64,000 nt of DNA from positions 14,521 through 78,520 of the forward strand of contig CAYFSA010000001.1 of the NCBI GenBank assembly GCA_964345605.1, given 5' to 3'. This DNA comes from an uncultured Ectothiorhodospiraceae bacterium. Its GTDB lineage: Bacteria > Pseudomonadota > Gammaproteobacteria > CAYFSA01. The notes beneath the pieces are model-generated. The model did not search any database. It saw nothing but the letters and a program-made list of their open reading frames with translations, and was not told where the DNA came from. The position numbers and the translations under genes were made by a program. Below are positions 1 through 64,000 of this stretch, piece after piece. How positions within the stretch are numbered: position 1 is the first letter of the stretch; each line of letters opens with the position of its first letter.

Positions 1-1
1 G

Positions 2-154
2 GCCACTTATCCGGATTTATCGGCCCACCAAGTCTACATGAGCGGCCCGCCACCCATGATCAATGCGGCCAAACCGGCCTTTGCCGCGCATGGTCTGGCA
101 GACGACCAGCTATTTTATGATGCCTTCGAGGCGGCCGCTGACAATACCAGCTAA
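2..154 (+). CDS. C-terminal fragment of an FAD/NAD(P)-binding oxidoreductase (ferredoxin/flavin reductase type); 5' end lies outside the window
   Basis: Frame 2 reads ...VYMSGPPPMINAAKPAFAAHGLADDQLFYDAFEAAADNTS* and is open to the window edge. The MSGPPPM...G motif is typical of the NAD-binding C-terminus of Fre/FNR-like reductases. Confidence 0.4.
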   Translation, partial: ATYPDLSAHQVYMSGPPPMINAAKPAFAAHGLADDQLFYDAFEAAADNTS

Positions 155-1458
155 GGCTGCTGACCCGGCCGTTGCGCAACGCTTGACAGCGCGCTGACAG
201 GCACTGGCTGCTGCCCCGGCGATACCGGCACAGGCTGGGGCGTCAGCGATTGGCCGAGGGCGTAACCCAAGCCGGCCCGGAACATCTGCTGGGCACCTGC
301 ATCACCGATAGCCAGCAACACCTGACCGAGATACCAATACGTTTGCGGCGCCCGTTCTTGGGCAAGGCTTCGCTCCAGATAATCCCGCGCCCGCTCCCAC
401 ACGGCCGCGCGCATTGCGAGTCGCCCGGCACTTGCCAACAATTTGGGATCTTCGCCATGCTGCCCCAGCCAGCCATCGATTTCCTCCAGTAAGGCACGGG
501 GCTCGGCAACCTCGAGCTCCCCCAACAACGCCGCCAGACTCGGCTCGTCGGCCTGGGCCAGGCGTTGCCGGATAAACGCCAGGGCCTGGTCAGCGGCACC
601 CAAAGCCTGCAGATTTGCCGCGTAAGTGGCGGCCATCTCGGGTTGGGCCTGGACCGTCGGCGGCAATGCGTCCCAGGCTCTCACCAGGGCGTTGACATCG
701 CGCTGACTGACAGCCGAGCGCAGTTTGGCACGGGCGGCCTGCGCTTCCATATTGGCAAGCGCTTGTCCGGATAAGCTGGAGTAGGTCCGTAACATTGGCA
801 GCAGGGCCAGCAGGCGATGGCTGTCGCCCAGATGCTGATACAATTCCGCCAGCCGCTGCAGCACCAAGGAATGCTGAGGCGCGCGGCGATGCAGATGCTC
901 CAAGGTCGCCAAGGCTTGTTCCTGCTGGCCTTGCTCGAGCTGCAGTTCAGCCTGCACAAGGCCCACCGCAAGCTGGGCTTCGGGATAAACTTCAATTGCA
1001 CAGCGCAGGTACTCGTCGCGACGCTGCGGATAGCCCTGCGATTGCGCGGCCCGGGCCGCGCCCAAGTAACGCAAGACCGCTGCCGCCGGCCGCCCCGGCT
1101 CCGCAGTGCCCGGACCGACCTGCCGCGGGTTGCGCGTCAGTCTCGCCTCGGCATCGGCAAAGCGGCCCTCGGCCAGCGCCCAAAACCCTTCGATCACCTG
1201 TTCCACGGTTGCAGCTTCTTCCCGACGCCGGCGTTGCTTATGCAGCCGCGCCGGAAGCTGCCACAGCCAGATACCGAGCTGAGCCAGGATCAACGCGCCG
1301 CTAAACCCCAATGCCAGCATACCGATAAACGCCGGCATGGAGAGCTGAATGCTCAACTCGCGGAAGGTTAGCAACGCATAACCCGGCAACCCCAACACCC
1401 ATTGGGCCAGCACCGTGCCCAGCAACACGCCGGCAATCAGGACAAACGGCCAGGCCAT
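151..1458 (-). CDS. hemY: HemY-like TPR membrane protein (heme biosynthesis-associated)
   Basis: N-terminal double TM segment followed by TPR-like helical repeats. It is the last gene of a hemC-hemD-hemX-hemY run. Start chosen at the internal Met (MAWPFVLIAG...) that abuts the hemX stop; the ORF track's first Met is 27 nt upstream. Confidence 0.8.
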   Translation of the reverse strand: MAWPFVLIAGVLLGTVLAQWVLGLPGYALLTFRELSIQLSMPAFIGMLALGFSGALILAQLGIWLWQLPARLHKQRRRREEAATVEQVIEGFWALAEGRFADAEARLTRNPRQVGPGTAEPGRPAAAVLRYLGAARAAQSQGYPQRRDEYLRCAIEVYPEAQLAVGLVQAELQLEQGQQEQALATLEHLHRRAPQHSLVLQRLAELYQHLGDSHRLLALLPMLRTYSSLSGQALANMEAQAARAKLRSAVSQRDVNALVRAWDALPPTVQAQPEMAATYAANLQALGAADQALAFIRQRLAQADEPSLAALLGELEVAEPRALLEEIDGWLGQHGEDPKLLASAGRLAMRAAVWERARDYLERSLAQERAPQTYWYLGQVLLAIGDAGAQQMFRAGLGYALGQSLTPQPVPVSPGQQPVPVSALSSVAQRPGQQP

Positions 1459-2480
1459 CAATCTGTCTCGGTAGCGGCTGCCCACAGCATCGCCAACAGC
1501 TCTGCCATGTCGATGGGCTCCGGCGTCAGGTCGCTCTCCCGCAAGCGGGTCAATTGCGCGACTAACGGCTGCACACTCTGGGCATCGTAATACAGCAGCA
1601 GCCAGGCGAGCGCGGCATCGAGCTCATGGCGGTAATCGGCCTGATTACCCCGCAAAGCCGCCAAGCGAGCCAATTCCAAGCGCAAAATCAACATCTGTCG
1701 CACAAAGGCATCAGTAGCCGGGCTCGGCATTGCTTGGGCCGGTTGATCATGCCGACGGATTTGCAAATGCCGACCCAGACGCTCGGCCAACCGTTGCTGC
1801 AGGGCTTTATCAGGACGGGCTGACGGATTCGGAGCATCCGCCTGAGCCTGTTCCTTCTGCTGAGCCGGCGATTGCAGACGGGTATATTTGGGCGGTAAGG
1901 GACCCGGATCTCGCACCAGCCGCTCTAACACCTCGGCACTTTCGCGGCCGCCTCGATATTGACCGAGTCGCGCCGCTTCCTGCTGAATGCGCTGGCTAAG
2001 GGACTGCAGCTCAGGCGCCTCGGGCAAGACCTCGACCGCTGCATTCAAGGCTTGCGCGGCGCCCGCGGGATCGTTTAGCAATTCGAGCTGGCGCTCGCCA
2101 ACCCGCAGTAAATACTCAACTTCGGCCAGCCGGAACGCCCGCCGGCCCTCTCCGGCCCGCGCACGCTCCACGGCTCGATGCATTTCGGTCAGGCGCTGCG
2201 TTTGCTGATCCAGCCGAGTTGCCAGGCTTGCCAAGCGGTTTTGGCGGGCGGCCTCGGCTTGCTGCCAAGCGCTCTGCAGCGCCTGTTGACGGGTCTGCAG
2301 ATACCAGCCGCTGACGCCGATCACCAGCAGCAGGAAGCCACTTGCGCCCCAAACCCAGCGGCGACATACCTGCCGAGGCGCTTGACTGGAAGGGGTTAGC
2401 ACCGTCTGAAAAATACGCTCAACCAGGGGCACAGCCCGAACGGTTTGGGCGATGCGTTGCCCCAGCTCACGCCAATTCAT
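1458..2480 (-). CDS. hemX: HemX-like membrane protein (putative uroporphyrinogen-III C-methyltransferase HemX family)
   Basis: Single TM segment (WGASGFLLLVIGVSGWYL) followed by a Q/A/R-rich coiled-coil region, typical of HemX. Start set at MNWRELGQRIA, where the ATG at 2480 overlaps the hemD stop; the longer track ORF overlaps hemD by 125 nt. Confidence 0.75.
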   Translation of the reverse strand: MNWRELGQRIAQTVRAVPLVERIFQTVLTPSSQAPRQVCRRWVWGASGFLLLVIGVSGWYLQTRQQALQSAWQQAEAARQNRLASLATRLDQQTQRLTEMHRAVERARAGEGRRAFRLAEVEYLLRVGERQLELLNDPAGAAQALNAAVEVLPEAPELQSLSQRIQQEAARLGQYRGGRESAEVLERLVRDPGPLPPKYTRLQSPAQQKEQAQADAPNPSARPDKALQQRLAERLGRHLQIRRHDQPAQAMPSPATDAFVRQMLILRLELARLAALRGNQADYRHELDAALAWLLLYYDAQSVQPLVAQLTRLRESDLTPEPIDMAELLAMLWAAATETD

Positions 2481-2484
2481 AAGC

Positions 2485-3288
2485 TTAATTGCACCGAGCT
2501 TGCCGCCATTGCAGCAGGGCCGCCAGCATGGCCTCATCACTCGGGTCATGGGCCACGGCGACGGTATTTTGCCAACCCGCATGCCGAGCCGCAGCCGCCA
2601 TGCGTTCACTGCCGACCAGCAAGGGCAAGCGCCGCAGCCATGGCCAACCCGCCTCGCCCCACAGGGCGATCAGGTTATGCAGGGCGTCGACGCTGGTCAC
2701 GGTCAGCAGGTCCAAGCCTCCCTCCCGACTGCGCTGCAGCCAGGGATCCAGGTCGACGTGCGGCATCCCGCGGCGATACAAATTGGCTTGGGTCACCCGC
2801 GCCCCCCGCGCGATCAGGGTCTCCTCAAGCAGCTCGCGGCCTCCCTCGCCCTTGCACAATACGACCTGCTGGCCCTGCACATGGTGCAGCGCTGCCAGCG
2901 CCAGTAAGCCTTCGCTGTCATAGCGGGTGGCAGGCTGCACGGTCGGCGGCAGGCCCGCCGCTGTCAGGGCTTGAGCGGTTTTGTTGCCGACCGCGGCAAT
3001 CGCCGGAGTGCGGCTGGCCGTAACCGGGTCCTGGTCCCTGGCCTGAAACCAGTGCATTGCTTCGGTAACCGCGGTCGGACTAATGAAAACCGCCAGATCA
3101 TAGTCGGCCCACGCCTGCATGCTGGCATCGCGCGCCCCGGGATCGGTGGGCGGCAGAATGGCCAACACCGGCAATTGCAAGGGCACCGCGCCTTGTTGTT
3201 GCAGCAACTCACAAAAACCGGCGGCACGCTCGGCCGGCCGCGTCACTAACACGCGCAATCCGGCCAGAGGCAGGGTTTGCTCCGACAA
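2485..3288 (-). CDS. hemD: uroporphyrinogen-III synthase
   Basis: 267 aa. MSEQTLPLAGLRVLVTRPAERAAG... matches the HemD N-terminus. It sits immediately downstream of hemC with a 3-nt gap. Confidence 0.85.
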   Translation of the reverse strand: MSEQTLPLAGLRVLVTRPAERAAGFCELLQQQGAVPLQLPVLAILPPTDPGARDASMQAWADYDLAVFISPTAVTEAMHWFQARDQDPVTASRTPAIAAVGNKTAQALTAAGLPPTVQPATRYDSEGLLALAALHHVQGQQVVLCKGEGGRELLEETLIARGARVTQANLYRRGMPHVDLDPWLQRSREGGLDLLTVTSVDALHNLIALWGEAGWPWLRRLPLLVGSERMAAAARHAGWQNTVAVAHDPSDEAMLAALLQWRQARCN

Positions 3289-3290
3289 GG

Positions 3291-4232
3291 CTACGCCTCG
3301 TCGTCGATCAAACCGAGCTCGGCAAGGATTTTGCCAGCCCCTTGCGCCAGCAAGTCATCAGCAACCCGATGACCCAGGGCTTCGGCCTCGGCCTGCGGCG
3401 CCCGGCCTTCGGCATGGTGAACGGGCTGGCCGGCGGGATGACCGACCAGGGCCCGCAAATAGAGTTCGCCGCCTTCCAAGGTGGCATAGCCAGCGATAGG
3501 CACCTGGCAGCCACCTTGCAAGCGGCGATTCATCGCCCGCTCGGCGCTGATGCAGTAATAAGTCTCGCTATCATGCAGCGGCGCGATCAAGGTTTCGATC
3601 TCGGGATCATTGCGCCGGCATTCGATCCCCAGCACCCCTTGGCCGATGGCTGGCAAGCTGTCGGCCGGCGAAATACGGTCGGTAATCCGTTCGGCCAGAT
3701 CAGCCCGCTCCAAGCCTGCCGTCGCCAAGACGATGGCGTCATAGACACCCTCGTCCAGCTTGCGCAGGCGGGTATGGATATTGCCTCGCAGATCGATGAC
3801 CTCAAGCCCCGGATAGCGCGCCCGAATCTGGCATTGCCGCCGTAAGCTGGATGAGCCCAGCCGGGCGCCGTCCGGCAGCTCCTGCAGATGCTTATAGGTA
3901 TTGGAAACGAAGGCATCCCGCGGATCATGCCGGGGCAATACCACCGGCAACTGCAATTTTTCGGTGATTTGTACCGGCACATCCTTGAGCGAATGCACGG
4001 CAATATCGGCCTCGCCGTTCAGCAGGCCTTGCTCCAGCTCTTTGACAAACAAGCCTTTGCCACCCACCTTGGCCAAAGGACTGTCGAGGAGCTGATCACC
4101 CTTGGTGGTCATTTTGCATAGCTCGACTTCCAGACCCGGATGCAGGGCCTGCAGACGGGCAGCAACGAATTCAGTCTGCACCACGGCCAACACACTCTGC
4201 CGGGTAGCGATACGCAGGGGACGATCAATCAT
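3291..4232 (-). CDS. hemC: hydroxymethylbilane synthase (porphobilinogen deaminase)
   Basis: 313 aa. [23 protein letters not shown]...[11 protein letters not shown] and the later dipyrromethane cofactor region are characteristic of HemC. Confidence 0.9.
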
Positions 4233-4422
4233 AAGCTTGGGCCTGACTCAAATGCTGAAAAACGGACATGGCGTGCCGCCTGGTGCAGCACGGCTCAGGT
4301 ATCGATCAAACGCCGCAGTATAACCCTCGAGGCCATACTGCGGAACCAGATGAACCGATAACACTAGACAAAAACCAGCCACCTGTCACCGGCGCTTATG
4401 CCATAATGCTGGATAAGCTTGT

Positions 4423-5301
4423 ATGAGCAGGAGATCAATTATCTTGAATAGCCGTGTGGGGTTGCTGATTGTCGTTGCCATGATTTTGGTCTACACAAGC
4501 CATGACCGACCGGCTGTAGCGGCCCCGCCTACCGAGCCGTCTGCCACGACAGAGCTGCTGCCCCCGCATTACCCGCAGGAAAGGGTTTTCGTGGATACCC
4601 AAAAGCTGCCCTGGCGGGCCATTGGCCGGGTCAACATGCTCGGCGGCCGGCGTTACTGCACGGGAATCCTGATTGGGGATCAGTATGCTTTGACCGCAGC
4701 GCATTGCGTGGCCGCGCTGCGCGAGCATCCCCGAGAAATCCACTTCCTCGCCGGTTTTCAACGCGATAACTATCGTGCCCACGCCCAAGCCGAAACCGTC
4801 ATCCTGTCTCCCGCTTACGCCCAAACTGACAGCAAGCGACAGCGGTTTGTCCACGACTGGGCGCTGCTTGAGCTCACCGCCCCTATCGGTCGCGAGATCG
4901 GCCATATTTCCTGGATCCCATTCGGCTTGGCAGACTTCACCAAAATCAAGCACTCAGGCTCGTTCATCGTCGCTGGTTATCGCAGTGATCGGCCTTATGT
5001 GCAAACCGCGGATCAACATTGTCGTATAATTGGCTTCACCGCCACCAGGCGCCTTTTTTATCATGGCTGTCCGCTGCGTACCGGGGATTCCGGCGGGCCA
5101 ATTCTCTGGCAGCAGAACGATGATCGCTATTTGTTGGTGGGTCTGTCGGTCGGCGGACTTATTGAGCCGCGCTCTATATCCCCTATGCAACTCAATACAC
5201 CGAATCTTAAAGTCGGCTATGCCATTCCTCTCGGGCGTCTGCAGACGACGTTTGCTACGCTAGACTTACAGCCAGCAATTATAGATTCCCATAATCATTG
5301 A
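4423..5301 (+). CDS. secreted trypsin-like (S1 family, glutamyl-endopeptidase-like) serine protease
   Basis: N-terminal signal/anchor segment. Catalytic motifs TAAHC (His) and GDSGGP (Ser) are present. Transcribed divergently from hemC. Confidence 0.8.
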   Translation: MSRRSIILNSRVGLLIVVAMILVYTSHDRPAVAAPPTEPSATTELLPPHYPQERVFVDTQKLPWRAIGRVNMLGGRRYCTGILIGDQYALTAAHCVAALREHPREIHFLAGFQRDNYRAHAQAETVILSPAYAQTDSKRQRFVHDWALLELTAPIGREIGHISWIPFGLADFTKIKHSGSFIVAGYRSDRPYVQTADQHCRIIGFTATRRLFYHGCPLRTGDSGGPILWQQNDDRYLLVGLSVGGLIEPRSISPMQLNTPNLKVGYAIPLGRLQTTFATLDLQPAIIDSHNH

Positions 5302-5346
5302 TGCCCTTCGTTTTCTGATACCGCTTCAGCAAAAAAGGCCGATTTC

Positions 5347-7227
5347 ATGTTTAAGTTTTCATCACTGTTGCGCTTTTGCTTAGTGCTGCTGGTTTGCCTG
5401 CTTGGCAGCGGCCAGGCCGGCCTTGCAGACGATACGTCCGCGCTAACCTATCTCAACCAACTGCGCGCGCAGGTCGCGATGCTGCCTTTCAGTCATCACG
5501 AGCAGTTGCAGCAAGCAGCGGCCAATCATGCTCAATATCTCACCTTGAACAATCTTACCGGTCATGACGAGCAAGCCGGCCGGTCGGGATTTACCGGCAC
5601 GGGGCCGGGCGAACGGGCCGTGGCAGTTGGCTACCCGAGCCGGCAGGTTAGCGAGAATATCTCCTATGGCGACAGCGATTATCGCCAATCTGTGGATGGT
5701 TTGATGTCAGCGATCTACCATCGCCACGGCTTTTTGGCTTTTGACCGAGACGAGATTGGCTTTGCCCGCTCAAGCTATCCCGATAACCGCCAGGCCTGGG
5801 TCTACAACATGGGCAATTCTTATGTGCGGGCTTTATGCAGCGGCGATGCTTTCACGGGCACAGGCCGATATTATATTGGGATATGCGAACCGGATATACG
5901 GCTCGCTGCAGCCGTCTATGAACAGGCTTTGGCGCAGCTCCCTGCAGCCAATCCCGAGTTAGTCGTCTGGCCACCGATCAATGGCACTGATATACCCCCA
6001 GCCTTTTTTGAGGAATCTCCTGATCCCCTGCCTGATTTCTCCGTCTCGGGCTATCCAATCTCCGTATTGTTCAATCCGGATGCTGTCACCACCGCCGGGG
6101 TCAGTCGCTTTACCCTCTACCGTCTGCCGGACGAGCACGAACTCGAAAACACGCGTGAACTCAACGAGTTCACCGATCCCAACCAGCGATTTAATAACTT
6201 ACAATACGCTCTGTTTCCTCTGGAACGCTTGGCATGGCATACGCGTTACCGTGTCGAGATCGACTACACCCAGGACGGCATTCCCTATACCAAACAATGG
6301 ACTTTCACCACCCGTGATTTGGGCATACCGGTCCACACTATTACCACGGGTGACACGCTCGAAGTGGTCGCCGGAGGGCGTTTTGCCGTATACATCCGAC
6401 CCAGCGACGCCTACCCAACGTTGTCGGCCGGGGGTGGCATAAGCTGGCGGTATCCCAGGGGGATGACGATCGACAGTGAATTTATCGATAGCAACACGGT
6501 TCAGCTAACCGTTGATGGTGCTGTCGGCGATGCGGCGGTATTTACTTACAATGACAGTTCCTCCTTTACCATTCGCCTGACAGAGCATGCCAATCAAGCT
6601 CCTAGCGCTGATGCGGGCGCTGACCAAGCAGTTACTGCCGGCGAGCTCGTCACCTTAACCGGTACTGGCAGCGATCCTGAGCAAGACCCGCTGACCTATG
6701 AATGGCAACAACTTGGCGAGCAAACGGTTGAAATCGTACCGGATGGCGCCAGCATACAATTCACCGCGCCGGGGGTAGCCACAGCTACGCCGTTCAATTT
6801 TGAATTGACGGTGAGTGATCCGCATGGCGCAAGTGACAGTGACCAAGTCACCCTAACAATCAGCCCGTCTGTCCTGCCTGCGGATATCGATGGCAACGGT
6901 TTGGTTGAGGAGATGGACGCGTTGATGCTCCTGCGCCATTTATTCGGTTTTCGCGGCGTTGCCCTCACTCAAGGCCTTGTCGATAGCGCCAACTGCCGAC
7001 GCTGTGACGCCATGGCCATCACCGCTTATCTCCAGGAGCAGCAAGCACGCTACGATATTGACAATAACGGCCAAGTTACCGCCCTGAGCGATGGCCTTAT
7101 ACTGTTGCGTTATTTGCGCGGTTATGAAGGTAGTGATCTCATTGCACAGGTAATCGATCAACAGGATTGCCGTCGTTGTGATACTGCCTCGGTGCAAACA
7201 TATATCGCTACGGAACTGGTACGTTGA
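5347..7227 (+). CDS. secreted multidomain protein: CAP (SCP/PR-1, YkwD-like) domain + PKD-like domain + two dockerin-like Ca-binding repeats
   Basis: Signal peptide MFKFSSLLRFCLVLLVCLLGSGQA. CAP-type motifs (LNQLRAQ..., HAQYL, SENISYG, HRHG). PKD-like ANQAPSADAGADQAVTAGELVTLTGTGSDPEQDPLTYEWQ. Two C-terminal repeats, DIDGNGLVEEMDALMLLRHL...CRRCD and DIDNNGQVTALSDGLILLRYL...CRRCD. Confidence 0.65.
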   Translation: MFKFSSLLRFCLVLLVCLLGSGQAGLADDTSALTYLNQLRAQVAMLPFSHHEQLQQAAANHAQYLTLNNLTGHDEQAGRSGFTGTGPGERAVAVGYPSRQVSENISYGDSDYRQSVDGLMSAIYHRHGFLAFDRDEIGFARSSYPDNRQAWVYNMGNSYVRALCSGDAFTGTGRYYIGICEPDIRLAAAVYEQALAQLPAANPELVVWPPINGTDIPPAFFEESPDPLPDFSVSGYPISVLFNPDAVTTAGVSRFTLYRLPDEHELENTRELNEFTDPNQRFNNLQYALFPLERLAWHTRYRVEIDYTQDGIPYTKQWTFTTRDLGIPVHTITTGDTLEVVAGGRFAVYIRPSDAYPTLSAGGGISWRYPRGMTIDSEFIDSNTVQLTVDGAVGDAAVFTYNDSSSFTIRLTEHANQAPSADAGADQAVTAGELVTLTGTGSDPEQDPLTYEWQQLGEQTVEIVPDGASIQFTAPGVATATPFNFELTVSDPHGASDSDQVTLTISPSVLPADIDGNGLVEEMDALMLLRHLFGFRGVALTQGLVDSANCRRCDAMAITAYLQEQQARYDIDNNGQVTALSDGLILLRYLRGYEGSDLIAQVIDQQDCRRCDTASVQTYIATELVR

Positions 7228-7314
7228 CTTGTCCAAGCAGCCGCCGCAGGCCCTCAAAGCAGCTATTTTCACCCTGATTAATCGCCACTTCATTTAGGAT
7301 GCGGAATGACAGGG

Positions 7315-8049
7315 CTATAAAGCCCGCACCAGCCGGCGGACTTCGGACGCATGGCGGCGGCTGACCTCAAGCTGCTCGACGATATCCTTTATCTGCACAC
7401 GCAGCCGACCATCGTTGCCGCGCTTGAGACCTGCCAGTGAGGCTATGGTTACCAGGGCATTGCGATGAATACGAATAAACGTCCCCGGGAAATTGGCCTC
7501 GAGCGTTTTCAAGGAATCCTCGATCAGAACTTCCCCGTCTTTATAGCGAACCGTGACGTATTTCTGCTCGGCCTGGCAGTAATACACTTGCTCGATCGGA
7601 ATCAAACGCAAAGCGCCGCGCTCGGTCGCACAAATATACGTATGCGCCTTGCTCGGCGACTGCTCGGCCCGCAAGCCTTCGAGCTGGGCCAGATTCGGGC
7701 GGCTAGCGCTGGTCAGGGCCTGTTCCAGTTCCTGCTGGCGTACGGGCTTGACCAGGTAGCCCATGGCATGCAGGGCAAAGGCCTCCAAGGCATGATCCGA
7801 ATAGGCGGTCACAAAGATGACCGCCGGTGCCGGCCGTAAGCGCAGGAAATATTGGGCGGCCTCCATGCCGTCCATGCCGGGCATGCGGATGTCGAGCAGG
7901 ACGATTTCAGGACGCTCGACTTGGCAATGCTCCAACGCTTCGACCCCATTGGTCGCCAAGGCACAAACCTCAAAGCCCTCGATCGCTTCCACCATGCTTG
8001 CCAGACGCTCCAGCGCTGGCTGCTCGTCATCGACCACAAGCACCTTCAT
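7315..8049 (-). CDS. LytTR-family two-component response regulator (AlgR-like)
   Basis: Receiver domain MKVLVVDDEQPALERL...DIRMPGMDGME plus a C-terminal LytTR DNA-binding domain. Paired with the downstream histidine kinase. The argH-kinase-regulator arrangement mirrors argH-fimS-algR of Pseudomonas. Confidence 0.85.
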   Translation of the reverse strand: MKVLVVDDEQPALERLASMVEAIEGFEVCALATNGVEALEHCQVERPEIVLLDIRMPGMDGMEAAQYFLRLRPAPAVIFVTAYSDHALEAFALHAMGYLVKPVRQQELEQALTSASRPNLAQLEGLRAEQSPSKAHTYICATERGALRLIPIEQVYYCQAEQKYVTVRYKDGEVLIEDSLKTLEANFPGTFIRIHRNALVTIASLAGLKRGNDGRLRVQIKDIVEQLEVSRRHASEVRRLVRAL

Positions 8050-8120
8050 GGCATTCCCCTTTGTTCATTGGCCCTGCGGACCAATCGATCTGGTTCCCCC
8101 GGGCCATTTATCGGTCGCAT

Positions 8121-9230
8121 TCAGGTGCCGGTATTACGCCAGCGAATCGTGAATTCAACTCGATAATGAGCCTGGGTTTGCGAAATTTTCAGGGGATCGG
8201 TATCGCCGTAAGCAAGCGTCAAGCGTTCCCGTACATTATCCTGGGCAATCTGGCTGCCACGCTTACTTCCCAAACGCTTTGCACCAGGCAATGGGTTGGT
8301 GACGGCAATCGCCACACCGGCGTTTTCGCACCTCACCTCCACGGTAACAGTGCCCCCCCCAGTCGCCGGCTCGATGCCATGGTAAATAGCATTCTCGACC
8401 AACGGTTGCAAAATCAACGCCGGCACCTCGATCGCCAGGGGTACCTCCGGATCCTCACGCCAATCCACGGTCAACCGCTGACCCAGGCGCAATGACTCGA
8501 TGTTCAAATAGCGCCGGGTTATGTCCAGTTCATTGGCCAATTTGACGTGATCTTGCTGCGCCAGCGCCACGCGAAACAGATCCGCCAAATCTTCCACCGC
8601 CTGCTCGGCCCACTGTGGTGAGCTGCGCGTCAAGCTCGCGATGGTATTCATCGAATTGAACAAAAAATGCGGCCGAATCCGGGCCTGGAGGGCCTCAATA
8701 CGCATCTGGGCCGCGGTTTTGAGCGGTTGCCGGGCGCGCTGATAGACCGCGAGCAAATAGCCGGCAAGCAAGGCTACCAACATGGCGACGGCCAGATTAC
8801 GTAGGACGAAACCTAGTTCATTGGCCACCGCCCCGGCAGTGCTTGGCCCAAACGGCCAGGCCAGCACAATGACCGAGCCCAGGATCGTTACCGCAGCTAC
8901 ACAAACCAGGCCGACCGCATAGGTATAACCGGGACGCAGCTGGTTGACATAGCCTCGCAGCAGACATAGCAAACCAACCACGATCCAGGTTACCACTTGC
9001 ACGAAAGCCGAGACGGCCAGCCCGTGTGCCAGCCAGTTCGCCGTTGTCACACCGGGCGCCAAGACCAGCAGCAAGGCCAGGACTTCAGCTAACAGCAGGA
9101 TCATCAGCCCATGTCGCCACCGGCAAGCAATGGCATGCCAACGCTTGTCCGAACGCTCATCTTTAACCATGAGGTCTACCTTGCTCCCTTGCTTGCCCGA
9201 TTCCGGAAACGCACAGACAAAATGATACAC
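8121..9230 (-). CDS. LytS/AlgZ(FimS)-type sensor histidine kinase (non-canonical His_kinase/HATPase)
   Basis: Multiple N-terminal TM helices, then a LytS-type His-kinase region ([15 protein letters not shown]) and an ATPase region. Start uncertain (9230 or 9170). Divergent from argH. Confidence 0.75.
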
Positions 9231-9266
9231 TGGCGATTTGCCAGTCGTGTACAGGTTTCAATAGTC

Positions 9267-10664
9267 ATGAGCAACCAAGCCAACAAATCCTGGGGAGGGC
9301 GTTTCGCCGAGCCCACCGACGCCTTTGTGGAAGCCTTTACCGCCTCTATCGGCTTCGATCATCGCCTGGCCCAGCTAGACTTGGCCGGCTCCCGCGCCCA
9401 CGCCCGGATGCTGATGCAAACGGGTATTCTGGGCCAGGCCGACGGCGAGCTCATTCTGACAGGCCTCGATGCCCTGGAACAGGACTTAGCCGCCGGCAAG
9501 CTCAGCTGGTCGGTGGCCGCGGAAGATATTCACATGAATCTGGAAGCCCAGCTCATCGACCGCATCGGCGAAGCGGGCAAACGGCTGCACACGGCACGCT
9601 CGCGCAATGACCAAGTCGCCACCGACCTGCGCCTGTATACCCGCGAGGCCATCGATCATCTGGAAACCGAGCTGCGCCGCCTGCAAACCGGCCTTTTGGA
9701 TCTCGCCGATGCTGAGGCCGAGACTATCATGCCGGGCTTTACCCATTTGCAGGCCGCCCAACCCGTCACCTTCGGGCATCACATGCTGGCCTGGCTGGAA
9801 ATGCTCGAGCGTGACCGTGAACGCCTGCTGGATGCCCGCAAACGGGTCAACACCCTACCCCTCGGCGCGGCCGCCCTGGCCGGCACCGGCTTTCCCATCG
9901 ACCGCCAGTACACCACTGAGCTATTAGGTTTCGAGCGGCCGGCGGCGAATTCCCTGGATGCCGTCAGCGATCGCGATTTCGCCCTAGAAGTCAATGCCGC
10001 GGGCGCCATCCTAATGGTGCATTTATCGCGTTTCGCCGAGGAATTGATTCTCTGGAATGCCACCCCATTCGGCTTCGTGCAATTACCCGATCGCTTCTGC
10101 ACCGGGTCTTCCATCATGCCGCAAAAGAAAAACCCCGATGTCCCGGAACTGATCCGTGGCAAAGCCGGCCGGGTCTTCGGCCATCTCATGGGCCTGCTGA
10201 CTCTGATGAAGGCCCAGCCGCTGGCCTATAACAAGGACAATCAGGAGGACAAGGAACCCCTGTTCGATACCCTCGACACCCTCACCGACAGCCTGCGGGC
10301 TTTTGCCGATCTTATCCCGCACTTGCGCGTCGACCGCGAGCGCATGCACGCAGCCGCCCGCGCTGGTTATGCCACGGCCACCGACCTGGCCGATTATCTG
10401 GTACGCAAAGGCATGGCCTTTCGCGATGCCCATGCCGCCGTCGGCCAGGCCGTGCAGCACGGCCTGGCGCAGGGCCTGGACCTCGCCGAGATGGACTTAC
10501 AAACCTTGCAAGGCTTCGCGGCCTGTATCGAAGCCGATGTCTATGACATATTAACGGTGGAGGGCTCGGTGGCCAGCCGTGACCATGTCGGCGGCACCGC
10601 GCCGGCGCAAGTGCGCCGGCAAATTGAGTATCATCGCAAGCGCCTGGCAAGGTTGGCGCAATGA
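9267..10664 (+). CDS. argH: argininosuccinate lyase
   Basis: [28 protein letters not shown]... and fumarate-lyase signatures. Start reassigned to the ATG at 9267; the ORF-track Met is 156 nt upstream and overlaps the kinase gene. Confidence 0.95.
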
Positions 10665-10700
10665 CTTGGCATTGCCATGCTTATTGGGTGATTCTAACGC

Positions 10701-10768
10701 AATGGGCGGGCTGAAGCCCGCCCTACTAGTTGGCGACCGACCGGTCGACTCTACTCACTCTCGCATCG
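10701..10768. repeat. hairpin-containing repeat A (GGGCGGGCTGAAGCCCGCCC-TACTAG-TGG... second palindrome ...CTACTC.CTCTCG); imperfect direct copy of repeat B at 14199..14273
   Basis: A 14-mer, gcccgccctactag, is identical to one at 14211..14224. Flanking similarity extends the match to ~70 bp. Contains a perfect 8-bp GC stem with a 4-nt loop. Confidence 0.6.
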
Positions 10769-11044
10769 CCTCAGCCAGGCCTTGACTTGTTCCGGGTCTA
10801 ATCGTTTAAGCAGCTCCTCCGGATCAAGCCCCTTCAGCCGCTCCTCCGCCGGCAGTTCATCCAAAAACGCCTGGCGCTCCTCCGGGGTCATGTTGTGCAG
10901 TAGCTGTTGATGCGTCTCGCGGATGAAGTCTGCCATCGTGTACGACATCGCCGGGTCCTCCAGGTGATAAGTCAGGTAAAGCTGCTGCAGCAATGCCCGG
11001 GAGCCCGGCCGGTGCCATTGGCGGATGCGTGCTTCGCGGTTCAT
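10751..11044 (-). CDS. hypothetical small protein (97 aa); last codons (..CESE*) are encoded by repeat A
   Basis: ORF with repeated LxPEE/LDPE motifs reminiscent of C-terminal regions of transposase-associated (Rpn/DUF4351-like) proteins. No firm family assignment. Confidence 0.35.
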   Translation of the reverse strand: MNREARIRQWHRPGSRALLQQLYLTYHLEDPAMSYTMADFIRETHQQLLHNMTPEERQAFLDELPAEERLKGLDPEELLKRLDPEQVKAWLRRCESE

Positions 11045-11240
11045 GGACGCTGTTGCCCCGGTTTGGCCTACAGGGTTTGCTCATCATCCCTGGCTGTATC
11101 GACAAGTTATGCCGCGGCTCCCCGGGCGCGGCGCACCCCGTCTGCCTTACCTCGCGACGCAGGATAACGCAAAGCTAACGTGCTGGGTGGAGCGAAGCGG
11201 AACCCAGTCGCGTTGAGCGCCATGTTAGAGTCACCGATGT

Positions 11241-11468
11241 TCATAGAAGCTCCAAAAATCCTTCAACGGAAAGGCGCGCCTGTTTCAGGATATGCGAAAG
11301 CGTAGATCGCTTAATCGGGCGGTGCGCCGGCACCGTAAGTTTCAGCACCTCGTCGCGAGTATGCTCATGAAGCCGGATATGGCTGCCACGTTGCCTAACC
11401 ACTACCCATCCATCTCGCTTCAAAGCAGTGATGACCTGCTCGTAGGCGAGGCTTGGAACCTTGCTCAT
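11241..11468 (-). CDS. hicA: HicA-family toxin (YcfA-like mRNA interferase)
   Basis: 75 aa. ...VVRQRGSHIRLHEHTR...LKLTVPAHRPIKRSTLSHILKQA is a typical HicA signature. A 4-nt overlap with upstream hicB. Confidence 0.8.
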   Translation of the reverse strand: MSKVPSLAYEQVITALKRDGWVVVRQRGSHIRLHEHTRDEVLKLTVPAHRPIKRSTLSHILKQARLSVEGFLELL

Positions 11469-11680
11469 ACAGCCACTTCTGTAATCTCGGAATCCGGCCC
11501 ATAAGCCGCGTCGTCTTCGACGGTCTCCAAGTACAGTTCGACGGCCTCCCTAATATTTTGTAGAGCCTCGTCTTTGCTATCTCCTTCGCTAATGCATCCC
11601 GGTAGGCTGGGAACGTACGCGGTGTACCCACCTTCCTCACTGGGCTCAAGAACAACTGCTAGCTTCATATCAATCTCCAC
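11465..11680 (-). CDS. hicB: HicB-family antitoxin (UPF0150)
   Basis: 71 aa. KLAVVLEPSEEGGYTAYVPSLPGCISEGDSKDEALQNIREAVELYLE is a typical HicB N-domain. Confidence 0.75.
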   Translation of the reverse strand: MEIDMKLAVVLEPSEEGGYTAYVPSLPGCISEGDSKDEALQNIREAVELYLETVEDDAAYGPDSEITEVAV

Positions 11681-11859
11681 AATTCTCTAATCTCAAAGAC
11701 TCTAACATCTAAGCATTTATCTGCCGTGCGCAGCATGGCGGATAAATGTCTGTTGAACTGAGCCGCCCCGACTGGGGGCACCCGCCGGGTGGTCTTCTCT
11801 TCAAGGGGGAAAGTATCCGGCGCCCCTGGGGCGCCTCGCACCGGACGGCGCGAGCCAGG

Positions 11860-12477
11860 TCATATCTGAGCCTTCCTTGAGCAGCCACTACCGGTCTCCT
11901 TGAAGCAGGCCGTGAGTTCGTTCCCCGGATACTGCACGAGCTCTACTTGAATTCCAACCGATGGCCCGCAAGTGACCGCGCCTCGCTCTGCGGGCGGTCT
12001 GCACACGTTCCGCCAATCGCTTCCAGCTACGGCGGCCGTTGTCAATGGCCAGGATACGGCCATTGTGGATGGCGCTGCGGTGCGTATAGCGCGAGAGGTA
12101 ACGCCCTGGCACAGCGGGCAGTGGCGATCCCGGCAACTGTAATACCAGGTTTGTTCCTTGTGACAGTGACCGCAGTGGAGCACCTGACCGCCCATCGCCT
12201 CGGTCCGACAGGACAGCAAGTGGCTGCTCACCTGCAAATACAAAAAGCGAATCCCGTTCAGATGAAGTCGACAACTGGTTGGAGACAACCCACGGCCCAG
12301 GACGAGATACCGAAAATACGCCTCCAGCTCTTCTACACTCAGATCATCCGGGGAACGGCCGTAGTGGCGGGCCAGTCGCTCCACCGCATGCAGGTAGCTG
12401 CCATGGGTACGGGGGGCAAAACCACGAAGCCGCATCGCCTCGATCATGGACTGCCGTAGCGGGCTCATCGTCGTCAC
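11860..12477 (-). pseudogene. remnant of a mobile element: phage-integrase N-terminal SAM-like domain fused in frame to the zinc-binding N-terminus of an IS91-family transposase; catalytic parts absent
   Basis: Residues 1-85 (EELEAYFRYLV...SCRLHLNGIRFLY) look like an integrase SAM-like domain. HCGHCHKEQTWYYSCRDRHCPLCQG matches the IS91-type transposase Zn-ribbon. The rest of the ORF is low-complexity read-through, and no HUH/tyrosine catalytic region follows. Confidence 0.55.
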
Positions 12478-12714
12478 TCCTCTGGTGAACGGCCACCATT
12501 GGCCTTATCCAGAGTCTCGACGATGGGAAGCGGAATGCAGGGTAATCGAAGCCAAATAAGCGAGCTACCGCGAAGCGGTTTAGTTCAACGCCGCTCAGCA
12601 CGCGCGGCTACGGAATGGAGGCGAAGCCGCAATGTAGTAGGCGTCGCCGTGCCTGGCCTTGTTAGGGCCTTGGAATCGGGATAGCATAATTGCATCGCCA
12701 CTCGCGGAGGCACC

Positions 12715-12951
12715 ATGACTACCGAAACATTAGAGCACCTACGCTCTCAGATTTCGACTCTCTCCGAGTCGGAACGCGCAGCGTTGGCTCGCGAACTCAT
12801 CATGAGCCTGGACGGCCCCCGTGACGACTCGGTCGAGCAAGCCTGGAACGATGAAATTGTTCGCCGTGTATCCAAGGTCAAAAGCGGAAAGGCCACGCTG
12901 CTCAGCCGCGAAGAATTCCGATCAAAGATGCGAGCGAGGTTAGGCCAGTAA
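12715..12951 (+). CDS. addiction-module antitoxin (ParD/RelB-like putative addiction module component)
   Basis: 78-aa protein. Its stop abuts the start of a ParE-like toxin gene 3 nt downstream. Confidence 0.65.
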   Translation: MTTETLEHLRSQISTLSESERAALARELIMSLDGPRDDSVEQAWNDEIVRRVSKVKSGKATLLSREEFRSKMRARLGQ

Positions 12952-12953
12952 CA

Positions 12954-13268
12954 GTGCGAACGGTAAGGATACTGGAAGAAGCCTCGCAGGAAGCGATAGA
13001 GGCAGCAGCATGGTACGAATTTGAGCAGGCTGGACTTGGAGCTGAGTTTTTCGCTGCCGTTGATGCCGCCATCGACGTTATTGAAGAAAACTTCATCCCC
13101 TTGTCACCTCTCCCCGATGAAGCTCGCGACACCGGTGCAAAACGCCTTATTCTGGAGCGCTTCCCCTACGATATAGTTGCGATTGAGTTGCCGGAAGAAG
13201 CGGTCGTAATCGCCATTGCCCACCACTCTCGTAAGCCCGGCTATTGGCTGGGACGTGGTAACTCCTAG
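12954..13268 (+). CDS. ParE/RelE-family toxin (plasmid stabilisation system protein)
   Basis: 104 aa. ...AIDVIEENFIPLSP...RLILERFPYDIVAIE...VVIAIAHHSRKPGYW matches the ParE/RelE fold consensus. Confidence 0.7.
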   Translation: MRTVRILEEASQEAIEAAAWYEFEQAGLGAEFFAAVDAAIDVIEENFIPLSPLPDEARDTGAKRLILERFPYDIVAIELPEEAVVIAIAHHSRKPGYWLGRGNS

Positions 13269-13405
13269 CCAGCATAAACGGCGCCCGACTAGGGCGTCCG
13301 GTGGAGGCCCTTCGGGCCGGAACGAATTTAATACATTTGTTAAGCATTGATTTTCCAGAGCACGCCCTAAGTACAATAACAAACGCTAGAAAGGACAACC
13401 GCTCA

Positions 13406-13579
13406 ATGAAAAATTTTTTAGAAGACCTAGCTGGATTGAGCGTTTCGAAGCTGTACCAGCACTTCAGGATGCGCGACCACCCCTACGGCCTACAGGATTC
13501 TCTGTCTACGCTTAACCTGTCTTGTTCGCACCTCCGTGCTCCGCCACAGGTCCAAGACTCGATACGTGTAGGTGGCTAA
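13406..13579 (+). CDS. small hypothetical ORF (57 aa) in an AT-rich pocket
   Basis: Good SD (AAAGGA) 10 nt upstream of the ATG. Local AT-rich composition unlike the surrounding sequence. No recognisable family. Confidence 0.3.
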   Translation: MKNFLEDLAGLSVSKLYQHFRMRDHPYGLQDSLSTLNLSCSHLRAPPQVQDSIRVGG

Positions 13580-13690
13580 CCCTTACCCGGCAGGGACTTT
13601 CACCCCGCAAGATACGCCGAGCTTTGCTCGGCGCGATAACGCCAAGCTCAGTCGAGCGAGACCGAAACCGGCTTCGGCTGGAGCAGTTCG

Positions 13691-14160
13691 TTAGAGAGCT
13701 TTCCTCATCGCCAAGTCACAACGGTCTGAGAGATGGCTCGGCGTGAACTCCATGAACCCGTACTTCCTGTAGAGCGCCAAGGCTTCTTTAAGACATGAAT
13801 TCGTCTCAAGCGTCATCTCCACAAACCCTAAACTCTTTGCGACAGCGATGGCATCGTCCATCATCGTCTTCCCCAAGCCTCGCCCTTTGAGTTCGGGTAG
13901 CAAGTACATCTTGCGCAATTCACAGGAATGACTTGTCGTTGGGAATATCCCGCAAGATCCGACAACCCGGCCGTCGCATTCGAGAATCCTGAACGCTCCG
14001 CCGTTCGACAATTACGATGCTTGGATGTTACGGATGTCTGCATCGGTTTCTTCAGGATTGGTGCTTAGCCCATATCCGGCAAGTACCCGGCAAGAGCCTC
14101 CTTCAGAATCCAGAACACGTCCTCTTCATCGTCTGGGCGGTAGTCGCGAAGTTGACACAT
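13691..14160 (-). pseudogene. GNAT-family N-acetyltransferase disrupted by frameshifts
   Basis: The C-terminal 106-aa ORF carries GNAT motif A (RGLGKTMMDDAI) and the YRKYGF motif. A GNAT-like N-terminus (MCQLRDYRPDDEEDVFWILKEAL) is encoded from 14160 in another frame and is followed by stops. Confidence 0.55.
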
Positions 14161-14195
14161 CGTGAATCTGCTCTCTAACCAGTCAATAAAAATAA

Positions 14196-14230
14196 TAAAG
14201 GCGGACTAAAGCCCGCCCTACTAGATGGCC
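14196..14230 (-). terminator. rho-independent terminator of the dynamin-like GTPase operon
   Basis: On the minus strand a GC hairpin (GGGCGGGCTTTAGTCCGCC) is followed by a T-rich tract (TTTATTATTTTTATT). Confidence 0.5.
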
Positions 14231-14273
14231 AGCTGTGGGTCGATTGAAATCGACCCTACTCCTCGCTCTCGGT
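14199..14273. repeat. hairpin-containing repeat B (GGCGGACTAAAGCCCGCC-CTACTAG-ATGG...GGGTCGATTGAAATCGACCC-TACTCCTCGCTCTCGG); direct copy of repeat A
   Basis: See repeat A. Overlaps the last codons (..TESEE*) of the dynamin-like gene. On the minus strand the first hairpin is followed by TTTATTATTTTTATT, so it doubles as a terminator. Confidence 0.6.
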
Positions 14274-15731
14274 TTGAGCACCAGCCAAGGTGCTCGGGTG
14301 GCTCGTGCCGGAAGGATTGGTAAACTGGTCGTTCAGCCGCTGAACATAGCGATCGGCGGTATCTCGCACAGATTTCAGGATGAGGCGTGAGCGCTTGCTC
14401 CAGCCCCAGGGATTGCGTCGCCACATGGGCCGCCAGAATTCGGTATTCTTGCGGAATGCAGCCACCAGATTGCCGGGCAATTTATCATCCTGCAGGGTAG
14501 CCGCCACTTTGTCCGCCATCAAGTTGCGGAATAGAAAATGAATACCGGCCAGCACCACGACCAGGGCGACCCCTAGGCCGATAGCAAGATTCGGCTGCGA
14601 GCCCAAGCCTTGCACGAAGCCGGCGATCTCCCCAAGGCCCCAGCCATAGTTGATAGCAACCCCACCAAAGACGAGCAAGATCGCCAAGACAGTCAGCCCG
14701 TCACCCGTCAGAGTAAGCTGCCGCCAACGCCGTAAGGCTTGCTGCAAACGCGGCACAACGGCAAATTCAATCTGCTCGCCGATATGGCTTAGCGTACCGA
14801 CGATACGGTAGACACGCTGCACGCCGACATCAGCAATGCGACTGTAAATCAGCTCCATGTCGTGATCACGTTTGCTGCGGAAACGCTCCCGCAGGCTCGC
14901 ATCTTCGATCGGCACCGCTGCCGTATCGCTATAAACGGCATAAAAGCGGCCGGCACTCAAACCATGCTTAGCCAGAGCCCGATGCCAGGCAGCCAGGACA
15001 TCCTCGGCGTTATCCTCGCGGGCAGTCGTGTCGATCTGGTTGAGTACAAACTGGAATTTGCCGAAATCGCCACGGTGATAGACGTTGGCGACCAGATGCT
15101 TAAGGGTATCCTGCATGGCGCCGGGCTCGGGACGGCGGGCATCGAACAGGACCAGCACCAGGTCCGATAAGTCCATGATATAGTCGGTAATACGCAGGGT
15201 CGAATCGCGCTGCTCATCAGCATCAAAGCCCGGCGAGTCGATAATGATCTTGCCACGCAAATGCTCGGCCCTGCAGGTCTTCATCTGGGTGTAGGTGTCG
15301 ACCCGCATGCCCTCACCCGGTGCGACATGCTCAATTTCGTCGGCAATTTGATAAAACGGAAAGCGCGGATCAGAATCCAGGGCCCGGCCAGGCAATTCGT
15401 GCACCTGATCATCCTGGCTAAAACAAATAACAGTGAATTTGTCATCCACCGCTTGGTTACCCGTATCCTGCAGTTTCTTGCCGAGGAAATCATTGATGAA
15501 CGTGGATTTGCCTGCCGAATAAGTACCTAGGACGGTAATGAGCGGCCACCAGGAAATTTTCGTGGCAAAGGACTCGTCAGTTTCCAACAGGCCGAGCTTG
15601 TAGGCAACCCGATCAAGCTCACGAAATTCTTTGGCTGCCTCGACCAGGATGGGATTTTCCAATTGCAGATGCTCGGTCAGGGCATCGAGTCTGAGCTGTA
15701 ACACGCTATTGGCTTGTGACATGCTATTCAC
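14256..15731 (-). CDS. dynamin-family large GTPase with C-terminal membrane hairpin (bacterial dynamin-like protein, LeoB-like)
   Basis: G1 GTYSAGKST, G3 DSPG and G4 NQID motifs. Two hydrophobic helices near residues 340-400. Its start overlaps the stop of the upstream gene by 4 nt. Confidence 0.75.
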   Translation of the reverse strand: MNSMSQANSVLQLRLDALTEHLQLENPILVEAAKEFRELDRVAYKLGLLETDESFATKISWWPLITVLGTYSAGKSTFINDFLGKKLQDTGNQAVDDKFTVICFSQDDQVHELPGRALDSDPRFPFYQIADEIEHVAPGEGMRVDTYTQMKTCRAEHLRGKIIIDSPGFDADEQRDSTLRITDYIMDLSDLVLVLFDARRPEPGAMQDTLKHLVANVYHRGDFGKFQFVLNQIDTTAREDNAEDVLAAWHRALAKHGLSAGRFYAVYSDTAAVPIEDASLRERFRSKRDHDMELIYSRIADVGVQRVYRIVGTLSHIGEQIEFAVVPRLQQALRRWRQLTLTGDGLTVLAILLVFGGVAINYGWGLGEIAGFVQGLGSQPNLAIGLGVALVVVLAGIHFLFRNLMADKVAATLQDDKLPGNLVAAFRKNTEFWRPMWRRNPWGWSKRSRLILKSVRDTADRYVQRLNDQFTNPSGTSHPSTLAGAQTESEE

Positions 15732-16528
15732 CTTGAGTTCGTTATAGTTGGCGAGACACCGTTGCGCGGCTGCGCCGGCCAGGAATCCGCTTGAGGTTGC
15801 TGATTGGCGTTTTGTTCAGCTGCTTGATAGGCCTGTTGCAAAGCCGACATCACCGGCGAAATTGGCACCACCCCAGCTGCCTCGAGCGCGCGTACCAATT
15901 CCCCCGCTTCCCAGCCACGGCCCTGAGCGACCAACCGCGTGGCCGCTTCGGCGTAGGTCTCGGCGGCGTTGTCATAGGCCCCCATAAGGGTATAAAAATT
16001 GCCAAGTTCGCCGACCACATCCGGATCATGCGCCAAGCGCTGCGCCAAGGTTACATAAGCACGCTCCGCGCATTGATGCCGTCCCTGCCAAACGCAAGTC
16101 CGAGCCTGGCGCCACAAACGCCGGATAGCCTCATTTTTTTGGCTAGGCCGTGGCGTCTGTGGGCGCTCAGTGTACGCGGCTGTTCCCATTGGCTGAGACG
16201 TCCGTTGCTGCTCCTGGCGAATCGCCTCTTGCTCGCGCCATTGCTGCCAAGCTTCGCGGCTTGCAGCCTCAGCCGCGGCTTGCGGGGGCTCGGGCTGCCC
16301 TGCTTGCGTCCCGGCGGGCCGCTGCAGCGATGCATCCGAGCCTGGCTCGGACGCCGGCACCTCTGCTTCGTCGCCTTCCACGGCGCGAATCTGATGCAAA
16401 TTGCGCGGGGCCTGGGCTTGAACCGGGTCGGCAAGCGCGAGCAGACCAAACGCCATAACCCCTACACAAACTGCGATACTGTTAGACTGCCCTGAAGTCA
16501 CAGGAAAGTTGTAAGCAATGGATCGCAT
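15728..16528 (-). CDS. secreted protein with Q/A/E-rich coiled-coil region and C-terminal TPR-like helical domain; co-operonic partner of the dynamin-like GTPase
   Basis: Start chosen at the ATG (16528) that gives a signal peptide, MRSIAY...IAVCVGVMAFGLLALADPVQA. The track's longer ORF begins with GTG at 16600. Translationally coupled to the GTPase gene. Confidence 0.5.
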   Translation of the reverse strand: MRSIAYNFPVTSGQSNSIAVCVGVMAFGLLALADPVQAQAPRNLHQIRAVEGDEAEVPASEPGSDASLQRPAGTQAGQPEPPQAAAEAASREAWQQWREQEAIRQEQQRTSQPMGTAAYTERPQTPRPSQKNEAIRRLWRQARTCVWQGRHQCAERAYVTLAQRLAHDPDVVGELGNFYTLMGAYDNAAETYAEAATRLVAQGRGWEAGELVRALEAAGVVPISPVMSALQQAYQAAEQNANQQPQADSWPAQPRNGVSPTITNSR

Positions 16529-16753
16529 CGGGCGAGCTAAGCGCCGCCTCACGCCGCTCAAGCTAAGCCCATGCCCCCATTGCAAGCCGAACCGTCGCAC
16601 AGCGAGTGTGCTCGGCCAGCGTCAACAGTGGCAAGGCCGCCTGAATGGACTGCACTGTGCATCCAACATGGCAAACAATGCATCATTAGACATCAATCAC
16701 TTGGCCCAACAAAAAATAGCCATTTAAGCCGCTACTACCGCACAACCGACAGT

Positions 16754-16909
16754 TTATTGTGCATGCCCATGCACCGCCTCGGCTTCGCTATGCGCGGGCT
16801 TGTTGCCGAGCCAGCTATCAAGATTATCGCGCGCGACCCAGCCATACACCGCAGCGCTCACAATCAGGACGAGCACCAAATGGCGCAATATCCAATAAAC
16901 AACAGGCAT
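16754..16909 (-). CDS. possible small single-TM protein (51 aa)
   Basis: MPVVYWILRHLVLVLIVSAAVYGWV... with a GGGGG SD about 8 nt upstream. Lies between the ParA gene and the TPR/dynamin genes on the same strand. Weak call. Confidence 0.25.
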   Translation of the reverse strand: MPVVYWILRHLVLVLIVSAAVYGWVARDNLDSWLGNKPAHSEAEAVHGHAQ

Positions 16910-16938
16910 TGAGATACCCCCGTATAGTCGAACTTTTG

Positions 16939-17571
16939 TTATTTGACGAATAGATGCGAATATAAAATCATGCTCAAGCGCATGACCTCGCTATGCGCTG
17001 GACCCTGCGGCTCCAACTCAAAGGCAGCCAGCCCTTCGCTGAAGGCCTCGCGATAGACCGGCCGGTCACACCAGATAGCATCAATGACGTGGACGCTTTT
17101 AAGCTGTTGCAGCGCGGCGCGCGCCTCGGCATTTTCCGGAGCAGCCGGATCAGGATTGGCGCGATTGATAAAGCACAGGTGCTCTGGGGCGCGACTGCCG
17201 AGATTGGCTTCGCGGACAATACTGATAAACCGCTGTAACGACCAAATATCAGCCTGGCTCGGCGGCACCGGCGTCACAACCCGATCGGCCATATTTAAAG
17301 CCAAGCGCAATGCTGGCATATCCGAAGTACCGACATCCACCAAGACTTCCCTGGCGGTTGTTCTGCTCAATTTAACCGCTTGGCGCTCGACTGCCATGGC
17401 AGGCTGGTGGCCTTCCTCCCGGCGGATATCGATCAAATCAGCGAGCGTGGCTTGGGGATCCAGATCGAATAATTGCAGCGGCTGCTGCTGAGCTGCCAGA
17501 TAGGCTGCGATATTGAAAGCTACGGTGCTTTTGCCCGTACCCCCTTTAAGGTTACCGAATACGGTAATCAT
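16939..17571 (-). CDS. orphan ParA/MinD-family P-loop ATPase (no parB nearby)
   Basis: Deviant Walker A, MITVFGNLKGGTGKST. About 210 aa with no N-terminal extension. Start set at the ATG at 17571. Confidence 0.85.
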   Translation of the reverse strand: MITVFGNLKGGTGKSTVAFNIAAYLAAQQQPLQLFDLDPQATLADLIDIRREEGHQPAMAVERQAVKLSRTTAREVLVDVGTSDMPALRLALNMADRVVTPVPPSQADIWSLQRFISIVREANLGSRAPEHLCFINRANPDPAAPENAEARAALQQLKSVHVIDAIWCDRPVYREAFSEGLAAFELEPQGPAHSEVMRLSMILYSHLFVK

Positions 17572-17643
17572 GCAAACAATTCGATTTCTGCGCTCCCCCT
17601 TTGACAAACCGCACATCCCTGTGCAGTGGCAGATTTCAGGCGA

Positions 17644-18042
17644 TTAATAGTCCGCGTTACCGCCGCTGGCTTGGCCGCCACCCTGCTGCGGGGCTTGACC
17701 GGCATAAGGCGCGGGCGCCCCGCCATACGGAGCACCCCGATGAGGTACACCGTAACCGTAGGGCGCATAGCCATAGCCATACGGGCCATAGCCATAGTGA
17801 TCGTAATAATCACCATAACCACGGCCCCAACCGCGACCACTCATATTGAAGTCGAAATCACCAAACATATCACCTAAGCCGTCAGCCCAGCTGTTACTAC
17901 CATAGCCGGGATAGCCGCCCCAGGGGCCACCATAATAGCCAGGATAGCCGCCCCAGGGACCACCCCCCCAGTAGGCGTTTGCCGCACCGGCCGACAGACC
18001 AAGGATTACAGCCAGAGTAATTGCTTTGGTCAGGTTTGTCAT
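17644..18042 (-). CDS. secreted Gly/Tyr/Trp/Pro-rich low-complexity protein (sulfur-globule-protein-like / glycine-rich structural protein)
   Basis: Signal peptide [23 protein letters not shown]. Mature part is rich in [10 protein letters not shown] and [15 protein letters not shown] repeats. SD GGAGG lies upstream of the ATG at 18042. Confidence 0.6.
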
Positions 18043-18144
18043 TGCATCCTCCACTTAAGGAAAATACCCCCGCGGTTAATGACGGCGCATGTGTCGAGGG
18101 CAATCCACACACGCCCGGCAGAACCTCTCAAGCCCATTATGCTA

Positions 18145-21100
18145 TTAATGCTCCAGATCGGCTTTCAAGCGGATACCGCGTTTACCTGATTTCGGTTGGG
18201 TCGCTTGCGAGGACTCGGCGTGAGCCTCGGATGCCGCCGTTTGAGCCGACTTATCTACATAATTGCTCGCTTGCTCAGCTTCTTGTTCAATCGTCGTTGC
18301 CTGCGCAACAGGTGCCGTTGGCGACTTCTCGGCCGCGGCATCTGACGGCTGCGACCAAGCCGATTCCGGCAGCGAGGCACTATCCGGCATGGGTGCCTGG
18401 CCGGTTCGGTGGGTTGCGCTCACGCCACTGCTGCTCGCTTTAGCCGGCTCGGATTGCACAGCCAAAGTTTGCTCGCCCTGGGACAGCGGAGACGGCTGGG
18501 CTGCAGTGCTGGCGGCCTCACCGCTTGCCCCAGACGCCGGCATGGTCTCAGCCGGCTCAATTTGCTTGTCACGCGCGCGGCTCAAGGCCCATACCTGCTT
18601 TACGCCCCAACGCAGCAAATAAAATATACCCTGGGCTATCAGGCCGATATAGATCGCCACAGTCTTGGCCGTGGCGAGTGCGGCGCTGCGTGAGGATTTG
18701 CGTGTTTCACGCCGCGCTGCCGAATCGCCAGGCCCGGAACCGGCCCCATCATCCGGGCCGCTGGGGCCACTCGGACCCGGACCACTGGGCCCATTACCCC
18801 GGCCCTTGCTCAGTAACGGATCGTTCTCGCAGGGCGTCGGCGCCATCTGACTTGCCGGGCCGGCCAAACAGAAAGCATGGCGTACCGAGACGCAGCCTAA
18901 GGGAATAACCAGCAATGTCAACACGGTCGAAACGATGACACCGAACATCAGGGACACTGCCATCCCCTGGAAGATTGGATCGGCCAAGATCACCGCCGAG
19001 CCGCCGACCAGCGCCAGCGCGGTGATGATAATGGGGCGTGTACGCGCCTTGCAGGCCTGGATCACCGCCTCGGACACCGGTTGGCCATGATCCACTTCGT
19101 GCTTGGCAAAATCCACCAATAAGATAGAGTTACGCACAATAATACCTGCCAGGGCGATGAAGCCGATCATTGACGTGGCGGTGAACTCGGCATTAAACAG
19201 CCAGTGCCCCGGAATAATCCCGATCAAAGTAAGCGGAATCGGCGCCATCACCACCATCGGCAGGATAAAGTTACCGAACTGTGCCACCACCAGAATGTAA
19301 ATCAGCACTAAGGCCCCGGCGAAGGCAATGCCCATATCCCGGAAGGTCTCGTAAGTGACCGTCCATTCGCCACCCCATTCGAAGGCAACATTGGCGCTGG
19401 TATAGTCACTGCTCGGCGGTCCCATCCAGCCGGTTTTGACCGGCTCGCCCGTGGGTGACTCATAGTCTTCGAGCATCTTTTCGACTTCAAGCATGCCATA
19501 AACCGGGGCGGCCAGGCGTCCGGCGGTTTCCGCCGTGACATACTCCAGCGGCCGCAGATCCTTGTGATAAATGACCGGATCCTGTGGGCGCGGTTTAAAA
19601 TAGCCCAATTCCGCCAAGGGGACGGTATCGCCCCGCGCTCGCCCGCCAGCGGTTTGGCCTCCACCATTGCTCACCTGGGTCGCAACCGGCAGCTGCCCGA
19701 TGCGCGAAAACTCATGGCGTATCGATAGCGGCACTTGCAGGACAATCTCGACCGGATCGACCATGCGGCTTTCGAATTTGACATCACCGAGCTCGTAGCC
19801 TCCCATAGCCATCGCCAAGGTCTCGTTGATATCGGCCACACTCACCCCGATCCGCGACGCCTTCTCACGCTGCACCACAAAGTCATAGACCTGGTATTCC
19901 GCTTGCAGGAAATTGTCCTCGTCCGTCAAGTACTGCGCCTTCTCGAACATCTGCGTCAAATCTTCGGCCACGGCAACGAGCGCCTCACGCGGGCCGTACA
20001 CTTCGGCCACCACCGATTGCAGCACGGGCGGCCCGGGCGGCATTTCGACCACTTCGATCCGGGCTCCGGCGGCCGTGGCAATGGGGGTTAAGCGCTCGCG
20101 CACTTCCACCGCGATCTGGTGACTGGTGCGATCAGGCCGGTCGTGCTTGTCGATCAACTGCACTTGGATATCACCCTGCCAGGGATTCTGACGCAGATAG
20201 TAATGGCGCACCAAACCGTTGAAATTATACGGCGAGGCGGTACCGGCATAGGACTGCAGACTGACGACTTCCGGGATTTCCTGGACTTCTTCGGCCAAGT
20301 CCTGAATCACATTGGCCGTGCGCGGCAGCGCGGTACCCTCAGGCATGTTCAGCATCACCTGGAATTCCGGCTTGTTATCCAACGGCAGCATCTTGACCCG
20401 CACATCGGTCGTATAAAATAGCGATACCGAGGCAAAAAAGGCCACGATGACCGCCAGCAAAAACAGGCTGCCTTTCCAGCGGCTTTTGAGCATCGGCGTA
20501 ATCGAGAAGCGGTACAAGCGCTCGTACATCTCGGCCGACCGATGCTCCTGCGAGGCCATCCGGCCAAGTTTGCGCAGACTCGGTTTGAGCAGCATCGCCA
20601 ACCACGGTGTGAACACGAAGGCGGCAAACAGGGAGAAGGCCATGGCCACCGAGCCTAAGGCGGGAATGGGCATCATGTAGGGGCCCATCATGCCGCTGAC
20701 CATCGCCATCGGCAGCAGGGCCGCAATGACGGTGCCGGTCGCCAGGATAGTCGGATTACCGACCTCATCAACCGCCGCCACTGCCGTGGGGGAATCGATC
20801 TCGCTCTTAATCAGCCAGCGTCGGTAGATATTCTCGACCACCACGATAGCATCGTCGACCAGGATGCCGATGGAGAATATCAAGGCGAATAGACTCACCC
20901 GGTCGATGGTAAAGCCCAACACCCAGGCCGAGAACACGGCGACCAGGATAACGATGGGGATAACGACAAGCACCACCGTGGCCGCACGCCAGCCCAGGAA
21001 GTACCAGACCAGGGCGGTCACGATGAAGGTCGCGATCAGCAGCTTCTTGAGCAGCCCGTTAACCTTTTGCTTAGCGGTCTCACCATAGTTGCGGGTTACA

Positions 21101-22200
21101 TCGACCTTGACGTTATCCGGGATAATCCGTCCCTGCAAACTATTGACCTTGTTAATCACATCCTGGGCGACCACCACGCCATTGCTACCCTTCTTCTTAG
21201 CAATCGCCAGCGTGACCGCCGGTGCCCCATTGGCCGAGGCCTGCTGTTCGGCCTGCTCGCCTTCATGACTATGGCCGCCATGCCCATAGGCCGGACCGGT
21301 ATAATGCCGTACGAGCTGATGCGCTTCCCCCGGGCCAAGATAAACATTGGCGACGTCACGCACATAAATGGGTTGGCCGCGATAGGCACCGATTACCAGG
21401 CTCTCGACATCCTCGGCTGTGCGTAAAAACTCGCCGGTATAAAGCTTGAACGTACTGTCGCCGGATTCCATGCGGCCAAGCCCTCGCTCTTTGTTGGCAG
21501 CACGAATCGTATTGGCCAGCTTATCCATGGAAAGCTCGTAGCCGGCGAGCTTTTCCGGTAACACCTCGATACGCAATTGCTCCTGGCGCCCATGCACCAC
21601 GAAGCCTTTATTGATGTTCGGCAGCTCGTTGGCCCGCTGCATGACCTCCAGGGCAATTTGGTGCAGCGTCGCGTCATCGACCTCCTGCGACCAAAAGGTA
21701 AAGGTCACAATAGGCACGTCATTGATGCCTTTGGGCTTGACCAGCGGCTCCGAGGCACCCGGCGGGATCTTGTCCAGATTCGAGGCCAGCTTGTCGTACA
21801 ACTTAACCAGCGACGGGCCTTTCTCTTCGCCGACATCGAACTGCACGGTCACCAGCGCGCGATCGCGCTCGGAAGCCGAATAGACATGATCGACTCCGGT
21901 CAGCTCGTTCATCATGCGCTCGAGCGGCTCGGTGACCAGGCTGGCGACCTGATCGGAGGACCCCCCTGGATACTTCACGAAGATATCCACCATGGGCACA
22001 GAGATTTGGGGATCTTCCTGCCTTGGCGTCAGGGCAATGCCGATCAAACCAGCGACTAGGCTGGCAATCAGAAACAAAGGTGTCAGCGGTGAACGGATAA
22101 ACGCGCCGGCGACCCGTCCGGCGATGCCCAAAGGAGCATCATCGTTCGTTGACGGGCTCGAGGAGGCGGACTGATGCTCGTTGGAATTATTGTCGCTCAT
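18145..22200 (-). CDS. RND-superfamily efflux permease (AcrB/CzcA-like, 12-TM core) with ~300-aa C-terminal low-complexity extension
   Basis: 1351 aa. The first ~1040 aa have the typical RND architecture. The tail carries a GPSGPGPSGPSGP tract, an extra hydrophobic helix (TVAIYIGLIAQGIFYLLRWGV) and an S/A/Q/E-rich segment. Confidence 0.9.
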   Translation of the reverse strand: MSDNNSNEHQSASSSPSTNDDAPLGIAGRVAGAFIRSPLTPLFLIASLVAGLIGIALTPRQEDPQISVPMVDIFVKYPGGSSDQVASLVTEPLERMMNELTGVDHVYSASERDRALVTVQFDVGEEKGPSLVKLYDKLASNLDKIPPGASEPLVKPKGINDVPIVTFTFWSQEVDDATLHQIALEVMQRANELPNINKGFVVHGRQEQLRIEVLPEKLAGYELSMDKLANTIRAANKERGLGRMESGDSTFKLYTGEFLRTAEDVESLVIGAYRGQPIYVRDVANVYLGPGEAHQLVRHYTGPAYGHGGHSHEGEQAEQQASANGAPAVTLAIAKKKGSNGVVVAQDVINKVNSLQGRIIPDNVKVDVTRNYGETAKQKVNGLLKKLLIATFIVTALVWYFLGWRAATVVLVVIPIVILVAVFSAWVLGFTIDRVSLFALIFSIGILVDDAIVVVENIYRRWLIKSEIDSPTAVAAVDEVGNPTILATGTVIAALLPMAMVSGMMGPYMMPIPALGSVAMAFSLFAAFVFTPWLAMLLKPSLRKLGRMASQEHRSAEMYERLYRFSITPMLKSRWKGSLFLLAVIVAFFASVSLFYTTDVRVKMLPLDNKPEFQVMLNMPEGTALPRTANVIQDLAEEVQEIPEVVSLQSYAGTASPYNFNGLVRHYYLRQNPWQGDIQVQLIDKHDRPDRTSHQIAVEVRERLTPIATAAGARIEVVEMPPGPPVLQSVVAEVYGPREALVAVAEDLTQMFEKAQYLTDEDNFLQAEYQVYDFVVQREKASRIGVSVADINETLAMAMGGYELGDVKFESRMVDPVEIVLQVPLSIRHEFSRIGQLPVATQVSNGGGQTAGGRARGDTVPLAELGYFKPRPQDPVIYHKDLRPLEYVTAETAGRLAAPVYGMLEVEKMLEDYESPTGEPVKTGWMGPPSSDYTSANVAFEWGGEWTVTYETFRDMGIAFAGALVLIYILVVAQFGNFILPMVVMAPIPLTLIGIIPGHWLFNAEFTATSMIGFIALAGIIVRNSILLVDFAKHEVDHGQPVSEAVIQACKARTRPIIITALALVGGSAVILADPIFQGMAVSLMFGVIVSTVLTLLVIPLGCVSVRHAFCLAGPASQMAPTPCENDPLLSKGRGNGPSGPGPSGPSGPDDGAGSGPGDSAARRETRKSSRSAALATAKTVAIYIGLIAQGIFYLLRWGVKQVWALSRARDKQIEPAETMPASGASGEAASTAAQPSPLSQGEQTLAVQSEPAKASSSGVSATHRTGQAPMPDSASLPESAWSQPSDAAAEKSPTAPVAQATTIEQEAEQASNYVDKSAQTAASEAHAESSQATQPKSGKRGIRLKADLEH

Positions 22201-22229
22201 GGAGATTGCGTTCCAGCATGGACCAAGCG

Positions 22230-23357
22230 TTAAGGCATATACCCCGAGGAGGCCCCCGGCGGCGGATTATCCACGATACGGTCGCCGGGCGACAAACCGG
22301 ACATGACAGCGACCCGATCCGGACCGACCTCGCGGCCGAGCCGAACCACACGTAACTGGGAAGTCCCGTCGGTTACTTTCAGCACACTCGGCAAGCTGCC
22401 TTCGAGAATAGCCGAGTGCGGCACCACCACTTGGGCTGGCCCGCCACGCGCTTGGACCGGCAGAACAATATCGGCATACATACCAGGCCCACCGGGTACG
22501 CCGGCCGGCAAATCGAACTTGACGGTCACGGTATGGCGCTGCGGATCGGCCTGCGGATAAATCTGGGCCACGCGGGCATCAACTGGCGAACGACCGGCAA
22601 CATCCAGAAAAGCCCGCACAATCATCCCGACTTCCAGATTATTAATCAGTCGCGTAGGAATGTCGGCCCGAATCCGCAAATAGTCGACATGGGCAAAGCG
22701 CAGCATGGGTTGGCCGGGCTGCACCGTATCGCCGCGCTCGACCAACTTGTCCATGATCACCCCATCGAATGGCGCGATAGAACGGGCATCGCGCAAGGCC
22801 GCATCGATTTCGGCGATAGTCGAACGGGCTTGCTCAACCTGCGCAGCAGCTTGATTGACCGACGTCCAACGGCCATAAATATTGGCACCACGCTCGACAT
22901 CGGGATCGCCGTAACCGGCCACTTCACCTGCCTGGCGAGTGAACATCTTGTCGAATAGCGAGGGCACACCCATGCCGGGTAACTGCTGGACACTCTCCGT
23001 ACTCGGCGAACGCAGTTCGCGATCATACTGAATCTGCGCATTACGCAAGGCATATTGGGCATTGCGCAGCTTGGCGACGGCCGAGCGCCGGCGCGCGCGC
23101 AAATCGTCTTCGTCAATACTGGCAAGCAGATCACCCGCCTGGAAGCGATCGCCCTCTTCGCCGGCGATCATATCGATACGACCGGGAATCTGCGCGGACA
23201 GGGTCACTTCTTTATAGGGAACGACGGTACCCCCCACCACGACCTGACTCCGGTTCTGGACGGTTTCCACGGTAATAACTCGCGGCTCGGCCGCTTGGCT
23301 TACCGAGGTAAAGAAAAGTGTGAGTAAACAAGCAATATTGAACAAGAGAAAACGCAT
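22230..23357 (-). CDS. RND efflux periplasmic adaptor (membrane fusion protein, HlyD family)
   Basis: Signal/anchor MRFLLFNIACLLTLFFTSVSQA followed by biotinyl-lipoyl, coiled-coil and beta-barrel MFP regions. Lies 30 nt upstream of the RND gene. No outer-membrane factor gene is adjacent. Confidence 0.85.
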   Translation of the reverse strand: MRFLLFNIACLLTLFFTSVSQAAEPRVITVETVQNRSQVVVGGTVVPYKEVTLSAQIPGRIDMIAGEEGDRFQAGDLLASIDEDDLRARRRSAVAKLRNAQYALRNAQIQYDRELRSPSTESVQQLPGMGVPSLFDKMFTRQAGEVAGYGDPDVERGANIYGRWTSVNQAAAQVEQARSTIAEIDAALRDARSIAPFDGVIMDKLVERGDTVQPGQPMLRFAHVDYLRIRADIPTRLINNLEVGMIVRAFLDVAGRSPVDARVAQIYPQADPQRHTVTVKFDLPAGVPGGPGMYADIVLPVQARGGPAQVVVPHSAILEGSLPSVLKVTDGTSQLRVVRLGREVGPDRVAVMSGLSPGDRIVDNPPPGASSGYMP

Positions 23358-23648
23358 ATTGATGGTCTCGGGCTTAGGGCATAACCGTAACTGAAAACGC
23401 CGATCCGAAATGAGATACATCGCCTGACCATCCCTGCCGTCGCGGCACTGATCGATGACAGCAGATTGATCGTTGGCAAATATGGGACGTGATCATATCG
23501 AATCCAAGCCGCCAGGCATACCTCTGGTGAAGAATTCCTGCGAATAATACCCGAGCGCCGCGCGCCACGCACCCGCTTGGCTCCGAGACAAGCCTGCGTT
23601 AGCCTTGCGCAATACTGGCGCTAGCGCGCCGCCTCCCGGACCCAAGCC

Positions 23649-24800
23649 GTGACCGAGCTCCTGTTTATCGACCACCCCGCGACCTTGCAAGACTTGACTA
23701 CCACCCTGCGAGGCACGCCCTGGTTGGCCCTGGATACCGAATTTTACCGCGAGAAGACTTACTTCCCGCAGCTGTGTCTGGTGCAAATCGCCACGGCCGA
23801 CATAATCGCTTGCATCGACCCGCTCGCCCTGCCGGATCTGACCCCCTTGCAGGCACTGCTGGGGGATCGGCAAACCACCAAAGTCTTTCATGCCGCCGCT
23901 CAGGACATCGAAGCATTGTTGCAACGCCTCACGGCTGCCCCCTTCCCCTTGTTCGACACCCAAATCGCCGCCGCCTTGCTCGGTTACGGGGACCAGCCGG
24001 GCTATGCCCGATTAGTTCGCGATCTGCTAGGGATCAAACTGGACAAATCGCAAACCCGCACCGATTGGGCCCGCCGCCCCCTGCTGCCGGCGCAGCTTGC
24101 CTACGCCGCCGATGACGTGCGTTATCTCGGACCGATTTATCAGCGCTTAACCCATCAGCTCAAAGCCAAAGGGCGGCTCGATTGGCTGACCGAAGATTTC
24201 GCAAGCCTGGCCGATAGCCTGGCTTATCGGCCCAATCCCGAAACCGCTTGGCAACGGATTCGCGGCATTCATACCCTGCACCCGCGCCAGCTCGCGATCC
24301 TGCACGGCCTGGCAGCCTGGCGGGAAAACCTGGCGATCGAGCGCAATCAGCCCCGCAAGCACCTGGCCTCCGACGAAGGGCTGCTGGCGCTGGTACATCA
24401 GCCGCCCAGCACGCTCAAACAACTGCAGCGCAACAAAGGCATCCCCGCAGCGATTACGGCCCAGCATGGCGAGCAATTACTGCGATTAATGGCCGAGGCC
24501 CAAAGCCTGCCGGCCACGGCCTGGCCACCCACGCCCCGCCACCAACCCTTGACACCATCCCAGGAAGCCTTAGCCGATGCCGCGCTAGCCATCCTGCGCA
24601 CCTGCGCTGCACAGCAGGCTATCAGCCTGAGCATGCTGGGCGGACGCAGCCAAATCGAGCGTTACCTCCGCGGCGAAAGACGTCTGCCGTTATTCACGGG
24701 CTGGCGCTATCACGTAGCGGGACAGCCGATCGAAGCCTTTCTGCAAGGCAGGCTCCAGCTCCAGGTGATCATGGAGCAGCTCGCGCTGCGGGGGCTGTAA
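23649..24800 (+). CDS. rnd: ribonuclease D
   Basis: DEDDy 3'-5' exonuclease motifs (LALDTEF, HAAAQD, YAADDV) and an HRDC domain. GTG start. Confidence 0.9.
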   Translation: MTELLFIDHPATLQDLTTTLRGTPWLALDTEFYREKTYFPQLCLVQIATADIIACIDPLALPDLTPLQALLGDRQTTKVFHAAAQDIEALLQRLTAAPFPLFDTQIAAALLGYGDQPGYARLVRDLLGIKLDKSQTRTDWARRPLLPAQLAYAADDVRYLGPIYQRLTHQLKAKGRLDWLTEDFASLADSLAYRPNPETAWQRIRGIHTLHPRQLAILHGLAAWRENLAIERNQPRKHLASDEGLLALVHQPPSTLKQLQRNKGIPAAITAQHGEQLLRLMAEAQSLPATAWPPTPRHQPLTPSQEALADAALAILRTCAAQQAISLSMLGGRSQIERYLRGERRLPLFTGWRYHVAGQPIEAFLQGRLQLQVIMEQLALRGL

Positions 24801-24814
24801 AGGCTCGACCGAAC

Positions 24815-25210
24815 TTATTGCACTATAAAGCCGGTAAACAAGATATCTTTTAACGGCGGCCGCCCCAAATACCGGACCAACGCCTCATTGACCGCAGTCG
24901 TCAGCTCTTCGCGCAAGGCCTGGCGCTTGGACACATCACGCAGTTCCGGTAACGGCCGCCCCCCCAAAGCCAACAGAATACGATCACGCACGATGGGCAT
25001 TTTGTCTTTGACCGCTTGCATGTCTTCTTTGCTGTTCACTTCCAGCTGCATCTGCACACGCGCATAATGGCCTGGGCTTTCACCGACGTTCACAACAACA
25101 TCTTCCATGCGAATAAACGGAAAGGCATCATCGGCGGCTAGACTCTCCGCGCCGAGCGACAAACCGACCGCAAGCAGCAGCAACTGACAAACCCGACGAG
25201 CTAAGCTCAT
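24815..25210 (-). CDS. FliL-family (flagellar basal body-associated) periplasmic protein
   Basis: Signal peptide, then FPFIRMEDVVVNV...VQMQLEV...RDRILLAL...LREELTTAVNEAL, which follows the FliL domain pattern. Confidence 0.55.
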   Translation of the reverse strand: MSLARRVCQLLLLAVGLSLGAESLAADDAFPFIRMEDVVVNVGESPGHYARVQMQLEVNSKEDMQAVKDKMPIVRDRILLALGGRPLPELRDVSKRQALREELTTAVNEALVRYLGRPPLKDILFTGFIVQ

Positions 25211-25337
25211 GAACTATCTCCCGAAATCACAGTAACAAATGGACAAAAAGCGGCGCTTATGTATGCTGGGCACCTTCGGCTAGCGCCGAGGCGGCCGGTA
25301 GGGGCAGCACAGACTAGGCATCACGTAGCGAGCAGTT

Positions 25338-26213
25338 ATGAAAGACCTGAAAACCCGTCTTGCTGAACATGGCTTTATCGCCAATACCGATTATGACTAC
25401 CCGATCAAATGCCTGTTAAGCGCGCGGCTATCCCATCTGCGCTGCCTGAACATCGAAGGCAACGGTGGCCGCCGCAAAACCGCCTTTGCTCATGCCCTGG
25501 CCAAGGCGCTCGATATCGAGCATGTGCTGTATTATGAATTTCCCCATACCCAACCAGCCCCCGAGCCCGTGCGCATTCCCCCGAACCTGCAGGCCCAGGA
25601 CGCTGATTACCCCGGCGAACCCCCGGTCGAGGCCTTCGTGCAGATCGTCGGTGAGGCCTGTGCGCTGAGCGAGGGCGAACCGACCGCACTGATCCTGGAT
25701 CAGCTCCAGCGCGCCCCGTTTCATCGCCATCTGCAGATCAGCGAATTCATCCAGCGCTGCGAATGGAGCGTCGCGGAAATGCAGCTGCGCGCCAACCGCC
25801 AAAACCTTCATGTTTTCCTCATTGCCGAGGAACCGCTATACCACTCCCTGCAGCAATTGAGTTTCAATCTGTGGCTCGCCGACCAAGCTCAATCAGGGCT
25901 TCACCCAACGCCCGCCGAGCTCGGTCTGAACCCGGCGGCCGAGCCCGTCCTCGGCGGTCTGGCACGGCTTTTCGCTCACTTGGAGGTCACGCCCACTTGG
26001 TATGAATATCAACGCCTCATGCACGATATCCAGTTCAATATCCAAAGCCTTGACAATCTCAAGACCTCCATCTATGGCTGGATCGAAGGCGTGCAGCGGG
26101 CGTCGCTGTATGCCGCCAAGACCCATGAAATCCTGGAAACCGAACTGGCGCCGTTGCTGAACCGCTATCTGGGCACTCAGCTACTCGACGCACCACAGTC
26201 TCAGCGCCCATAA
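25338..26213 (+). CDS. conserved hypothetical protein (291 aa) with degenerate P-loop-like motif
   Basis: NIEGNGGRRKTAFAHALAKAL resembles a degraded Walker A. No other recognisable motifs. Confidence 0.45.
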   Translation: MKDLKTRLAEHGFIANTDYDYPIKCLLSARLSHLRCLNIEGNGGRRKTAFAHALAKALDIEHVLYYEFPHTQPAPEPVRIPPNLQAQDADYPGEPPVEAFVQIVGEACALSEGEPTALILDQLQRAPFHRHLQISEFIQRCEWSVAEMQLRANRQNLHVFLIAEEPLYHSLQQLSFNLWLADQAQSGLHPTPAELGLNPAAEPVLGGLARLFAHLEVTPTWYEYQRLMHDIQFNIQSLDNLKTSIYGWIEGVQRASLYAAKTHEILETELAPLLNRYLGTQLLDAPQSQRP

Positions 26214-26278
26214 TGCACAGAGTGGGAGCTGGGCCACCGGGCCAACCATTGCCAACCATTGACTCGAATGAGGATGAC

Positions 26279-26530
26279 ATGCAGGTAGAAACCGTCAAGC
26301 GCTTGATTGAACAAGCGATCCCCAACAGCACTGTGCAAGTCGCCAACAGCGGCAATAAATACGAGGTCATGGTCGTCAGCGACGCATTCGCCGGCAAGAC
26401 CCCGGTCGCCGCCCACAAGCTCGTCTATAGCGCGCTGAATGATCATATCGACTCAGGCGAGATTCATGCGCTCAGTATCCGCACCTTCACCCCGGATAAT
26501 GCCCCTGCCGGCCACTCGACTCAAGCTTAG
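26279..26530 (+). CDS. BolA-family protein (IbaG/YrbA-like)
   Basis: ...YEVMVVSDAFAGKTPVAAHKLVYSALNDHIDSGEIHALSIRTFTP matches the BolA/IbaG consensus. Confidence 0.7.
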   Translation: MQVETVKRLIEQAIPNSTVQVANSGNKYEVMVVSDAFAGKTPVAAHKLVYSALNDHIDSGEIHALSIRTFTPDNAPAGHSTQA

Positions 26531-26545
26531 GCACGCGCCGCCGCC

Positions 26546-27361
26546 TTGACCGTATCCTTACCTGAGTTCCAGCGGGAACTGACCGAAACGATTCGTTATC
26601 AGGCCTACCTGCGCTATTGCGCGCGGGGACGTGAGTCCAATCACGCCGAGGACGATTGGTTTGGCGCCGAAGTCGCTATCATTTCTCAGTTAAGCGGGGT
26701 CCTCGAGGAATGGCAGCCGGCTTCGGCACCTGACCTGACCGAAACCTTTTACCAAGCCTCCACCGAGCAGGCCCGGCAGGCCTCGCATCAAGCCAGTGTG
26801 GCACTCGCGCGCATGTTAGCCAAGCCACGACCTTTTGGCACCCGACATTGGACGCGCAAGCTGACGCCCCTGCGTCTGACCATCGCCTTACCGCCGTTAC
26901 TATGGGTCACCACTTTACTGACTTGGCCCGACAACCCGGCGATGCACCTGTCTGGCCAACGCGCCGATCCGCCGCTAGCAGCCGCCATGGCAGCCAACGG
27001 CATGCCTCAGCCAGCCAGCAACACCCAGCCAGCCATGCCGGCTTACCATGCCCATACCGACTCGCTCAGCGCACCGCGCTACACCATTCAGCTCCTGGCG
27101 GTGCGCGATCCGCGGGGCATACCGGCGTTTATTGCTGCAAACAGGCTGGATCGCCAGCAACTGGAACTCATCCAGAGCCACCGCAGCCCACATGGCTGGT
27201 ATCTCTTATTGTATGGCACCTTTGATGGCTACCAGGCTGCCCAGCAAGCACTGCGAACCCTGCCGCCAGCCTTATCGACCAACAGCCCCTTCATTCGCGA
27301 GCGCAGCGCCCTCAGCGCAACCGTCGCCTGGCCCGATCAACCTCAGGATTCACTCGGCTAA
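26546..27361 (+). CDS. membrane protein with N-terminal DUF2934-like motif and C-terminal SPOR (peptidoglycan-binding) domain
   Basis: IRYQAYLRYCARGRESNHAEDDWFGAEVAI fits the DUF2934 consensus. A TM segment follows. A C-terminal SPOR-like region runs YTIQLLAVRD...GWYLLLYGTFDGYQAAQQAL. Start codon non-ATG or uncertain. Confidence 0.55.
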   Translation: MTVSLPEFQRELTETIRYQAYLRYCARGRESNHAEDDWFGAEVAIISQLSGVLEEWQPASAPDLTETFYQASTEQARQASHQASVALARMLAKPRPFGTRHWTRKLTPLRLTIALPPLLWVTTLLTWPDNPAMHLSGQRADPPLAAAMAANGMPQPASNTQPAMPAYHAHTDSLSAPRYTIQLLAVRDPRGIPAFIAANRLDRQQLELIQSHRSPHGWYLLLYGTFDGYQAAQQALRTLPPALSTNSPFIRERSALSATVAWPDQPQDSLG

Positions 27362-28180
27362 TTGCTGCTTGGCCTGCAGCCACAGTCGATCGAGTTCATC
27401 TAGGTCACAGTCCTCGGGCCGCGCACCCCGCCCGGCCAGGGTGGTCTCGATGTAGCGGAAGCGTTGCTCGAATTTGCGATTGGCGGTACGCAGCGCGGTT
27501 TCAGGATCGACTTGCAGATGCCGACTGAGATTCACCGCCGAGAACAATAAATCGCCGATTTCGTCGGTTAGACGTTCGCGGCTATAACCACCGGCCTCCA
27601 ATTCGGCTTCGACCTCGGCCAATTCCTCGCTGACCTTGCTGCGCACCGCCTCGACCGCCGGCCAATCGAAGCCGACCTTGGCCGCGCGCTGCTGCAGCTT
27701 CAAGGCTCGTGTCAAGGCGGGCAAAGCCAGCGCGATACCGTCCAAGGCACTTTCGGTCGCGCTCGCTGCCCATTTTTCCTGCCGCTCCCGCGCCTTTTCC
27801 GCCTCCCAGGCATGCGCGCGCTCTTGTTCGGTGGCATAGACCGCATCCCCGAACACATGCGGATGCCGCCGTACGAGCTTGTCCGAAATGCCGGCCGCGA
27901 CGTCATGAAAGTCGAACAACCGTTGCTCTTCGGCCAACCGGGAATAGAAGACCACCTGCAGCAGGAGATCACCAAGCTCTTCGCGCAAGCTATGATAATC
28001 CTGGCGCTCGATCGCATCAGCAACCTCATAGGCTTCTTCCAAAGTATGCGGCACGATGCTCAAAAAGGTTTGCGCCAAATCCCAGGGGCATCCTGAAGTT
28101 GGGTTGCGCAGCTGCGCCATGATACCCAGTAGCCGCGCAAGGTCGTTGTGTTGCGTTTGTTGTTCGGTCTGTTCGCTCAA
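27350..28180 (-). CDS. mazG: nucleoside triphosphate pyrophosphohydrolase MazG
   Basis: Tandem MazG domains with EEAYEVADAI and ELGDLLLQVVF motifs. Confidence 0.9.
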   Translation of the reverse strand: MSEQTEQQTQHNDLARLLGIMAQLRNPTSGCPWDLAQTFLSIVPHTLEEAYEVADAIERQDYHSLREELGDLLLQVVFYSRLAEEQRLFDFHDVAAGISDKLVRRHPHVFGDAVYATEQERAHAWEAEKARERQEKWAASATESALDGIALALPALTRALKLQQRAAKVGFDWPAVEAVRSKVSEELAEVEAELEAGGYSRERLTDEIGDLLFSAVNLSRHLQVDPETALRTANRKFEQRFRYIETTLAGRGARPEDCDLDELDRLWLQAKQQLAE

Positions 28181-28743
28181 AACGAAATCCGTATACCAAT
28201 GTGGGGACGATGCTCGACCAGTTCGGGATTGTCACCCTGCATCTCGACACGCAGATAGCGGTAGCCAACGAAACCGGAGGTGCCGGGCATCACTTCCAAG
28301 GCGAGCCGGGCATCGCCCTCGAACAAGTTCGAGGCATCGGCAAAACTGGTGATATCCGGGGCATAATCGGCGCGCCCGGAAATCGAGACCGGCATATTGG
28401 CGGGAATCGTCACGCCCGCACCGGCCCCGAGACTGAGCGCCATCACATCCTGATCCAGTTCATCCAGATGGCCGGCATAACCACGGATACCGACGATCGC
28501 GAAAGTCGGCGCTTTGCCGGCCGGCATACCGCGCGCAGCCACCCCGATCGAGCCGACTATATCCCCTTGTTCATTAAAAAAACCCCGGGTATTGAGCCGG
28601 GTATAACCATATTGTGTCTCGGCCAAATCGACATTACCGACCAAGTTCGCCGTTTTGGTACTCAAACTGACCTCGACGCCATGCCCCCAAGCCACCGTTG
28701 CCGCTGCCCACAGGCAGCCCAATACAATCCTGCGGTGCACCAT
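28177..28743 (-). CDS. outer-membrane beta-barrel protein (YfaZ-like)
   Basis: Signal peptide, alternating amphipathic strands, and a C-terminal aromatic residue (..GIRISF). Confidence 0.5.
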   Translation of the reverse strand: MVHRRIVLGCLWAAATVAWGHGVEVSLSTKTANLVGNVDLAETQYGYTRLNTRGFFNEQGDIVGSIGVAARGMPAGKAPTFAIVGIRGYAGHLDELDQDVMALSLGAGAGVTIPANMPVSISGRADYAPDITSFADASNLFEGDARLALEVMPGTSGFVGYRYLRVEMQGDNPELVEHRPHIGIRISF

Positions 28744-28839
28744 GATTGACTCCTAAAAATAGCCGCTGATTCTTTATGTGTAGAGCGCACTTAAGGTTTC
28801 CAAAACGGCGCCAGTGTAACATGATCAGGGCATTTAGCC

Positions 28840-29415
28840 CTATTGGCCAGGCGAGCGGCCCGAAGGCGTGTAGCGCAAGCGTAATTGACCGCCGCGCTGC
28901 AGCATCTCCACTCGGCGCAAAAAACTCATCCCCAGCAGCACATCATCACCCGGCGCCATGCCGGTATTAATGCTGCCGCGGACCTGGCGCAGTCGCAAAG
29001 GCCCGATACTGACACGCTCCAAGGTCGTCACATAGCCTACCACCGCGCCATTAGCGGTGCGGTAGACTTGCCGCGGACCCCGCGTCAGCCCTAAGCGAGC
29101 CGCTTTGGCAGCGGGAATGGCCACATCGCTGGCGCCCGTATCCACTATAAACGTCACCGGCTCGCCATTGATCCGGCCACTGGTGACGTAATGCCCGTCG
29201 CGATTGCGCGTGAGCACGACTTCGATGAACTCGCCCTCGCGTACCTCGGCTAGCGGCTCGGTGTTGGGATTATGCTGGCGACTGACCCAGACATCGAACA
29301 ATAGCGACAGCACGACGATCAAGGCGACCCAAAAGGCCACGTACATCCCGCAGCCCCAGCGGCTGCCGGGGTGGACGGGCGTTTCGTCATCCTGCCAACG
29401 GGGCTCGTTCGGCAT
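28840..29415 (-). CDS. membrane-anchored retropepsin-like aspartic protease (clan AA, TIGR02281-type)
   Basis: TM anchor followed by FIVDTGASDVAIP, where DTG is the catalytic motif. Confidence 0.65.
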   Translation of the reverse strand: MPNEPRWQDDETPVHPGSRWGCGMYVAFWVALIVVLSLLFDVWVSRQHNPNTEPLAEVREGEFIEVVLTRNRDGHYVTSGRINGEPVTFIVDTGASDVAIPAAKAARLGLTRGPRQVYRTANGAVVGYVTTLERVSIGPLRLRQVRGSINTGMAPGDDVLLGMSFLRRVEMLQRGGQLRLRYTPSGRSPGQ

Positions 29416-29593
29416 CTGCGGCTCGATCGTCTGATAACGGCCTGAGGTTTAGCCTTAGCGTTTGCATGGTTGAGTCAGCCTTTGGTTGCATTATGCTGCC
29501 TATATCTTGAGGACAACGCCAACAGCCTGAGCGGTCGCGTCCCTGGCGTCACCTTAATTGAATCAGACACCAAGCCCTTTTGAAGGAGTTGCC

Positions 29594-29932
29594 ATGAATG
29601 TTAAAGAAACCATCGAAATCAAGCTGCAGCAAGCCCTGATCACTACCGAATTGGAAGTCATTAACGAAAGCCATATGCACAACGTCCCACCTGGCTCGGA
29701 ATCCCATTTCAAGATCAACATTGTCTCCCCGGCGTTCGTGGGTCAATCATTGCTGCAACGGCATCGACACATCAATCAATTGCTGCAGGAAGAACTCGCC
29801 GGGCCGGTGCATGCCTTGAGTCTGCACACCCTGACCCCGGAGGAATGGACCGCCCGCACCGGCAAGCTCCCGGAATCACCACCTTGCATGGGAGGAAAAA
29901 AGGCCGAACAGGCCCGTCAATCGATTAGCTGA
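29594..29932 (+). CDS. bolA: BolA-family transcriptional regulator
   Basis: ...ESHMHNVPPGSESHFKINIVSPAFVGQSLLQRHRHINQLL...HALSLHTLTPEEW is the classic BolA signature. Confidence 0.7.
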   Translation: MNVKETIEIKLQQALITTELEVINESHMHNVPPGSESHFKINIVSPAFVGQSLLQRHRHINQLLQEELAGPVHALSLHTLTPEEWTARTGKLPESPPCMGGKKAEQARQSIS

Positions 29933-30093
29933 GCAATGCCGCGGCCGGCGGCGAACTGCCTTGCCAGTCACGCTGGCCCATCCTGCTTGCGGCCCATCCT
30001 GCTTGCCGGCCAAAAACATGCACCCACACTTCGCCACGCTAACCGCCGTTGTGAGCCTGGCAAAGGGAACCTACCGAGGGCGGAGTCGACGGA

Positions 30094-30933
30094 TCAATTG
30101 CCGGGCAGCCACCGCTCGAACGAGGCAAAGCTCTGTCCCACCCCCTCGGGGGCCGCCGGGTCATAGTAAAGACTGCGCAGGCGCATCGTGGTGGGCGGCG
30201 CGAGCAGGCTGCCTTCCACCAAACTGCGATAATCGGTGCCGCCCAGCAGCCGATGCACAACGGTGAGATACAGTCGGTCCAGGCACTGATCGGCGAGCAG
30301 CATGTGCATGATTTCCGGGCCGGTCACCGAGTAAATACAGCGGTAACCACGCGTCCCGAGCCTGTCGATCAGGGTTGCACCAGTGACTCGCTCGCCCGGC
30401 TCCTGGATGACAGTAAAGCCTTGGGCTTGTATCTCGGCGACACGCGCGGCCTGAGCCCGAGCACTGGTGAAAAACACGACGTCACGCTGGCCATCGCGCA
30501 TTTCCGCGGGAATCGGACAGTTCAAGCTGGCACTCACCACCGCCAAGGCGGGATAGGCTGACAGCCCCTGATGCACCCGCCAGGCCCGCAGATCGGCAAA
30601 ACTCGGATCGTCGTAAACCGCAATGATCTCCTGCGCCGTCCCCGCAGCACGTTCGCGCAAGTGCCGGCCACTGGTGATGAGCACATCCGCCTGAGCCGCC
30701 AGTTCCTGAAACAAGCGCCAGTCACGCGGATTGGCAATGGCATGGGGCACGGTCTGAGCGCCGTCCGCCCCTGCGGTCACTGAGATCCGCCCGTCCAGAC
30801 TGCAGACATAATTGGTGTAGACAAAGGGGCGTTCGTTTGCACCCGACTGTTGCAGGTCTTCCTGCAAATACAATCGGTCAAGCGCGACTTCCGCAGTCGG
30901 CTGCGGCAACAGACGCAACAAGGGCTCGGTCAT
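30094..30933 (-). CDS. RibD C-terminal domain / dihydrofolate-reductase-fold reductase family protein
   Basis: 279 aa with the RibD_C-like pattern (..YVCSLDGRIS..., ..DVLITSGRHL...). Last gene of a four-gene operon. Confidence 0.65.
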   Translation of the reverse strand: MTEPLLRLLPQPTAEVALDRLYLQEDLQQSGANERPFVYTNYVCSLDGRISVTAGADGAQTVPHAIANPRDWRLFQELAAQADVLITSGRHLRERAAGTAQEIIAVYDDPSFADLRAWRVHQGLSAYPALAVVSASLNCPIPAEMRDGQRDVVFFTSARAQAARVAEIQAQGFTVIQEPGERVTGATLIDRLGTRGYRCIYSVTGPEIMHMLLADQCLDRLYLTVVHRLLGGTDYRSLVEGSLLAPPTTMRLRSLYYDPAAPEGVGQSFASFERWLPGN

Positions 30934-30935
30934 GG

Positions 30936-31268
30936 TCAGTCGTACAACACCTTGGCCATCTCATCGAAGACCTGGGTCACCGAGCCACGCTCATTTTCCA
31001 GTAAACAGACCAAATCACCCAAAACACACACGGACATATCCCGCCCCCGCACGCTCCAGCCACGCGGCGGAGCCCAACCTTGCTGTTGGGTGAACATCGA
31101 CAGCTGATCGGCATTGGCCTGAGTCAGCCGCTGATAATTCTTGGCAAAGCGACACAATTTATGCAGCACCACTTCCTCGAGAAACCCGTAGCCCTCGCCG
31201 CAGCTGCCGTCATCACGAAACTGCACTACCGCCTGGACCCCGTCGAGGGCGAGCAATCGCTTGATCAT
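30936..31268 (-). CDS. small Cys-motif protein, paralogue 1 of a tandem trio (DUF2173-like, uncharacterised)
   Basis: 110 aa. Shares LxGV..V.F, GW and CVLGxLxCxxxN motifs with the two genes upstream. Confidence 0.5.
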   Translation of the reverse strand: MIKRLLALDGVQAVVQFRDDGSCGEGYGFLEEVVLHKLCRFAKNYQRLTQANADQLSMFTQQQGWAPPRGWSVRGRDMSVCVLGDLVCLLENERGSVTQVFDEMAKVLYD

Positions 31269-31284
31269 GGCCGCATCTCCCGCC

Positions 31285-31629
31285 TCACTGCGCTAAGCCG
31301 GCATAGGCCGCTTCAAAATCGGCCAGGTCGTTACGCATGACAAGACCTGTCGAACCCTGGATCGCCACCGACCAGTCGGTGCCGATCAGCGAAAAACCGG
31401 TTACCGGATAAAAACCTTCCATCTGGGTCAAGGTCTCCCAGCCCCGCGCCTGCATGGTCCCGATCGCCCGATTGGCCACGCAGACATGGGCGAGCAGGTC
31501 CAGGACGCGGGCATCGAGCTGTGCCGTCTGACTCGCGTCAATGCGGTGGTCAGTGAGCTCGCCCCGGTCAGAAAACTCGAATACGGCAAGCACGCCGGGC
31601 AGCTCCATCAAGCGATCGAATCTAGCCAT
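31285..31629 (-). CDS. small protein, paralogue 2 of the tandem trio (Cys-less variant)
   Basis: 114 aa. MELPGVLAVFEF..., GWETL and WSVAIQGSTGLVMRN align with paralogues 1 and 3. Confidence 0.5.
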   Translation of the reverse strand: MARFDRLMELPGVLAVFEFSDRGELTDHRIDASQTAQLDARVLDLLAHVCVANRAIGTMQARGWETLTQMEGFYPVTGFSLIGTDWSVAIQGSTGLVMRNDLADFEAAYAGLAQ

Positions 31630-32047
31630 GCATCATCTCCGCTGAACCCGTTGAAGAAAAAGACATGCCCGCGCCGGCATTGGCATCCGGCTCGGTGCGG
31701 TCGGCGACGAACCGCTGCATCACCGCCAGCACATCGTTGATCGGCGCCTGACCATTGGCCATGAAACAAAACAGCCGGCCCAGCACACAAACGGTATAGC
31801 GCGGCCCGGTGACGGTCCAACCCATGACCGGCAAGAAGCCGCAATGAGAATGAGCGCACAGCCCCTGCAACATCTCGCCTTCCATGGTAACGCCCAGGGT
31901 GGTCGCCCGGCACATGATAGTGGCCAGGCGCGCCATTTCGGTATCCAGTTCCCCCTGATAATCACAACTATCGCCATGGCCGGCATACTCGCCGGCAACC
32001 ATGACCCCCGGTAACTTCATCAAATCGGCAATGGCACCCATGCGCAC
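31622..32047 (-). CDS. small Cys-rich protein, paralogue 3 of the tandem trio
   Basis: 141 aa. MKLPGVMVAGEY, GWTVTG and YTVCVLGRLFCFMAN. Additional Cys residues (CDY, CRAT, CAHSHC). Confidence 0.5.
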   Translation of the reverse strand: MRMGAIADLMKLPGVMVAGEYAGHGDSCDYQGELDTEMARLATIMCRATTLGVTMEGEMLQGLCAHSHCGFLPVMGWTVTGPRYTVCVLGRLFCFMANGQAPINDVLAVMQRFVADRTEPDANAGAGMSFSSTGSAEMMHG

Positions 32048-32182
32048 CTCCTCAGGTGAGATAATGTCGGGGTGGGCCTATCTCGGCAACCGCTGCCTCG
32101 GCAACCGCTGCAAGCCAATCTCAGGCGCATAGTAACGCGCCGCGATAACCGGCAAAAGCCAAAAACACTAAGGATAAACACC

Positions 32183-32701
32183 ATGTCGACATCTAGCCGT
32201 TTAGCCGTCGCTCAAGCACGCATTCCCGCGAGCTTCATGCGCCGCCTCGCCGCCATGCTGTACGATGGCCTGCTGATCCTGGCCATCCTCTTTCTGGCGG
32301 TGCTGATCGTGATCTACCCCACCGGCGGCGCCGTGCAGCATCCCTTGTTCAGCCTTTATCCCCTGGCCATCGGTTTTTTGTTTTTTGGTGGCTTTTGGGT
32401 GCTACGTGGCCAAACCCTGGGCATGAAAACCTGGCAGCTCTGGCTTCTAACCCCCCAAGGCCAGCGGATCAACTGGCGGCAAGCCCTAACCCGTTATCTC
32501 CTGGCCTTGGCGAGCTGGGGCTCACTGCTCATTGCCCTGAGCTGGGCAAATCTGCACAACCCGCCTGTCTGGCTGGTCCTCCTGGCCTGCCTACCGGGTG
32601 GCATGGCCATCGCCTGGGCCGGTTTCGATGGCGAGCGCAGCACACTCTATGACCGCTTATCCGGGACCCGGTTAGTGCGAATCCCGGCCGGGCAACGCTA
32701 A
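32183..32701 (+). CDS. RDD-family membrane protein
   Basis: ..FMRRLAAMLYDGLLILAILFLAV is a typical RDD N-terminus, with three predicted TM segments. SD AAGGA upstream of the ATG at 32183. Confidence 0.6.
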   Translation: MSTSSRLAVAQARIPASFMRRLAAMLYDGLLILAILFLAVLIVIYPTGGAVQHPLFSLYPLAIGFLFFGGFWVLRGQTLGMKTWQLWLLTPQGQRINWRQALTRYLLALASWGSLLIALSWANLHNPPVWLVLLACLPGGMAIAWAGFDGERSTLYDRLSGTRLVRIPAGQR

Positions 32702-32862
32702 TCCCTAAGTCTTGCTTGGCTGACGCGCGGGCCTGTTCATTCCCCACCTCGACCTGGGCTGATTGCCTATCAGCCTTGCTCAGACCTGCGCAGGCTGCTG
32801 CTGGCGCAGGGCCCTCTGGCTTGGGCGCAGGTTTGCCACTGACAGTAACACTTGGCAAGCGT

Positions 32863-33582
32863 CTAAGCAGATTGGCGAAACCGCATGTTAGCGTTACCGG
32901 TAGTAATCAGATCGCCATCCTGCAGGGCCTTGCCCTGGGCGCGCAGCGGACTGCCGTTGAGGGTCGGGACCTGCCGGCTGTTGCCGGTATCGATAAGCAT
33001 GGCAAAGAACTGGCTGCCCCGTTTGGAGATCGCAACCACGGCTTCCCCAGGGTTGCCGAGGGTCGTGACCCCGCGCTGCAGGGGAATGGTAGTGCCCGCC
33101 TGCGTCCCGCTTTCCACCCACAATGAACCCAACGGTGCCGCCGGCGAGTCGGCCTGGACAACCGTGGCACTGGCTGCCGACGCCGGTGTAGCGGGTTTGC
33201 TCGTGGCGGCTTGCACCCGGTCGGGTGGCATCGCTGCGGCTTGCGGTTTGGGCGGCACAGCAGTCCGCTCCTCCAGCGCGCCGCGCTGCGTGACCGGACA
33301 CATGAAATGCAGCAGCTCACGGCCGATCGTGATCCGGTCGCCATGGCGCAACACCCTTTTCTTGACAGGCGCCTGATTGACGTAGGTGCCGTTGGTGCTA
33401 TCGAGATCCTCGAGAAACACATCATTGAGCAGACGAATAAACCGAGCATGGTGCTGACTGACCGCCCGATTAGGAAACTGCAGATGATTGCTGGCGGCCC
33501 GGCCGATCACCACGCAGTCCTGTTCGATGGTAAATTCGTGGGTTTGTTGCGCTGCATTTTGCCACACTAGCTTCGGTGCCAT
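32863..33582 (-). CDS. FHA-domain protein (N-terminal FHA plus second degenerate FHA-like domain)
   Basis: N-terminal FHA signature, VIGRAASNHLQF...VSQHHARF...NGTYVN...GDRITIG. A Pro/Ala-rich linker follows. The C-terminal FHA-like segment runs TTLGNPGEAVVAIS...LNGSPL...GDLITTG. Confidence 0.8.
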   Translation of the reverse strand: MAPKLVWQNAAQQTHEFTIEQDCVVIGRAASNHLQFPNRAVSQHHARFIRLLNDVFLEDLDSTNGTYVNQAPVKKRVLRHGDRITIGRELLHFMCPVTQRGALEERTAVPPKPQAAAMPPDRVQAATSKPATPASAASATVVQADSPAAPLGSLWVESGTQAGTTIPLQRGVTTLGNPGEAVVAISKRGSQFFAMLIDTGNSRQVPTLNGSPLRAQGKALQDGDLITTGNANMRFRQSA

Positions 33583-33600
33583 TGTCCAATAATCCCGGCT

Positions 33601-34419
33601 TCAGTTTACCCTAGCGCGCTTGAACAGACGGGCCCACCAGGGCCCATGGCGGCGGGCCTGCCGCGGCGCCGCGCGAGCCAGCATAACGGAAACATTATCC
33701 TTGCCGCCACGGTCATTGGCGCGGGCAACCAAAGCCTCGGCGGCCTGCGCCAAATTGTTTGCATGCTTGCTCAACAAAGTGGCGATCTCGGCATCCGTCA
33801 GCATGTCGTACAGGCCATCGGTGCACAAGAGAAACAAATCATGGGGTAAGGCCAGGGTATCGCGCACATCAATGGCAACACTCGGCCCGACCCCGAGGGC
33901 CCGGGTAATGATATGACCCGGCGTGTGCACCTCCTGGGTGCGGCCAGCGTGAAGACCGCGATCTATGACCTCCTGGCGCACCGTATGATCCTGGGTCAGA
34001 CAGGTGAAATCGCCGCCGCGATAGCGATAAAGCCGGGAATCGCCCACATAGGCAAAATGAATATGGCCATCGCGCAAGATGCAGGTAACAACCGTCGTTC
34101 CCATGCCGAACTGTTCCGGATTGCGCTGAGCTTGGGCATAAATGCGGCGATTGGCCTGAACGATGGCCTGGCGCATGGCAAGCCCGAGCTCACTGCAGCC
34201 GGTGGCGGGGTCAATGCCATGGGAAGCAGGCAGCTCGTCAATTTGTTCGAGTTGCTCGAGGATGGTATCGACCGCGATGCGGCTAGCGATTTCACCTGCG
34301 TGATGGCCGCCCATACCATCGGCAACGACCAACAAATCAATTTGCTCGGCTTGGCCGATGCAGTCCTCGTTTTGCGAGCGCACCTTGCCGACATCCGATA
34401 AACCAGCCCACTCAATCAT
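33601..34419 (-). CDS. PP2C-family Ser/Thr protein phosphatase
   Basis: Metal-binding motifs VADGMGGHHAGEIAS and LLCTDGLYD. Lies 18 nt downstream of the FHA gene on the same strand. Confidence 0.85.
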   Translation of the reverse strand: MIEWAGLSDVGKVRSQNEDCIGQAEQIDLLVVADGMGGHHAGEIASRIAVDTILEQLEQIDELPASHGIDPATGCSELGLAMRQAIVQANRRIYAQAQRNPEQFGMGTTVVTCILRDGHIHFAYVGDSRLYRYRGGDFTCLTQDHTVRQEVIDRGLHAGRTQEVHTPGHIITRALGVGPSVAIDVRDTLALPHDLFLLCTDGLYDMLTDAEIATLLSKHANNLAQAAEALVARANDRGGKDNVSVMLARAAPRQARRHGPWWARLFKRARVN

Positions 34420-34806
34420 GGCAGTATCCGCCCCAAAAAAAAGACGCTGGCTGCGCTCATGGGAACACCTTCTGGGCTAAGCGCATGGGGACCCCTGTCG
34501 TTTGCTAATGCCTGGTCTGCCAGCTTACCCAGCAAACGGGTCAGGGACAAGCGGAAGACACTGCAAATTACCGACGCAGCGCCGGGTAGGGGCAGCTTCA
34601 ACCGACCGCCTCGCCTGCATGAAAGCTCGGCGAGGCGGGTTAAAACCCGCCCTACAGCGCCCTTGCCGGGCAGCGCATGCGCTTAACTTAATGGCAGTGC
34701 CCTAGAGGGCAGGGGTGCGAAAACTTATGAAACAATTGATAAGAATGCCATGGCCATGATCATAGGGTTGCCGATCCGGATTCAGTATACTGATTGAGAA
34801 TTCTTA

Positions 34807-35634
34807 ATGAGTGAAGCGGTTCATGTCCGAAACACGACGCGCAGCCCGAAACATGGACAAACCATGACCAAGCCGCTGCAATGCGAATTGCACCCAGCAA
34901 CGATGAGCGAGCGCCTGCGAGTCTGGTATGGCTCACGGGTCGGCCAGGCTTTGTTGACTGAGCTGCTGCCTTATTTCGATGAACTGCTGCCCCGCCTGTT
35001 CGGATTTTACGCCCTGCAAATCGGCGCCATTGCGCCGGGCATCGACTTACTGGCTGCCAGCCGGATCCGCCATCGCGGCTGCCTGGATATCGCCGCTTAT
35101 CCGGGCTGCCTGCAAGCCGATCCGGCCGCCTTACCCATTGAATCAGCCAGCTTGGACCTATTGTTATTGGCGCATAGCCTGGATTTCGCCCCGGATCCCC
35201 ACCAAGTCATGCGCGAGGCAGAGCGCAGCCTGGTGCCGGAGGGGCATTTACTGATCATGGGATTCAACCCAATGAGTCTGTTCGGCATCTGGCGGCTGGC
35301 CCGGCTGCGACGCCATGGGCCGCCCTGGTGCGGCCGGTTTTACTCGGTGATGCGAACCCACGATTGGCTGGACTTGCTTGGCATGGATGTTTTACAAACG
35401 CATTATATGATGTTTCGCCCTCCCTGCCAGCATACCGGCTTGATGCGCCGCTGCCAGCCGTTGGAATATGCCGGCCGGCGGCTATGGCGCTATTTTGGCG
35501 GTGTTTATCTGGTCCTGGCCCGCAAGCGCGTCGCCACCCTGACGCCCATCAAACCGCGCTGGCAGCCGCGGCATGGCTTGCTGCCCGGCAAAATCGCCGA
35601 ACCCACTATCGGCCGAGCCAGCCATGGCGAATGA
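34807..35634 (+). CDS. class I SAM-dependent methyltransferase (YafS-like)
   Basis: Lies immediately upstream of rnhA-dnaQ, as E. coli yafS does. Start may be the internal MTKPLQ. Confidence 0.6.
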
Positions 35635-36085
35635 AATCCAGGCCTTTACCGACGGCGCCTGCCGCGGCAACCCCGGCCCTGGCGGTTGGGGCGTTTTGCT
35701 GCGAGCGATAGGGCCGACTGGCGAAGTACTCAAAGAGACCGAGCTCAAAGGGGGTGAGCCGCATACCACCAACAATCGCATGGAACTCATGGCGGCGATT
35801 CAAGCCCTACAAGCCTTGACCCGGCCGACACCGTTGGTGCTGACCACCGATTCGCGTTACGTCATGCAGGGCATCACCGAATGGCTGGCTCGCTGGAAAC
35901 GCAACAACTGGCGCACCGCCACTCGCCAGCCGGTCAAAAACGCCGATCTGTGGCAGCGCCTCGACACCCTCGCCCAACGCCATCAGGTCCGGTGGCAATG
36001 GGTCAAGGGCCATAGCGGCCATGCGGAAAATGACCGCGTCGATGCCCTGGCCAATCAGGCCATCGACGCCCTGTTAGCGGAGTAA
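35627..36085 (+). CDS. rnhA: ribonuclease HI
   Basis: [16 protein letters not shown]...TNNRMEL...DSRYV...[18 protein letters not shown] match the RNase H catalytic residues. Confidence 0.9.
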
Positions 36086-36090
36086 ATGCA

Positions 36091-36807
36091 TTGCGACAAA
36101 TCGTCCTGGATACCGAAACAACCGGCCTGGAGCCCAGTGAAGGCCATCGCATTCTGGAAATCGGCTGCGTCGAGCTGCAAGATCGCCGACTTACCGGCAA
36201 CGACTTCCATTGTTATCTCAACCCTGAACGCGAGGTCGATGAGGGAGCCTTGGCGGTGCACGGGCTCGATCAAGCCCTGTTGGCCGAAAAGCCGCGCTTC
36301 GCCGAAGTCGTCGGGGATTTCATGGCGTATCTGCAAGGCGCCGACGAGCTGCTGATACACAATGCGCCCTTCGATGTCGGCTTTATCGACCAGGAGCTCG
36401 CGCGGGTCGGCGGGCAGTGGTCGCATCTGGCCGCCTATCATCACATCGTCGATACCCTGGTGCTCGCACGACGCAAACGTCCGGGCCAACGCAACAGCTT
36501 AGATGTCCTGTGCAAGCACTACCAAGTCGACAATTCTGGGCGCGCATTGCACGGCGCCCTGCTGGACGCGCGTTTGTTGGCAGAAGTGTATCTCGCGCTC
36601 ACCGGCGGCCAGAGCAGCCTGGCCCTGGGGCACGCCGATGCTGGCGAAGCCGGCGCACGCCCCCGCCCGGTCGCCGCCGAGCGGTCCCGGCTGCCGGTCA
36701 TCGCGGCCAGTGCTGCGGAGCTGCAGGCGCATGCCAAGGTCCTGGAAGTCATTGACAAGGCGAGCGGCGGACGTTGCCTGTGGTCCGCAATGCAGGCTAG
36801 CAATTAA
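36091..36807 (+). CDS. dnaQ: DNA polymerase III epsilon subunit (3'-5' proofreading exonuclease)
   Basis: Exo motifs IVLDTETTGL, HNAPFDVGF and HGALLDA. Non-ATG (TTG) start. Confidence 0.9.
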   Translation: MRQIVLDTETTGLEPSEGHRILEIGCVELQDRRLTGNDFHCYLNPEREVDEGALAVHGLDQALLAEKPRFAEVVGDFMAYLQGADELLIHNAPFDVGFIDQELARVGGQWSHLAAYHHIVDTLVLARRKRPGQRNSLDVLCKHYQVDNSGRALHGALLDARLLAEVYLALTGGQSSLALGHADAGEAGARPRPVAAERSRLPVIAASAAELQAHAKVLEVIDKASGGRCLWSAMQASN

Positions 36808-36845
36808 CCGCTCTGCGCCCGTTGTTTTAACTTCCAGGCATTGGG

Positions 36846-37183
36846 TCGGTCGAAACCGACCCAACCAGTTGCCGTAGGGCGGGTTTCAACCCACCCCACC
36901 ACAGCCAAATGCCGGCACCGCTTGGTCGAAACCGACCCAATCCAGTTGCCGTAGGGCGGGTTTCAACCCGCCCCACCGCGGCCAAATGCCGGCACCGCTT
37001 GGTCGAAACCGACCCAACCAGTTGCCGTAGGGCGGGTTTCAACCCGCCCCACCGCAGCCAAATGCCGGCACCGCTCGGTCGAAACCGACCCAATCCAGTT
37101 GCCGTAGGGCGGGTTTCAACCCGCCCCGCCGCAGCCAAATGCCGGCACCGGCTCGGTTGCAAGCAACCGAGCCGACCGATCAG
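36846..37183. repeat. tandem array of four ~77-bp repeat units, each with two nested hairpins, ending in a strong 11-bp-stem hairpin
   Basis: Units start at 36846, 36924, 37001 and 37077, with periods of 78, 77 and 76 nt and >90% identity. Each unit has GGTCGAAACCGACC and GGGCGGGTTTCAACCCGCCC palindromes. The terminal hairpin GGCTCGGTTGCAAGCAACCGAGCC (about 37151..37174) abuts the smpB stop. Confidence 0.85.
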
Positions 37184-37662
37184 TGCTCCTTAAGAACCCG
37201 CGCTTTCTCCCGCTGCCAATCGCGGGCCTTTTCCGTTTCGCGTTTATCATGGGCCTTCTTACCCTTGCCCAGCCCGATTTCCAGCTTGGCCAAGCCCTTT
37301 TTCCAATACATCGCCAAGGGCATGAGGGCGTAACCCCGCCGCTCGACCAGGCCAATGAGCTTATCCAGCTCGCCGCCGTGCAATAACAGCTTGCGGTTGC
37401 GGCGTGGATCGGGGGAGACATGTTTGGAGACTGTAGGCAGCGGCGAGATGTGCGCGCCGAACAGCCAAGCCTCGGCATCTTTGATCATGACGTAGCTTTC
37501 TTTAAGCTGTATCCGTCCGGCACGCAAGCTTTTGACTTCCCAGCCCTCGAGTACCAGTCCTGCTTCGAAGCGTTGCTCGATGGCAAAGTCAAAGCGGGCA
37601 CGCTTGTTCAAAGCGATGGTGCTGCCGCCCGTGCTGGATTGTGACTGCTTCTTTTTACTCAT
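37180..37662 (-). CDS. smpB: SsrA-binding protein
   Basis: ..[31 protein letters not shown]...[11 protein letters not shown] is the canonical SmpB sequence. Confidence 0.9.
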
Positions 37663-37783
37663 GTGCCTTTATAAGTACGGGATTTGAGTTTTCATCGTAA
37701 TGCCATTGTAACGCAGTGGCAAAGCACACGTGCCCACAACACAGGGGCACGACCCCTTGGTTAACACGAAAAGAAGGTGTGGC

Positions 37784-39142
37784 ATGCAAAAACGCGTATC
37801 CATACACGGGCAGTGGTCGTCTAAGCTCATATTTATATTGGCGGCTACGGGCTCGGCCGTTGGGCTCGGCAATATTTGGAAGTTCCCTTATATGGCGGGA
37901 GACAATGGGGGAGCCGCCTTTGTGCTGGTGTACCTGTTGGCGATTGCGATGGTCGGCTTGCCCATCATGATCGCCGAAATCCTGCTCGGTCGGCGTGGCC
38001 GGCAAAGCCCCATCAATACCATGCGCACCCTGGCGCAGGAGGAGCGAACCTCGGGCTTCTGGATCCTGCTGGGCTGGCTGGGTGTCTTGTCGGGGCTGCT
38101 CATCCTGTCATTTTACAGCGTCATCGCGGGCATGACGGCCGGTTATACCGTGCGCGCCATCGGCGGGGTTTTCACCGGAATCACCGCCGAGCAAGCTCAG
38201 GCGATGCTCGCCAACCTGACCGCCGATCCGGAGCGATTGCTCGCCTGGCATACCATCTTCATGGCGATGGTCGTCGTCGTAGCTGCACGCGGGGTCCGCT
38301 CCGGACTAGAACAGGCGGTCAAGATACTGATGCCCACCCTGCTCGTGCTGCTGCTATTCCTGATGGGCTATGCGGTGGTCGAAGGCGATTTCGTGGCGGG
38401 CTATGAATTTCTGTTCTCGGTCGATTTCAGCGCCGTTAACCCGAGCATGATCCTCGACGCCATGGGCCAAGCCTTTTTCACCCTGAGTCTGGGCATGGGT
38501 GCGATCATGATCTATGGCTCCTATCTGCCCGATCATACCTCGATCGCCGGGACTAGCTTCACCGTCGCGGCCGCTGACACATTAGTCGCCCTGGTAGCTG
38601 GCCTGGCCATTTTCCCCATGGTATTTGCCTATGGGCTGGAACCGGATGCCGGATTCGGCTTAATTTTCGAGACACTACCTTTAGCATTCGGCGAGATGCC
38701 CGGCGGAGTCTGGGTCGGCACGGCGTTTTTCCTATTGTTATTGTTCGCCGCCTGGACCTCGGCGATTTCGCTGATGGAGCCCATCGTCGCCTGGCTGGCC
38801 GAAAATCGGGGCTTGAGCCGTATCATGGCGGCTGCCACCGGCGGCATCTTTATTTGGCTGCTCGGGATAGGCACCATCCTGTCGTTCAATCTTCTCCAAG
38901 ACTTCACACTATTCGGTCTGACCATCTTCGAGTCCCTGGATTTCCTAACCGCCAACATTATGTTGCCGCTAGGCGGCCTGCTGATCGCGATTTTCGTCGG
39001 TTGGATCATGTCACGGGGGTCGGTCGAGCATGAAATGGACATCGGCAATGGCCTCGGCTTCCGCCTGTGGTATTTCTTGATCCGATTCATTGCGCCATTG
39101 TTGGTACTTTTGGTATTTCTGAGCCAGATTGGTATCCTTTGA
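37784..39142 (+). CDS. sodium-dependent transporter, neurotransmitter:sodium symporter (NSS/SNF) family
   Basis: WSSKLIFILAATGSAVGLGNIWKFPYMAGDNGGAAF is the NSS TM1 signature. About 12 TM segments. SD AAGGTG upstream of the ATG at 37784. Confidence 0.85.
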   Translation: MQKRVSIHGQWSSKLIFILAATGSAVGLGNIWKFPYMAGDNGGAAFVLVYLLAIAMVGLPIMIAEILLGRRGRQSPINTMRTLAQEERTSGFWILLGWLGVLSGLLILSFYSVIAGMTAGYTVRAIGGVFTGITAEQAQAMLANLTADPERLLAWHTIFMAMVVVVAARGVRSGLEQAVKILMPTLLVLLLFLMGYAVVEGDFVAGYEFLFSVDFSAVNPSMILDAMGQAFFTLSLGMGAIMIYGSYLPDHTSIAGTSFTVAAADTLVALVAGLAIFPMVFAYGLEPDAGFGLIFETLPLAFGEMPGGVWVGTAFFLLLLFAAWTSAISLMEPIVAWLAENRGLSRIMAAATGGIFIWLLGIGTILSFNLLQDFTLFGLTIFESLDFLTANIMLPLGGLLIAIFVGWIMSRGSVEHEMDIGNGLGFRLWYFLIRFIAPLLVLLVFLSQIGIL

Positions 39143-39163
39143 GAATACTATTTGCAAGTTCGA

Positions 39164-39204
39164 CCGGTCAGCCATAGGGCTGACCGGGGTTTGGTTTTGG
39201 TTTT
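39164..39204 (+). terminator. rho-independent terminator downstream of the NSS transporter gene
   Basis: Perfect 10-bp stem CCGGTCAGCC/GGCTGACCGG with loop ATAG, followed by GGTTTGGTTTTGGTTTT. Confidence 0.7.
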
Positions 39205-39221
39205 AATGGGATGAAGTTCGA

Positions 39222-39674
39222 TTGCCTACCGTAAATCGCAGCGCGTTGGTGCATTACACCCCGACGCAGATGTATGAACTGGTCAATGATGTCCCCTCTT
39301 ATCCCGAGTTTCTACCGTGGTGTCACTCTGCCAAGGTATTGTGGTCGGATGCCGATCAGGTCAAGGCCTGCATCGAGCTGGCCAAAGGGCGTCTGCGCAA
39401 GTCTTTCACGACCTTGAACCAGCTCTGGCCCAGCGAGATGATCAACATGCGTCTGGTGGAAGGCCCCTTCCAGCGCCTGGAAGGAGTCTGGCGCTTCAAG
39501 GCCATGCCGGATGATGCCTGCCGCGTCTCGCTGGCGTTGGAGTTCGAGTTTGCCTCGCGCTTGCTAAAAATGACGGTCGGCCCAATCTTTAATCAGCTCG
39601 CCAACTCCATGGTAGACGCCTTTGTTCAACGTGCCCAAGAGGTTTATGGTGGAAGCGCAAACCATTCCCGTTGA
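39222..39674 (+). CDS. ratA: RatA/YfjG-type SRPBCC-domain toxin (ribosome association toxin)
   Basis: 150-aa SRPBCC (polyketide cyclase-like) fold protein. It sits next to smpB and upstream of ratB, as in E. coli. Confidence 0.75.
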   Translation: MPTVNRSALVHYTPTQMYELVNDVPSYPEFLPWCHSAKVLWSDADQVKACIELAKGRLRKSFTTLNQLWPSEMINMRLVEGPFQRLEGVWRFKAMPDDACRVSLALEFEFASRLLKMTVGPIFNQLANSMVDAFVQRAQEVYGGSANHSR

Positions 39675-39936
39675 GGTAGCCTACGCGCTGCCTGAGGAGC
39701 AAATCATCATTCCGCTACAAGTCGTTCCCGGCACTACCGCCGGAATGGCCGTACTGGAATCCGGAATTTTAGAACGGTTTCATGATATCGATTTGCACAA
39801 GCAAAAAATCGGTATTTTTGGCAAGGTCGTGAAGAAAGATACACCACTCAATGAGCATGATCGCGTGGAAATCTACCGGCCTTTGATCGCCGACCCTAAA
39901 GCCGCCCGCAAGGAACGCGCCGCAAAATCGGCCTGA
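39646..39936 (+). CDS. ratB: RnfH/YfjF-family ubiquitin-like protein
   Basis: About 96 aa with ..GTTAGMAVLESGI...IGIFGK...DRVEIYRPL. Overlaps the ratA 3' end. Confidence 0.7.
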   Translation: MVEAQTIPVEVAYALPEEQIIIPLQVVPGTTAGMAVLESGILERFHDIDLHKQKIGIFGKVVKKDTPLNEHDRVEIYRPLIADPKAARKERAAKSA

Positions 39937-40056
39937 CCGGAACCGTTACGGCATTGCCATCGTGCGCCCTGGGCCGGTCGCTAAGCGGCTTCGGCTCGGG
40001 GCGTAAGGCGAGCCCGTCAGGCAGTACTACCCGGTCGCGGCAGACAAGCGCCTGCC

Positions 40057-40326
40057 TTATTCGCCTTCGTCGAAACGGTTCTCGATGAGGGTCTGCAGGG
40101 CTTGCAAGGCTTGCTCCTCGTCCTCGCCATCGAGATACAGGGTCACTTCGCTGCCGCGACTGGCCGCAAGCATCATCACGCCCATGATCGACTTGCCGTT
40201 GACCCGACGGCCGGCTTTTTCAATCTGAACGTCACAGCGATAGCCCGAGGCTAACCCGACGAATTTGGCGGCAGCCCGGGCATGCAGGCCGAGACGGTTG
40301 ATAATGGTCAGGGTCTTTTGCAGCAT
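40057..40326 (-). CDS. ptsO: HPr-family phosphocarrier protein (NPr-like)
   Basis: 89 aa. ..NRLGLHARAAAKFV.. carries the active-site His region, with a regulatory Ser in GKSIMGVM. Confidence 0.8.
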   Translation of the reverse strand: MLQKTLTIINRLGLHARAAAKFVGLASGYRCDVQIEKAGRRVNGKSIMGVMMLAASRGSEVTLYLDGEDEEQALQALQTLIENRFDEGE

Positions 40327-40334
40327 GGCTTGAG

Positions 40335-40718
40335 CTAGCTTGCGATAATCCCGTCATGGCCGCCGGAGAGGGCTTTAGCGGCCAGTTCATCGAGCGGCAG
40401 ATTTGGATAATTCAACACGCGGATCAGCATGGGCAGGTTGATGCCGCTGATCACTCGCACCCCCGGCTCGGCCAGCAAGCGCTGGGCGATGTTGGCAGGG
40501 GTGGCACCGTACATATCGGTAAGCACCAGGACACCCGCACCGCCATCCAGCTGCTGCGCGAGGGCGCGGGCCTGCTCATAGACGCAGTCGGGATCGGCAC
40601 TCAGGGTAACCTCGAGATGATCCACGACCAGCGGGCAAGTAACCAGCATGGCCTGGGCCGTGGCGATCAGGCTGGCGCCAATACGGTCATGGGTGATGGT
40701 AAGCAAACCAACCGCCAT
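40335..40718 (-). CDS. PTS EIIA component, mannose/fructose family
   Basis: MAVGLLTITHDRIGASLIATAQ... carries the His of EIIA-Man type. Part of the ptsN-hprK-rapZ-EIIA-HPr cluster. Confidence 0.7.
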   Translation of the reverse strand: MAVGLLTITHDRIGASLIATAQAMLVTCPLVVDHLEVTLSADPDCVYEQARALAQQLDGGAGVLVLTDMYGATPANIAQRLLAEPGVRVISGINLPMLIRVLNYPNLPLDELAAKALSGGHDGIIAS

Positions 40719-40728
40719 GATAACAAGC

Positions 40729-41589
40729 TCAACCGAGTTCGCGATGACGGGTCGTCACGCTGTATTCCCGGCCGGCTTCAAAATGCTCGCGCAAGCGTTC
40801 GATCAGATACACCGACCGGTGCCGCCCGCCCGTGCAGCCGACGGAGACGCTCAAATAGCTGCGGTTTTCCTGTTGAAAACGCGGCACCCAGTGATCCAGG
40901 AAATCCCGCACATGGGTAAGCATTTGCTCGACCAACCGATGCTGGCGCAGATAGTCGGCCACGGGCACATCACGCCCGGTCAGGTTACGCAGGCCGGGAA
41001 CCCAATTCGGATTCGGCAGACAGCGCACGTCGAACACGAAATCGGAATCCAGCGGTACGCCGTGCTTGAAGCCGAAAGACTGCAGCAGCAGCGACATGGG
41101 AGACGCCTTGGTGCCCCTGACACGCGCTTTGATCAGATCAACCACCTCATGCACGCTAGTGTGGGTGGTATCGATAATCAGATCAGCCTGCGCCGCCACT
41201 GCCGAGAGCAATTGGCGCTCCTGCTTGATCGCTTCGACCAGCGGCCAGCCCGGCCCGGTCAACGGATGCTTGCGGCGGGTTTCGCTAAACCGCTGGATCA
41301 GGGTATCGAGCTCGGCCTGCAGGAACAAGATTTCCACCGGGAACTCGGCGTGCCGCAATTGCAGGGCGATGCGCTCGAAATCTTGGAGCTGCTCGATGCC
41401 GCTGCGCGCATCGATACTGATGGCAATGTTGTCGTGCTGCTGCAGCTCCGGCCCTTCCAGGAGCTGCATAAACGCTGGCAACAGCTGCAAATGGAGGTTG
41501 TCGATGCAGTAGAAGCATTCATCTTCCAGGGCATGCATGGCAATGGTCTTGCCGGACCCTGACAAACCGCTGACAATGGTTAATCGCAT
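40729..41589 (-). CDS. rapZ: RNase adapter protein RapZ (YhbJ)
   Basis: MRLTIVSGLSGSGKTIAMHALEDECFYCIDNL is the RapZ Walker A N-terminus. The C-terminus has ..GCTGGRHRSVY.. Confidence 0.9.
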   Translation of the reverse strand: MRLTIVSGLSGSGKTIAMHALEDECFYCIDNLHLQLLPAFMQLLEGPELQQHDNIAISIDARSGIEQLQDFERIALQLRHAEFPVEILFLQAELDTLIQRFSETRRKHPLTGPGWPLVEAIKQERQLLSAVAAQADLIIDTTHTSVHEVVDLIKARVRGTKASPMSLLLQSFGFKHGVPLDSDFVFDVRCLPNPNWVPGLRNLTGRDVPVADYLRQHRLVEQMLTHVRDFLDHWVPRFQQENRSYLSVSVGCTGGRHRSVYLIERLREHFEAGREYSVTTRHRELG

Positions 41590-42572
41590 GGCTGCAGATC
41601 GGCTAACAAGCGTTGTTGGCGGGCCGCGAAATCCACCGCGGCATTATACCCATGAACGCGCAGCTGATGGTTGCGCACCGCCGCTTCAACCAGCACGGCG
41701 AGCTGGCTGCCCGGGCAAATCGGCAGCACCACCGCATCGACGCTGACCCCAAGAATGGTGCGCTGCTCGGTGATCCCCCACAACCGCTGTTCAGGATCGC
41801 TGGCGAGCTGCCCCGCTGGTGTCAAATCGATAATCAGCACAAGCTGCTTACTTTGGCGAACGGCATTGTTGCCGAACATGGCCGGGATATTCAGCACGCC
41901 CAGGCCCCGCACCTCCAAAAAACCCCGCAGCAGCTCAGGACAACTGCCCTCCAGATAATTGGGTCCAAGGCGCATGATTTCGGGAGCATCGTCGGCGATC
42001 AAGCGATGGCCGCGGTTAATCAAATCCAGGGCCAGCTCGCTCTTGCCGATATTGCTGGCGCCGCGAATCAAGATACCGCAGCCACCCACTTCCAGAAATA
42101 CCCCGTGCATGATGAGCTTGGGGGCAAACTGCCTGCTCAGATAAACCCGCAGCGTACTGATCACTTGCTCGCAACTCCGCGGCGAGGCCAGCACCGGCAA
42201 ATCATTGGCCAGGGCGGCGGCATGCAAGGCCTGCGGTAGACTCAGGCCGTTGGCCAGCACTAAGGCACCCAGGCCGGTTTGCCGCTGCTGCTGCAACCAG
42301 CTACTCAAAGCGTCTTTTGACTGCGCGACCAGCCAGGGGTATTCAGCCTGATCGACCACATTGAACAGCGGCGGATAGGATTCCAACAAGCGGCCGGCCA
42401 AACTAGCCGGCCCAGGGTCGCGCTGCATGGGCTGCAGCGGCCGGGGAATGGCTGGCTGCACCCAGACAGTCAGCTCGAGCTGCCTGCCCAAAGCCTCGAG
42501 AACATCCGGGATGGCAATCTCAGGCGTTGAAGTCAATTTTTCGGCTCTGTCTGTGTCCCGGCATTCGGCCAA
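41580..42572 (-). CDS. hprK: HPr kinase/phosphorylase
   Basis: GILIRGASNIGKSELALDLINRGHRLIADD and LEVRGLGVLNI are the HprK signature motifs. Confidence 0.9.
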   Translation of the reverse strand: MAECRDTDRAEKLTSTPEIAIPDVLEALGRQLELTVWVQPAIPRPLQPMQRDPGPASLAGRLLESYPPLFNVVDQAEYPWLVAQSKDALSSWLQQQRQTGLGALVLANGLSLPQALHAAALANDLPVLASPRSCEQVISTLRVYLSRQFAPKLIMHGVFLEVGGCGILIRGASNIGKSELALDLINRGHRLIADDAPEIMRLGPNYLEGSCPELLRGFLEVRGLGVLNIPAMFGNNAVRQSKQLVLIIDLTPAGQLASDPEQRLWGITEQRTILGVSVDAVVLPICPGSQLAVLVEAAVRNHQLRVHGYNAAVDFAARQQRLLADLQPCD

Positions 42573-42581
42573 TGTCGCTCC

Positions 42582-43055
42582 TTAAGAGGCTGCATGTTGC
42601 TCCGGCTGCCAAGCCCGGATCGCCGTCAGCAGCGCCGGTGTGTCCTGGGCACTGCGCAGACGCTTGAGCATATGCTGATCACCGAACATTTCGGCTAATT
42701 GCGCCAGCATTTGCAGATGCGTATCCGTGCATTGCTCGGGTACGATCAAAGCAAACAACAGGTCGACAGGCTGGTCGTCGGGGGCGTCGAAATGGACCGC
42801 GGCCGTCAGGCGGATGAAGGCCCCGATGGTTTGCTGTATGCCAGTCAGGCGGCCGTGCGGTAAGGCAACGCCTCGGCCGAGGCCGGTACTGCCGAGGCGT
42901 TCGCGGTTCAGCAGGCTCTCGAAGACCTCGCTTCGAGAGAGCTGCGGTGAGGCACCGGCGATCATCTCCGCGAGGAGTTCAAGCACACGTTTTTTGCTCG
43001 TCACGTCGGCGTGCTCGGCTACACGTTCCGCGCTGAGAAGATCGCCGATATTCAT
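42582..43055 (-). CDS. ptsN: PTS IIA-Ntr (nitrogen regulatory protein)
   Basis: MNIGDLLSAERV... with the active-site region GRGVALPHGR. Start set at the ATG at 43055. Confidence 0.85.
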   Translation of the reverse strand: MNIGDLLSAERVAEHADVTSKKRVLELLAEMIAGASPQLSRSEVFESLLNRERLGSTGLGRGVALPHGRLTGIQQTIGAFIRLTAAVHFDAPDDQPVDLLFALIVPEQCTDTHLQMLAQLAEMFGDQHMLKRLRSAQDTPALLTAIRAWQPEQHAAS

Positions 43056-43062
43056 AAGCCGG

Positions 43063-43386
43063 CTATAAGACCTCCGCGGAATCGATTGTTTCATTGCGGC
43101 GGTGATCCTTGCTCTTTTCCTTGTGCTTGACCAGTTGGCGATCGAGTTTGTCGACAAGATCATCTATGGCCACATACATATCGCCCTGCTCGGCTGTCGC
43201 ATGGATTTTGCCACCGCTCATACGCAGTGCCGCCTCGGCTTGATGGCGCTGTTTTTCGACGCTCAGCACGACATGGACATCGATAACATGATCGAAATGC
43301 CGTTCCAGGCGTTCGAATTTGCCTTTGACATAGTCCCGCATGGCGGGCGTGATATCCACGTGTTGGCCGGTTAGATCGATTTGCAT
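43063..43386 (-). CDS. hpf: ribosome hibernation promoting factor
   Basis: MQIDLTGQHVDITPAMRDYVKGKFERL... is the classic HPF/YhbH N-terminus. Start set at the ATG at 43386. Confidence 0.85.
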   Translation of the reverse strand: MQIDLTGQHVDITPAMRDYVKGKFERLERHFDHVIDVHVVLSVEKQRHQAEAALRMSGGKIHATAEQGDMYVAIDDLVDKLDRQLVKHKEKSKDHRRNETIDSAEVL

Positions 43387-43563
43387 AGTACTACTCCAGT
43401 CGGTTTGATAGACCGCGGTTGGGCCCGTCCAGGGCACTGACTCAAGAAACACCGTGAATGCCACGGCATGGGCCGGCCTCGTCATGGCCGGGAAAAGCGC
43501 ATATCACACGCCGCAGTTCGCGGCGCGAACTCGAGACCATGGTCCGGTCCGCCAAGGCCTGAC

Positions 43564-45096
43564 TCAAGCAAGCCGTTTGCGCTCATTCGACGAAGGGATT
43601 TGCAGGGCCTCGCGATATTTGGCGACAGTCCGCCGGGCCACATTAATACCGCGTTCCATGAGAATGGCGGCGATCTTGTTGTCGCTCAACGGTTTGTTGC
43701 TATCTTCTTCGTCAACGAGCTTGCGAATCATGGCGCGAATGGCGGTAGCCGAGCATTCCCCCCCGTCGGTCGTACTGACATGACTGGAAAAGAAATACTT
43801 GAGCTCATACACGCCGCGCGGCGTATGCATGTACTTCTGTGAAGTGACCCGGGAGATGGTCGATTCATGCAATTCCAGCTGATCGGCGATATCGCGCAAA
43901 ACCAAGGGCTTCATTGCCTCCGGACCATAATCGAGAAACGCCCGCTGCCGGTCGACGATGGCCGCAGCAACTCGCAACAGCGTCTCGTTGCGGCTGAGCA
44001 GGCTCTTGATGAACCAGCGGGCCTCTTGCAGATTGTTGCGCAGATAGGTGTTGTCCGCGCTTTGATCGGCGCGCTTGATCATAGCGGCATACTGCTGATT
44101 GATACGCAACGGCGGAGCGGTTTCCGGGTTGAGCTCGACATGCCAGCGGCCCTCGCGCTTGACCACGAACACATCCGGGATCACGTAAGACGTGCTGGTC
44201 TGGGCGAACATGGCCCCTGGCCGCGGATTCAATCCCTGAATCAGCGCCAGGACGTTTTGCAGCTCGTCGCGCTCCAGCTGTAGGTTGCGCATCAACCCCT
44301 TGTAGTCACGATTGCCCAACAGGTCCAGATAATCCTCCACCAGGTGCATCGCCGCCGTCAACCAGGGCGTATCGGTGGGCAGCGCATGCAGTTGGATGGC
44401 CAGGACCTCGCCCACCTGCAGCGAGCCGCAACCGATCGGGTCGAGCTGCTGCACCCAGCGGCGAACAGCTTCAACTTCGGCCGCCTCGATCTCGAGCACA
44501 GCGGCCAGATTGGCGACAAACGCCTCACCTTCTGCAGCAGGCAAAAAGCCATCCTCGTCCACGGCATCGATAATCGCCGTGGCGATCAAACGGTCTTGAT
44601 CGGTCAGGGGGGCGAGATCAAGCTGCCACATGAGATGATCACGCAGGGTTTCCTCGCCGTCGCTTTGATTTTCGAACAGATCACGGCCATCGACCTCCGG
44701 GGTCCCCGTGTGCGCCGGCGCGATGTCGTAAATTTCGTCCCAGGAGCTGTCGACCGCCAGGTCTTGGGGGATTTCATCGGTAGACTCACCGGCGGCACGC
44801 TCCTCGCCGCTCATGGCCGAGTCCGCATCGCCGGTATCATCGTTTGCATTGCCCCCCGCCTCCGCCGCCTCCGGAGCGGCTGGTTCGGGTGATTGGCTAC
44901 TGACCGCCTCGTCGATCGCGCCAGCCTCCGCCTCTTCACCCTCAGCCAGCTCAAGCATGGGGTTTTCTTCCAAGGCCTGCTGAATTTGGCCCTGAAGCTC
45001 GAGCGTGGATAATTGCAGCAGTTTGATGGCCTGCTGCAATTGCGGCGTCATAGTAAGCTGCTGACCGAGTCGCAGTTGAACCGTTGGCTTAAGCAT
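43564..45096 (-). CDS. rpoN: RNA polymerase sigma-54 factor
   Basis: N-terminal LQQAIKLLQLSTLEL, the RpoN box ..ARRTVAKYRE.. and an HTH region. Confidence 0.95.
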   Translation of the reverse strand: MLKPTVQLRLGQQLTMTPQLQQAIKLLQLSTLELQGQIQQALEENPMLELAEGEEAEAGAIDEAVSSQSPEPAAPEAAEAGGNANDDTGDADSAMSGEERAAGESTDEIPQDLAVDSSWDEIYDIAPAHTGTPEVDGRDLFENQSDGEETLRDHLMWQLDLAPLTDQDRLIATAIIDAVDEDGFLPAAEGEAFVANLAAVLEIEAAEVEAVRRWVQQLDPIGCGSLQVGEVLAIQLHALPTDTPWLTAAMHLVEDYLDLLGNRDYKGLMRNLQLERDELQNVLALIQGLNPRPGAMFAQTSTSYVIPDVFVVKREGRWHVELNPETAPPLRINQQYAAMIKRADQSADNTYLRNNLQEARWFIKSLLSRNETLLRVAAAIVDRQRAFLDYGPEAMKPLVLRDIADQLELHESTISRVTSQKYMHTPRGVYELKYFFSSHVSTTDGGECSATAIRAMIRKLVDEEDSNKPLSDNKIAAILMERGINVARRTVAKYREALQIPSSNERKRLA

Positions 45097-45334
45097 CTAT
45101 CGCAATGAGCAACCAGTGGCGTGAACAGAAATGGCTGTGGCCGGTCTGCTGAGCCGGCGGCCGAGCCGCGCCTCTGCTCAACACGGCTGTATCGTTATAC
45201 TGATATTAGCAGTCGCGGGTAAACCAGGGGCAACCGGCAGGCCGAACCGCGCGCCAGCCTAGGCGTTATGTATAGACCCGTTCATGTCAGAGTGTACCCA
45301 AAAACGGCAGGGACTTGCAGGCAAACCCGCCGGC

Positions 45335-46060
45335 TCATAACCGAAAGGCCTCGCCAAGATACACATCGCGGACCTGCCGATTGCGCAGAATGGCTTCCGG
45401 CGCCCCCTCGGCAATCACTTGTCCTTCGCTCATGATATAGGCCCGCTCGCAAATCCCCAAGGTTTCGCGGACATTATGATCGGTAATCAGAACCCCGATG
45501 CGGCGCTCGGTCAGATGCGCCACGATGCGTTGAATGTCCACCACGGAAATGGGATCGACCCCGGCGAACGGCTCGTCCAGCAGAATAAAGGCCGGTTCGG
45601 CCGCCAAGGCCCGGGCAATTTCGACGCGCCGGCGCTCGCCGCCCGACAAGCTCATGCCCAGGCTGGCGCGGATATGACCGATCTGCAAATCATCGAGCAG
45701 CTTCTGCAGCCGGGCCTTACGATCGCGCCGTTTGAGCTCGCGGCGGAGCTCGAGAATACTCAGGATATTATCGGCCACCGTCAACCGGCGAAACACGGAG
45801 GGCTCCTGGGGCAGATAGCCTACGCCTAAGCGCGCGCGGGCGTGCATGGGCATATGCGTAATATCGCGCTCCCGCAGCTGGATATAGCCATAATCACAAG
45901 CGATCAGCCCGACAATCATGTAAAAGCAAGTGGTCTTGCCTGCCCCGTTGGGCCCGAGCAGGCCCACCACCTCGCCGCTTTTGACCTGCACACTGACACC
46001 GTTGACCACCGCCCGCTGGCGATAGCGTTTGCACAGATTGCGGGCATTGAGCTCGCTCAT
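45335..46060 (-). CDS. lptB: LPS export ABC transporter ATP-binding protein
   Basis: Walker [10 protein letters not shown] and the ABC signature [15 protein letters not shown]. Lies immediately downstream of lptA. Confidence 0.95.
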
Positions 46061-46644
46061 GGCTGGCCGGCCGCCGGGCCGGTGTCGTCGTCATGAGGCG
46101 GGGGCTTGTCGTTTTGCTGGGACCGGGTAGTCTCGATGGCATTCGGCTGAATAAGGACCTCGACCCGCTCGCCGGCTTGCCCCGTGCCCGCCGTAACCAC
46201 GCCGGTATTGATGTTGTAAGTAATTTTCTCGCTCGCGAAACGATTGCCGCCCTGCCAAAGCTCGGCCCGGCGCTCGAGGCTGACCTCATTGGCCTTGGCC
46301 CGGTAAACGATCCGCTGGGCCTTGCCTTGGATTTCGCGGCCGTCATCGGTCACTTGCCGCAGGGTAACCGGCGCCCCCGAGGCAATCATCTGATCGATGC
46401 GATTGCCGGCGATAAAGATGCGCAGCTCAGCGGCGTTGATGCGCATGCTGCCCTGGGTAATGCGAACATTGCCGATATACCGGCCCACCCCCGCCTGCTT
46501 ATCCAACTCGGCACGATCGGACTCGATATGCACCGGCTGCTCGGCATCAGCGCTACGGGCCAGGACCGGCACCGCCAACAATCCTTGCAGCAAAAGCAGG
46601 AGCAATGCCAAAAGCATCCTCCGCACCCCCGCGCTAGGGCACAT
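46057..46644 (-). CDS. lptA: LPS transport periplasmic protein LptA
   Basis: Signal peptide plus an OstA-like beta-jellyroll. Start uncertain (46644 or 46617). Confidence 0.8.
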
Positions 46645-47188
46645 AACGGCCTGTCACGTCAGCAAGCAATTGCATGCGCTCACGCGCCAGATCAGCGAAC
46701 ATACCGACGCCCTGAAGCCGATGCGGACCGCTAGTCGCGACCACGGTCAAATCGGTGCTGGCCACCCGATCCTTGGGACGCACCCGCAGATCCTCGGTGG
46801 TTACCCGAATCGCCGGCTCGTCCTCACTACGGGTGCGCGCCATGGTCACCCCGCCGATCAGATACAACTCGGCCCCCTGGGGGCCGATCCAGCCATCCGC
46901 GGCGCGCATCACCCAGGGCGGCCCCGCAGGCTGCTGCAGAGTAAACTCGGGCTTGACCAGTTCGCCGGTATCGTCGGCGGCCAGATGGGCAAAGCGCTCG
47001 GCTTGCAGTCGATAGGCGGGGCGGCCCTGGGCATCGCTGACATACAGCACGAAGTCGGTCATGTAATAGTCTGGGCCGGCATTAAGCACCAGCGGTTCGG
47101 TCGCTGCGCCCCGCTCGTTACGCAGCCAGGAGGCGAGCAGCACCGACAAGGCCGCCACGCCAATCAAGCCGAGCTGCCAGCGCCTCAT
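46634..47188 (-). CDS. lptC: LPS export system protein LptC
   Basis: N-terminal TM anchor plus an LptC fold. Positioned between kdsC and lptA. Confidence 0.75.
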   Translation of the reverse strand: MRRWQLGLIGVAALSVLLASWLRNERGAATEPLVLNAGPDYYMTDFVLYVSDAQGRPAYRLQAERFAHLAADDTGELVKPEFTLQQPAGPPWVMRAADGWIGPQGAELYLIGGVTMARTRSEDEPAIRVTTEDLRVRPKDRVASTDLTVVATSGPHRLQGVGMFADLARERMQLLADVTGRYVP

Positions 47189-47709
47189 GTCAGATAATCA
47201 CCCAGGGCCTGGGACAATTTGCCTTGGGCCTCGAGGATGAACTCGCAGACCTCGCGGGCGGCGCCGCGGCCACCGGCATGCGCGGTCACCCAATGGGCAT
47301 GCTGTTGGGCCCAGTGATGGGCGTCATTGACTGCAATCGCCAAGCCGACCCGTGCCATGACCGGCAGATCGACCACATCGTCGCCGACATAGGCGATATG
47401 CTCGGCATCGATACCAGTATCCTGCAGAATACGCTCGAGCGCCGGCAGCTTGTCGCGATGACCCTGAAAGACCAGCTCGACCCCGAGGTCTTGCATCCTG
47501 TGGGTGACCACCTGAGAGCGGCGGCCGGTAATGATCGCGATGCGCACACCGTAATCCTGCAGCATGCGCATGCCGTGCCCATCGCGGGAATGGAACGCCT
47601 TGTACTCTTCGCCATGATCACCGAGAAACAGGCTGCCGTCGGTGAGCACACCATCGACGTCGAAAATGACGAGCTGGATTTGCTTGGCTTTGTCGAGAAG
47701 ATGCAGCAT
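47185..47709 (-). CDS. kdsC: 3-deoxy-D-manno-octulosonate 8-phosphate phosphatase
   Basis: HAD motif I IFDVDGVLTDG and later motifs. Its canonical position is upstream of lptC. Confidence 0.85.
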   Translation of the reverse strand: MLHLLDKAKQIQLVIFDVDGVLTDGSLFLGDHGEEYKAFHSRDGHGMRMLQDYGVRIAIITGRRSQVVTHRMQDLGVELVFQGHRDKLPALERILQDTGIDAEHIAYVGDDVVDLPVMARVGLAIAVNDAHHWAQQHAHWVTAHAGGRGAAREVCEFILEAQGKLSQALGDYLT

Positions 47710-47816
47710 TTAGGTCTTGGCTCAATCGGTTAATATCATTAATGCCGAGCAATCGAACAGCGACTGCCTTAACGAGGTCTGATTATAAAGTTTACTCGCC
47801 TCGAGCGGATAAAGGT

Positions 47817-48782
47817 ATGCATACGAAGCAGGTTGTGCGAGCGGTGCTGCGGCTGACCGGCCTGGCCGTGCTGTGCGCCGGTTGCGCGAGCGCAACGGCG
47901 ATGGCGGCCAGGCTGGATTTCGCCGCCGCGATCGACAGCGTTCACTGGTGGCTCGAAGAGGCCAGCGGCCAGGCTTGCCGGCTGCGCCAGGATATTCCTG
48001 GCTATGGCATTGCCCGGTTTGTGCAGGCCGGCTGGCAGCCGCTGCAGTTAACGGTGGCGCTACAGCGAACGCCCGCGCAACCTATCAAGGCAGACTTAGC
48101 CGTGCAACCGGCATCCTGGCAGGGCGAACTGCTCGGGCGCCGAGTTTACGAACTCACCATCAATCCTGGTCAAGCCTCGATCCGGGTCGAAGGCCGGCCG
48201 GCGGTCACCCTGCTGAACGCGCTGGAACAGGGCCGCGTCGTGGCCCTGCGACAGCATCCCAAAGGCCCGGCGATGGCAGCCGTGCAGGTGACCTTGCAGC
48301 CCATCGGCATGCGCACGAAGCGGCGCGCCTTCCGTCAATGCCAAGCGGATCTGCGGCAAAGCTTGATTGCCAACGAGCAATGGCAGTTGCTCACCGAGGC
48401 CCAAGTGCGGTCTAGCCAGGCGGCCAAGGATCAGGATATCGTGGTCAATTTCGATTTCGACCGCGCCGCCATCAAGCCGGCAGCGGCGCAGACGCTCGAC
48501 CAGCTCGCCCAGCGAGCCCGGCAGGCGGGCCATACCATTGTCATCAGACTGGCCGGACACGCCGATGCACGAGGCGCGCTGAGCTATAACGAGCGCCTGT
48601 CCGAGCGCCGGGCCCGGGCGGTAGCCCGCTATCTGATCAAAGCAGGTGTATCGCCACGCCGCTTGCGGCTGCATTGGTACGGGGAAACCCGCCCGGCCGC
48701 CGAAGGCGATGACGCGATCGCCCACGCGGCCAATCGGCGGGTCCGCATCCGGTTCGTGCCGGTTGATGGCAGCGAATCATGA
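47817..48782 (+). CDS. MotY-like flagellar T-ring lipoprotein with C-terminal OmpA-like peptidoglycan-binding domain
   Basis: Lipoprotein signal (LAVLCAGCAS). The N-domain pattern QACRL..IPGYGIARFVQ..GWQPL...FRQCQADL resembles the MotY N-domain. C-terminal OmpA motifs (..GHADARGALSYNERLSERRA..). Confidence 0.6.
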   Translation: MHTKQVVRAVLRLTGLAVLCAGCASATAMAARLDFAAAIDSVHWWLEEASGQACRLRQDIPGYGIARFVQAGWQPLQLTVALQRTPAQPIKADLAVQPASWQGELLGRRVYELTINPGQASIRVEGRPAVTLLNALEQGRVVALRQHPKGPAMAAVQVTLQPIGMRTKRRAFRQCQADLRQSLIANEQWQLLTEAQVRSSQAAKDQDIVVNFDFDRAAIKPAAAQTLDQLAQRARQAGHTIVIRLAGHADARGALSYNERLSERRARAVARYLIKAGVSPRRLRLHWYGETRPAAEGDDAIAHAANRRVRIRFVPVDGSES

Positions 48783-48930
48783 ACGCTCGCCATCGGCTTC
48801 GACAGCATGACCAGAAAGCGCAGCGCAGGCCGGTTAACAGCAGCCCGGCAACGGCTCGGATGGCCTACCGTAGTCAGCCTTCGGGCGCGTATACTAACCG
48901 CTTTGCGATCCACGCTGACACGGGGACACG

Positions 48931-50151
48931 ATGACAGCAATCAACAAAGTGGTTTTGGCCTATTCCGGGGGCCTCGATACCTCGGTGATCCTGAAATGGC
49001 TTCAACAAACCTATGGCTGTGAAGTGGTGACGTTTACCGCTGACATCGGCCAGGGCGAGGAAGTCGAGCCGGCCCGGACCAAGGCACAGGCACTCGGGGT
49101 CCAGGAGATTTATATCGAGGATCTGCGCGAGACGTTCGCGCGCGATTACGTCCTGCCCATGTTTCGCGCCAACACCGTGTATGAGGGCGAATACCTGCTC
49201 GGCACCTCGATCGCCCGGCCGCTGATCGCCAAGCGCCTGGTCGAAATCGCTACAGCCACGGGTGCCGACGCCATCGCCCATGGAGCCACCGGCAAAGGCA
49301 ACGATCAGGTCCGCTTCGAATTGGGCGCCTATGCCCTGCGCCCCGATATCCAGGTGATCGCGCCCTGGCGGGAATGGACACTGACCTCGCGCGAGCGGCT
49401 GCTGGCCTATGCCAAAGCGCATAATATCCCGGTCGAGTACCAGACCAGCGGCGGCTCGCCCTACTCCATGGATGCTAATTTATTGCATATTTCCTACGAG
49501 GGCGGCGTCTTGGAAGATCCTTGGGCGGAGCCGGAGGAAACCATGTGGCGCTGGACGGTGGCGCCCGAGCAGGCACCCGTGACGCCAACTTATCTGGATA
49601 TCGATTTTAACCAGGGTGATCCAGTGGCCCTCGATGGTGAAACGCTTAGTCCGGCCGTGCTAATCGAGCGCCTGAATGCCATCGCCGCCGCTCACGGGAT
49701 CGGCAGGCTGGACATCGTCGAGAACCGGTATGTCGGCATGAAATCTCGCGGCTGTTATGAAACCCCGGCCGGCACGGTGCTCTTGCAAGCGCATCGGGCC
49801 ATCGAATCGCTGACCTTGGACCGCGAGGCCGCGCATCTTAAGGACGAGCTCATGCCGCGTTATGCCGCGCTTATTTATAACGGCTACTGGTGGAGCCCGG
49901 AACGCGAAATGCTGCAAGCGGCCATCGATGCCAGCCAAACGCATGCCAACGGTCGGGTTCGGGTCAAGCTGTACAAAGGCAATGTCAGCATCGCCGGGCG
50001 CTACTCCGAGCGGGACAGCCTGTTCGACAGCGCCGCCGCCACCTTCGAGGACGATGCCGGGGCTTATGATCAACGCGACGCTGCGGGCTTCATTCGGCTC
50101 CACGCCTTGCGGCTGCGCACCGGCGGTCGCCACCGGCAGGGCTCGCAATGA
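48931..50151 (+). CDS. argG: argininosuccinate synthase
   Basis: [11 protein letters not shown]-loop motif and full-length ArgG signatures. Confidence 0.95.
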
Positions 50152-50939
50152 GGCTGCGGTGCGGCGGCATACCCACCCTTGTGGTGCTGCTAATCGTCAT
50201 CCTGACGGCCGGCTGCGCCAGCACGCCGGCGCAGGCACCCGGCGAGTTGGCCAACCGCGATCCGCTGGAGAACTACAATCGCCGGATGTATGCCTTCAAC
50301 GATGCCTTGGATCGGGCTTTCATCAAGCCATTGGCGCGGGGCTATCAGCTCATTACCCCTAGCATCGTCGATCGTGGCGTCAGTAATTTCTTCGCCAACA
50401 TCGATGACATCACCGTGGCCGTCAACGATCTGCTGCAGGCGAAATTCGCGCAAGCGGCCACCGATACCGGGCGGTTTCTCATCAACACCACCCTGGGCAT
50501 CGGCGGCCTGTTCGATGTCGCCTCGTCCTTAGGGCTGGAAAAACACGACGAAGACTTCGGTCAGACCCTGGGCTACTGGGGTGTACCCTCAGGTCCCTAC
50601 CTGATCTTGCCGCTGCTTGGCCCAAGCACACTGCGCGATGCCCCGACCCTGGTCGCCGCGCGCTATACCACCCCCTGGCCTTATCTCGACCTGGCAACCA
50701 TCGAGCAGCGCGGCATCGACTTGCTTGCCGCCGTCGATCTGCGGGCCGATCTGATGGGCGCCGAGAAAGTGGTCAATCAAATGGCTCTGGACCGCTATGC
50801 CACCATTCGTGACAGCTTTCTCGACCGGCGGCTGAACAAGGTCTATGACGGCAATCCGCCGCTAAGCGAACAATCCTTCGATCCGATCAAAGAACTCGAG
50901 ATGCTCGAGGAGCTCGAATCCTTGGACGCCTCACAATAG
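50148..50939 (+). CDS. mlaA: MlaA/VacJ family outer-membrane lipoprotein
   Basis: Lipobox LTAGC. Motifs ..[17 protein letters not shown].. and ..[14 protein letters not shown].. are the MlaA signatures. Confidence 0.8.
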
Positions 50940-50955
50940 TCGGGATCATCGCCGC

Positions 50956-51477
50956 ATGTACGTATTCGTCGAGCCTTTCTTGCAACTCTGTCTTTTCAAG
51001 CGCGGCCCGCAGGATTTACCGCCGTCAACGCTGCTGCTGACGCTGGTTTCGCTGGTCTATGTGATCGTCACGGGGCTGATGGTGCTGCCCTATTTCCCGG
51101 TTGCCGTAAGCCTGCTACAGGGCCTGTTGGACTTCGCGATTCTGGCCGGCTACACCTGGCTCATTCTGCTGCTCAGCGGCTATCCGCGGCGCTGGCTGCA
51201 AACGCTGATCGCCCTGCTCGGCGCCGGCACGATCCTGACGACCCTGATGCTGCCACTGTTGTACAACGCGGGCCAAGACCCGAGCGCTTGGGTGGCCCTG
51301 ACCTATCTATTTGCTGCCGGCTGGCTATTGGTGCTGTATGCCCATATTTTTCGCCTGGCCTTGTCGGCCCGTTCACTGGGTTATGGGATGATATTCGCCT
51401 TAGGCTACGTGCTGCTGTCCGCCGCCTTGATGCAGCGCCTGTTCCCGGCCCCGACTGTGTCCTCCCCGGTAGCCTGA
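50956..51477 (+). CDS. hypothetical integral membrane protein (173 aa, ~5 TM)
   Basis: Hydrophobicity pattern only. Confidence 0.4.
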   Translation: MYVFVEPFLQLCLFKRGPQDLPPSTLLLTLVSLVYVIVTGLMVLPYFPVAVSLLQGLLDFAILAGYTWLILLLSGYPRRWLQTLIALLGAGTILTTLMLPLLYNAGQDPSAWVALTYLFAAGWLLVLYAHIFRLALSARSLGYGMIFALGYVLLSAALMQRLFPAPTVSSPVA

Positions 51478-51495
51478 TCGCGGACCCTGGCCCAA

Positions 51496-52862
51496 TGCAT
51501 ATCCATATTCTAGGTATTTGCGGCACCTTCATGGGCGGCATTGCGGTAATCGCTCAGCAAGCCGGTCATCGGGTAACCGGGGCCGATAGCGGCGTTTATC
51601 CTCCCATGAGCACGCAGCTCGAGGGCTTGGGTATCGCCTTGACCGAAGGCTACGAGCCTGCTCAGCTCAGCCCTGCCCCTGAGCAGGTCATCGTCGGCAA
51701 TGTCATGCATCGGGGGCTGCCCATCATCGAACAGCTCCTGGATACCGGCCTGGCTTATAACTCCGGCCCGCAATGGCTGGCCGAGCAAGTCCTGCCGGAC
51801 CGCTGGGTATTGGCGGTCGCCGGCACCCATGGCAAAACCACCACAGCCGCCATGCTGGCCTGGATTCTGGAGCAGGCCGGCTATGCCCCGGGCTTTCTGA
51901 TCGGCGGCGTGCCGGCGAATTTCGGCACATCGGCGCGCCTGGGCCAGGCCCCGTATTTCGTCATCGAAGCCGATGAATACGACACGGCGTTTTTCGACAA
52001 GCGCTCCAAATTTGTTCATTACCGGCCTCGCACCCTGATTCTGAACAATCTCGAACACGATCACGCCGATATTTTCCCTGACTTAGCGGCGATCCAATGG
52101 CAATTCCATCAACTGCTGCGCACCGTACCCGGCAGCGGGCGCATCCTGGTCAACGCAGCCGAGCCGGCGCTGCAGGACGTCTTGCAGATGGGCTGCTGGA
52201 CCCCTACTGACTCCTACGCCCTGGCCGACGCGGCGGCCTGGCAGGCGCGCCTGCAGGATGCGGCCGGCCAGGCCTTCACGGTCCAACACCACGGCGAGGC
52301 CGTCGGCGAGGTGCACTGGTCCTTGCTTGGCCGGCATAACGTCGCCAACGCCCTCGCCGCGATTGCCGCGGCGGCCCATGTCAATGTCCCACCAACCACC
52401 GCCTGCACGGCACTCGGCGAATTCCAGGGCGTGCGCCGGCGCCTGCAATCGCGCGGCCGGGTTGCCGGTATCGAGATTTTCGATGATTTTGCCCATCATC
52501 CCACGGCCATTGCCACGACCTTGGCGGGCCTGCGGGCGCAACGCCCGGCTGCCCGCCTGGTGGCCGTACTGGAATTGCGCTCGAACAGTATGCGCATGGG
52601 CCTGCATCGAGAGCGCCTGGCTCCAGCGCTCGCCGGCGCCGATCTCGCCTGGGTCTATGCCGCCCCGGAGCTGGCCTGGGAACCAACCGCCCTCGCCAAC
52701 GGCCCAACTGAAACTGGCGGTATTGTACGGAGTATCGATGAATTGCTGCAGCAATTATTGCAGACCCTGCAAGCCGGCGACCGGGTAGTCATCATGAGCA
52801 ATGGCGGCTTCGCGGGACTGCACGACCGCTTGCTGACAAGCCTGCGAGAACGCTGCCCTTGA
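51496..52862 (+). CDS. mpl: UDP-N-acetylmuramate:L-alanyl-gamma-D-glutamyl-meso-diaminopimelate ligase
   Basis: [31 protein letters not shown].. matches the Mur-ligase (Mpl) N-terminus. ATP site [10 protein letters not shown]. Confidence 0.85.
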
Positions 52863-53515
52863 CCGCTTCGGCTCAGCCGGCGCAGCCTTGTCGGCAGATC
52901 ACCCTGGCGCTTACCGGCGCTTCCGGCATGCCCTACGCCCTGCGCTTGCTGCAATGCCTGACCGCCGCGCATGTGCAGGTAAACTTGTTGGTCTCACGGG
53001 CGGCGCAAGTGGTGATCGGTATGGAAACGGCGCTGCAATTGCCCGCTCAGCCCCGGGCAATGACTCGCTACCTGGCCGAGCATTTCGGCTTGCCGGCCGA
53101 ATTGCTGCAGGTTTACGGGCGCGAGCAATGGAATGCCCCGGTGGCAAGCGGCACCGCAGTGGCCGAGGCCATGGTGGTATGCCCTTGCACTACCGGGACC
53201 CTGGCGGCTATTGCCCAAGGCAACAGCGACAACTTGATCGAGCGAGCTGCGGATGTCTCCCTGAAGGAGCGGCGGCCGTTGATTCTGGTACTGCGCGAGA
53301 CACCGCTTTCGATTATTCATCTGGAAAACATGTTGCGCCTGGCGCGGGCTGGAGCCACTATCATGCCGGCCAATCCGGGCTTTTATCACATGCCCCAGGC
53401 TATTGACGACTTGGTTGATTTCATTGCGGCCAGGGTGCTCGATCACCTGCGGATACCCCATCAACTGCTGCCGCGATGGGGCCAAGCGGCCGCGGATTTG
53501 AACACTCGCCCTTGA
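52859..53515 (+). CDS. ubiX: flavin prenyltransferase UbiX
   Basis: ..[21 protein letters not shown].. is the flavoprotein motif of UbiX/Pad1. A 4-nt overlap with mpl. Confidence 0.85.
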
Positions 53516-53636
53516 GCGATCGCAATTTAGGGGGAGACGCGGCCCGGCAAGCAATGTTAGGCTGTTTATTCATGCTACCCTAGCGGGTCTGAGGCTAACC
53601 TTAGGCTCTTCAATCCAACGCCCAAGGAGTTTTATT

Positions 53637-54023
53637 GTGGCTGTCCAAGAGCTCACCGCCAACGATTTTGAAAAGACCATCACCGATAACAGCATCGTCC
53701 TGATCGATTTCTGGGCACCCTGGTGTGGTCCCTGCAAGAGCTTTGCCCCTATCTATGAGCAAGTCTCTGAAAACCATCCGGATGTTGCCTTCTGCAAGGT
53801 CAATACCGAGGAAGAGCAAGCCCTGGCCACGCATTTCCAAATTCGCTCCATTCCCACGCTCATGATTTTCCGCGAGCAGGTCATCCTGTTCTCCCAACCC
53901 GGTATGCTCGCCGCCAACCAATTGGAAGAGCTGATCGACAAGGTGCGGGAAGTTGACATGGCCCAGGTTCACGAAGAAGTCCGCAAACAGCAAGCGCAGG
54001 AGCAAGAAGCCCAAGCGAGCTAG
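53637..54023 (+). CDS. thioredoxin with short acidic/Q-rich C-terminal extension
   Basis: WCGPCK active site. 128 aa. Confidence 0.85.
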   Translation: MAVQELTANDFEKTITDNSIVLIDFWAPWCGPCKSFAPIYEQVSENHPDVAFCKVNTEEEQALATHFQIRSIPTLMIFREQVILFSQPGMLAANQLEELIDKVREVDMAQVHEEVRKQQAQEQEAQAS

Positions 54024-54084
54024 CTCGCACTCCTAACCCTAAGGGACTACGGCAAAGGAACTGCCCTGGTCAATAACAGGTCTG

Positions 54085-54786
54085 TCAGGTTTTCCGTAGC
54101 AACAGCGGCGCTCCGTCTTGCCGATACAGCCAAAGCACTGCACCTGCCGAGGCCACGAATTCGAACAGGCTGGCATATATATCGACCTCACGGGGCCAAG
54201 GGTAAGCATAAATCAAGTCCATTTCGGCCAACCGGCACCCCATAGCGACATAAGGATCGATCTGGGTCGATGGCTGCCAGTCAGTCGCACCATAAGTGCC
54301 GTGAACGGCAAAGTCCTCCGGCGCGATAGCCGGGACAAAACTGCCAACCGCCAACTGGCCGCGCAAACCAAATTGCGCAAATAGCTCATGAGCCCCGGCG
54401 ACCAACGCCGCGTCCTGCTCGATAGCAAAGACGCGCATACCGTTGATTGCGGCAAGCCCCGCGATCAGACCCACACCACTGCCCCATTCGCAATAGTGGC
54501 TGCCGGCCAAAACCCCTTCTTTTTGCAAACTTTTTAAGTGCCTGGCGAACATTTGAGGGTCCGATAGCAGCAACGTCGTGTAAGCCGGGTGGTCGGCATG
54601 AAACGCAGCAATCCATCGTCGCCCAGTGGCGATAAATGTTTCTTCCAAAGTGCTCAGGGAGTCATTGGCAGCGGGCCATTCAATAGGTATTAGCGCCATA
54701 GCGTCGACCCACATTACAACCGGTTTTCCTGAACGCGTCGAACGCCAAGCGCTAGATTGCATGGGCCAGACAGGTCTGACAAACAA
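54085..54786 (-). CDS. small class I SAM-dependent methyltransferase-like protein occupying the effector slot downstream of VgrG-DUF4123
   Basis: Motif I HYCEWGSGVGLIAGLAA, then post-I VFAIEQD. Its start overlaps the DUF4123 gene end (or begins 37 nt after it if the internal Met is used). Confidence 0.55.
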   Translation of the reverse strand: MFVRPVWPMQSSAWRSTRSGKPVVMWVDAMALIPIEWPAANDSLSTLEETFIATGRRWIAAFHADHPAYTTLLLSDPQMFARHLKSLQKEGVLAGSHYCEWGSGVGLIAGLAAINGMRVFAIEQDAALVAGAHELFAQFGLRGQLAVGSFVPAIAPEDFAVHGTYGATDWQPSTQIDPYVAMGCRLAEMDLIYAYPWPREVDIYASLFEFVASAGAVLWLYRQDGAPLLLRKT

Positions 54787-55309
54787 GCTTGCCTGCCTTC
54801 AAGCGATAATCAAGCCAGGTGTTTTCAGTTTCCGCGGCCATCACGCAGCGGTCCACCGGCCCAAAGAATGCGGCTGCCTGGGCCTGATCGCAAGTCGGCA
54901 GGTACACCCGCAGCACGCGTGGATCATAATAACGAAAATATAGGGGCCTGCCGGTTTCATCATAGACGGTTAACAGCACGCGGCAATGTTGCCGTAAATC
55001 GCGAAAACCGGCCTGTGAGATCAAAAACACGCCCCAATGCTGCCCCCAGGGCAGCCCCAAAAGCCAATCAAGCAATGGCGACCCAAACTCTAGCTGGACC
55101 AAATATGGTGCTGCTCGAGCCAGAGCGTCATCAAGCTCACCACGCAGCAGGCAGATTGATGCCCCTTCGTAGTCGGTCAACCAACGTGGTAATTCAGGCA
55201 CCGCTGCGCCGTCCACAATGCCAAACACGTTTGCCCCGGTCGCAGGCTCAAAAAGTAACGCCTTAACAGCGTCCAGACAGTGATTGCTTGAGGTCATCGC
55301 ATCATTCAT
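54752..55309 (-). CDS. DUF4123-family T6SS effector adaptor/chaperone (Tap/Tec-like)
   Basis: ..ANVFGIVDGAAVPELPRWL.. and ..PYLVQLE.. are the hallmark DUF4123 motifs. Lies immediately downstream of vgrG. Confidence 0.7.
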   Translation of the reverse strand: MNDAMTSSNHCLDAVKALLFEPATGANVFGIVDGAAVPELPRWLTDYEGASICLLRGELDDALARAAPYLVQLEFGSPLLDWLLGLPWGQHWGVFLISQAGFRDLRQHCRVLLTVYDETGRPLYFRYYDPRVLRVYLPTCDQAQAAAFFGPVDRCVMAAETENTWLDYRLKAGKLVCQTCLAHAI

Positions 55310-55352
55310 TCAATCAGTCGGTAATTTAATGGCAACCAATGACCTAGATGCA

Positions 55353-57539
55353 TTAGCCACCTGCACATACTTCGCAAAACGGTGTACCTGCCTGGGCGGC
55401 ATTGGCCAAAGTTTGTGCCTGTTGCCGCTGATACCCCGCAACTTGAATTGGGTCCAGGCTACGCGGGCTAGTGCTGCGCTCAGCCGCTTGGGTCGTACTT
55501 AGGTCACCTGCTTGCGAAGTAACTGCCGTTTGCGGCTCCTGCGGCGCTATCGGTGCATCGGGAGAGCAACCGGCGCCGCTACCCGCGCTGCCGCCGCTAT
55601 TGATTTTTACCATCGGCCCTGAGATATCAACGCCCAGCGGCCCTACTGTGACGAAGGAACTGCCCGCCTTGATGGTCAGTTGCATGCCCGCTTCGATAAC
55701 GACGTTCATGCCGCCCTTCACATGCACGTTCATGCCGGCATCGACGGCATAATTCATGCCGATCTTATCTTGTCGATCCATACCCGTTTTCGAGGACAAG
55801 CTGCCCTCAATCTTGCTATTGTGATCACCCCCGGCCTTTTGATGTTTGTCACCATCGACCTGTTCGTATTGATCTTCTTTGATTATCAAATGCTTGTGCC
55901 TGGTGACTTGTTCTAATTGATCGTGCGCCACGAGCAGATGCCGATCTTGGCCAACCCATTCCTTGGTGGTGTTTTGGATCCGTATATCCTGGTCTTTTTG
56001 GCCATGAATAAAAATCTCTTCACTGTCTTTTTTATCTTCAAAGCGAATCTCATTAAAACCGCCTCCGCCCTTTGAACTGTTGGTCTTCCAGGTCGTTTTG
56101 GTCTTTTCATCTGGCAAGGGATAAGGCGGCATGGCTTCAGCGTTATATACACGACCGGTGACGATGGGCTTATCGGGATCGCCTTCCAAAAAACTGACAA
56201 TCACTTCCTGGCCGATACGCGGCAACATGATAGCCCCCCAGCCTTTCCCGGCCCAGTTTTGCGACACCCGGATCCAGCAGGAGCTGTTCTCATCTTTCAT
56301 CCCGTAACGATCCCAGTGAAACTGTACTTTCACCCGGCCGTATTGATCCGTCCAGACTTCTTCGCCCGGCGGACCCACCACGGTCGCAGTCTGCGGACCC
56401 TGAATCATAGGCTTGGTTGTCGTTGCCTCAGGCCGATAACTCTCCCTACTGTCAATGGCTGTAAAGGACGTCTTATAATGAGGCTCACCGGCCTCTACGC
56501 CAGCCTGACTCGTTTCAAATGCTTGCGACCCCATCTCATGTCGAGCACTTACCACCAAATATTCACGGTTTTGGGTTTGCCGCGGATGCTCCGTCAGGGT
56601 AAACAAATACCCTACCGCCAAACCACCCACATCGCCCTCTCCCGATACCACTTCGAAATTGGCATGTAACGCTTCGATACGGCGGCGCGCATACTGTTCA
56701 CCATCGGCACGCTCACTGTACAAGCCCGGATAGTCATACATTTCAAAATCCGCCTTTTCATGGTGGCGGATAAATGGGGCGTTGGCGGTTAAATCCGCCT
56801 TGGGTTTGATGAAATAATAGTCATTGAGCACCACCGAACCCGGCAGTACTTGTTTTCGGCAATCGATGTGACTGATATGTTCTTGATGAATAGGGCGATC
56901 AGAGGGACTGCAAGGGATCTCCGAGTAATTCGGGAACGCATCATGGGCACTGTAACTATCGGCTAAAACCAGGATATTCCGGCCATTTTCATGTTTGATG
57001 AAATAATAGATCCCTTCGGCTTCCAATAGGCGGCTCACGAAGGCAAAATCAGTTTCGCGATACTGCACACAGTATTCCCATTGACGATACTCGTTCGTCA
57101 GCGCATTTTCATAATCGGTGAAGCCATGCTCCCGAAACAATTCCATGACGATGGTGGGAATGTTTTTAGCCTGATAAATGCGGCAATCGGTTGTGCGCGT
57201 CAGGAACCACAACCATGGGCGCAAGACCAGTTCGTACGCCGCATACTGCCCCCGCTCGCCGATATAGCGGCATTCGCTGACAAAACCATTGAAATACCGC
57301 TCGCCACCCCGTTCTAACCGATAGCGTAGCGTTACATTCGTGCCAAGCAATGCCTCGAGTTCAATGTCGATGTCGCTGCTCAGGGCCTCGAGTCGAAATT
57401 CGGACAGCCGGCCCAACGCTTCCTGACCCATCACTCGCTGCAACAACAAGACATCTTCACCGAGCACTGTATTGACAGCCATGGATCGATAAGTCTGGGT
57501 CGCACCGGTTTTGCGCAGCTCTGCCATCGCCCTACTCAC
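55353..57539 (-). CDS. vgrG: type VI secretion system tip protein VgrG with ~80-aa C-terminal extension
   Basis: gp27-like and gp5-like (OB-fold) regions, repeated GMN-V-GG beta-helix motifs, then a G/S-rich linker and a unique tail (..PFCEVCAGG). Confidence 0.95.
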   Translation of the reverse strand: MSRAMAELRKTGATQTYRSMAVNTVLGEDVLLLQRVMGQEALGRLSEFRLEALSSDIDIELEALLGTNVTLRYRLERGGERYFNGFVSECRYIGERGQYAAYELVLRPWLWFLTRTTDCRIYQAKNIPTIVMELFREHGFTDYENALTNEYRQWEYCVQYRETDFAFVSRLLEAEGIYYFIKHENGRNILVLADSYSAHDAFPNYSEIPCSPSDRPIHQEHISHIDCRKQVLPGSVVLNDYYFIKPKADLTANAPFIRHHEKADFEMYDYPGLYSERADGEQYARRRIEALHANFEVVSGEGDVGGLAVGYLFTLTEHPRQTQNREYLVVSARHEMGSQAFETSQAGVEAGEPHYKTSFTAIDSRESYRPEATTTKPMIQGPQTATVVGPPGEEVWTDQYGRVKVQFHWDRYGMKDENSSCWIRVSQNWAGKGWGAIMLPRIGQEVIVSFLEGDPDKPIVTGRVYNAEAMPPYPLPDEKTKTTWKTNSSKGGGGFNEIRFEDKKDSEEIFIHGQKDQDIRIQNTTKEWVGQDRHLLVAHDQLEQVTRHKHLIIKEDQYEQVDGDKHQKAGGDHNSKIEGSLSSKTGMDRQDKIGMNYAVDAGMNVHVKGGMNVVIEAGMQLTIKAGSSFVTVGPLGVDISGPMVKINSGGSAGSGAGCSPDAPIAPQEPQTAVTSQAGDLSTTQAAERSTSPRSLDPIQVAGYQRQQAQTLANAAQAGTPFCEVCAGG

Positions 57540-57695
57540 TCATCGTTGTCTGAATATTTGCATAATTTTCGCAGCCAATGCACACCCACCCCCGTGGCAG
57601 GGACGCGACCAAGGTCGCGACAACCTATGCAATGGCTCCCATCACCGCCGCCCCCGTTTCAGCCTTCGCTCAGCGCGGCTTGGCCACAGCCCAGC

Positions 57696-59237
57696 TTATT
57701 GTCGCAGCGCCGTAAATACGATTCCTATGACGGGCATACCCATTTCTTGTCGTAATGTGCAAGCATGCCAGTCTTGCAAGGCAAGCCCGCACTGGGCTAG
57801 CACATTGTGCAGATAGTCAAGTGCGTGGCTATACCGCCCATGAGGGTTCAAGTGATATCCCAGGGTGGCCGGCGCCGATAATTGTTCAACCGAACCGGCC
57901 AAACATCCGCCGATTTTCAGTGAACTGGCCACAAAACCGAACAGGGTCTGCAGCGCGCCGAAATAGACCAGGGTATCTGCCGAGACTATAGCATCCAGGC
58001 TTGCTGGCGGTTGCTGCTGAAAAAAGGCGGTCAGTTCCTGCTTGATCAATTCGTCGTAATCACCGCGCAGGCGGGCCTGATCCAACATCGGGCGGGAGAG
58101 ATCCACACCGATTAGCCTTTCAGCGTAGGGCCGCAGGAGTGGACCACAAAGTCCCGTACCGCAACCCGCATCGACGATCGTCATGGCATGATTCGGCGCC
58201 CCCATGCAGCGGGCGAAGGCCTCCACAACCAAATGCGGGGCTTGGTAATCCAAACTGGCCAAACGCCGTTCGAAGCTGTTGGCAAAACCGTCGAACAACG
58301 TCTCGACATAGCGATCATCGGCCTGCGGCGGTATCGCCAAGGCGCCGCAAGCCGCCAACATATGCAGAGCTACTGGATTGCCGGGCTCCTGCTCTGACCA
58401 CTGCTGATAGCAGTGGACTGCCTCCTCCCGGCGACCGCAGGCACTTAGCAACATGCCCAAATAATAATAAGCATTGGTATGTTGGGGATTGATGTCAAGC
58501 GCACGCCGATACGCCGAGATGGCATCTTCCACCAGGCCGCGCTCACGTAAAACGGTAGCCAGCTCGGTATAGGCATCGGCACCCGCTGCCACGGCCCGAC
58601 GATAGATTTGCTGCGCCGCCTCGTGCTGTTGCTGCAGTGCCAGCGCATTACCCAGGTTATGCAGCACTTCCGGCGCTTCTGGCGCCAGTACCAGCGCATG
58701 CTGCAATTGCTCGGTCGCGCCAGGCAAATCTCCCCGCTCCTGCAGTAACCGCCCCAGATTATTGAAGGCCATGGCAAATGACGGCCGCAGTAAAATGGCC
58801 TGACGATAGGCTTGCTCGGCCTCAGCCAAACGTCCCAAGCGCCGCAGCAAAATGCCCAAGTTGTTCCAAACATCTGCAGAGGGGGCGTACTCGAGCCCGT
58901 GTCGATAGGCCAGCTCTGCCTGTTCGAGATTGCCCAAGGTCTGATACACATTGCCTAAATTATTCCAGGCATCGGCATAATCCGGAGACAAGGTGATCGC
59001 CCGTTCCAGATAGTGAATTGCCTGGTCATTGCGCCCCAGCTGATAATGTAATAAGCCAAGAAAATGCAACGCATCGGGCTGCCCGGGACTGTCGGCCAAA
59101 ATCGTTTCATAAATGCGTTTGGCCGCGGCAATTTGGCCTTGCCGCTGGTGCCGCTGGGCAACCGCTAAGGCCTCGCTTATCGGTAGAACAACATCTTCGG
59201 GGGCGGTGGCCATGGCGAAAACCGTGGGTGTTATCAA
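57696..59237 (-). CDS. TPR-repeat protein fused to class I SAM-dependent methyltransferase domain
   Basis: About 8 TPR units (..ALHFLGLLHYQLGRNDQAI..). The C-terminal MTase motif I is IVDAGCGTGLCG. Confidence 0.7.
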   Translation of the reverse strand: MITPTVFAMATAPEDVVLPISEALAVAQRHQRQGQIAAAKRIYETILADSPGQPDALHFLGLLHYQLGRNDQAIHYLERAITLSPDYADAWNNLGNVYQTLGNLEQAELAYRHGLEYAPSADVWNNLGILLRRLGRLAEAEQAYRQAILLRPSFAMAFNNLGRLLQERGDLPGATEQLQHALVLAPEAPEVLHNLGNALALQQQHEAAQQIYRRAVAAGADAYTELATVLRERGLVEDAISAYRRALDINPQHTNAYYYLGMLLSACGRREEAVHCYQQWSEQEPGNPVALHMLAACGALAIPPQADDRYVETLFDGFANSFERRLASLDYQAPHLVVEAFARCMGAPNHAMTIVDAGCGTGLCGPLLRPYAERLIGVDLSRPMLDQARLRGDYDELIKQELTAFFQQQPPASLDAIVSADTLVYFGALQTLFGFVASSLKIGGCLAGSVEQLSAPATLGYHLNPHGRYSHALDYLHNVLAQCGLALQDWHACTLRQEMGMPVIGIVFTALRQ

Positions 59238-59325
59238 AAAAATCGTTACAATTTCGTCATGCCGATTTTAGGCCCGGTCTAACCGGCCGGCTCGGATCAT
59301 GCCGCGACAGACAAACAGGAGTGCC

Positions 59326-60093
59326 TCAGCCAGCTTGGTCATCGGCATATCCTTGGGCGTTTTCCAAACGTTGCCGCAAACGGGCCAGTTCAGTTACTGC
59401 TTCGGCATGCAAGTGATCAAGCTCCTGCATCACCGCTGTACAAGCGCGCTCATTATGCCGGCGTAGACGCCCGCTCATGCTCGACTGCTGCGCTGGCGAA
59501 ACCGAGGGATTGACGCTCGGCAGCACTAATTCTTTGGCCCAAAACCATGGGCTCGCAGCATTGCACCAGGCATTTGCCAATGACGCCGGCAACGACCAAA
59601 TAACGCCCTCACTGGCCCGTGCCAATAAGGTGAATAACTGAGCGCAGTCAGCCTGATTCACCAAGGCAAAGCGTTGTAAAGCATCTGACGCTAACTGCCA
59701 ATTGGAATGGCTCAATCCGGTCATCTTGGAGCGGAGCATTGCGATAACGTCCAAGCTGGTGGCCACCGTCTGTCGGGTCAATTCTGGCCGAGCCTCTTTG
59801 TCATGAGCGACTGGCTGGGCCAAATACCGACGCTGCGCTTGCGCGATTGACCGGCCCCGCCGCTGCATGCTGGCCAAAGTTGTCATACGTTGACTTAATG
59901 CTTGGTATTGATCTGCAGCAGCAGGTAGCTTGAGCGCAGCTCCGGTCAAATCGGCCCAAGGATCGGGATATTGCTGTCTGATCTCGTCATTGGCCGCGGC
60001 GAAATACAGTGCTTGCCAGCCGGCCACGCCATGCTGCTGGGCAAATGCAGCCAGGGAGTCTCCGGCAGCGAGCGTGTAGCGATCATCCGGCAT
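59326..60093 (-). CDS. hypothetical protein with N-terminal LysM-like domain, located between clpV and vgrG
   Basis: YTLAAGDSLAAFAQQHGVAGWQALYFAAAND...LKLP fits the LysM consensus. The remainder is unrecognised. Confidence 0.5.
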   Translation of the reverse strand: MPDDRYTLAAGDSLAAFAQQHGVAGWQALYFAAANDEIRQQYPDPWADLTGAALKLPAAADQYQALSQRMTTLASMQRRGRSIAQAQRRYLAQPVAHDKEARPELTRQTVATSLDVIAMLRSKMTGLSHSNWQLASDALQRFALVNQADCAQLFTLLARASEGVIWSLPASLANAWCNAASPWFWAKELVLPSVNPSVSPAQQSSMSGRLRRHNERACTAVMQELDHLHAEAVTELARLRQRLENAQGYADDQAG

Positions 60094-60182
60094 TGTTCAG
60101 TCTCATGGTTGCTGGCAGAAAACCCTGCAGCCCTGGCAGTTGAGCCGGGCCAGATACCCGAACAGCCATGTTGCCAGGCCGG

Positions 60183-62942
60183 TCAGGCCGCCTCCTTGGT
60201 GGTGTCGAAACGATAGGCAAACTCACCATCCTGCACTGATAAGCGAACGGCCGATAGCACGGCTCCTGCCGACATATGGGTCAAAAATTCTTGACTGATA
60301 CGCGGCAGCAAGGTATTGGTCAAAATCGCATCGACCACCCGTGCGCCACTTTCAACCTCACGGCAACGCTCCGAGATCAATGCAACCACATCTTCGTCAT
60401 AGCTGAAGCTGACTCGATGATTCTCGCGCACCCGGGAAACAATACGATCCAATTGGAGATGGATAATTCGCCCCAGAATCTCGTCACTGAGCGGATAGTA
60501 AGGCACCACGACCAGCCGCCCCAACAGGGCCGGCGGGAACACCTTGAGCAGCGGTTCCCGCAAGGCCTGAGCAATGCCCTCCGGTTCGGGCATGAGTTCC
60601 GGGTCGCGACACATCCCCATAATCAAATCGGTCCCGACATTGGTCGTCAGCAGAATCAATGTATTGCGAAAGTCGATATGACGGCCCTCGGCATCTTCCA
60701 TCCAACCTTTATCAAAAACTTGGAAAAAGATTTCATGCACATCCGGATGCGCCTTTTCAACTTCGTCCAGCAAGACGACGCTGTAAGGGCGTCGCCGTAC
60801 CGATTCGGTCAATACCCCGCCTTCACCATAACCCACATAGCCCGGCGGTGCGCCTTTTAGGGTAGAGACGGTGTGGGACTCCTGAAATTCACTCATATTT
60901 AGGGTAATGATGTTTTGTTCGCCCCCGTAAAGTGCCTCCGCCAAGGCCAAACCCGTTTCTGTTTTCCCCACGCCAGAGGTACCGGTCAGCATAAACACGC
61001 CAATCGGTTTATTGGGATTGTCGAGCCCAGCCCGCGAGGTCTGCACGCGCCGGGCGATCATATCCAGGGCATGCCGCTGGCCGATTACACGCTTTTCCAG
61101 AGCACCGGCGAGATTCAGCACGGCTTCAATTTCATTTTTCACCATACGGCCGACCGGAATCCCAGTCCAATCCGCCACCACCGAGGCTACCGCCTGGGCA
61201 TCGACACTGGGCAGAATCAACGGCCTCTCGCCTTGCAACACCAATAATTCCTGTTGCCTTCGACGTAATTCGGCGAGCGCTTCTTGACGTTGTGCTGCCG
61301 TCATCCCGGGCTCATCGGCGTGGGCCGCCGCAGCGGCCGTCGACGCTGAGTTTTCAGCATGGCCCCCTTGGTCAGACTGAGGCGGCTCAGCCATCGCCAA
61401 TGCGACACCGGTACCGGCTCGCAAGCATTTGCGCAAATCCAATACGTGTGTCACCAATGCCTGCTCCTGTTGCCAGCGGCCCTCCAATTCATGCAGCTCC
61501 TCGGTTGCCTTGGCCAATGCTGCCGCTACCTGCAATTCCCGCTCACCACCCTCGATACCCATCGCTTGTTCCCTGGCCAGGATGGCTTGTTCAGTTTGCA
61601 AGGCTTCAATCCGTCGACGCACATCTTCGACCGCCGCCGGTACAGCATGCTGGCTCACTGCTACACGGGCACAGGCGGTATCGAGGAGACTGACGGATTT
61701 GTCAGGGAGCTGGCGCGCCGGAATGTAGCGATGGGAAAGCTTAACTGCCGCTTCAATGGCTTCATCGAGCACCTGTATTCGGTGGTGCTGCTCCATGGTT
61801 GATGCCACGCCCCGCATCATGATAATGGCTTTGGCCTCGTCCGGCTCATCGACATTGACAACCTGAAACCGTCGTGTCAGAGCAGGATCTTTTTCGATAT
61901 GCTTTTTGTATTCGGCCCAGGTTGTCGCTGCAATGGTTCTCAATGTCCCCCGCGCCAGGGCCGGTTTGAGCAAATTGGCCGCATCCCCGGTGCCCGCCGC
62001 ACCACCAGCGCCTATCAGGGTATGGGCCTCGTCAATGAACAAAATGATGGGCGTCGGCGAGCCTTGCACTGCGTCGATCATCTGCCGCAAACGTTGCTCG
62101 AATTCACCTTTCATACTCGCCCCGGCCTGCAGCAATCCCACATCGAGCACCCTGACTTGCACCCCCTGCAGGGGCGGCGGCACGTCCTGGGCGGCCACCC
62201 TGGCAGCAAAGCCCTCAACAACCGCGGTCTTGCCCACCCCGGCCTCGCCGGTCAATATCGGATTGTTTTGCCGTCGACGCATCAGAATATCGACGATTTG
62301 GCGGATTTCGGCATCACGGCCGACCACCGGGTCGAGTTCGCCACGGTGAGCGCGGTCGGTCAAATCGACCGTATATTGACTTAATGACGCTTGCGCTGCG
62401 GCTGAGCCTCCCTCCGGCAGAGCGCTTGCCGCCGCTGTGTCGGCATCGCCGGCTACCATTTGCTGTTCCGGTGATTCCTGCACAATTTCATTAAAACGAT
62501 CCGATAAGTCGTCAATCTTGATTTTATCGAATTCCCGGGAAATGGCCGGCAGCGCATTGCGCAAACCCGGAGTTTTCAAAATCCCAACGATCAGATGCCC
62601 GCTGCGTACCTGTTTGTCTTTAAATAACAGCGTCGCGTACACCCAGCCGCGCTCCACGGCCTCCTCAACATGCGAGGACAAATCAGAAATCGATGCCGCG
62701 CCGCGGGGCAAACGGTCCAAGGCCGCCACCATATCCTTGGCCAGTCGCGCCGCGTCCATATCATAAGCACGGCTGATACAATGCAGATCGGAATTTTGTA
62801 ACTGCAATAGCTGATGCAGCCAATGCACGAGCTCGACATAGGGATTGCCACGTAACTTACAAAAGCCGGTGGCGCTCTCGATGGCTTTGAAGGCGAGGCT
62901 ATCGAGCTTGGCAAACAAAGCGGCGCGGCTGATATCGGCCAT
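60183..62942 (-). CDS. clpV: type VI secretion system AAA+ ATPase ClpV (TssH)
   Basis: Clp-N domain. Two AAA+ modules (GEAGVGKT; GTSGVGKTE). 919 aa. Confidence 0.95.
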   Translation of the reverse strand: MADISRAALFAKLDSLAFKAIESATGFCKLRGNPYVELVHWLHQLLQLQNSDLHCISRAYDMDAARLAKDMVAALDRLPRGAASISDLSSHVEEAVERGWVYATLLFKDKQVRSGHLIVGILKTPGLRNALPAISREFDKIKIDDLSDRFNEIVQESPEQQMVAGDADTAAASALPEGGSAAAQASLSQYTVDLTDRAHRGELDPVVGRDAEIRQIVDILMRRRQNNPILTGEAGVGKTAVVEGFAARVAAQDVPPPLQGVQVRVLDVGLLQAGASMKGEFEQRLRQMIDAVQGSPTPIILFIDEAHTLIGAGGAAGTGDAANLLKPALARGTLRTIAATTWAEYKKHIEKDPALTRRFQVVNVDEPDEAKAIIMMRGVASTMEQHHRIQVLDEAIEAAVKLSHRYIPARQLPDKSVSLLDTACARVAVSQHAVPAAVEDVRRRIEALQTEQAILAREQAMGIEGGERELQVAAALAKATEELHELEGRWQQEQALVTHVLDLRKCLRAGTGVALAMAEPPQSDQGGHAENSASTAAAAAHADEPGMTAAQRQEALAELRRRQQELLVLQGERPLILPSVDAQAVASVVADWTGIPVGRMVKNEIEAVLNLAGALEKRVIGQRHALDMIARRVQTSRAGLDNPNKPIGVFMLTGTSGVGKTETGLALAEALYGGEQNIITLNMSEFQESHTVSTLKGAPPGYVGYGEGGVLTESVRRRPYSVVLLDEVEKAHPDVHEIFFQVFDKGWMEDAEGRHIDFRNTLILLTTNVGTDLIMGMCRDPELMPEPEGIAQALREPLLKVFPPALLGRLVVVPYYPLSDEILGRIIHLQLDRIVSRVRENHRVSFSYDEDVVALISERCREVESGARVVDAILTNTLLPRISQEFLTHMSAGAVLSAVRLSVQDGEFAYRFDTTKEAA

Positions 62943-63046
62943 AGTTGGCTATCCTCTACCGGGTGAAGTTGAGATTACTGGCCGGTCATTTTGTAGTTTC
63001 AATGAACGCTCAATGAATGGCACGCAGGCCGAATTGTCTCGGCAAG

Positions 63047-64000
63047 TTATAGTCCAGCAGACATCCTTGCCAAGGGGGTTAAAACGAGATCTGCTGCATC
63101 CCCGGCCCCGGCAGGACGATGCCCGAGCCAGGTTGTCCAGCCAAGTTGGCCTGTCTGCCCGAGCACCAATGCCGGCACCTCGTCTTGCAGCAAAATCAAT
63201 TGCACATCCCATTGCAGTTCATCGCCAAGATAATTGCGCACCACCGCGAGCAAGGCGGGTAAACCGGGACCGCCTGGCAGAAACTGTTCGAATCGCTCGC
63301 GGGACAAGGGGCCGATATGGATTCGAAAGCGGTACTGACATTCGAAAGCCTTCACGCCAATGATGGCTGTCTGCCCCAAACTGCCGGTTCGCGGTGAAGC
63401 ACCCAGACGACACCGGTCAGCGACCTCGATGCCAATCCACTCGCCAATAAATTCACTGAGACGAGTAGTGACCAGCAAATAACGGGTAATCATGGCTTCC
63501 AAGCCCTCAGCATTTTTGGCGACGCTTGCCAGACGCCCGGCAAAATACAATTTTGCCTTATCCTGCATCGCATCCCGATGCCGCAGGGATGGCAAACCCA
63601 AGCCGCATAAAGACGCCAGATAATCGCCAAAGCGGTCCTGCTCAGGCCGATCATGATTCACGGTCGGTTGCGCACTCGCCCAGCTCCGATAGAACAATGT
63701 GAGCAAGCGATGATGGAACATGTCAGCAAAGCCCAACAAGGTATGGTCTTTGTGGGACCGGACTCGCTCCAGGGCATATTCGGTCAAATGCAGGGGTAAC
63801 GGACCATGCGGACCGAACAGCCCTAAAAACGCCACGTTGAGCTGCATCACAGCAGGCGCTGGCAGATCTTGGCAAGTTGTCAAGCTCGCTGGCGGGAACG
63901 CCATTGCACAATCCTGCCCCAGACGAATGGGCTCTTCAGTGGGCAGAACCGCTGCGCCGATCCGGGGCTGATCGCTATAGAGACACTCCAGCCATCTCAG
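63047..64000 (-). CDS. tssG: type VI secretion system baseplate protein TssG (5' end beyond window)
   Basis: ..SLAFPPAS.. and LGLFGPHGPLPLHLTEY are TssG hallmarks. The reading frame stays open upstream of the track's Met (...IRLGQDCAMAFPPASL) to the window edge, so the true start lies outside the window. Confidence 0.8.
   Translation of the reverse strand: MRWLECLYSDQPRIGAAVLPTEEPIRLGQDCAMAFPPASLTTCQDLPAPAVMQLNVAFLGLFGPHGPLPLHLTEYALERVRSHKDHTLLGFADMFHHRLLTLFYRSWASAQPTVNHDRPEQDRFGDYLASLCGLGLPSLRHRDAMQDKAKLYFAGRLASVAKNAEGLEAMITRYLLVTTRLSEFIGEWIGIEVADRCRLGASPRTGSLGQTAIIGVKAFECQYRFRIHIGPLSRERFEQFLPGGPGLPALLAVVRNYLGDELQWDVQLILLQDEVPALVLGQTGQLGWTTWLGHRPAGAGDAADLVLTPLARMSAGL

Follow-up and report, generated by a model that had tools for sequence, protein, structure and literature searches.

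Clusters of attC sites lacking an integron integrase (CALINs) were defined, and origins for them proposed, by Cury et al. 2016 (PMC4889954); they average about 5 sites, and 95 % have no recognisable intI pseudogene adjoining them (PMC4889954). A CALIN with content similar to that of the locus examined here has been described in Halorhodospira halochloris (PMC7923331). Insertion of cassettes by IntI at non-att genomic GWT sites has also been reported (bioRxiv 10.1101/2022.09.11.507474), and GTAG REPs are known to give TAG stop codons to flanking ORFs (PMC3733652).

The locus lies between argH and a dynamin operon in a 64-kb stretch of a 167-kb contig; this stretch, all of which was analysed, is referred to as the window. 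A preliminary description had interpreted it as a decayed integrative islet bounded by two direct repeats, A and B. We consider, with a probability of roughly 0.8, that window positions 14178..11168, read on the minus strand, are instead a short, degenerating integron gene cassette array with no integrase nearby, i.e. a CALIN, as judged with a hand-written structural scan and our own covariance model (R1) rather than IntegronFinder. The attC sites c2, c4 and c1 are all minus-strand sites, and a search of the 64 kb detected no integrase, hence the fit to a CALIN. The 3.4-kb stretch would thus be a decaying cassette array with REP terminator hairpins beside it, an element of a kind already known rather than a novel integrative island. 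The evidence supports a horizontal origin and a mosaic, decaying state for the DNA that separates argH from the dynamin operon, and to this extent the preliminary description stands; the mechanism and boundaries it gave do not.

Limits of the variable DNA

The host flanks are argH (argininosuccinate lyase; 9267..10664, plus strand; Pfam Lyase_1/ASL_C2), by which a terminator scan found a terminator-like hairpin at 10658-10675, and a gene for a dynamin-family GTPase (14256..15731, minus strand; Pfam Dynamin_N; 488 aa from the annotated start), for which homologues and a conserved upstream cluster were found. The strain variants used for comparison are metagenome assemblies. One allele, L087/L088, is 96.2 % identical to the window over 11.5 kb, a span that takes in the whole of repeat B as well as the dynamin gene. 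Though A and B had been taken to bound the element, this homology runs past the T-run of repeat B, ends right after GTTAGA (window 14174), and returns at GCG|TTATCC (window 11170), about 400 nt before repeat A. Between these points L087/L088 carry two different cassettes, one with a KAP NTPase gene and one with a glyoxalase-like gene; a canonical attC follows each (L087 13849-13920 and 14594-14689). The difference between this allele and the window appears to be cassette replacement between fixed G|TT points.

The array starts at the proximal crossover J0 (G|TTAGAG; 14173..14179, minus strand), its GTT lying 20 nt past the REP-a/terminator hairpin of the dynamin operon. There the window reads ...TTGACTGGTTAGAG|AGCAG and L087 reads ...TTGACTGGTTAGAT|TCCC, homology stopping at 14174. 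The array ends at a G|TTATCC before a gene of a 286-aa family that abuts argH. The variable DNA extends from the G|TT at 14179 to the G|TT at 11168, inside the repeats, and this comparison of alleles contradicts A and B as element boundaries; the true junctions are the G|TT crossovers of integron attC sites. Repeat B is wholly kept in L087-L090, whose downstream cassettes differ, and repeat A beside argH is kept in L092, L093 and L095, irrespective of the sequence further out. The relatives compared included no empty-site allele, and in relatives with a dynamin identity of ≤71 % argH is not beside the dynamin gene.

The 97-aa ORF next to argH (10751..11044, minus strand), previously listed as a stand-alone hypothetical, is an in-frame internal deletion of a 286-aa gene from an uncharacterised family (662 homologues, none named). 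About 180 codons have been lost at a TGGCRCCGGC microhomology near 11008-11017; a full-length copy is at L092 11487-12347. This gene adjoins argH in every variant compared, with an invariant A-argH junction. The endings TESEE* (dynamin) and CESE* (97-aa ORF) do overlap the repeats, as can be seen in the sequence, though CESE* is native to the 286-aa gene beside argH and is not a displaced dynamin tail. In L092 the 286-aa gene is joined to an unrelated PALP gene with a breakpoint at window 11108 that is not a GTT; a paralogue or a join made in assembly might account for this.

Cassettes and attC sites

A unit was taken to begin with the TT of an attC R' box (G|TTRRRY) and to close with the G of the following R' box, which gives four in minus-strand order. 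Pfam searches bore out the gene calls made previously for HicA, HicB, the 205-aa fusion, the GNAT fragment and the dynamin gene. The first unit is a GNAT acetyltransferase pseudogene (13691..14165, minus strand; Pfam Acetyltransf_1/7/10 on a 106-aa piece) in which three-frame translation revealed one frameshift, as had been noted, and one in-frame TAA. Its attC, c2 (13634..13696, minus strand; R'' CTCTAAC ... extrahelical C ... R' G|TTATCG), was found by a relaxed scan and by folding, and is like an attC-plus-intron junction in L222.

The second unit consists of a group II intron stub, AT-rich filler, an inverted toxin-antitoxin pair and c4. The stub, about 190 nt of the intron 5' end (13445..13634, minus strand), starts right after the c2 R' box (GTTATC|GCGCCG...), scores 50.4 bits against Rfam RF02005 (gathering score 49), and has lost the reverse transcriptase ORF and 3' domains. 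L222 5783-5999 matches it at 85 % identity, and there an attC is followed, at the same point, by a full intron that includes its reverse transcriptase. The small AT-rich ORF reported earlier (92 aa, plus strand) is present but overlaps this stub on the opposite strand and is probably a spurious call. No recognisable attC lies between the stub and the toxin gene (13270-13445). The toxin-antitoxin pair (12715..13268, plus strand) is inverted relative to the array; it had been called ParD/ParE-like, and while it is a toxin-antitoxin pair, the 78-aa antitoxin belongs to TIGR02574/Unstab_antitox and not ParD, and the 104-aa toxin is only weakly ParE-like (E=0.014, below the family cut-off). Loci of Marinobacter share 86.9 % nucleotide identity with the segment 12655-13247, and at 90 % identity the antitoxin clusters with proteins of that genus. 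Site c4 (12583..12667, minus strand; R'' CCCTAAC ... R' G|TTGAAC) was assigned to this cassette as a putative attC from the hand-written strict structural scan (7/7 L-box pairs plus the bulge) and from positional homology, as it occupies the same position as the R1 match at L216 9882-9953 in Marinobacter. Its fold is attC-like; R1 did not detect it in the window.

In the third unit, a 205-aa ORF (11860..12477, minus strand; Phage_int_SAM_4 and Zn_Tnp_IS91 by Pfam and NCBIfam) joins the N-terminal SAM-like domain of an integrase to the Zn-ribbon of a transposase, both catalytic domains having gone. An intact counterpart pair, a 301-aa integrase and a 349-aa Y2 transposase, is present at L222 1035-2991 and was compared with the window by blastp and tblastn; the ORF is a deletion fusion derived from an IS91-family element with an accessory tyrosine recombinase. 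Apart from this N-terminal piece of an IS91-associated integrase, with its attached transposase fragment, there is no recombinase relic. The unit ends in site c3 (11698..11758, minus strand; GTTCAAC, a 16-bp imperfect hairpin and R' G|TTAGAG), whose R' crossover was verified by a cassette junction matching L223; the remainder is non-canonical, with a fold lacking R''/R' pairing and no match by R1.

The fourth unit is a HicB-HicA cassette including its attC (11168..11705, minus strand; hicB 11465-11680, hicA 11241-11468; Pfam HicB_lk_antitox and HicA_toxin). It shares 96.3 % identity with L222 and 95.3 % with L223, both unrelated contexts, and the homology (window 11166-11704) opens at G|TTAGAGTC and closes at ...TTTGCG|TT, suggesting that the unit is independently mobile. 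Its attC, c1 (11162..11230, minus strand), was found by the strict structural scan and consists of R'' CTCTAAC, a 5-nt spacer and L'' GCT(C)AACG, whose bracketed C is extrahelical, then L' CGTTAGC, a 5-nt spacer and R' G|TTATCC. Its G|TT is where homology to L088, L222 and L223 stops. Toxin-antitoxin modules, a GNAT gene and a group II intron stub placed directly after an attC R' box in cassette orientation are content typical of cassettes.

Sites c1, c2 and c4 share the architecture R''-5 nt-L''(extrahelical C)...L'-5/6 nt-R' on the minus strand. The strict scan gave four matches in 128 kb (both strands), two of them within the 3.7-kb islet and in the array sense. Fold z-scores of these three sites are unremarkable (-0.5 to -1.3). 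R1 was built from six sites of these same arrays, and its only matches in the window, c1 (86.6 bits) and c2 (59.6 bits), are members of that training set. Outside the training set it matched L087 14594-14689 (24.8 bits), L222 3075-3134 (34.1 bits), L223 5595-5667 (26.4 bits) and two Marinobacter L216 sites (18.9 and 14.6 bits).

When IntI1 was used as a tblastn query against the 64-kb window there was no match at E≤0.01, and integrases in L222 and L223 were detected by the same search; no recognisable intI pseudogene lies beside the array. In L223, an IntI fragment (45 % identity with IntI1 residues 54-150; E=5e-18 against a 2.3-kb sub-region) is encoded on the opposite strand, 5 kb upstream of attC matches that are all on the cassette strand, which is how an integron is laid out. 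Insertion, excision and exchange of the cassettes in the window may be the work of an IntI that is encoded at another locus or has since been lost, with the bottom strands of attC as its folded substrates. The array may have begun with an insertion into a secondary (attG-like) GTT, or a rearrangement may have parted it from its integrase; the toxin-antitoxin cassettes probably stabilise it. From strain differences alone, we infer that cassette activity continues.

Repeats A and B and alternative origins

Each repeat is a doublet of GTAG-headed REP hairpins on the minus strand. Repeat A (10686..10754) lies where the 286-aa-family gene ends (3' side); it comprises REP-b' (10754..10734), which provides the TAG stop, and REP-a (GTAGGGCGGGCTTCAGCCCGCCC; 10726..10704), followed by GTTAGAA at 10698..10692. 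Repeat B (14198..14259) ends the dynamin operon and comprises REP-b (GTAGGGTCGATTTCAATCGACCC; 14259..14237), whose TAG is the dynamin stop codon, and REP-a (GTAGGGCGGGCTTTAGTCCGCC; 14221..14200), which with the T-run that follows reads as a predicted intrinsic terminator of the operon. The identical 14-mer reported in both, GCCCGCCCTACTAG, is indeed present in two and only two places in the window (10716 and 14211); in L092, repeat A reads GCCCGCCCATTGCTAG and lacks it, so the 14-mer is not conserved. A and B are mutual best matches in the window, and the best direct repeat of the region is 44 nt long (10705-10748 vs 14200-14243; 80 % identity, ungapped). However, the claim of about 70 bp at about 70 % identity was overstated. 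The optimal local alignment, with a score reached by 0 of 2000 shuffles, covers 30 nt (27/30), and beyond this REP hairpin the likeness is confined to a short CGAGAGYGAG(GAG)TAGRGTCGA patch at both stop codons; the supposedly shared second palindromes are different sequences.

That the same hairpin occurs elsewhere was correct: related hairpins are found at about 34635 and, four of them, in an array at 36848-37150. The motif GTAGGGCGGG has seven copies at four loci in the window and is present again in L092, and the 22-nt hairpin is in at least 120 unrelated metagenome contigs. Among 80 hairpin loci that were fetched, none resembles the window, and the hairpins are often in inverted pairs. The fallback reading offered in the preliminary description, a REP-like family, is thereby upheld. 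The doublets supply the TAG stops and terminators of the dynamin and 286-aa genes and play no part in array formation.

Site-specific recombination at an att site overlapping the dynamin 3' end, with a ~70-bp duplication making A and B attL and attR and the displaced end terminating the 97-aa ORF, was the origin first proposed for a 3.4-kb islet. It would account for the 27/30 match, the patch at both stop codons, the same orientation of A and B and the integrase-domain remnant inside the region, yet that remnant is from an IS91-type element, the A/B core is a REP hairpin common elsewhere, and L092 has a repeat A without the 14-mer. Given also that homology with the alternative allele runs through B, stops 20 nt past the B hairpin and resumes about 400 nt before A, that a gene linked to argH is the native source of A and its CESE* ending, and that the internal units are delimited by G|TT junctions of their own, we regard this origin as extremely improbable.

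Two further explanations are also improbable. If the interval were a generic hypervariable hotspot, accumulating unrelated mobile DNA (toxin-antitoxin modules, IS elements, introns) that strains exchange by homologous recombination of the flanks, with the attC-like palindromes being incidental terminators and integrons having no role, then breakpoints would not be expected to lie exactly at an R' box G|TT in four independent comparisons (J0, the c1 R' box vs L088, and both HicBA ends vs L222 and L223). Nor does a hotspot explain the attC box, spacer and bulge layout on one strand throughout, or the same HicBA cassette downstream of the IntI fragment in L223. It is nevertheless consistent with the mosaic, decayed content with IS and intron debris, the weak fold z-scores, and an IS-bounded, plasmid-like, toxin-antitoxin-rich segment in L087/L093 at the same locus, whose spacers are not attC-like. 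The REP-a hairpins with GTTAGA might themselves be recombination substrates (pseudo-attC or attG-like), with B recruiting the first cassette, A serving as the attC of the last (the 286-aa gene), and both being functional bounds of the array. GTTAGA does follow both hairpins (20 nt past B, 5 nt past A), J0 is a verified crossover, repeat A in L092 and L093 is an almost perfect 45-nt palindrome closed at the base by AAC...GTT, and the reported GWT insertions offer a precedent. We doubt it because no variant has a breakpoint at the GTTAGAA of A, where the junction with argH never varies, R1 has no match at A or B, the spacing from hairpin to GTT and the sequence at B are unlike attC, and the A palindrome has 45 nt and no extrahelical bases. 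No characterised attC is known to be that short.

Comparison with known systems

The cassette array resembles att-flanked islands at gene 3' ends (tRNA/tmRNA-type) in having foreign DNA by a gene 3' end and short similar sequences on both sides, but it has no functional integrase or known empty site, the repeats are off the variable-DNA boundaries, and the target is not a tRNA gene, there being no tRNA in the window. With sedentary chromosomal integrons, e.g. the Vibrio superintegron, it shares cassette structure, the G|TT crossover, toxin-antitoxin cassettes (some inverted) and strain-variable content, though it has no intI, attI or Pc at its head, only 4-5 units, and heterogeneous attC sites. 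The hairpins beside it are like GTAG REPs and BIME-like clusters (PMC3733652, PMC2817692) in their GTAG head and GC-rich stem-loop, in their position just 3' of ORFs to which they supply the TAG stop, and in forming doublets and a tandem cluster (at 36.8 kb), whereas the doublets here are head-to-tail, an arrangement reported to be uncommon (PMC3733652, PMC2817692).

Like CALINs, the array is small, has no intI or intI pseudogene nearby, and its cassettes are not resistance genes. It differs in starting directly after the REP/terminator of a host operon, in its heavy decay (pseudogene, intron stub, IS remnant), and in that membership was assigned with our own scan and model. Compared with the H. 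halochloris CALIN and soda-lake arrays (PMC7923331), the intron here is a 5' stub where the published introns are 5'-truncated, and an IS91-with-integrase remnant is present, not an IS200/605 element. As in those arrays, the host is of a gammaproteobacterial sulfur-bacterium type and comes from a mat or saline environment, type II toxin-antitoxin systems, HicA/B among them, dominate the cassettes, and fragmentary group II introns lie just downstream of attC in cassette orientation.

Limits of the variable DNA

The 3.4 kb islet between argH and the dynamin operon had been read in the preliminary description as acquired DNA that has since decayed, and this reading holds. It had further been proposed that the islet is an island that duplicated an att site at the 3' end of the dynamin gene, with direct repeats A (10686..10754, near argH) and B (14198..14259, at the dynamin gene 3' end) as its limits. 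A JGI metagenome contig (Ga0153774_1000011) is 99.94 % identical to the window, and the near-identical contigs, all of them from microbial-mat metagenomes, include the islet in every case. A second allele (P0121) was found within the 90 % identity cluster of the dynamin. The P0121 contigs (L087–L090) share 96.2 % identity with the window over 11.5 kb, including the dynamin gene, repeat B and the T-run that follows it, and homology breaks completely past this T-run, at 14174 (window ...TTGACTGGTTAGAG|AGCAG, L087 ...TTGACTGGTTAGAT|TCCC). Beyond the divergence point, L087 carries a gene for a KAP-family NTPase and then a glyoxalase-like gene, each ending in a textbook attC (ATCTAAC...GTTAGGT of 72 nt, and GCCTAAC...GTTATCC of 96 nt with a fold z-score of -4.7). 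In L087 and L088, homology restarts at GCG|TTATCC (window 11170) and reaches into the beginning of the 97 aa ORF that adjoins argH. The variable segment is therefore 14178..11168, with G|TT at both ends and internal to repeats A and B, and the whole cassette set has been exchanged in L087/L088 between J0, the proximal G|TT crossover (14173..14179), and the R' box of attC site c1. The boundaries of the inserted DNA, 14174 and 11170, lie inside the direct repeats rather than at them, and the att-duplication model at the dynamin 3' end fails on this comparison.

An empty site with a single repeat copy was found neither in 80 GTDB loci, nor in the nearest relative (71 % dynamin identity), nor among the strain variants, a set in which close relatives are thinly sampled. 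None of the 80 loci, recovered from GTDB species representatives with the dynamin protein as query and all at ≤56 % identity (Sedimenticola, Thiodiazotropha and other Gammaproteobacteria), has argH or an islet gene beside the dynamin gene, and the 71 % relative likewise differs downstream. The TESEE tail of the dynamin is peculiar to this lineage; the annotated start lies 3 codons downstream of the start of the 491 aa ORF. A tRNA gene as integration target was excluded, there being zero tRNA genes in the window. The cluster to which the dynamin gene belongs (14256–23420; dynamin-like GTPase, ParA/CbiA-like ATPase, an RND pump of 1351 aa and a periplasmic adaptor) is conserved in the 80 loci, from Sedimenticola, Thiodiazotropha and other sulfur-oxidising Gammaproteobacteria, whereas the DNA 3' of the dynamin gene is not. 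A Gly/Tyr/Pro-rich 136 aa ORF (weak Pfam SGP match) contains a 33 nt tandem duplication at 17902–17964.

Flanking repeats and the genes that end in them

Repeats A and B were confirmed: the 64 kb contain exactly two copies of GCCCGCCCTACTAG, at 10716 and 14211, and the best direct repeat of the region pairs 10705–10748 with 14200–14243 (44 nt, 80 %). No shuffle of 2000 matched the A/B alignment score, and A and B are mutually best within the window. Of the approximately 70 bp originally assigned to the repeat, a significant core of 30 nt (27/30 in local alignment, GCCA[A/T]CTAGTAGGGCGGGCTT[C/T]AG[C/T]CCGCC) stands and the remainder is weaker; a second short patch, CGAGAGYGAG(GAG)TAGRGTCGA, coincides with both stop codons, and what had been called the second palindromes of A and B are unlike sequences. 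Read on the minus strand, the sense of both neighbouring genes, A and B are hairpin doublets with GTAG before every hairpin, repeat B being ...GAG GAG TAG-GGTCGATTTCAATCGACCC - 15 nt - GTAGGGCGGGCTTTAGTCCGCC - TTTATTATTTTTATT and repeat A ...AGT GAG TAG-AGTCGACCGGTCGGTCG - 7 nt - GTAGGGCGGGCTTCAGCCCGCCC. In both, the TAG stop of the adjacent gene is part of the GTAG that precedes the first hairpin, and an intrinsic terminator is scored for the second hairpin of B together with the T-run.

The hairpins recur outside A and B. The window has seven copies of GTAGGGCGGG, spread over repeats A and B, 34655 and 36848–37150, four loci in all, and a further copy lies in strain-specific DNA (10 kb) of the variant contig L092. 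A single copy of the hairpin unit REP-a lies at 34633–34655, and the intergenic stretch 36848–37150 is a BIME-like REP cluster of four tandem 77 nt units, each with the two-hairpin module of A and B (GGTCGAAACCGACC, 12–13 nt, GTAGGGCGGGTTTCAACCCGCCC). The 22 nt hairpin GTAGGGCGGGCTTNAGNCCGCC is generic and widespread in other organisms: it was found in at least 120 metagenome contigs, and among the matches listed none of the 80 loci fetched resembles the window, the hairpins in these loci frequently forming inverted pairs. REPs of the GTAG super-family are defined by a GTAG head and a GC-rich palindrome 3' of ORFs, and often contribute the TAG that stops the ORF beside them (PMC3733652). Both units of A and B, REP-a and REP-b, have this head and a short GC-rich palindrome downstream of ORFs. 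Hence, the repeats are REPs, and the fallback in the preliminary description, that they belong to a REP-like family, was the right one. A third gene with its TAG stop inside a GTAG REP head encodes a PALP-domain enzyme (L092, 12411–12440; GTAGGGTCCGCTGTGCGGAC). Unannotated DNA at 17662–17874 of L087, as read by eye, translates to a C-terminal fragment of the IS200/RAYT-like transposase type (...DYVHINPLKHGYV...DWPYSTFHRYV...), and a Y1_Tnp (IS200/RAYT-type) ORF is present in L223, an unrelated contig.

The ending CESE* of the 97 aa ORF had been taken for a duplicated dynamin ending. It is instead native to a 286 aa gene, because this gene together with repeat A adjoins argH in all variants of the ArgH cluster. 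The gene is full length in L092, interrupted by an IS in L093 and present as the 97 aa version in the window and L095; the 97 aa ORF is the product of an in-frame loss of ~180 codons at a TGGCRCCGGC microhomology. The same ending is found in a homologue of 87 % identity, and more distant homologues have other endings. Repeat A of L092, GCAATGGGCGGGCTGAAGCCCGCCCATTGCTAG, forms a perfect 13 bp stem and does not include the 14-mer common to A and B. In L092, PALP and thiamine-biosynthesis genes take the place of cassettes next to the 286 aa gene, and the breakpoint (window 11108) is not a GTT. None of the 662 homologues is named, and many are on contigs of ~1 kb, which hints that the gene may be multi-copy. 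Its identification by look as an Rpn/PD-(D/E)XK-like transposase was dropped, as it falls in no Pfam or NCBIfam family. Elsewhere in the window and in L095, genes for a trypsin-like protease and a 626 aa CAP/PKD-domain protein lie between hemC and a LytTR regulator gene (4348–7322); both are missing from L092–L094, where homology skips from window 4347 to 7323, and the stretch is a second strain-specific indel.

attC sites and gene cassettes

We interpret the islet as a CALIN-type integron cassette array, an attC cluster without integron integrase, with a probability of about 0.8. Three attC sites, c1 (11230..11162), c2 (13696..13634) and c4 (12667..12583), all on the minus strand, share the layout R'' xxxTAAC, 5 nt spacer, L'' with an extrahelical C, L', 5–6 nt spacer, R' GTTxxxx, and these three and both L087 sites have the attC box architecture (R'' RYYYAAC, L'', L', R' GTTRRRY and an extrahelical base, here a C in the top-strand L''). 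A CALIN requires at least two attC <4 kb apart on one strand, and c2, c4 and c1 are so arranged. Sites c1 and c2 were recovered by structural scan, fold and the covariance model R1, of which they are training members, and c4 by structural scan only, R1 giving no match. At c3 (11758..11698, minus strand) the R' crossover was verified and the site is otherwise a plain hairpin, not of attC layout. A requirement of ≥6/7 for R''/R' complementarity misses the real sites, since recombination leaves hybrid R' boxes, and a lower threshold was used. Under strict settings four sites were found in 128 kb (both strands), two of them in the islet in the sense of the array; under relaxed settings 3 of 20 were in the islet, all in one sense. 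A further candidate, c5 (13270–13345), folds as two small hairpins with no R1 match and was rejected, and no recognisable attC is present in 13270–13445.

Six sites, c1 and c2 plus four in L087, L222 and L223, went into R1, a substitute for the curated attC covariance model of IntegronFinder, which is not in Rfam. In the window it finds only its own training sites, c1 and c2. Among sites outside the training set it recovers attC2 of L087 (24.8 bits), 3075–3134 of L222 (34.1 bits), 5595–5667 (26.4 bits) and 6218–6318 (19.7 bits) of L223, and two sites in the Marinobacter locus L216.

Evidence for mobility comes from the HicB-HicA cassette (11705..11168), for which the original assignment was confirmed (PF15919, E=4.8e-12, and PF07927, E=3.4e-16, in ORFs that overlap by 4 nt, a type II HicAB pair). 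Two unrelated contigs, reached via a HicB variant, carry it in other contexts, L222 at 96.3 % identity over window 11166–11704 and L223 at 95.3 % over 11156–11710. Thus one cassette is found in three contexts, and at both ends G|TT limits the homology. At the left junction the window has ...GATG|TTAGAGTCTTTGAG and L223 ...GGTG|TTAGAGTCTTTGAG, with unrelated sequence upstream; at the right junction the window has ...TTTGCG|TTATCC, L222 ...TTTTCG|TTGAGC and L223 ...TTTGCG|TTATGC, with unrelated sequence downstream. As judged from these junctions, the unit is built like an integron gene cassette (TTRRRY, ORFs, R''-L''-L'-G). At a distance of 5 kb upstream, L223 has an IntI fragment on the other strand, which shares 45 % identity with residues 54–150 of IntI1, the LPVVL...LLYGT block included. 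The attC matches in L223 are exclusively on the cassette strand. In this contig, the truncated integrase (4447–4737) heads a cassette array that lies beside nif genes, with the Y1_Tnp ORF and a group II intron RT on the opposite strand (coordinates 4447–4737 and 9206–9676).

There is no local integrase. A tblastn search with IntI1 gave no matches at E≤0.01 in the 64 kb window. This query did pick up the integrases in L222 (E=8e-28) and the IntI fragment in L223. A complete integron would have intI, attI and Pc at its head; here, the dynamin gene and terminator are directly upstream of the first cassette and take the place expected for intI and attI. A site-specific integrative island would encode an integrase or carry one that decayed in place; here, the only survivor is an 80 aa SAM-like N-domain fused to an IS91 Zn-ribbon, and the intact parent is an IS91-type pair. 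L222 carries two copies of this pair (a 301 aa integrase and a 349 aa Zn_Tnp_IS91 + Y2_Tnp transposase), and the 205 aa ORF is a deletion fusion of an IS91-family element with its accessory tyrosine recombinase. The GC content dips mildly (0.50–0.57 versus 0.60–0.65 in argH) and is not diagnostic.

For the remaining contents, Pfam agrees with the earlier calls of a Phage_int_SAM_4 + Zn_Tnp_IS91 fusion in the 205 aa ORF, a GNAT fragment and a dynamin-family gene, and the GNAT gene is indeed broken, by a frameshift and an in-frame stop. The pair called ParD/ParE was misnamed in its antitoxin, which is PF09720/TIGR02574 (Unstab_antitox); the 104 aa toxin is weakly ParE-like (PF05016, E=0.014, 16.4 bits versus a cut-off of 23), short of a ParE assignment. 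Over 594 nt, the toxin-antitoxin segment matches Marinobacter loci at 86.9 % identity. In L216 the toxin-antitoxin pair lies on one strand and both attC sites on the other, one of these sites directly upstream of the antitoxin, the place of c4 in the window, and the cassette is therefore inverted in both organisms. The small AT-rich ORF lies opposite a group II intron fragment that attains the Rfam gathering score. This stub (13634..13445) starts immediately after the c2 R' box (GTTATC|GCGCCG...) and matches, at 85 % identity, the 5' end of a complete RT-bearing intron in L222, which follows an attC at the equivalent point.

Two regions of L222 (1035–2991 and 8540–9829) have an IS91 element with a tyrosine recombinase directly beside attC, one intact and one fused/decayed, and both copies are in an "intron RT - HicB-like - IS91" unit, a pattern that may reflect an IS91 lineage targeting attC sites. 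The same IS4-family IS (450 aa DDE transposase) was found at 15040–16495 of L087 and 12170–13522 of L093, two contigs from one sample, with reciprocal flanks, 286-aa-gene(N)-IS-intron(3') versus intron(5')-IS-286-aa-gene(C). This could be due to a cointegrate-like insertion of a plasmid-like segment or to an assembly join across the IS. The segment encodes ParE, MqsA-like, BrnT, PemK, HigBA-like and DUF29 proteins and an intron RT. The toxin-antitoxin-rich DNA past the IS in L087/L093 was considered as further cassettes; its spacers are not attC-like and it was not used as evidence. The spacers in L093 13523–17430 include no attC sites and carry a recurring motif, TTAGACACCCA / GGGACACCCA, and short AT-rich tandem repeats.

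Mechanism and relation to known systems

The exchanges would have been catalysed by an IntI acting in trans, or since lost, on folded attC bottom strands. Toxin-antitoxin cassettes would stabilise the array, and the cassettes are presumably transcribed from their own promoters, since a terminator precedes the array. Two strains that are 96 % identical in the flanks have no cassette in common between one and the same pair of G|TT points, and one HicBA cassette recurs at 95–96 % identity in two other contexts, an IntI relic being present in one of them. Recent exchange by an integron mechanism within microbial-mat communities is suggested by this, at a locus without its own integrase. Proposed origins of CALINs are insertion at secondary sites, intI loss and rearrangement (PMC4889954), and IntI is reported to insert at genomic GWT sites ("attG") (bioRxiv 10.1101/2022.09.11.507474). 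It is improbable that the REP hairpin and GTTAGA that end the dynamin operon, with the argH-side sibling, served as an attG/pseudo-attC entry site for a trans-acting IntI. Were it so, REP/terminator hairpins could seed integrase-less arrays and perhaps be raw material for attC sites, and the array would be actively swapping cassettes among mat bacteria with no resident integrase.

The locus shows a naturally occurring array whose start lies at a genomic GTT other than attI, and it cautions that direct repeats around accessory DNA may be REPs and not att sites. The intron stub has the same orientation as the cassettes (attC top strand), as has the full L222 copy. In this it is like the group IIB introns reported from halophile CALINs (PMC7923331). 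It does not match the classical group IIC-attC introns, whose target is the bottom strand of the attC and which face against the direction of cassette transcription (PMC3001079). What was presumed to be a new integrative islet is re-assigned to two kinds of element that are already well described, the array to the CALIN type and the flanking repeats to GTAG REP terminators.

Follow-up and report, generated by a model that had tools for sequence, protein, structure and literature searches.

Gene Content of the Minus-Strand Cluster

We identified a cluster of seven genes on the minus strand of the window (the whole 64,000-nucleotide stretch analysed), arranged in the order MFP, atypical RND permease, SGP, ParA, small anchor, TPR protein and dynamin-like protein (DLP), and followed by a terminator. 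An earlier note had described the last five ORFs, which are present at the coordinates it claimed. The features are as follows, all on the minus strand.

22230-23420, minus strand: MFP gene, the first gene of the conserved cluster (Pfam HlyD_D23 and HlyD_3)
18145-22200, minus strand: RND permease gene, 1351 aa (Pfam ACR_tran)
18601-18690, minus strand: extra hydrophobic helix after RND TM12 (aa ~1171-1200; from hydropathy)
18163-18183, minus strand: KRGIRLK, the window copy of the C-terminal RND peptide (motif match)
18139-18168, minus strand: candidate sigma-70-like promoter TTGAAA-18-TAGCAT just upstream of the SGP gene (pattern match in a consensus scan)
17644-18042, minus strand: SGP-family gene (PF17228; the listed ORF runs to 18054)
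16939-17571, minus strand: ParA/MinD-family ATPase gene (MipZ, CbiA, AAA_31; longest ORF to 17616)
16754-16909, minus strand: gene for a 51-aa single-TM protein (TM at aa 1-26)
15728-16600, minus strand: TPR protein gene (family HMM; likely start ATG 16528)
14256-15722, minus strand: DLP gene, 488 aa (alternative GTG at 15731)
14514-14717, minus strand: two-helix membrane hairpin of the DLP (aa 339-406, 491-aa numbering)
14198-14219, minus strand: intrinsic-terminator-like hairpin and T-run closing the cluster, 37 nt past the DLP stop

Conservation and Gene Order

Orthologues of the MFP and RND genes adjoin the DLP orthologue in 43 of the 50 species-level genomes whose upstream flank is complete (loci with 8 kb of sequence upstream of the DLP), and are thus the partners most consistently linked to it; the pump is absent from seven of these 50 loci, which counts against reading the cluster as a module. 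Two gene orders were found: 19 loci are co-directional like the window, and 40 are divergent (ParA<...<RND<MFP, then >DLP), with ParA occurring in both orders. For example, the 10-kb flanks in the isolate Sedimenticola hydrogenitrophicus read DUF302<ParA<secreted proteins<RND<MFP<131-aa gene, then >DLP, and those in Ca. Thiodiazotropha endolucinida show an identical order. Since the adjacency of DLP and pump is kept in co-directional and divergent orders, it has survived rearrangement. In addition, a Met-rich membrane protein and DUF302 change sides between the pump operon and the DLP operon; a DUF302 protein of ~191 aa is also found in sox clusters that lack soxCD (PMC5037610).

The cluster genes are co-conserved in many species-level genomes (>40 species) of sulfur-oxidising Gammaproteobacteria, and the named hosts are thiotrophs (Sedimenticola, Thiodiazotropha, Thiothrix, Chromatiaceae, Magnetococcales, and symbionts of Escarpia and Solemya). 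We found no description of an RND-SGP-ParA-dynamin linkage in the literature. Judged from gene order and conservation, the five genes appear to be the distal part of one larger conserved envelope module. The earlier suggestion that they form one unit therefore stands for ParA, the anchor/TPR pair and the DLP, but it had missed the upstream MFP and RND genes.

It is improbable, in our judgement, that the anchor, TPR protein and DLP instead make up a self-contained membrane-remodelling trio, with pump, SGP and ParA in a separate operon that tends to lie close. Such a trio is what the closest relative (L005; DLP 71% identity) retains, with neither ParA nor RND in the available 3.6 kb upstream, which also counts against the module reading; similarly, solitary DLPs occur, the DLP is divergent from the pump operon in the 40 loci, and a gap of 150-225 nt with four in-frame stops lies between the 51-aa ORF and the TPR gene. 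The TPR gene, however, is found in 19 loci, each time between ParA and DLP, and in none of the divergent loci, where the DLP still adjoins the pump; the side-swapping of the Met-rich protein and DUF302, and the presence of the DLP beside the pump operon at 43 of the 50 loci, whichever its orientation, likewise argue against a separate trio.

The Dynamin-Like Protein, its TPR Partner and the Downstream Islet

The DLP carries the motifs GTYSAGKST (aa 69), DSPG (aa 165) and NQID (aa 231), and matches Pfam Dynamin_N with 52.4 bits (cutoff 27). Its two hydrophobic segments by hydropathy (aa 339-367 and 376-406) form a helical hairpin in the AF2 model (pLDDT 85.2, high confidence; helices 363-375 and 377-409), in agreement with the dynamin-family motifs and C-terminal hairpin previously reported; across the family, the position of the hairpin is conserved and its sequence is variable. 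The DLP start at ATG 15722 is preceded by AAGGTGA, in which the stop codon of the partner lies; this ATG is also the start in public gene calls (488 aa). Because the DLP starts here and not at GTG 15731, the TPR and DLP genes are 5 nt apart; the 4-nt overlap claimed earlier needs the GTG start, but the pair is tightly coupled even with the 5-nt spacing.

The nearest structures are EHD4, mitofusin and Fzo1, all membrane tethering, fusion or remodelling proteins, and IniA is also among the structural neighbours. The DLP is a predicted hairpin-anchored dynamin-superfamily NTPase closest to EHD4 and mitofusin. Compared with EHD ATPases, mitofusin/Fzo1, IniA, SynDLP, Campylobacter DLP1/2 and BDLP, it has only ~490 aa, lacks an EH domain and a paddle or PH domain, and has no paired second DLP gene; its family also differs in its G4 motif (NQxD, with an invariant Gln replacing Lys), in a conserved C-terminal motif of its own (LND.FTNPSG) and in the conserved link to an RND-ParA operon. 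The family is compact, with 102 representatives at E<=1e-30 among 1.84 billion. It is not specific to thiotrophs, since homologues with 40-43% identity are found amid unrelated neighbours in the heterotrophic Thalassospira and Indioceanicola.

The 51-aa ORF, noted earlier as a possible single-TM protein, indeed has one TM and is kept in L005 (55% identity) and L076 (44% identity). It matches the N-terminal anchor of TPR proteins that are fused elsewhere (family HMM E=6e-4), so in other genomes a single anchored protein is the predicted counterpart of the 51-aa ORF and the TPR protein together. The TPR protein has a signal-like/anchor segment (aa 38-62), a Q/A/E/P-rich linker and a degenerate C-terminal TPR domain. 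The TPR-like assignment holds by family (E=4e-57 for the family HMM against the window protein; TPR_16 and TPR_2 above threshold in family members, with 37.7 bits for TPR_16 in L077), but the window protein's own Pfam TPR matches are sub-threshold (TPR_7, 19 bits).

The terminator-like hairpin has a 9-bp stem with 6 GC pairs, followed by TATTATTTTT. Just downstream of the DLP are toxin-antitoxin genes and fragments of an IS91-like element and a group II intron. This islet lies past the terminator, and the conserved DLP C-terminus and the terminator are intact; the DLP is undisrupted, and the earlier note's view of it as the insertion target is not supported. A LeoA-like identity was considered for the DLP and rejected, since EHD4 and mitofusin are closer and the PADLOC LeoA match (29 bits) is generic. 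That weak match, the neighbouring islet and a Thalassospira homologue that sits among DNA methylase genes would fit a dynamin for phage defence or membrane repair that comes with accessory genes (LeoABC-like) and adjoins a mobile islet; we consider this very improbable, because the partner genes match no PADLOC system model, the islet is beyond the terminator, and a chromosomal neighbourhood conserved in >40 species is unlike defence islands. The role in phage resistance raised earlier is accordingly not retained.

An Atypical RND Pump and an Orphan ParA

The MFP (HlyD_D23, 62.4 bits; HlyD_3, 56.5 bits) is the periplasmic adaptor of the RND pump, and its orthologue lies beside the DLP in 46 loci. 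The RND protein (ACR_tran, 488.5 bits) has its best PDB relatives among multidrug-type pumps, including MdtB, MexB and MexK, and its orthologues beside the DLP share 49-62% identity with it. Like AcrB, MexB and MdtB (HAE-1), it has a twelve-TM core, two large periplasmic loops, an adjacent MFP gene (AcrA-like adaptors in those pumps) and, in TM4 (GILVDDAIVVVEN), the proton-relay motif VDDAIVVVEN. Unlike them, it adds a hydrophobic helix and a disordered tail, and has no outer-membrane factor gene in the cluster; against NCBIfam RND models it scores 431 bits, far under the cutoff of 1250. All of the ~40 full-length orthologues have a hydropathy peak 20-60 aa past TM12, and [KR]RGI[RQK]L[KR] ends the disordered tail in 46 of 47. 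The tails are usually Lys-rich (median length 193 aa, range ~150-240 aa; median net charge +18). The pump is atypical: to an AcrB-type core it adds one more hydrophobic helix and, at the C-terminus, a long disordered tail that closes with an invariant basic peptide. As to the side of the membrane on which the tail lies, the extra helix favours the periplasm and the basic charge the cytoplasm.

The ATPase has a deviant Walker A motif (LKGGTGKST) and matches Pfam MipZ, CbiA and AAA_31; its NCBIfam ParA_partition score (110.6 bits) is under the cutoff of 180, and its full-length PDB relatives are ParF and TP228 ParA. It probably starts at ATG 17571, giving 210 aa, and orthologues were found in 31 loci, plus L089/L090. 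No ParB-like gene is adjacent, so its description as an orphan ParA is upheld. In its small size (~210 aa) and in a deviant Walker A with the signature lysine it is like McdA-/ParF-type ATPases, and the lack of an adjacent ParB is shared with cargo-positioning members of the ParA/MinD family (PMC10241942). Unlike McdA-/ParF-type ATPases, it has no recognised partner protein, and its neighbours mostly encode periplasmic or membrane products. ParA/MinD ATPases are engaged by their partners via a disordered terminus of positive charge (PMC10241942); in the neighbourhood here, the one conserved peptide that is both basic and disordered is the RND C-terminus, and not a small-adaptor N-terminus as in known systems.

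The Secreted SGP-Family Protein and its Slot

The Gly/Tyr-rich protein matches Pfam PF17228 (SGP) with 31.8-32.8 bits, above the gathering cutoff of 26.7. Nine composition-matched shuffles gave no PF17228 match at E<=10, so the match rests on residue order and not on composition; membership of this family confirms the resemblance to sulfur-globule envelope proteins noted earlier. As previously described, the protein has 132 aa, counted from ATG 18042 (with GGAGG ahead of it), and a signal peptide, terminating ANA|YW. Like SgpA/SgpB of Chromatiaceae, it has a Sec-type signal peptide, extreme Gly/Tyr content and GYG repeats, and homologues of it bear the annotation "sulfur globule protein CV1". 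Unlike the sgp genes of A. vinosum, which are described as separate transcription units (PMC10386293), the window gene lies between RND and ParA genes, an embedding that recurs in seven other loci, whose SGP genes align with it and have a 15-residue stretch in common.

Between RND and ParA lies a slot that, in almost every case, is occupied by secreted proteins of low complexity rich in Gly, Tyr and Pro. A signal-peptide-like N-terminus was seen in 41 of 55 slot ORFs, G+Y+P content was 27% (15% elsewhere), and FRP-type motifs occurred in 17/55 slot ORFs versus 2/1039 other ORFs. The content is highly variable, and the slot is empty in L006 and L068. Three SGP genes lie outside the cluster, including one in the MAG of the closest relative, and two of the three adjoin Pyr_redox_2 genes.

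These features bear on whether the cluster serves general efflux and envelope maintenance. RND pumps normally expel substrates via an outer-membrane channel, and DynA and IniA are examples of DLPs that serve in membrane repair or stress. The pump, with a channel encoded elsewhere, could export a toxic hydrophobic or amphiphilic compound while ParA distributes the pump complexes, the DLP provides repair or stabilisation of the cytoplasmic membrane under stress, and the secreted slot proteins, SGP included, are unrelated passengers. The AcrB/MexB/MdtB-like core, IniA among the structural neighbours, the variable and sometimes empty slot, the SGP genes outside the cluster and the non-thiotroph DLP homologues without cluster neighbours fit such a role. 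We regard it as somewhat less likely than the globule reading below, since it leaves unexplained the near-constant filling of the slot by structural-type proteins, the recurrence of the SGP family at eight divergent loci (the window and seven others), and the conservation of a positioning ATPase and a special tail peptide with a drug pump; nor does the cluster contain an outer-membrane factor or a regulator typical of drug pumps.

A Possible Role in Sulfur-Globule Formation

We tentatively propose that the cluster is an envelope module that might build, tether and partition a deposit coated with protein in the periplasm; the most plausible candidate for it is the sulfur globule, globules being periplasmic and Sgp-coated (PMC10386293). 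The AcrB-type pump and its adaptor would move hydrophobic species (candidates are zero-valent sulfur, polysulfane or coat material) from the membrane into the deposit, which SGP would coat and the anchored TPR protein would tether, by its coat, to the membrane. ParA would keep these membrane complexes spaced out along the nucleoid for inheritance by daughters; its contact with them may run via the RND tail, which is basic and disordered, and the [KR]RGIRLK end of that tail. The EHD/mitofusin-like DLP would act on the cytoplasmic membrane wrapping the growing deposit, by tethering, fusing or reshaping it. In A. vinosum, the sgpD gene (Alvin_2515) likewise adjoins a hydrophobe/amphiphile exporter gene (PMC10386293); SgpD is helix-rich, Pro-spaced and outside the SGP family, unlike the window protein, and the description of that locus names neither a ParA nor a dynamin (PMC10386293). 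Counting against the globule reading, no classical purple sulfur bacteria are among the named matches, and the slot contains an SGP-family gene at less than half of the co-directional loci; the window RND tail has a net charge of -4 and is not basic. The SGP genes outside the cluster, the DLP homologues of heterotrophs with their unrelated neighbours, and the lack in the cluster of a gene for the outer-membrane channel that RND pumps normally use speak against it as well. If the sulfur-globule proposal is true, the cluster may give a first genetic handle on the building and inheritance of bacterial sulfur globules.

Organization of the Gene Cluster

The minus strand carries seven co-directional ORFs from 14256 to 23420, among them all five distal ORFs described in the earlier note.

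Minus-strand ORFs of the cluster, listed from the upstream end
22230-23420, minus strand: membrane-fusion adaptor (MFP), HlyD_D23 (Pfam)
18145-22200, minus strand: RND pump permease, ACR_tran 488.5 bits (Pfam)
17644-18054, minus strand: Gly/Tyr-rich sulfur-globule-family protein (SGP), ATG 18042 behind GGAGG
16939-17616, minus strand: ParA, ATG 17571 in keeping with homologues
16754-16909, minus strand: 51-aa anchor ORF, a TM anchor homologue of fused TPR proteins
15728-16600, minus strand: 290-aa TPR protein, recognized by the family HMM
14256-15731, minus strand: 491-aa dynamin-like protein (DLP) GTPase, Dynamin_N; ATG 15722 gives 488 aa

The TPR and DLP genes had been described as overlapping by 4 nt; they are instead 5 nt apart, since the AAGGTGA before ATG 15722, the DLP start favoured by the sequence and by public gene calls, contains the TGA stop of its partner. 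A promoter-like match (a pattern match only) lies directly 5′ of the SGP gene, and the DLP stop is followed after 37 nt by a strong terminator-like hairpin. Base composition is unremarkable over the cluster (GC of 0.55-0.60, the same as its surroundings), and Rfam found no RNA families within it. The window corresponds to part of a 167-kb contig from a microbial-mat metagenome (JGI 3300012002), and the same genes, at 96-100% identity, are present in independent assemblies from a second microbial-mat project.

The islet of mobile-type DNA downstream was earlier thought to have inserted into the DLP gene. Its genes lie past the terminator and the conserved C-terminus of the DLP is intact, so the DLP gene is not an insertion target. 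Beyond the terminator, the islet has a D1-D4 fragment of a group II intron (13458-13600, minus strand; RF02005, 50.4 bits, the gathering score being 49) and, close to it, toxin-antitoxin pairs, an IS91-like fragment and a truncated GNAT gene. At the far end of the window there are a VgrG-like gene (55353-57539, minus strand; Phage_GPD and Gp5_C) and a ClpB/ClpV-like AAA+ gene (60183-62942, minus strand), which are taken to indicate a type VI secretion locus, with a large TPR-methyltransferase gene (57696-59237) between them.

Conservation and Hosts of the Cluster

A scan with one genome per species found at least 575 genomes with a DLP relative, and flanks of 8 kb were taken for the best 80; orthology of the neighbours was assigned by tblastn and by iterated HMMs built from the loci, with a consistent picture. 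Among the 50 loci with a complete upstream flank (from the best 80 of at least 575), 43 have MFP and RND orthologues (49-62% identity) beside the DLP gene. Two gene orders were observed. In 19 loci the genes are co-directional, as they are in the window, in the order MFP, RND, secreted proteins, ParA, TPR protein, (DUF302), (Met-rich membrane protein), and DLP; 40 loci are divergent, with ParA, RND, MFP and a gene for a 131-aa protein on one strand and DLP on the other. ParA often lies past the 8-kb flank in the divergent loci, and with 10-kb flanks it was present in both divergent genomes tested (loci L089 and L090), a Sedimenticola hydrogenitrophicus isolate and Ca. Thiodiazotropha endolucinida. 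Adjacency kept through an inversion argues more strongly for functional coupling than synteny that was simply inherited.

Three further proteins recur in these loci. The conserved 131-aa protein (MAELFSEEWM...), without a Pfam match, is always between MFP and DLP in the divergent arrangement (L089, 9055-9450; L090, 9179-9574; and 29 other loci). A membrane protein of ~190 aa, basic at its cytoplasmic N-terminus and with a Met-rich coiled-coil-like repeat on the periplasmic side, is found in 30 loci (for example, L020, 7171-7980; L023, 7349-7948; and L090, 15745-16311), and not in the window. A DUF302 protein (~192 aa) with a membrane anchor comes next after ParA in L089 (1-466), L090 (62-640), L055, L066, L068, L072, and L076; a DUF302 protein of ~191 aa has been reported inside soxCD-less sox clusters (PMC5037610).

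The DLP gene is solitary in seven full-flank loci. By inspection of their sequences, the large ORFs next to solitary DLPs (L013, L053, L054, L070, and L080) look like unrelated housekeeping proteins or opposite-strand artefacts. Over the 3.6 kb of upstream sequence at the locus of the closest relative (L005, 71% DLP identity), there is neither a ParA nor an RND gene.

The named hosts (Sedimenticola, Thiodiazotropha, Thiothrix, Chromatiaceae and Chromatiales, Escarpia and Solemya symbionts, Thiohalomonadaceae, and Magnetococcales) are thiotrophs, both free-living and symbiotic. No classical purple sulfur bacteria were among the named DLP matches, including those from a search with the DLP of a “Chromatiaceae” MAG.

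ParA, the Anchor ORF and the TPR Protein

The ParA protein has the deviant Walker A motif LKGGTGKST with its signature lysine, matches the Pfam families MipZ (50.2 bits), CbiA (45.3 bits) and AAA_31 (39.1 bits), all over their cutoffs, and resembles ParF and TP228 ParA over its full length. Membership in a ParABS partition system was rejected, since there is no adjacent ParB and the score against the NF041546 partition equivalog (110.6 bits) is below the cutoff of 180. No ParB-type partner was found among the cluster genes scanned with Pfam and NCBIfam, in agreement with the earlier description of this ParA as an orphan.

In most co-directional loci a single protein combines an anchor (M..F.RW.L.H plus a TM segment), an acidic/Pro/Ala-rich linker and a TPR domain of ~90 aa; in the window and in L005, the anchor and the TPR domain are in two separate genes. 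A single mutation that split one original gene into the 51-aa ORF and the TPR gene was considered and rejected, since four in-frame stops separate them and L005 has the same split. Together with the signal-like hydrophobic segment that the TPR protein has of its own, this indicates that the 51-aa single-TM ORF, earlier given only as possible, is real and that the description “secreted TPR-like protein” was probably right in essence. The window TPR protein has sub-threshold Pfam matches only (TPR_7, 19 bits, E = 1.4e-3); its orthologue in the L077 locus is over the TPR cutoffs (TPR_16, 37.7 bits; TPR_2, 35 bits), and the family HMM matches the window protein with E = 4e-57.

The Sulfur-Globule-Family Protein and Other Secreted Proteins

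The product of the SGP gene scores 32.8 bits against PF17228 (cutoff 26.7), and nine composition-matched shuffles of its mature part gave no PF17228 match at E ≤ 10, which bears out the likeness to sulfur globule proteins proposed in the earlier note. PF17228 is also present in 37 of 41 database homologues, some of them named sulfur globule protein CV1. The protein is predicted to be periplasmic, since a Sec-type signal peptide (basic n-region, hydrophobic core, AxA site, and cleavage before YW) can be read from its sequence. No sulfur-oxidation genes were found by Pfam among ten other window ORFs scanned. The SGP gene contains tandem duplications of 33 nt and 21 nt (window 17886-17951 and 17750-17791, respectively) that encode Gly/Tyr repeats, including the YGYG type; a sister assembly (L002) has a small indel in these repeats, with a longest ORF of 138 aa versus 136 aa.

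Across the loci, the slot between the RND and ParA genes contains mostly secreted low-complexity proteins: 41 of 55 slot ORFs have a signal-peptide-like N-terminus, their G+Y+P content is 27% (vs. 15% in other ORFs), and FRP-type motifs are found in 17 of the 55 versus 2 of 1039 other ORFs. SGP-family genes occupy the slot in eight loci including the window; they are alignable along their length, with a shared motif that starts with a common AxAWGG. A DUF4412-like periplasmic protein recurs in 15 loci. Where an SGP-family gene is absent, the slot has Pro/Tyr/Gly-rich secreted proteins in which [YF][RK]F[RK]P-type motifs recur; these proteins match nothing in Pfam and may be coat proteins not yet recognised as such (downstream of RND in L007, L026, L030, L039, L040, L048, L075, L084, L089, and L090).

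In a reciprocal test, none of three SGP genes outside the cluster, one of which is in the MAG of the closest relative, was beside RND, ParA or DLP genes. Two of the three are beside Pyr_redox_2 genes (L085, 8317-10390; L088, 10001-11799), which may encode sulfide:quinone reductases; one such SGP gene shares a MAG with the window's closest relative.

The RND Pump

The RND protein has an AcrB-type core, with the TM4 segment GILVDDAIVVVEN carrying the Asp-Asp proton relay, and adjoins an MFP, as in the HAE-1 architecture; in the PDB it comes closest to pumps of the multidrug type, MdtB, MexB, and MexK among them. Prompted by the Met-rich neighbour gene in other genomes, we also considered a heavy-metal (Cus/Czc) pump and rejected it, since TM4 is AcrB-type (VDDAIVVVEN) and multidrug-type pumps are the top matches in both PDB and NCBIfam. 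No outer-membrane factor gene is present within the cluster in the window, L089 or L090; it may be encoded elsewhere.

In 46 of the 47 RND orthologues, the ORF closes with the peptide [KR]RGI[RQK]L[KR], placed at the very C-terminus or within a few residues of it (in the window, KRGIRLKADLEH at 18163-18183, minus strand). The sole orthologue without it (L032, 1867-5760, minus strand) has an Arg-rich, frameshifted-looking tail, which points to either a pseudogene or a fault in the assembly. An extra hydrophobic helix is found 20-60 residues past TM12 in all full-length orthologues (window 18601-18690, minus strand), followed by a low-complexity tail, often with Lys/Ala/Pro repeats, that has a median length of 193 aa and a median net charge of +18. 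Of 39 orthologues, 33 have a positively charged tail, and a basic cluster comes directly after the extra helix; the window's own tail is not basic (net charge -4). Two alternative topologies can be drawn, with the extra helix as a 13th TM or as a monotopic anchor: a true 13th TM would put the tail in the periplasm, and the charge pattern argues for a cytoplasmic tail instead.

The Dynamin-Like Protein

The DLP belongs to the dynamin superfamily by its G-domain motifs (G1 GTYSAGKST, G3 DSPG, and G4 NQID, with an invariant Gln replacing the G4 Lys), its Dynamin_N score (52.4 bits, Pfam cutoff 27), its helical stalk/bundle, and its fold likeness to solved DLPs. A first AF2 model (18 sequences, pLDDT 69), which had no Foldseek match at E ≤ 1e-3, was superseded by an AlphaFold model from a 105-sequence alignment (pLDDT 85.2). 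The model comprises, in order, two N-terminal helices, the G domain, a helix of ~80 residues, a two-helix hydrophobic hairpin (aa 339-406), and a C-terminal helix; it predicts a protein anchored in the membrane through the hairpin, with the GTPase domain probably facing the cytoplasm.

The family is compact, with only 102 representatives at E ≤ 1e-30 among 1.84 billion proteins. Distant members (40-43% identity) occur in the heterotrophic Alphaproteobacteria Thalassospira xianhensis (L091) and Indioceanicola profundi (L092), one among DNA methylase, AAA and DUF1523 genes and the other beside a CDP-alcohol phosphatidyltransferase gene; RND and ParA neighbours are absent from both loci. The phage-defence or LeoABC reading raised earlier was not upheld: the PADLOC search was negative, with only a generic 29-bit LeoA match and no system model matched by the partners, and membership among LeoABC-type dynamins or phage-defence systems was rejected.

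Possible Role in Sulfur Globule Handling

Sulfur globules are periplasmic and enveloped by Sgps; of the globule factors, only the coat proteins SgpA-D have been identified, how globules are started, enclosed, fed and inherited is largely unknown, and no transporter, positioning or membrane-remodelling factor is known for them (PMC10386293). Nearly all products of the cluster appear to be periplasmic or membrane-bound, ParA being the only one predicted to be soluble in the cytoplasm. What these loci document is the membership and conservation of the cluster, the protein families and the unusual pump features. From the location of the products, the recurrent secreted proteins of structural type, SGP-family members among them, and the thiotrophic named hosts, we infer a module for handling periplasmic sulfur globules with an Sgp coat. 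The literature gives circumstantial support: in A. vinosum, sgpD adjoins a hydrophobe/amphiphile exporter gene (PMC10386293), ParA/MinD partners act via positively charged disordered termini (PMC10241942), and DUF302 is found in sox clusters.

In such a module, the pump would load or clear hydrophobic sulfur, the SGP would coat the deposit, the TPR anchor would tie the coat to the membrane, ParA would space the complexes, recruited through the pump tail, and the EHD/mitofusin-like DLP would remodel the wrapping membrane. The most specific form, a dedicated biogenesis-and-partition machine for the globule as an extracytoplasmic storage organelle, in which the modified pump loads hydrophobic sulfur into the Sgp-coated deposit, its basic cytoplasmic tail with the [KR]RGIRLK end is a “luggage tag” for ParA and the mitofusin/EHD-like DLP shapes or seals a pocket of the cytoplasmic membrane around each globule, we regard as unlikely. 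The main rival is a general role in efflux and envelope maintenance; against the globule reading are the three outlying SGP genes (none near a cluster), the L005 locus, the seven solitary DLPs, the unrelated neighbours in Thalassospira and Indioceanicola, the absence of classical purple sulfur bacteria among the named matches, and the window's non-basic RND tail.

The gene linkage seen here is not described in the literature searched on dynamins, ParA or RND proteins together with sulfur globules. Each component is from a known family. The four together, namely an RND protein whose tail carries an invariant peptide, a ParA lacking ParB, secreted proteins rich in Gly, Tyr and Pro, and a hairpin-anchored EHD/mitofusin-like dynamin, appear in no paper searched. 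There is a minority chance that the cluster is a new kind of organelle-management system; if the full reading is true, it would include the first ParA to partition periplasmic cargo through a transmembrane pump. The cluster genes would lend themselves to deletion, localisation and interaction studies, some of them in a cultured carrier such as Sedimenticola hydrogenitrophicus. Whatever the link to sulfur, an RND protein with an invariant peptide ending a long disordered tail, always together with ParA, would widen the cargo range of ParA/MinD proteins, and the compact, hairpin-anchored DLP would be a simple bacterial model for the EHD/mitofusin-like branch of dynamins. Should the sulfur link prove wrong, there would still be a conserved envelope module here that has not been described before.

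Follow-up and report, generated by a model that had tools for sequence, protein, structure and literature searches.

Introduction

SgpA and SgpB of Allochromatium vinosum (also named CV1 and CV2; Alvin_1905 and Alvin_0358) are the founding sulfur globule envelope proteins and belong to the Pfam family PF17228. The Sgps described in the literature have sizes of 10.5-13 kDa (PMC10386293, PMC10892978), and an analogy with glycine-rich proteins of plant cell walls and keratin-associated Gly/Tyr proteins has been drawn for them in the literature itself (PMC10386293). SgpD (Alvin_2515) is likewise exported and globule-associated and has been described as a possible coiled-coil protein (PMC10386293). 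Outside the Chromatiaceae, we found no report in the literature of an experimental localisation of members of the sulfur globule protein (SGP) family. To our knowledge, published work bearing on the nucleation, size, position and inheritance of globules concerns the coat proteins only, and we know of no periplasmic inclusion, RND pump or dynamin-like protein among the cargo of ParA/MinD ATPases. Known cargo of these ATPases includes protein organelles, and a review of the subject contains no mention of sulfur, efflux or dynamin (PMC11407121).

Here, we describe an sgp gene found in a 64-kb stretch of DNA from an uncultured gammaproteobacterium (hereafter, the window). Compared with SgpA and SgpB through the PF17228 HMM and their published properties, the window Sgp is alike in its Sec signal, its mature mass of ~11 kDa and its regularly spaced glycines and aromatic residues. 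Unlike them, it is encoded by a host that is not a purple sulfur bacterium and whose nearest relatives are labelled Ectothiorhodospiraceae; it contains an extra duplicated 11-residue unit, and its tail is acidic and rich in Gln and Gly where Ala/Pro...K is usual. Moreover, its gene sits in a cluster with genes for an RND permease, a ParA and a dynamin-like protein (DLP), which is the case for none of the other 21 genomic sgp loci that we examined. Like sgpD, which lies by a gene for a hydrophobe/amphiphile exporter (PMC10386293), the window gene is exporter-adjacent, its neighbour being the RND permease. Unlike SgpD, the window protein is Gly/Tyr/Pro-rich and its AlphaFold2 helices are limited to the signal peptide and aa 53-60, so that it does not qualify as a coiled-coil protein; within the comparisons made, the two fall into different sequence families. 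With the plant glycine-rich cell-wall proteins and the keratin-associated Gly/Tyr proteins it has in common only composition and Gly-aromatic spacing, whereas its core motif and taxonomic distribution point to the bacterial SGP family. Regarding the neighbouring ParA, it resembles the ATPases of the McdA/McdB system for carboxysome positioning and of other orphan ParA/MinD systems that position cargo in being small, in having a deviant Walker A motif, in lacking a ParB and in having downstream of it a partner-like protein that is disordered in part.

The sgp gene and its product

The initial annotation had reported an open reading frame at 17644..18054. This frame is indeed present in the DNA and lies on the minus strand, which had been left unstated. 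While the GTG at 18054 is the start of the mechanically called frame, the likely true start is the ATG at 18042..18040, which gives a coding sequence at 17644..18042 (minus strand, stop codon TAA at 17644-17646) for a 132-aa precursor of the SGP family. A Shine-Dalgarno sequence, GGAGGA (18047..18052, minus strand), is located 4 nt 5' of the ATG, and alignment of the locus with its orthologues L006 and L029 revealed that the ribosome-binding region TGGAGGATG is kept in both. The identical 132-aa product was called by gene callers in four metagenomes, one of which originates from a microbial mat. Against L006 and L029, which are the two closest orthologues, dN/dS is 0.12-0.15 at dS 1.5-1.9. The gene is thus real and selectively constrained; it probably heads the unit that extends downstream and is predicted to be highly expressed.

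The first 23 residues form a Sec-type signal peptide (17974..18042, minus strand) with a predicted cleavage site ANA|YW. By inspection, the N-terminus comprises a Lys, then a 15-residue hydrophobic stretch and A-N-A, after which the mature protein starts with YWGGGPW; this signal peptide can be aligned to those of all homologues. The Sec signal LSAGAANA|YW proposed in the initial annotation is therefore borne out by the sequence and by the alignment of homologues, and all the peptides quoted there were found in the translation. The mature protein has 109 aa, a mass of 11.4 kDa, within the range of about 8.5-13 kDa expected of Sgps, and a pI of 4.5; it is 25% aromatic and 32% Gly, and the distance from one aromatic residue to the next is mostly 2-5. 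Repeats are present, as had been claimed, but the description of a protein with almost no residues outside them was overstated: G, Y, P, A and W (35, 19, 11, 9 and 5 residues, respectively) make up 72% of the mature chain, the centre is non-repetitive and the tail is Gln/Gly-rich.

Tandem Repeats Finder located a 33-bp tandem duplication (17902..17964, minus strand; 1.9 copies, 93% matches), by which an 11-residue unit is encoded twice; the second copy is missing from L006 and L029. The non-repetitive core (aa 55-81; 17800..17880, minus strand) carries the signature of the SGP family and is its most conserved part, with invariant alignment columns at D58, G61, D62, G71, G73, R74 and G75, and it provided the pattern used for our genome scan. 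It is flanked by WGGGPW and YG/PYG repeats. AlphaFold2 returned no fold (mean pLDDT 48), with a helix at aa 3-17 in the signal peptide and, past it, a sole low-confidence helix of 8 residues (aa 53-60), as is expected for a low-complexity coat protein.

Membership of the sulfur globule protein family

Sgp passes the Pfam model PF17228, "Sulphur globule protein", with 32.8 bits (E = 1.3e-7; gathering score 26.7), the match spanning aa 36-120 of the protein and positions 1-88 of the 93 of the profile; this is only 6 bits over the threshold, on a compositionally biased sequence. The orthologues score 44.8 bits (L006) and 40.5 bits (L029). With a profile of the family from which the query and its nearest orthologue, L006, had been withheld, the mature protein reached 68.3 bits, while 1000 composition-matched shuffles of it scored -24.9 ± 4.5 (maximum -8). 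The similarity to the family is hence positional, residing in the order of motifs and not in composition, and stands ~20 sd over the shuffles. PF17228 is carried by 38 of the 40 database matches of Sgp, and where a source name is given it is either 'sulfur globule protein CV1' or 'sulfur globule family protein'. With 248 representatives in a set of 1.84 billion proteins the family is a small one, and its alignment shows a common architecture consisting of a signal peptide, WGGGPW, the core, YG repeats and an Ala/Pro tail.

The reading of Sgp as sulfur-globule-protein-like, put forward in the initial annotation, is thereby upheld by the Pfam match, by the PF17228 domains of the homologues and by a profile score far above that of the shuffles. 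It had also been asked beforehand whether the closest homologues would turn out to be of a generic glycine-rich kind, from non-sulfur bacteria, and the opposite was seen: they come from sulfur-oxidiser lineages or unclassified Gammaproteobacteria. Indeed, all 22 genomic relatives are found in MAGs labelled Ectothiorhodospiraceae, in Thioalkalivibrio (including T. versutus AL2), Chromatiaceae, Chromatiales, Sedimenticola, Thiotrichales or unclassified Gammaproteobacteria MAGs, and the closest relative that we found of the host is a MAG labelled Ectothiorhodospiraceae. No NCBIfam model matches Sgp, neither of the two protein searches gave a match named for A. vinosum, and tblastn against plasmids, which sought the A. 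vinosum Sgp sequences, returned no match; a search for literature citing PF17228 found none. Judged by homology, Sgp is a bona fide additional member of the known SGP family.

Our preferred reading, to which we assign a probability of about 0.72, is that this exported protein is predicted to coat elemental sulfur stored in the periplasm. By homology with A. vinosum SgpA and SgpB, the precursor would be exported unfolded through the Sec system and cleaved after Ala23, and the mature protein would then assemble in the periplasm into a thin protein coat round the stored elemental sulfur. This sulfur would derive from sulfide or thiosulfate, and the coat would keep the hydrophobic sulfur dispersed and accessible.

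Search for sulfur-oxidation genes

The absence of sox and dsr genes from the window, already remarked upon in the initial annotation, was confirmed in all ORFs of at least 150 aa and in 52 small ORFs located in the gaps; sqr and fcc are absent from the window as well, and none of the four gene sets occurs in a further 6.7 kb upstream. The MAG that carries the syntenic orthologue L006 (assembly prefix CAZWQC01) also encodes the second-best homologue of Sgp (P0002). Upstream of the P0002 gene, with a single small ORF in between, lies the gene for a type I sulfide:quinone reductase (SQR), and cytochrome bd is encoded nearby. This reductase matches, with E = 4.6e-176, the chains of PDB entries 3SZ0/3T2Z, deposited as 'Sulfide-quinone reductase' and originating from Acidithiobacillus ferrooxidans. 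A tblastn search of 40 sequences with the SQR of L037 revealed no second SQR. Together with the taxonomy of the homologues and the microbial-mat origin of a source sample, the SQR next to a paralogue is indirect support for sulfur oxidation by the host. Of note, Sgp genes have been stated to be absent from the Ectothiorhodospiraceae, in which sulfur is extracellular (PMC10892978); taken with the Ectothiorhodospiraceae label of the nearest relatives, this implies that the role of Sgp in the host lineage may be different from the classical one.

A conserved cluster around sgp

In the window, all genes of the cluster are on one strand and separated by short gaps. It begins with the periplasmic adaptor (MFP) of the RND pump (22230..23420, minus strand; Pfam HlyD_D23 and HlyD_3), which scores 169.8 bits with the NCBIfam model RND_mfp (cut-off 94.9), and with an RND-family permease of 1351 aa (18145..22200, minus strand; Pfam ACR_tran, E = 5e-146). 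The permease has a C-terminal extension of ~250 aa that adds a further hydrophobic segment and, as its tail, a disordered region ending in KRGIRLKADLEH; the tail motif [KR]RGI[RQ][LI]K.D is kept in L006, L031, L033, L036 and L039, that is, in six loci with the window. The gap between the RND gene and sgp contains an inverted repeat, TGTGTGGATTGCCCTCGACACA (18090..18111, minus strand), whose dyad is kept, with changed bases, in the aligned sequences of L006 and L029, and which could be an operator or the terminator of the RND gene. A weak sigma-70-like match is present at 18168-18139.

Downstream of sgp and ahead of parA, a stem-loop, ACUGCACA-GGGA-UGUGCGGU, is followed by UUGU (17608..17627, minus strand). 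Three of its 8 pairs show compensatory changes, in a comparison of three sequences only; this three-way comparison suggests a conserved stem, and the single-sequence folding z-score is non-significant. A scan for intrinsic terminators 3' of sgp gave nothing convincing, and the hairpin may terminate transcription in part or stabilise the mRNA.

The gene that follows (16939..17571, minus strand), starting at 17571, 72 nt downstream of sgp, codes for a ParA/MinD-family ATPase of 210 aa (Pfam CbiA, MipZ and AAA_31). It contains a deviant Walker A motif, NLKGGTGKST, with the signature lysine (KGGxGK[ST]); it scores 110 bits with NCBIfam ParA_partition, under the cut-off of 180, and its only full-length PDB matches are ParF/ParA-type plasmid partition proteins. 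An alternative 225-aa version starting at ATG 17616 is ruled out, as this codon is inside the hairpin and the orthologues begin with MITV. No ParB-like gene is present in the cluster, which makes this ParA an orphan, and the downstream transmembrane-TPR (TM-TPR) protein or the tail motif of the RND permease is by inference its candidate partner. Its proximity to an exported protein had been singled out at the outset as curious, and justly so: the sgp-ParA pairing is conserved in relatives and is not a matter of chance.

Further downstream, a 51-aa membrane ORF (16754..16909, minus strand) shares 61% identity with an ORF of L029 and 38% with the N-terminal part of the L030 TM-TPR protein. In more distant clusters its counterpart is the TM helix with which the TM-TPR protein begins, so that the gene for this protein is split in the window and in L029. 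The next gene (15728..16456, minus strand) encodes a 242-aa protein (DPDVVGELGNFYTL...) in which, besides a disordered Pro/Gln/Ala-rich region, a TPR-like C-terminal domain was recognised from sub-threshold Pfam TPR matches and alignment. A metagenome scan with the TM-TPR alignment retrieved 4 loci, too few for statistics, with a ParA upstream in all 4 and a DLP downstream in 3. Finally, a membrane-anchored dynamin-like GTPase of 488 aa (14256..15722, minus strand; Pfam Dynamin_N, E = 8e-14) shows a weak PDB match to EHD4 and has orthologues with 52-75% identity at the same position in L029, L030, L031, L033, L034, L035 and L039.

A possible globule-handling module

The recurrence of MFP-RND, secreted low-complexity proteins, ParA (44-67% identity), TM/TPR protein and DLP together allows an extension of the coat-protein reading, in which Sgp would be a dedicated part of a module that builds, positions, partitions or exports sulfur deposits. 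The pump might act on hydrophobic sulfur or polysulfide, the DLP on the remodelling of the inner membrane round the globules, while ParA might space the globules along the cell by way of a membrane adaptor or of the conserved pump tail. We regard this extension as possible but rather doubtful. In its favour, besides the short gaps and common strand described above, L006 keeps the RND C-terminus, sgp and ParA, although neither TPR protein nor DLP is found there, and L029 keeps sgp, ParA, the TM ORF, the TPR protein and the DLP. The secreted low-complexity proteins are SGP-like in all 7 of the 7 loci for which this region has been sequenced. In the distant clusters L030, L031, L033 and L034 (ParA 46-56% and DLP 52-55% identity), an SGP-like ORF with profile scores above all of 500 shuffles lies just upstream of ParA; these ORFs, however, fail PF17228, with 21.3 bits or no match. 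RND and MFP are found upstream wherever the contig reaches, i.e., in L031, L033, L036 and L039, the RND tail motif recurs in the six loci, and the core module also occurs in a MAG of a lucinid clam symbiont. The exporter gene adjoining sgpD in A. vinosum provides a parallel (PMC10386293).

Against this extension, only gene order links the cluster functionally to globule formation or positioning. The module of L039 has no sgp and that of L036 has unrelated Gly/Trp repeat proteins. These repeat proteins, as well as a 185-aa Gly/Tyr protein of L031, were ruled out as SGP relatives owing to negative profile scores that are barely or not above those of shuffles. No ParA, RND or DLP of the cluster type was found at the other 21 genomic sgp loci. 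In addition, ParA and DLP are cytoplasmic whereas globules are periplasmic, and in two clusters the genes downstream are for polysaccharide synthesis, which hints at a general envelope role. No sulfur genes were found beside L033 and L036, where glycosyltransferases, an AMP-binding enzyme and a TonB receptor are encoded. We found no published description of such an efflux pump/ParA/dynamin-like cluster, and no relevant report linking sulfur globules with dynamin or ParA, or RND with ParA and dynamin. In its strongest form, which we hold to be unlikely, Sgp would be the cargo or structural part of an undescribed envelope module, conserved in sulfur-oxidising Gammaproteobacteria, that forms, spaces and partitions periplasmic globules or expels sulfur; a cytoplasmic ParA gradient and dynamin-driven remodelling of the inner membrane would then be coupled to a periplasmic deposit.

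Other interpretations

It is improbable that Sgp is a generic secreted Gly/Tyr-rich protein of the envelope or matrix, foreign to sulfur storage, with a Pfam match that would reflect composition or a diverged function. Such a protein would fit a window devoid of sulfur-oxidation genes, a PF17228 score near the threshold, envelope-related neighbours (RND/MFP), related clusters in which further secreted low-complexity proteins bear no likeness to SGPs, and a family said to have no Sgp and to deposit its sulfur outside the cell (PMC10892978). However, neither a positional similarity so far over the shuffles nor a non-repetitive conserved core is in keeping with it, the homologues are confined to sulfur-oxidiser lineages or unclassified Gammaproteobacteria MAGs, the SGP family is far smaller than one would expect of a 'generic' protein, and in the nearest relative an Sgp paralogue is located beside sqr. 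As for a chance open frame within GC-rich repetitive DNA, where overlapping ORFs do occur on both strands (17568-17840 minus, 17601-17849 plus and 17626-17877 plus), it is ruled out by the conservation pattern, namely a strong conserved Shine-Dalgarno sequence and ATG, a signal peptide, a low dN/dS despite saturated synonymous change, an identical protein called in four independent metagenomes and a family whose membership runs to hundreds.

Implications

With Sgp read as a periplasmic coat protein of stored sulfur, the presence of its gene makes it probable that the uncultured host is an oxidiser that stores sulfur. The SGP genes of Thioalkalivibrio and of MAGs labelled Ectothiorhodospiraceae moreover qualify the published claim that Sgps are absent from the Ectothiorhodospiraceae. 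Beyond the coat itself, the cluster supplies concrete candidates for the machinery of globule nucleation, sizing, positioning and inheritance, and its context suggests a possible new class of cargo for ParA/MinD ATPases. If the module does act on globules, it would be the first ParA/MinD system to act on an extracytoplasmic inclusion.

A New Member of the Sulfur Globule Protein Family

The open reading frame (ORF) that the initial annotation placed at 17644-18054 is indeed present; it lies on the minus strand, GTG 18054 being its mechanical start. ATG 18042 lies 4 nt 3' of GGAGGA and yields a 132-aa product that was called identically on four independent metagenome contigs, and the arrangement TGGAGGATG...ATG is kept in two orthologues. 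The dN/dS ratio of sgp is 0.12-0.15 with respect to its two closest orthologues (the compared loci L006 and L029), at dS values of 1.5-1.9 for which synonymous sites are saturated. This ORF is a genuine gene under constraint, and its ribosome-binding site is strong. The repeats also give rise, as by-products, to overlapping ORFs in other frames.

The precursor consists of a 23-aa Sec-type signal peptide followed by a mature protein of 109 aa (11.4 kDa, pI 4.5, 25% aromatic residues) starting with YWGGGPW. All the peptides cited earlier were found; the statement that there are almost no other residues goes too far, with Gly, Tyr, Pro, Ala and Trp making up 72% of the mature protein and residues 55-81, which show the strongest conservation within the family, being non-repetitive. 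An 11-residue repeat unit corresponds to a 33-bp tandem duplication missing in these two orthologues. AlphaFold2 returned no confident fold (mean pLDDT 48), as expected of a low-complexity coat protein.

The protein matches Pfam PF17228 "Sulphur globule protein" with 32.8 bits (gathering score 26.7) and none of the NCBIfam models searched. Among 5.8 billion proteins searched, 40 matched the query; PF17228 is assigned to 38 of these, and where a source name is given it reads "sulfur globule protein CV1" or "sulfur globule family protein". Homologues have a common architecture: a signal peptide ending in A-x-A followed by W-W-G-G-G-P-W, a central GD(M/G)(F/Y)GDF(D/N)xNxSGRGxGRG motif, and Y-G or P-Y-G repeats preceding an Ala/Pro tail. 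As a compositional control, the mature protein was scored on a profile of 16 homologues that included neither the query nor its nearest orthologue; it reached 68.3 bits versus -24.9 ± 4.5 (maximum -8) for 1000 shuffles of the same residues. Only 248 of 1.84 billion cluster representatives, searched exhaustively by HMM, are members at E ≤ 1e-3; the family is a small, specialized one and not a generic glycine-rich class. The Pfam match, the shuffle control and the names and taxonomy of the homologues thus bear out the sulfur-globule-protein-like reading. Judged by its sequence, and by comparison with the published description of the Allochromatium vinosum Sgps, the protein is an additional member of this known family, ordinary in itself.

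Occurrence of sgp and Sulfur Metabolism

In A. vinosum, the envelope around periplasmic sulfur globules is built of Sgps, Sec-exported structural proteins of ~10.5-13 kDa. According to the literature, nearly all globule-forming Proteobacteria, Thioalkalivibrio among them, have sgp genes, and one paper states that Ectothiorhodospiraceae lack them (PMC10386293; PMC10892978, the latter for the absence). Scanning GTDB with one genome per species, we found 22 sgp loci, 14 of which bear a sulfur-oxidizer label (uncultured Ectothiorhodospiraceae MAGs, Thioalkalivibrio including T. versutus AL2, Chromatiaceae, Chromatiales, Sedimenticola and Thiotrichales), the other eight being from unclassified gammaproteobacterial MAGs. 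None of the 22 belongs to a named non-sulfur bacterium, contrary to what would be expected of a generic glycine-rich protein. Since PF17228 matches occur in Thioalkalivibrio and in Ectothiorhodospiraceae-labeled MAGs, the stated absence from Ectothiorhodospiraceae fails for PF17228 as a whole; the role of the protein could differ in lineages depositing sulfur outside the cell. As the best genomic match is only 50-62% identical, the species of the window is not among the GTDB representatives. The window forms part of contig Ga0153774_1000011 of JGI metagenome 3300012002, and three further samples, including a metagenome from a microbial mat, encode an identical protein.

The second-best homologue, P0002, and the syntenic orthologue L006 belong to one MAG (CAZWQC01). 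Upstream of the P0002 gene, with a single small ORF in between, is a gene for a type I sulfide:quinone reductase that matches the solved sulfide-quinone reductase 3SZ0/3T2Z (E = 4.6e-176), an Acidithiobacillus ferrooxidans enzyme. Just upstream of this reductase and second sgp are a cytochrome bd oxidase and a Crp-family regulator; the region (L037, 8317-10390) could be a compact sulfide-to-globule locus. As previously remarked for sox and dsr, no sox, dsr, sqr or fcc gene was detected in the 64-kb window (ORFs of at least 150 aa and 52 small gap ORFs), nor were sulfur-oxidation genes in the 6.7 kb reached beyond it, so that the sulfur metabolism of the host is something we can only infer.

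Tandem sgp genes were also observed in Sedimenticola and other gammaproteobacterial MAGs (L016, 9923-10561; L019, 4470-5162; L023, 3559-4296; L025, 9881-10678). In the second copy an SGP-like N-terminal domain is fused to a 100-150-aa Ala/Gln/Glu/Arg-rich extension, coiled-coil-like in appearance, and this copy may combine the SgpA/B type with the SgpD type.

A Recurrent Gene Neighborhood

The true start of parA is at 17571 (MITVFGNLKGGTGKST, 210 aa), 72 nt past the sgp stop codon. Downstream of parA, on the same strand as sgp, are genes for a 51-aa membrane protein (16754-16909), a 242-aa protein combining a disordered region with a TPR-like domain (15728-16456) and a membrane-anchored dynamin-like GTPase (DLP, 488 aa); upstream of sgp are those of an RND permease (18145-22200), extended by 250 aa at its C-terminus, and its periplasmic adaptor (MFP). 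Between sgp and parA is a stem-loop (17608-17627) whose pairing L006 and L029 preserve by three compensatory changes, in a comparison of three sequences only. An inverted repeat with co-varying arms is likewise seen at 18090-18111, ~50-70 nt upstream of the sgp ATG; the two conserved dyads flanking sgp could represent a terminator or attenuator and an operator.

Among the 22 genomic sgp loci, only L006 has the ParA (65% identical), also with an RND C-terminus upstream. Starting from ParA homologues, we found L029 (ParA 67%, DLP 75%), in the order sgp, ParA, TM ORF, TPR protein and DLP; L030 and L031 (ParA 53-56%, DLP 55%, RND 62%), with RND, Pro-rich secreted, Gly/Tyr-rich secreted and SGP-like proteins, ParA, TM-TPR, DUF302, TM protein and DLP; and L032 (ParA 50%), which is without such a cluster. 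A metagenome scan with the TM-TPR protein added four loci, three of which have ParA upstream and DLP downstream: L033 and L034 (ParA 46-48%) encode MFP, RND, secreted proteins, an SGP-like protein, ParA, TM-TPR and DLP, the copy in L035 is truncated, and L036 has other Gly/Trp repeat proteins instead of SGP and no DLP match. The MAG of a lucinid clam (Taylorina sp.) symbiont encodes MFP, RND, ParA, a TM protein and DLP, without sgp. The SGP-like ORFs of distant clusters fail Pfam (21.3 bits, or no match); with SGP they have in common a signal peptide, the WGGGPW element and an FNxSGRG core, and they outscore all 500 of their own shuffles (14.0 versus -25.8 ± 4.5; 1.9 versus -27.6 ± 4.7).

The core module is hence MFP-RND, ParA, membrane protein(s) and DLP. 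Wherever the region is sequenced and an SGP-type gene exists, this gene is directly upstream of ParA (7/7: the window, L006, L029, L030, L031, L033 and L034); it is missing from two of the nine modules overall, which represent about four lineages and not nine independent observations. The ParA adjacency, flagged at first as curious, recurs in related loci and is not a coincidence.

Several features of these clusters may be added. The RND extension (~250 aa, window ~18145-18900) is unusual: beyond TM12, it adds one more hydrophobic stretch of 26-40 residues and then a long disordered tail that is rich in Lys at several loci. In six loci the tail ends in a common motif, [KR]RGI[RQ][LI]K.D (KRGIRLKADLEH in the window), a candidate docking peptide for a partner such as ParA. 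Outside the window, the permease is encoded at 36-281 in L006 (C-terminus), 1-3957 in L031, 2226-6086 in L033, 1712-5467 in L036 and 6064-9936 in L039. Other secreted low-complexity proteins of distant clusters (L030, 548-1090; L031, 3979-5379; L033, 5767-7332; L036, 5451-8356) have Pro-rich (e.g., PEWAQPGQRPMPPQR), Gly/Tyr or Gly/Trp/Asn repeats, and many end in tryptophan (SPFNW, SPFSW, PRYW, GWW, PLW). The TM-TPR gene, single in L030 and L031, is split in the window and L029 into a 51-57-aa TM ORF and a separate TPR protein. Genes between TM-TPR or ParA and DLP (L031, 7461-8597; L030, 3237-4374; L036, 10284-10760; L039, 10695-11297) encode, in the distant clusters, a conserved membrane protein of 150-200 aa with the motif MQRD[ML]WSMN and, only in L030 and L031, a DUF302 protein; the window has neither.

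Synteny with the related clusters stops directly after the dynamin-like gene, at a small mobile/toxin-antitoxin island (10700-14050) that includes an integrase-SAM/IS91 zinc-finger fusion ORF (11860-12477), a truncated GNAT acetyltransferase (13691-14011), a HicAB pair and an Unstab_antitox ORF. The window also has housekeeping genes (hemCDXY, argH, argG, rpoN, lptABC, smpB and others), three small ORFs in an unannotated gap (~30900-32050) that match DUF2173 (best E = 6e-31) and appear to be a paralogue triplet, and a partial type VI secretion locus (54085-63904) comprising VgrG (55353-57539), ClpV (60183-62942), a DUF4123 protein, a TPR/methyltransferase protein and TssG among its genes.

Possible Function of the Cluster

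By analogy with A. vinosum, the precursor would be exported and cleaved after Ala23, and the mature protein would assemble on sulfur stored in the periplasm, forming a thin coat. Gene order raises the possibility, to which we give a probability of about one in five, that the RND pump, ParA, TM-TPR and the dynamin-like GTPase share this structure as their target, for example by remodeling the inner membrane around globules, distributing these over the length of the cell or transporting hydrophobic sulfur. Three points favor it: A. vinosum sgpD also adjoins a hydrophobe/amphiphile exporter gene (PMC10386293), no paper in our literature search connected sulfur globules to ParA or to a dynamin gene cluster, and the ParA/MinD cargos covered by a 2024 review (chromosomes, divisome, carboxysomes, flagella, chemoreceptor arrays, conjugation machinery or pili) include nothing of this kind (PMC11407121). 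Against such globule machinery, ParA and DLP are cytoplasmic whereas globules are periplasmic, L039 has the module without sgp, most sgp genes occur without the module, and polysaccharide-synthesis genes come after two of the clusters. It is the conserved RND-sgp-ParA-TPR-dynamin neighborhood that is the part worth following.
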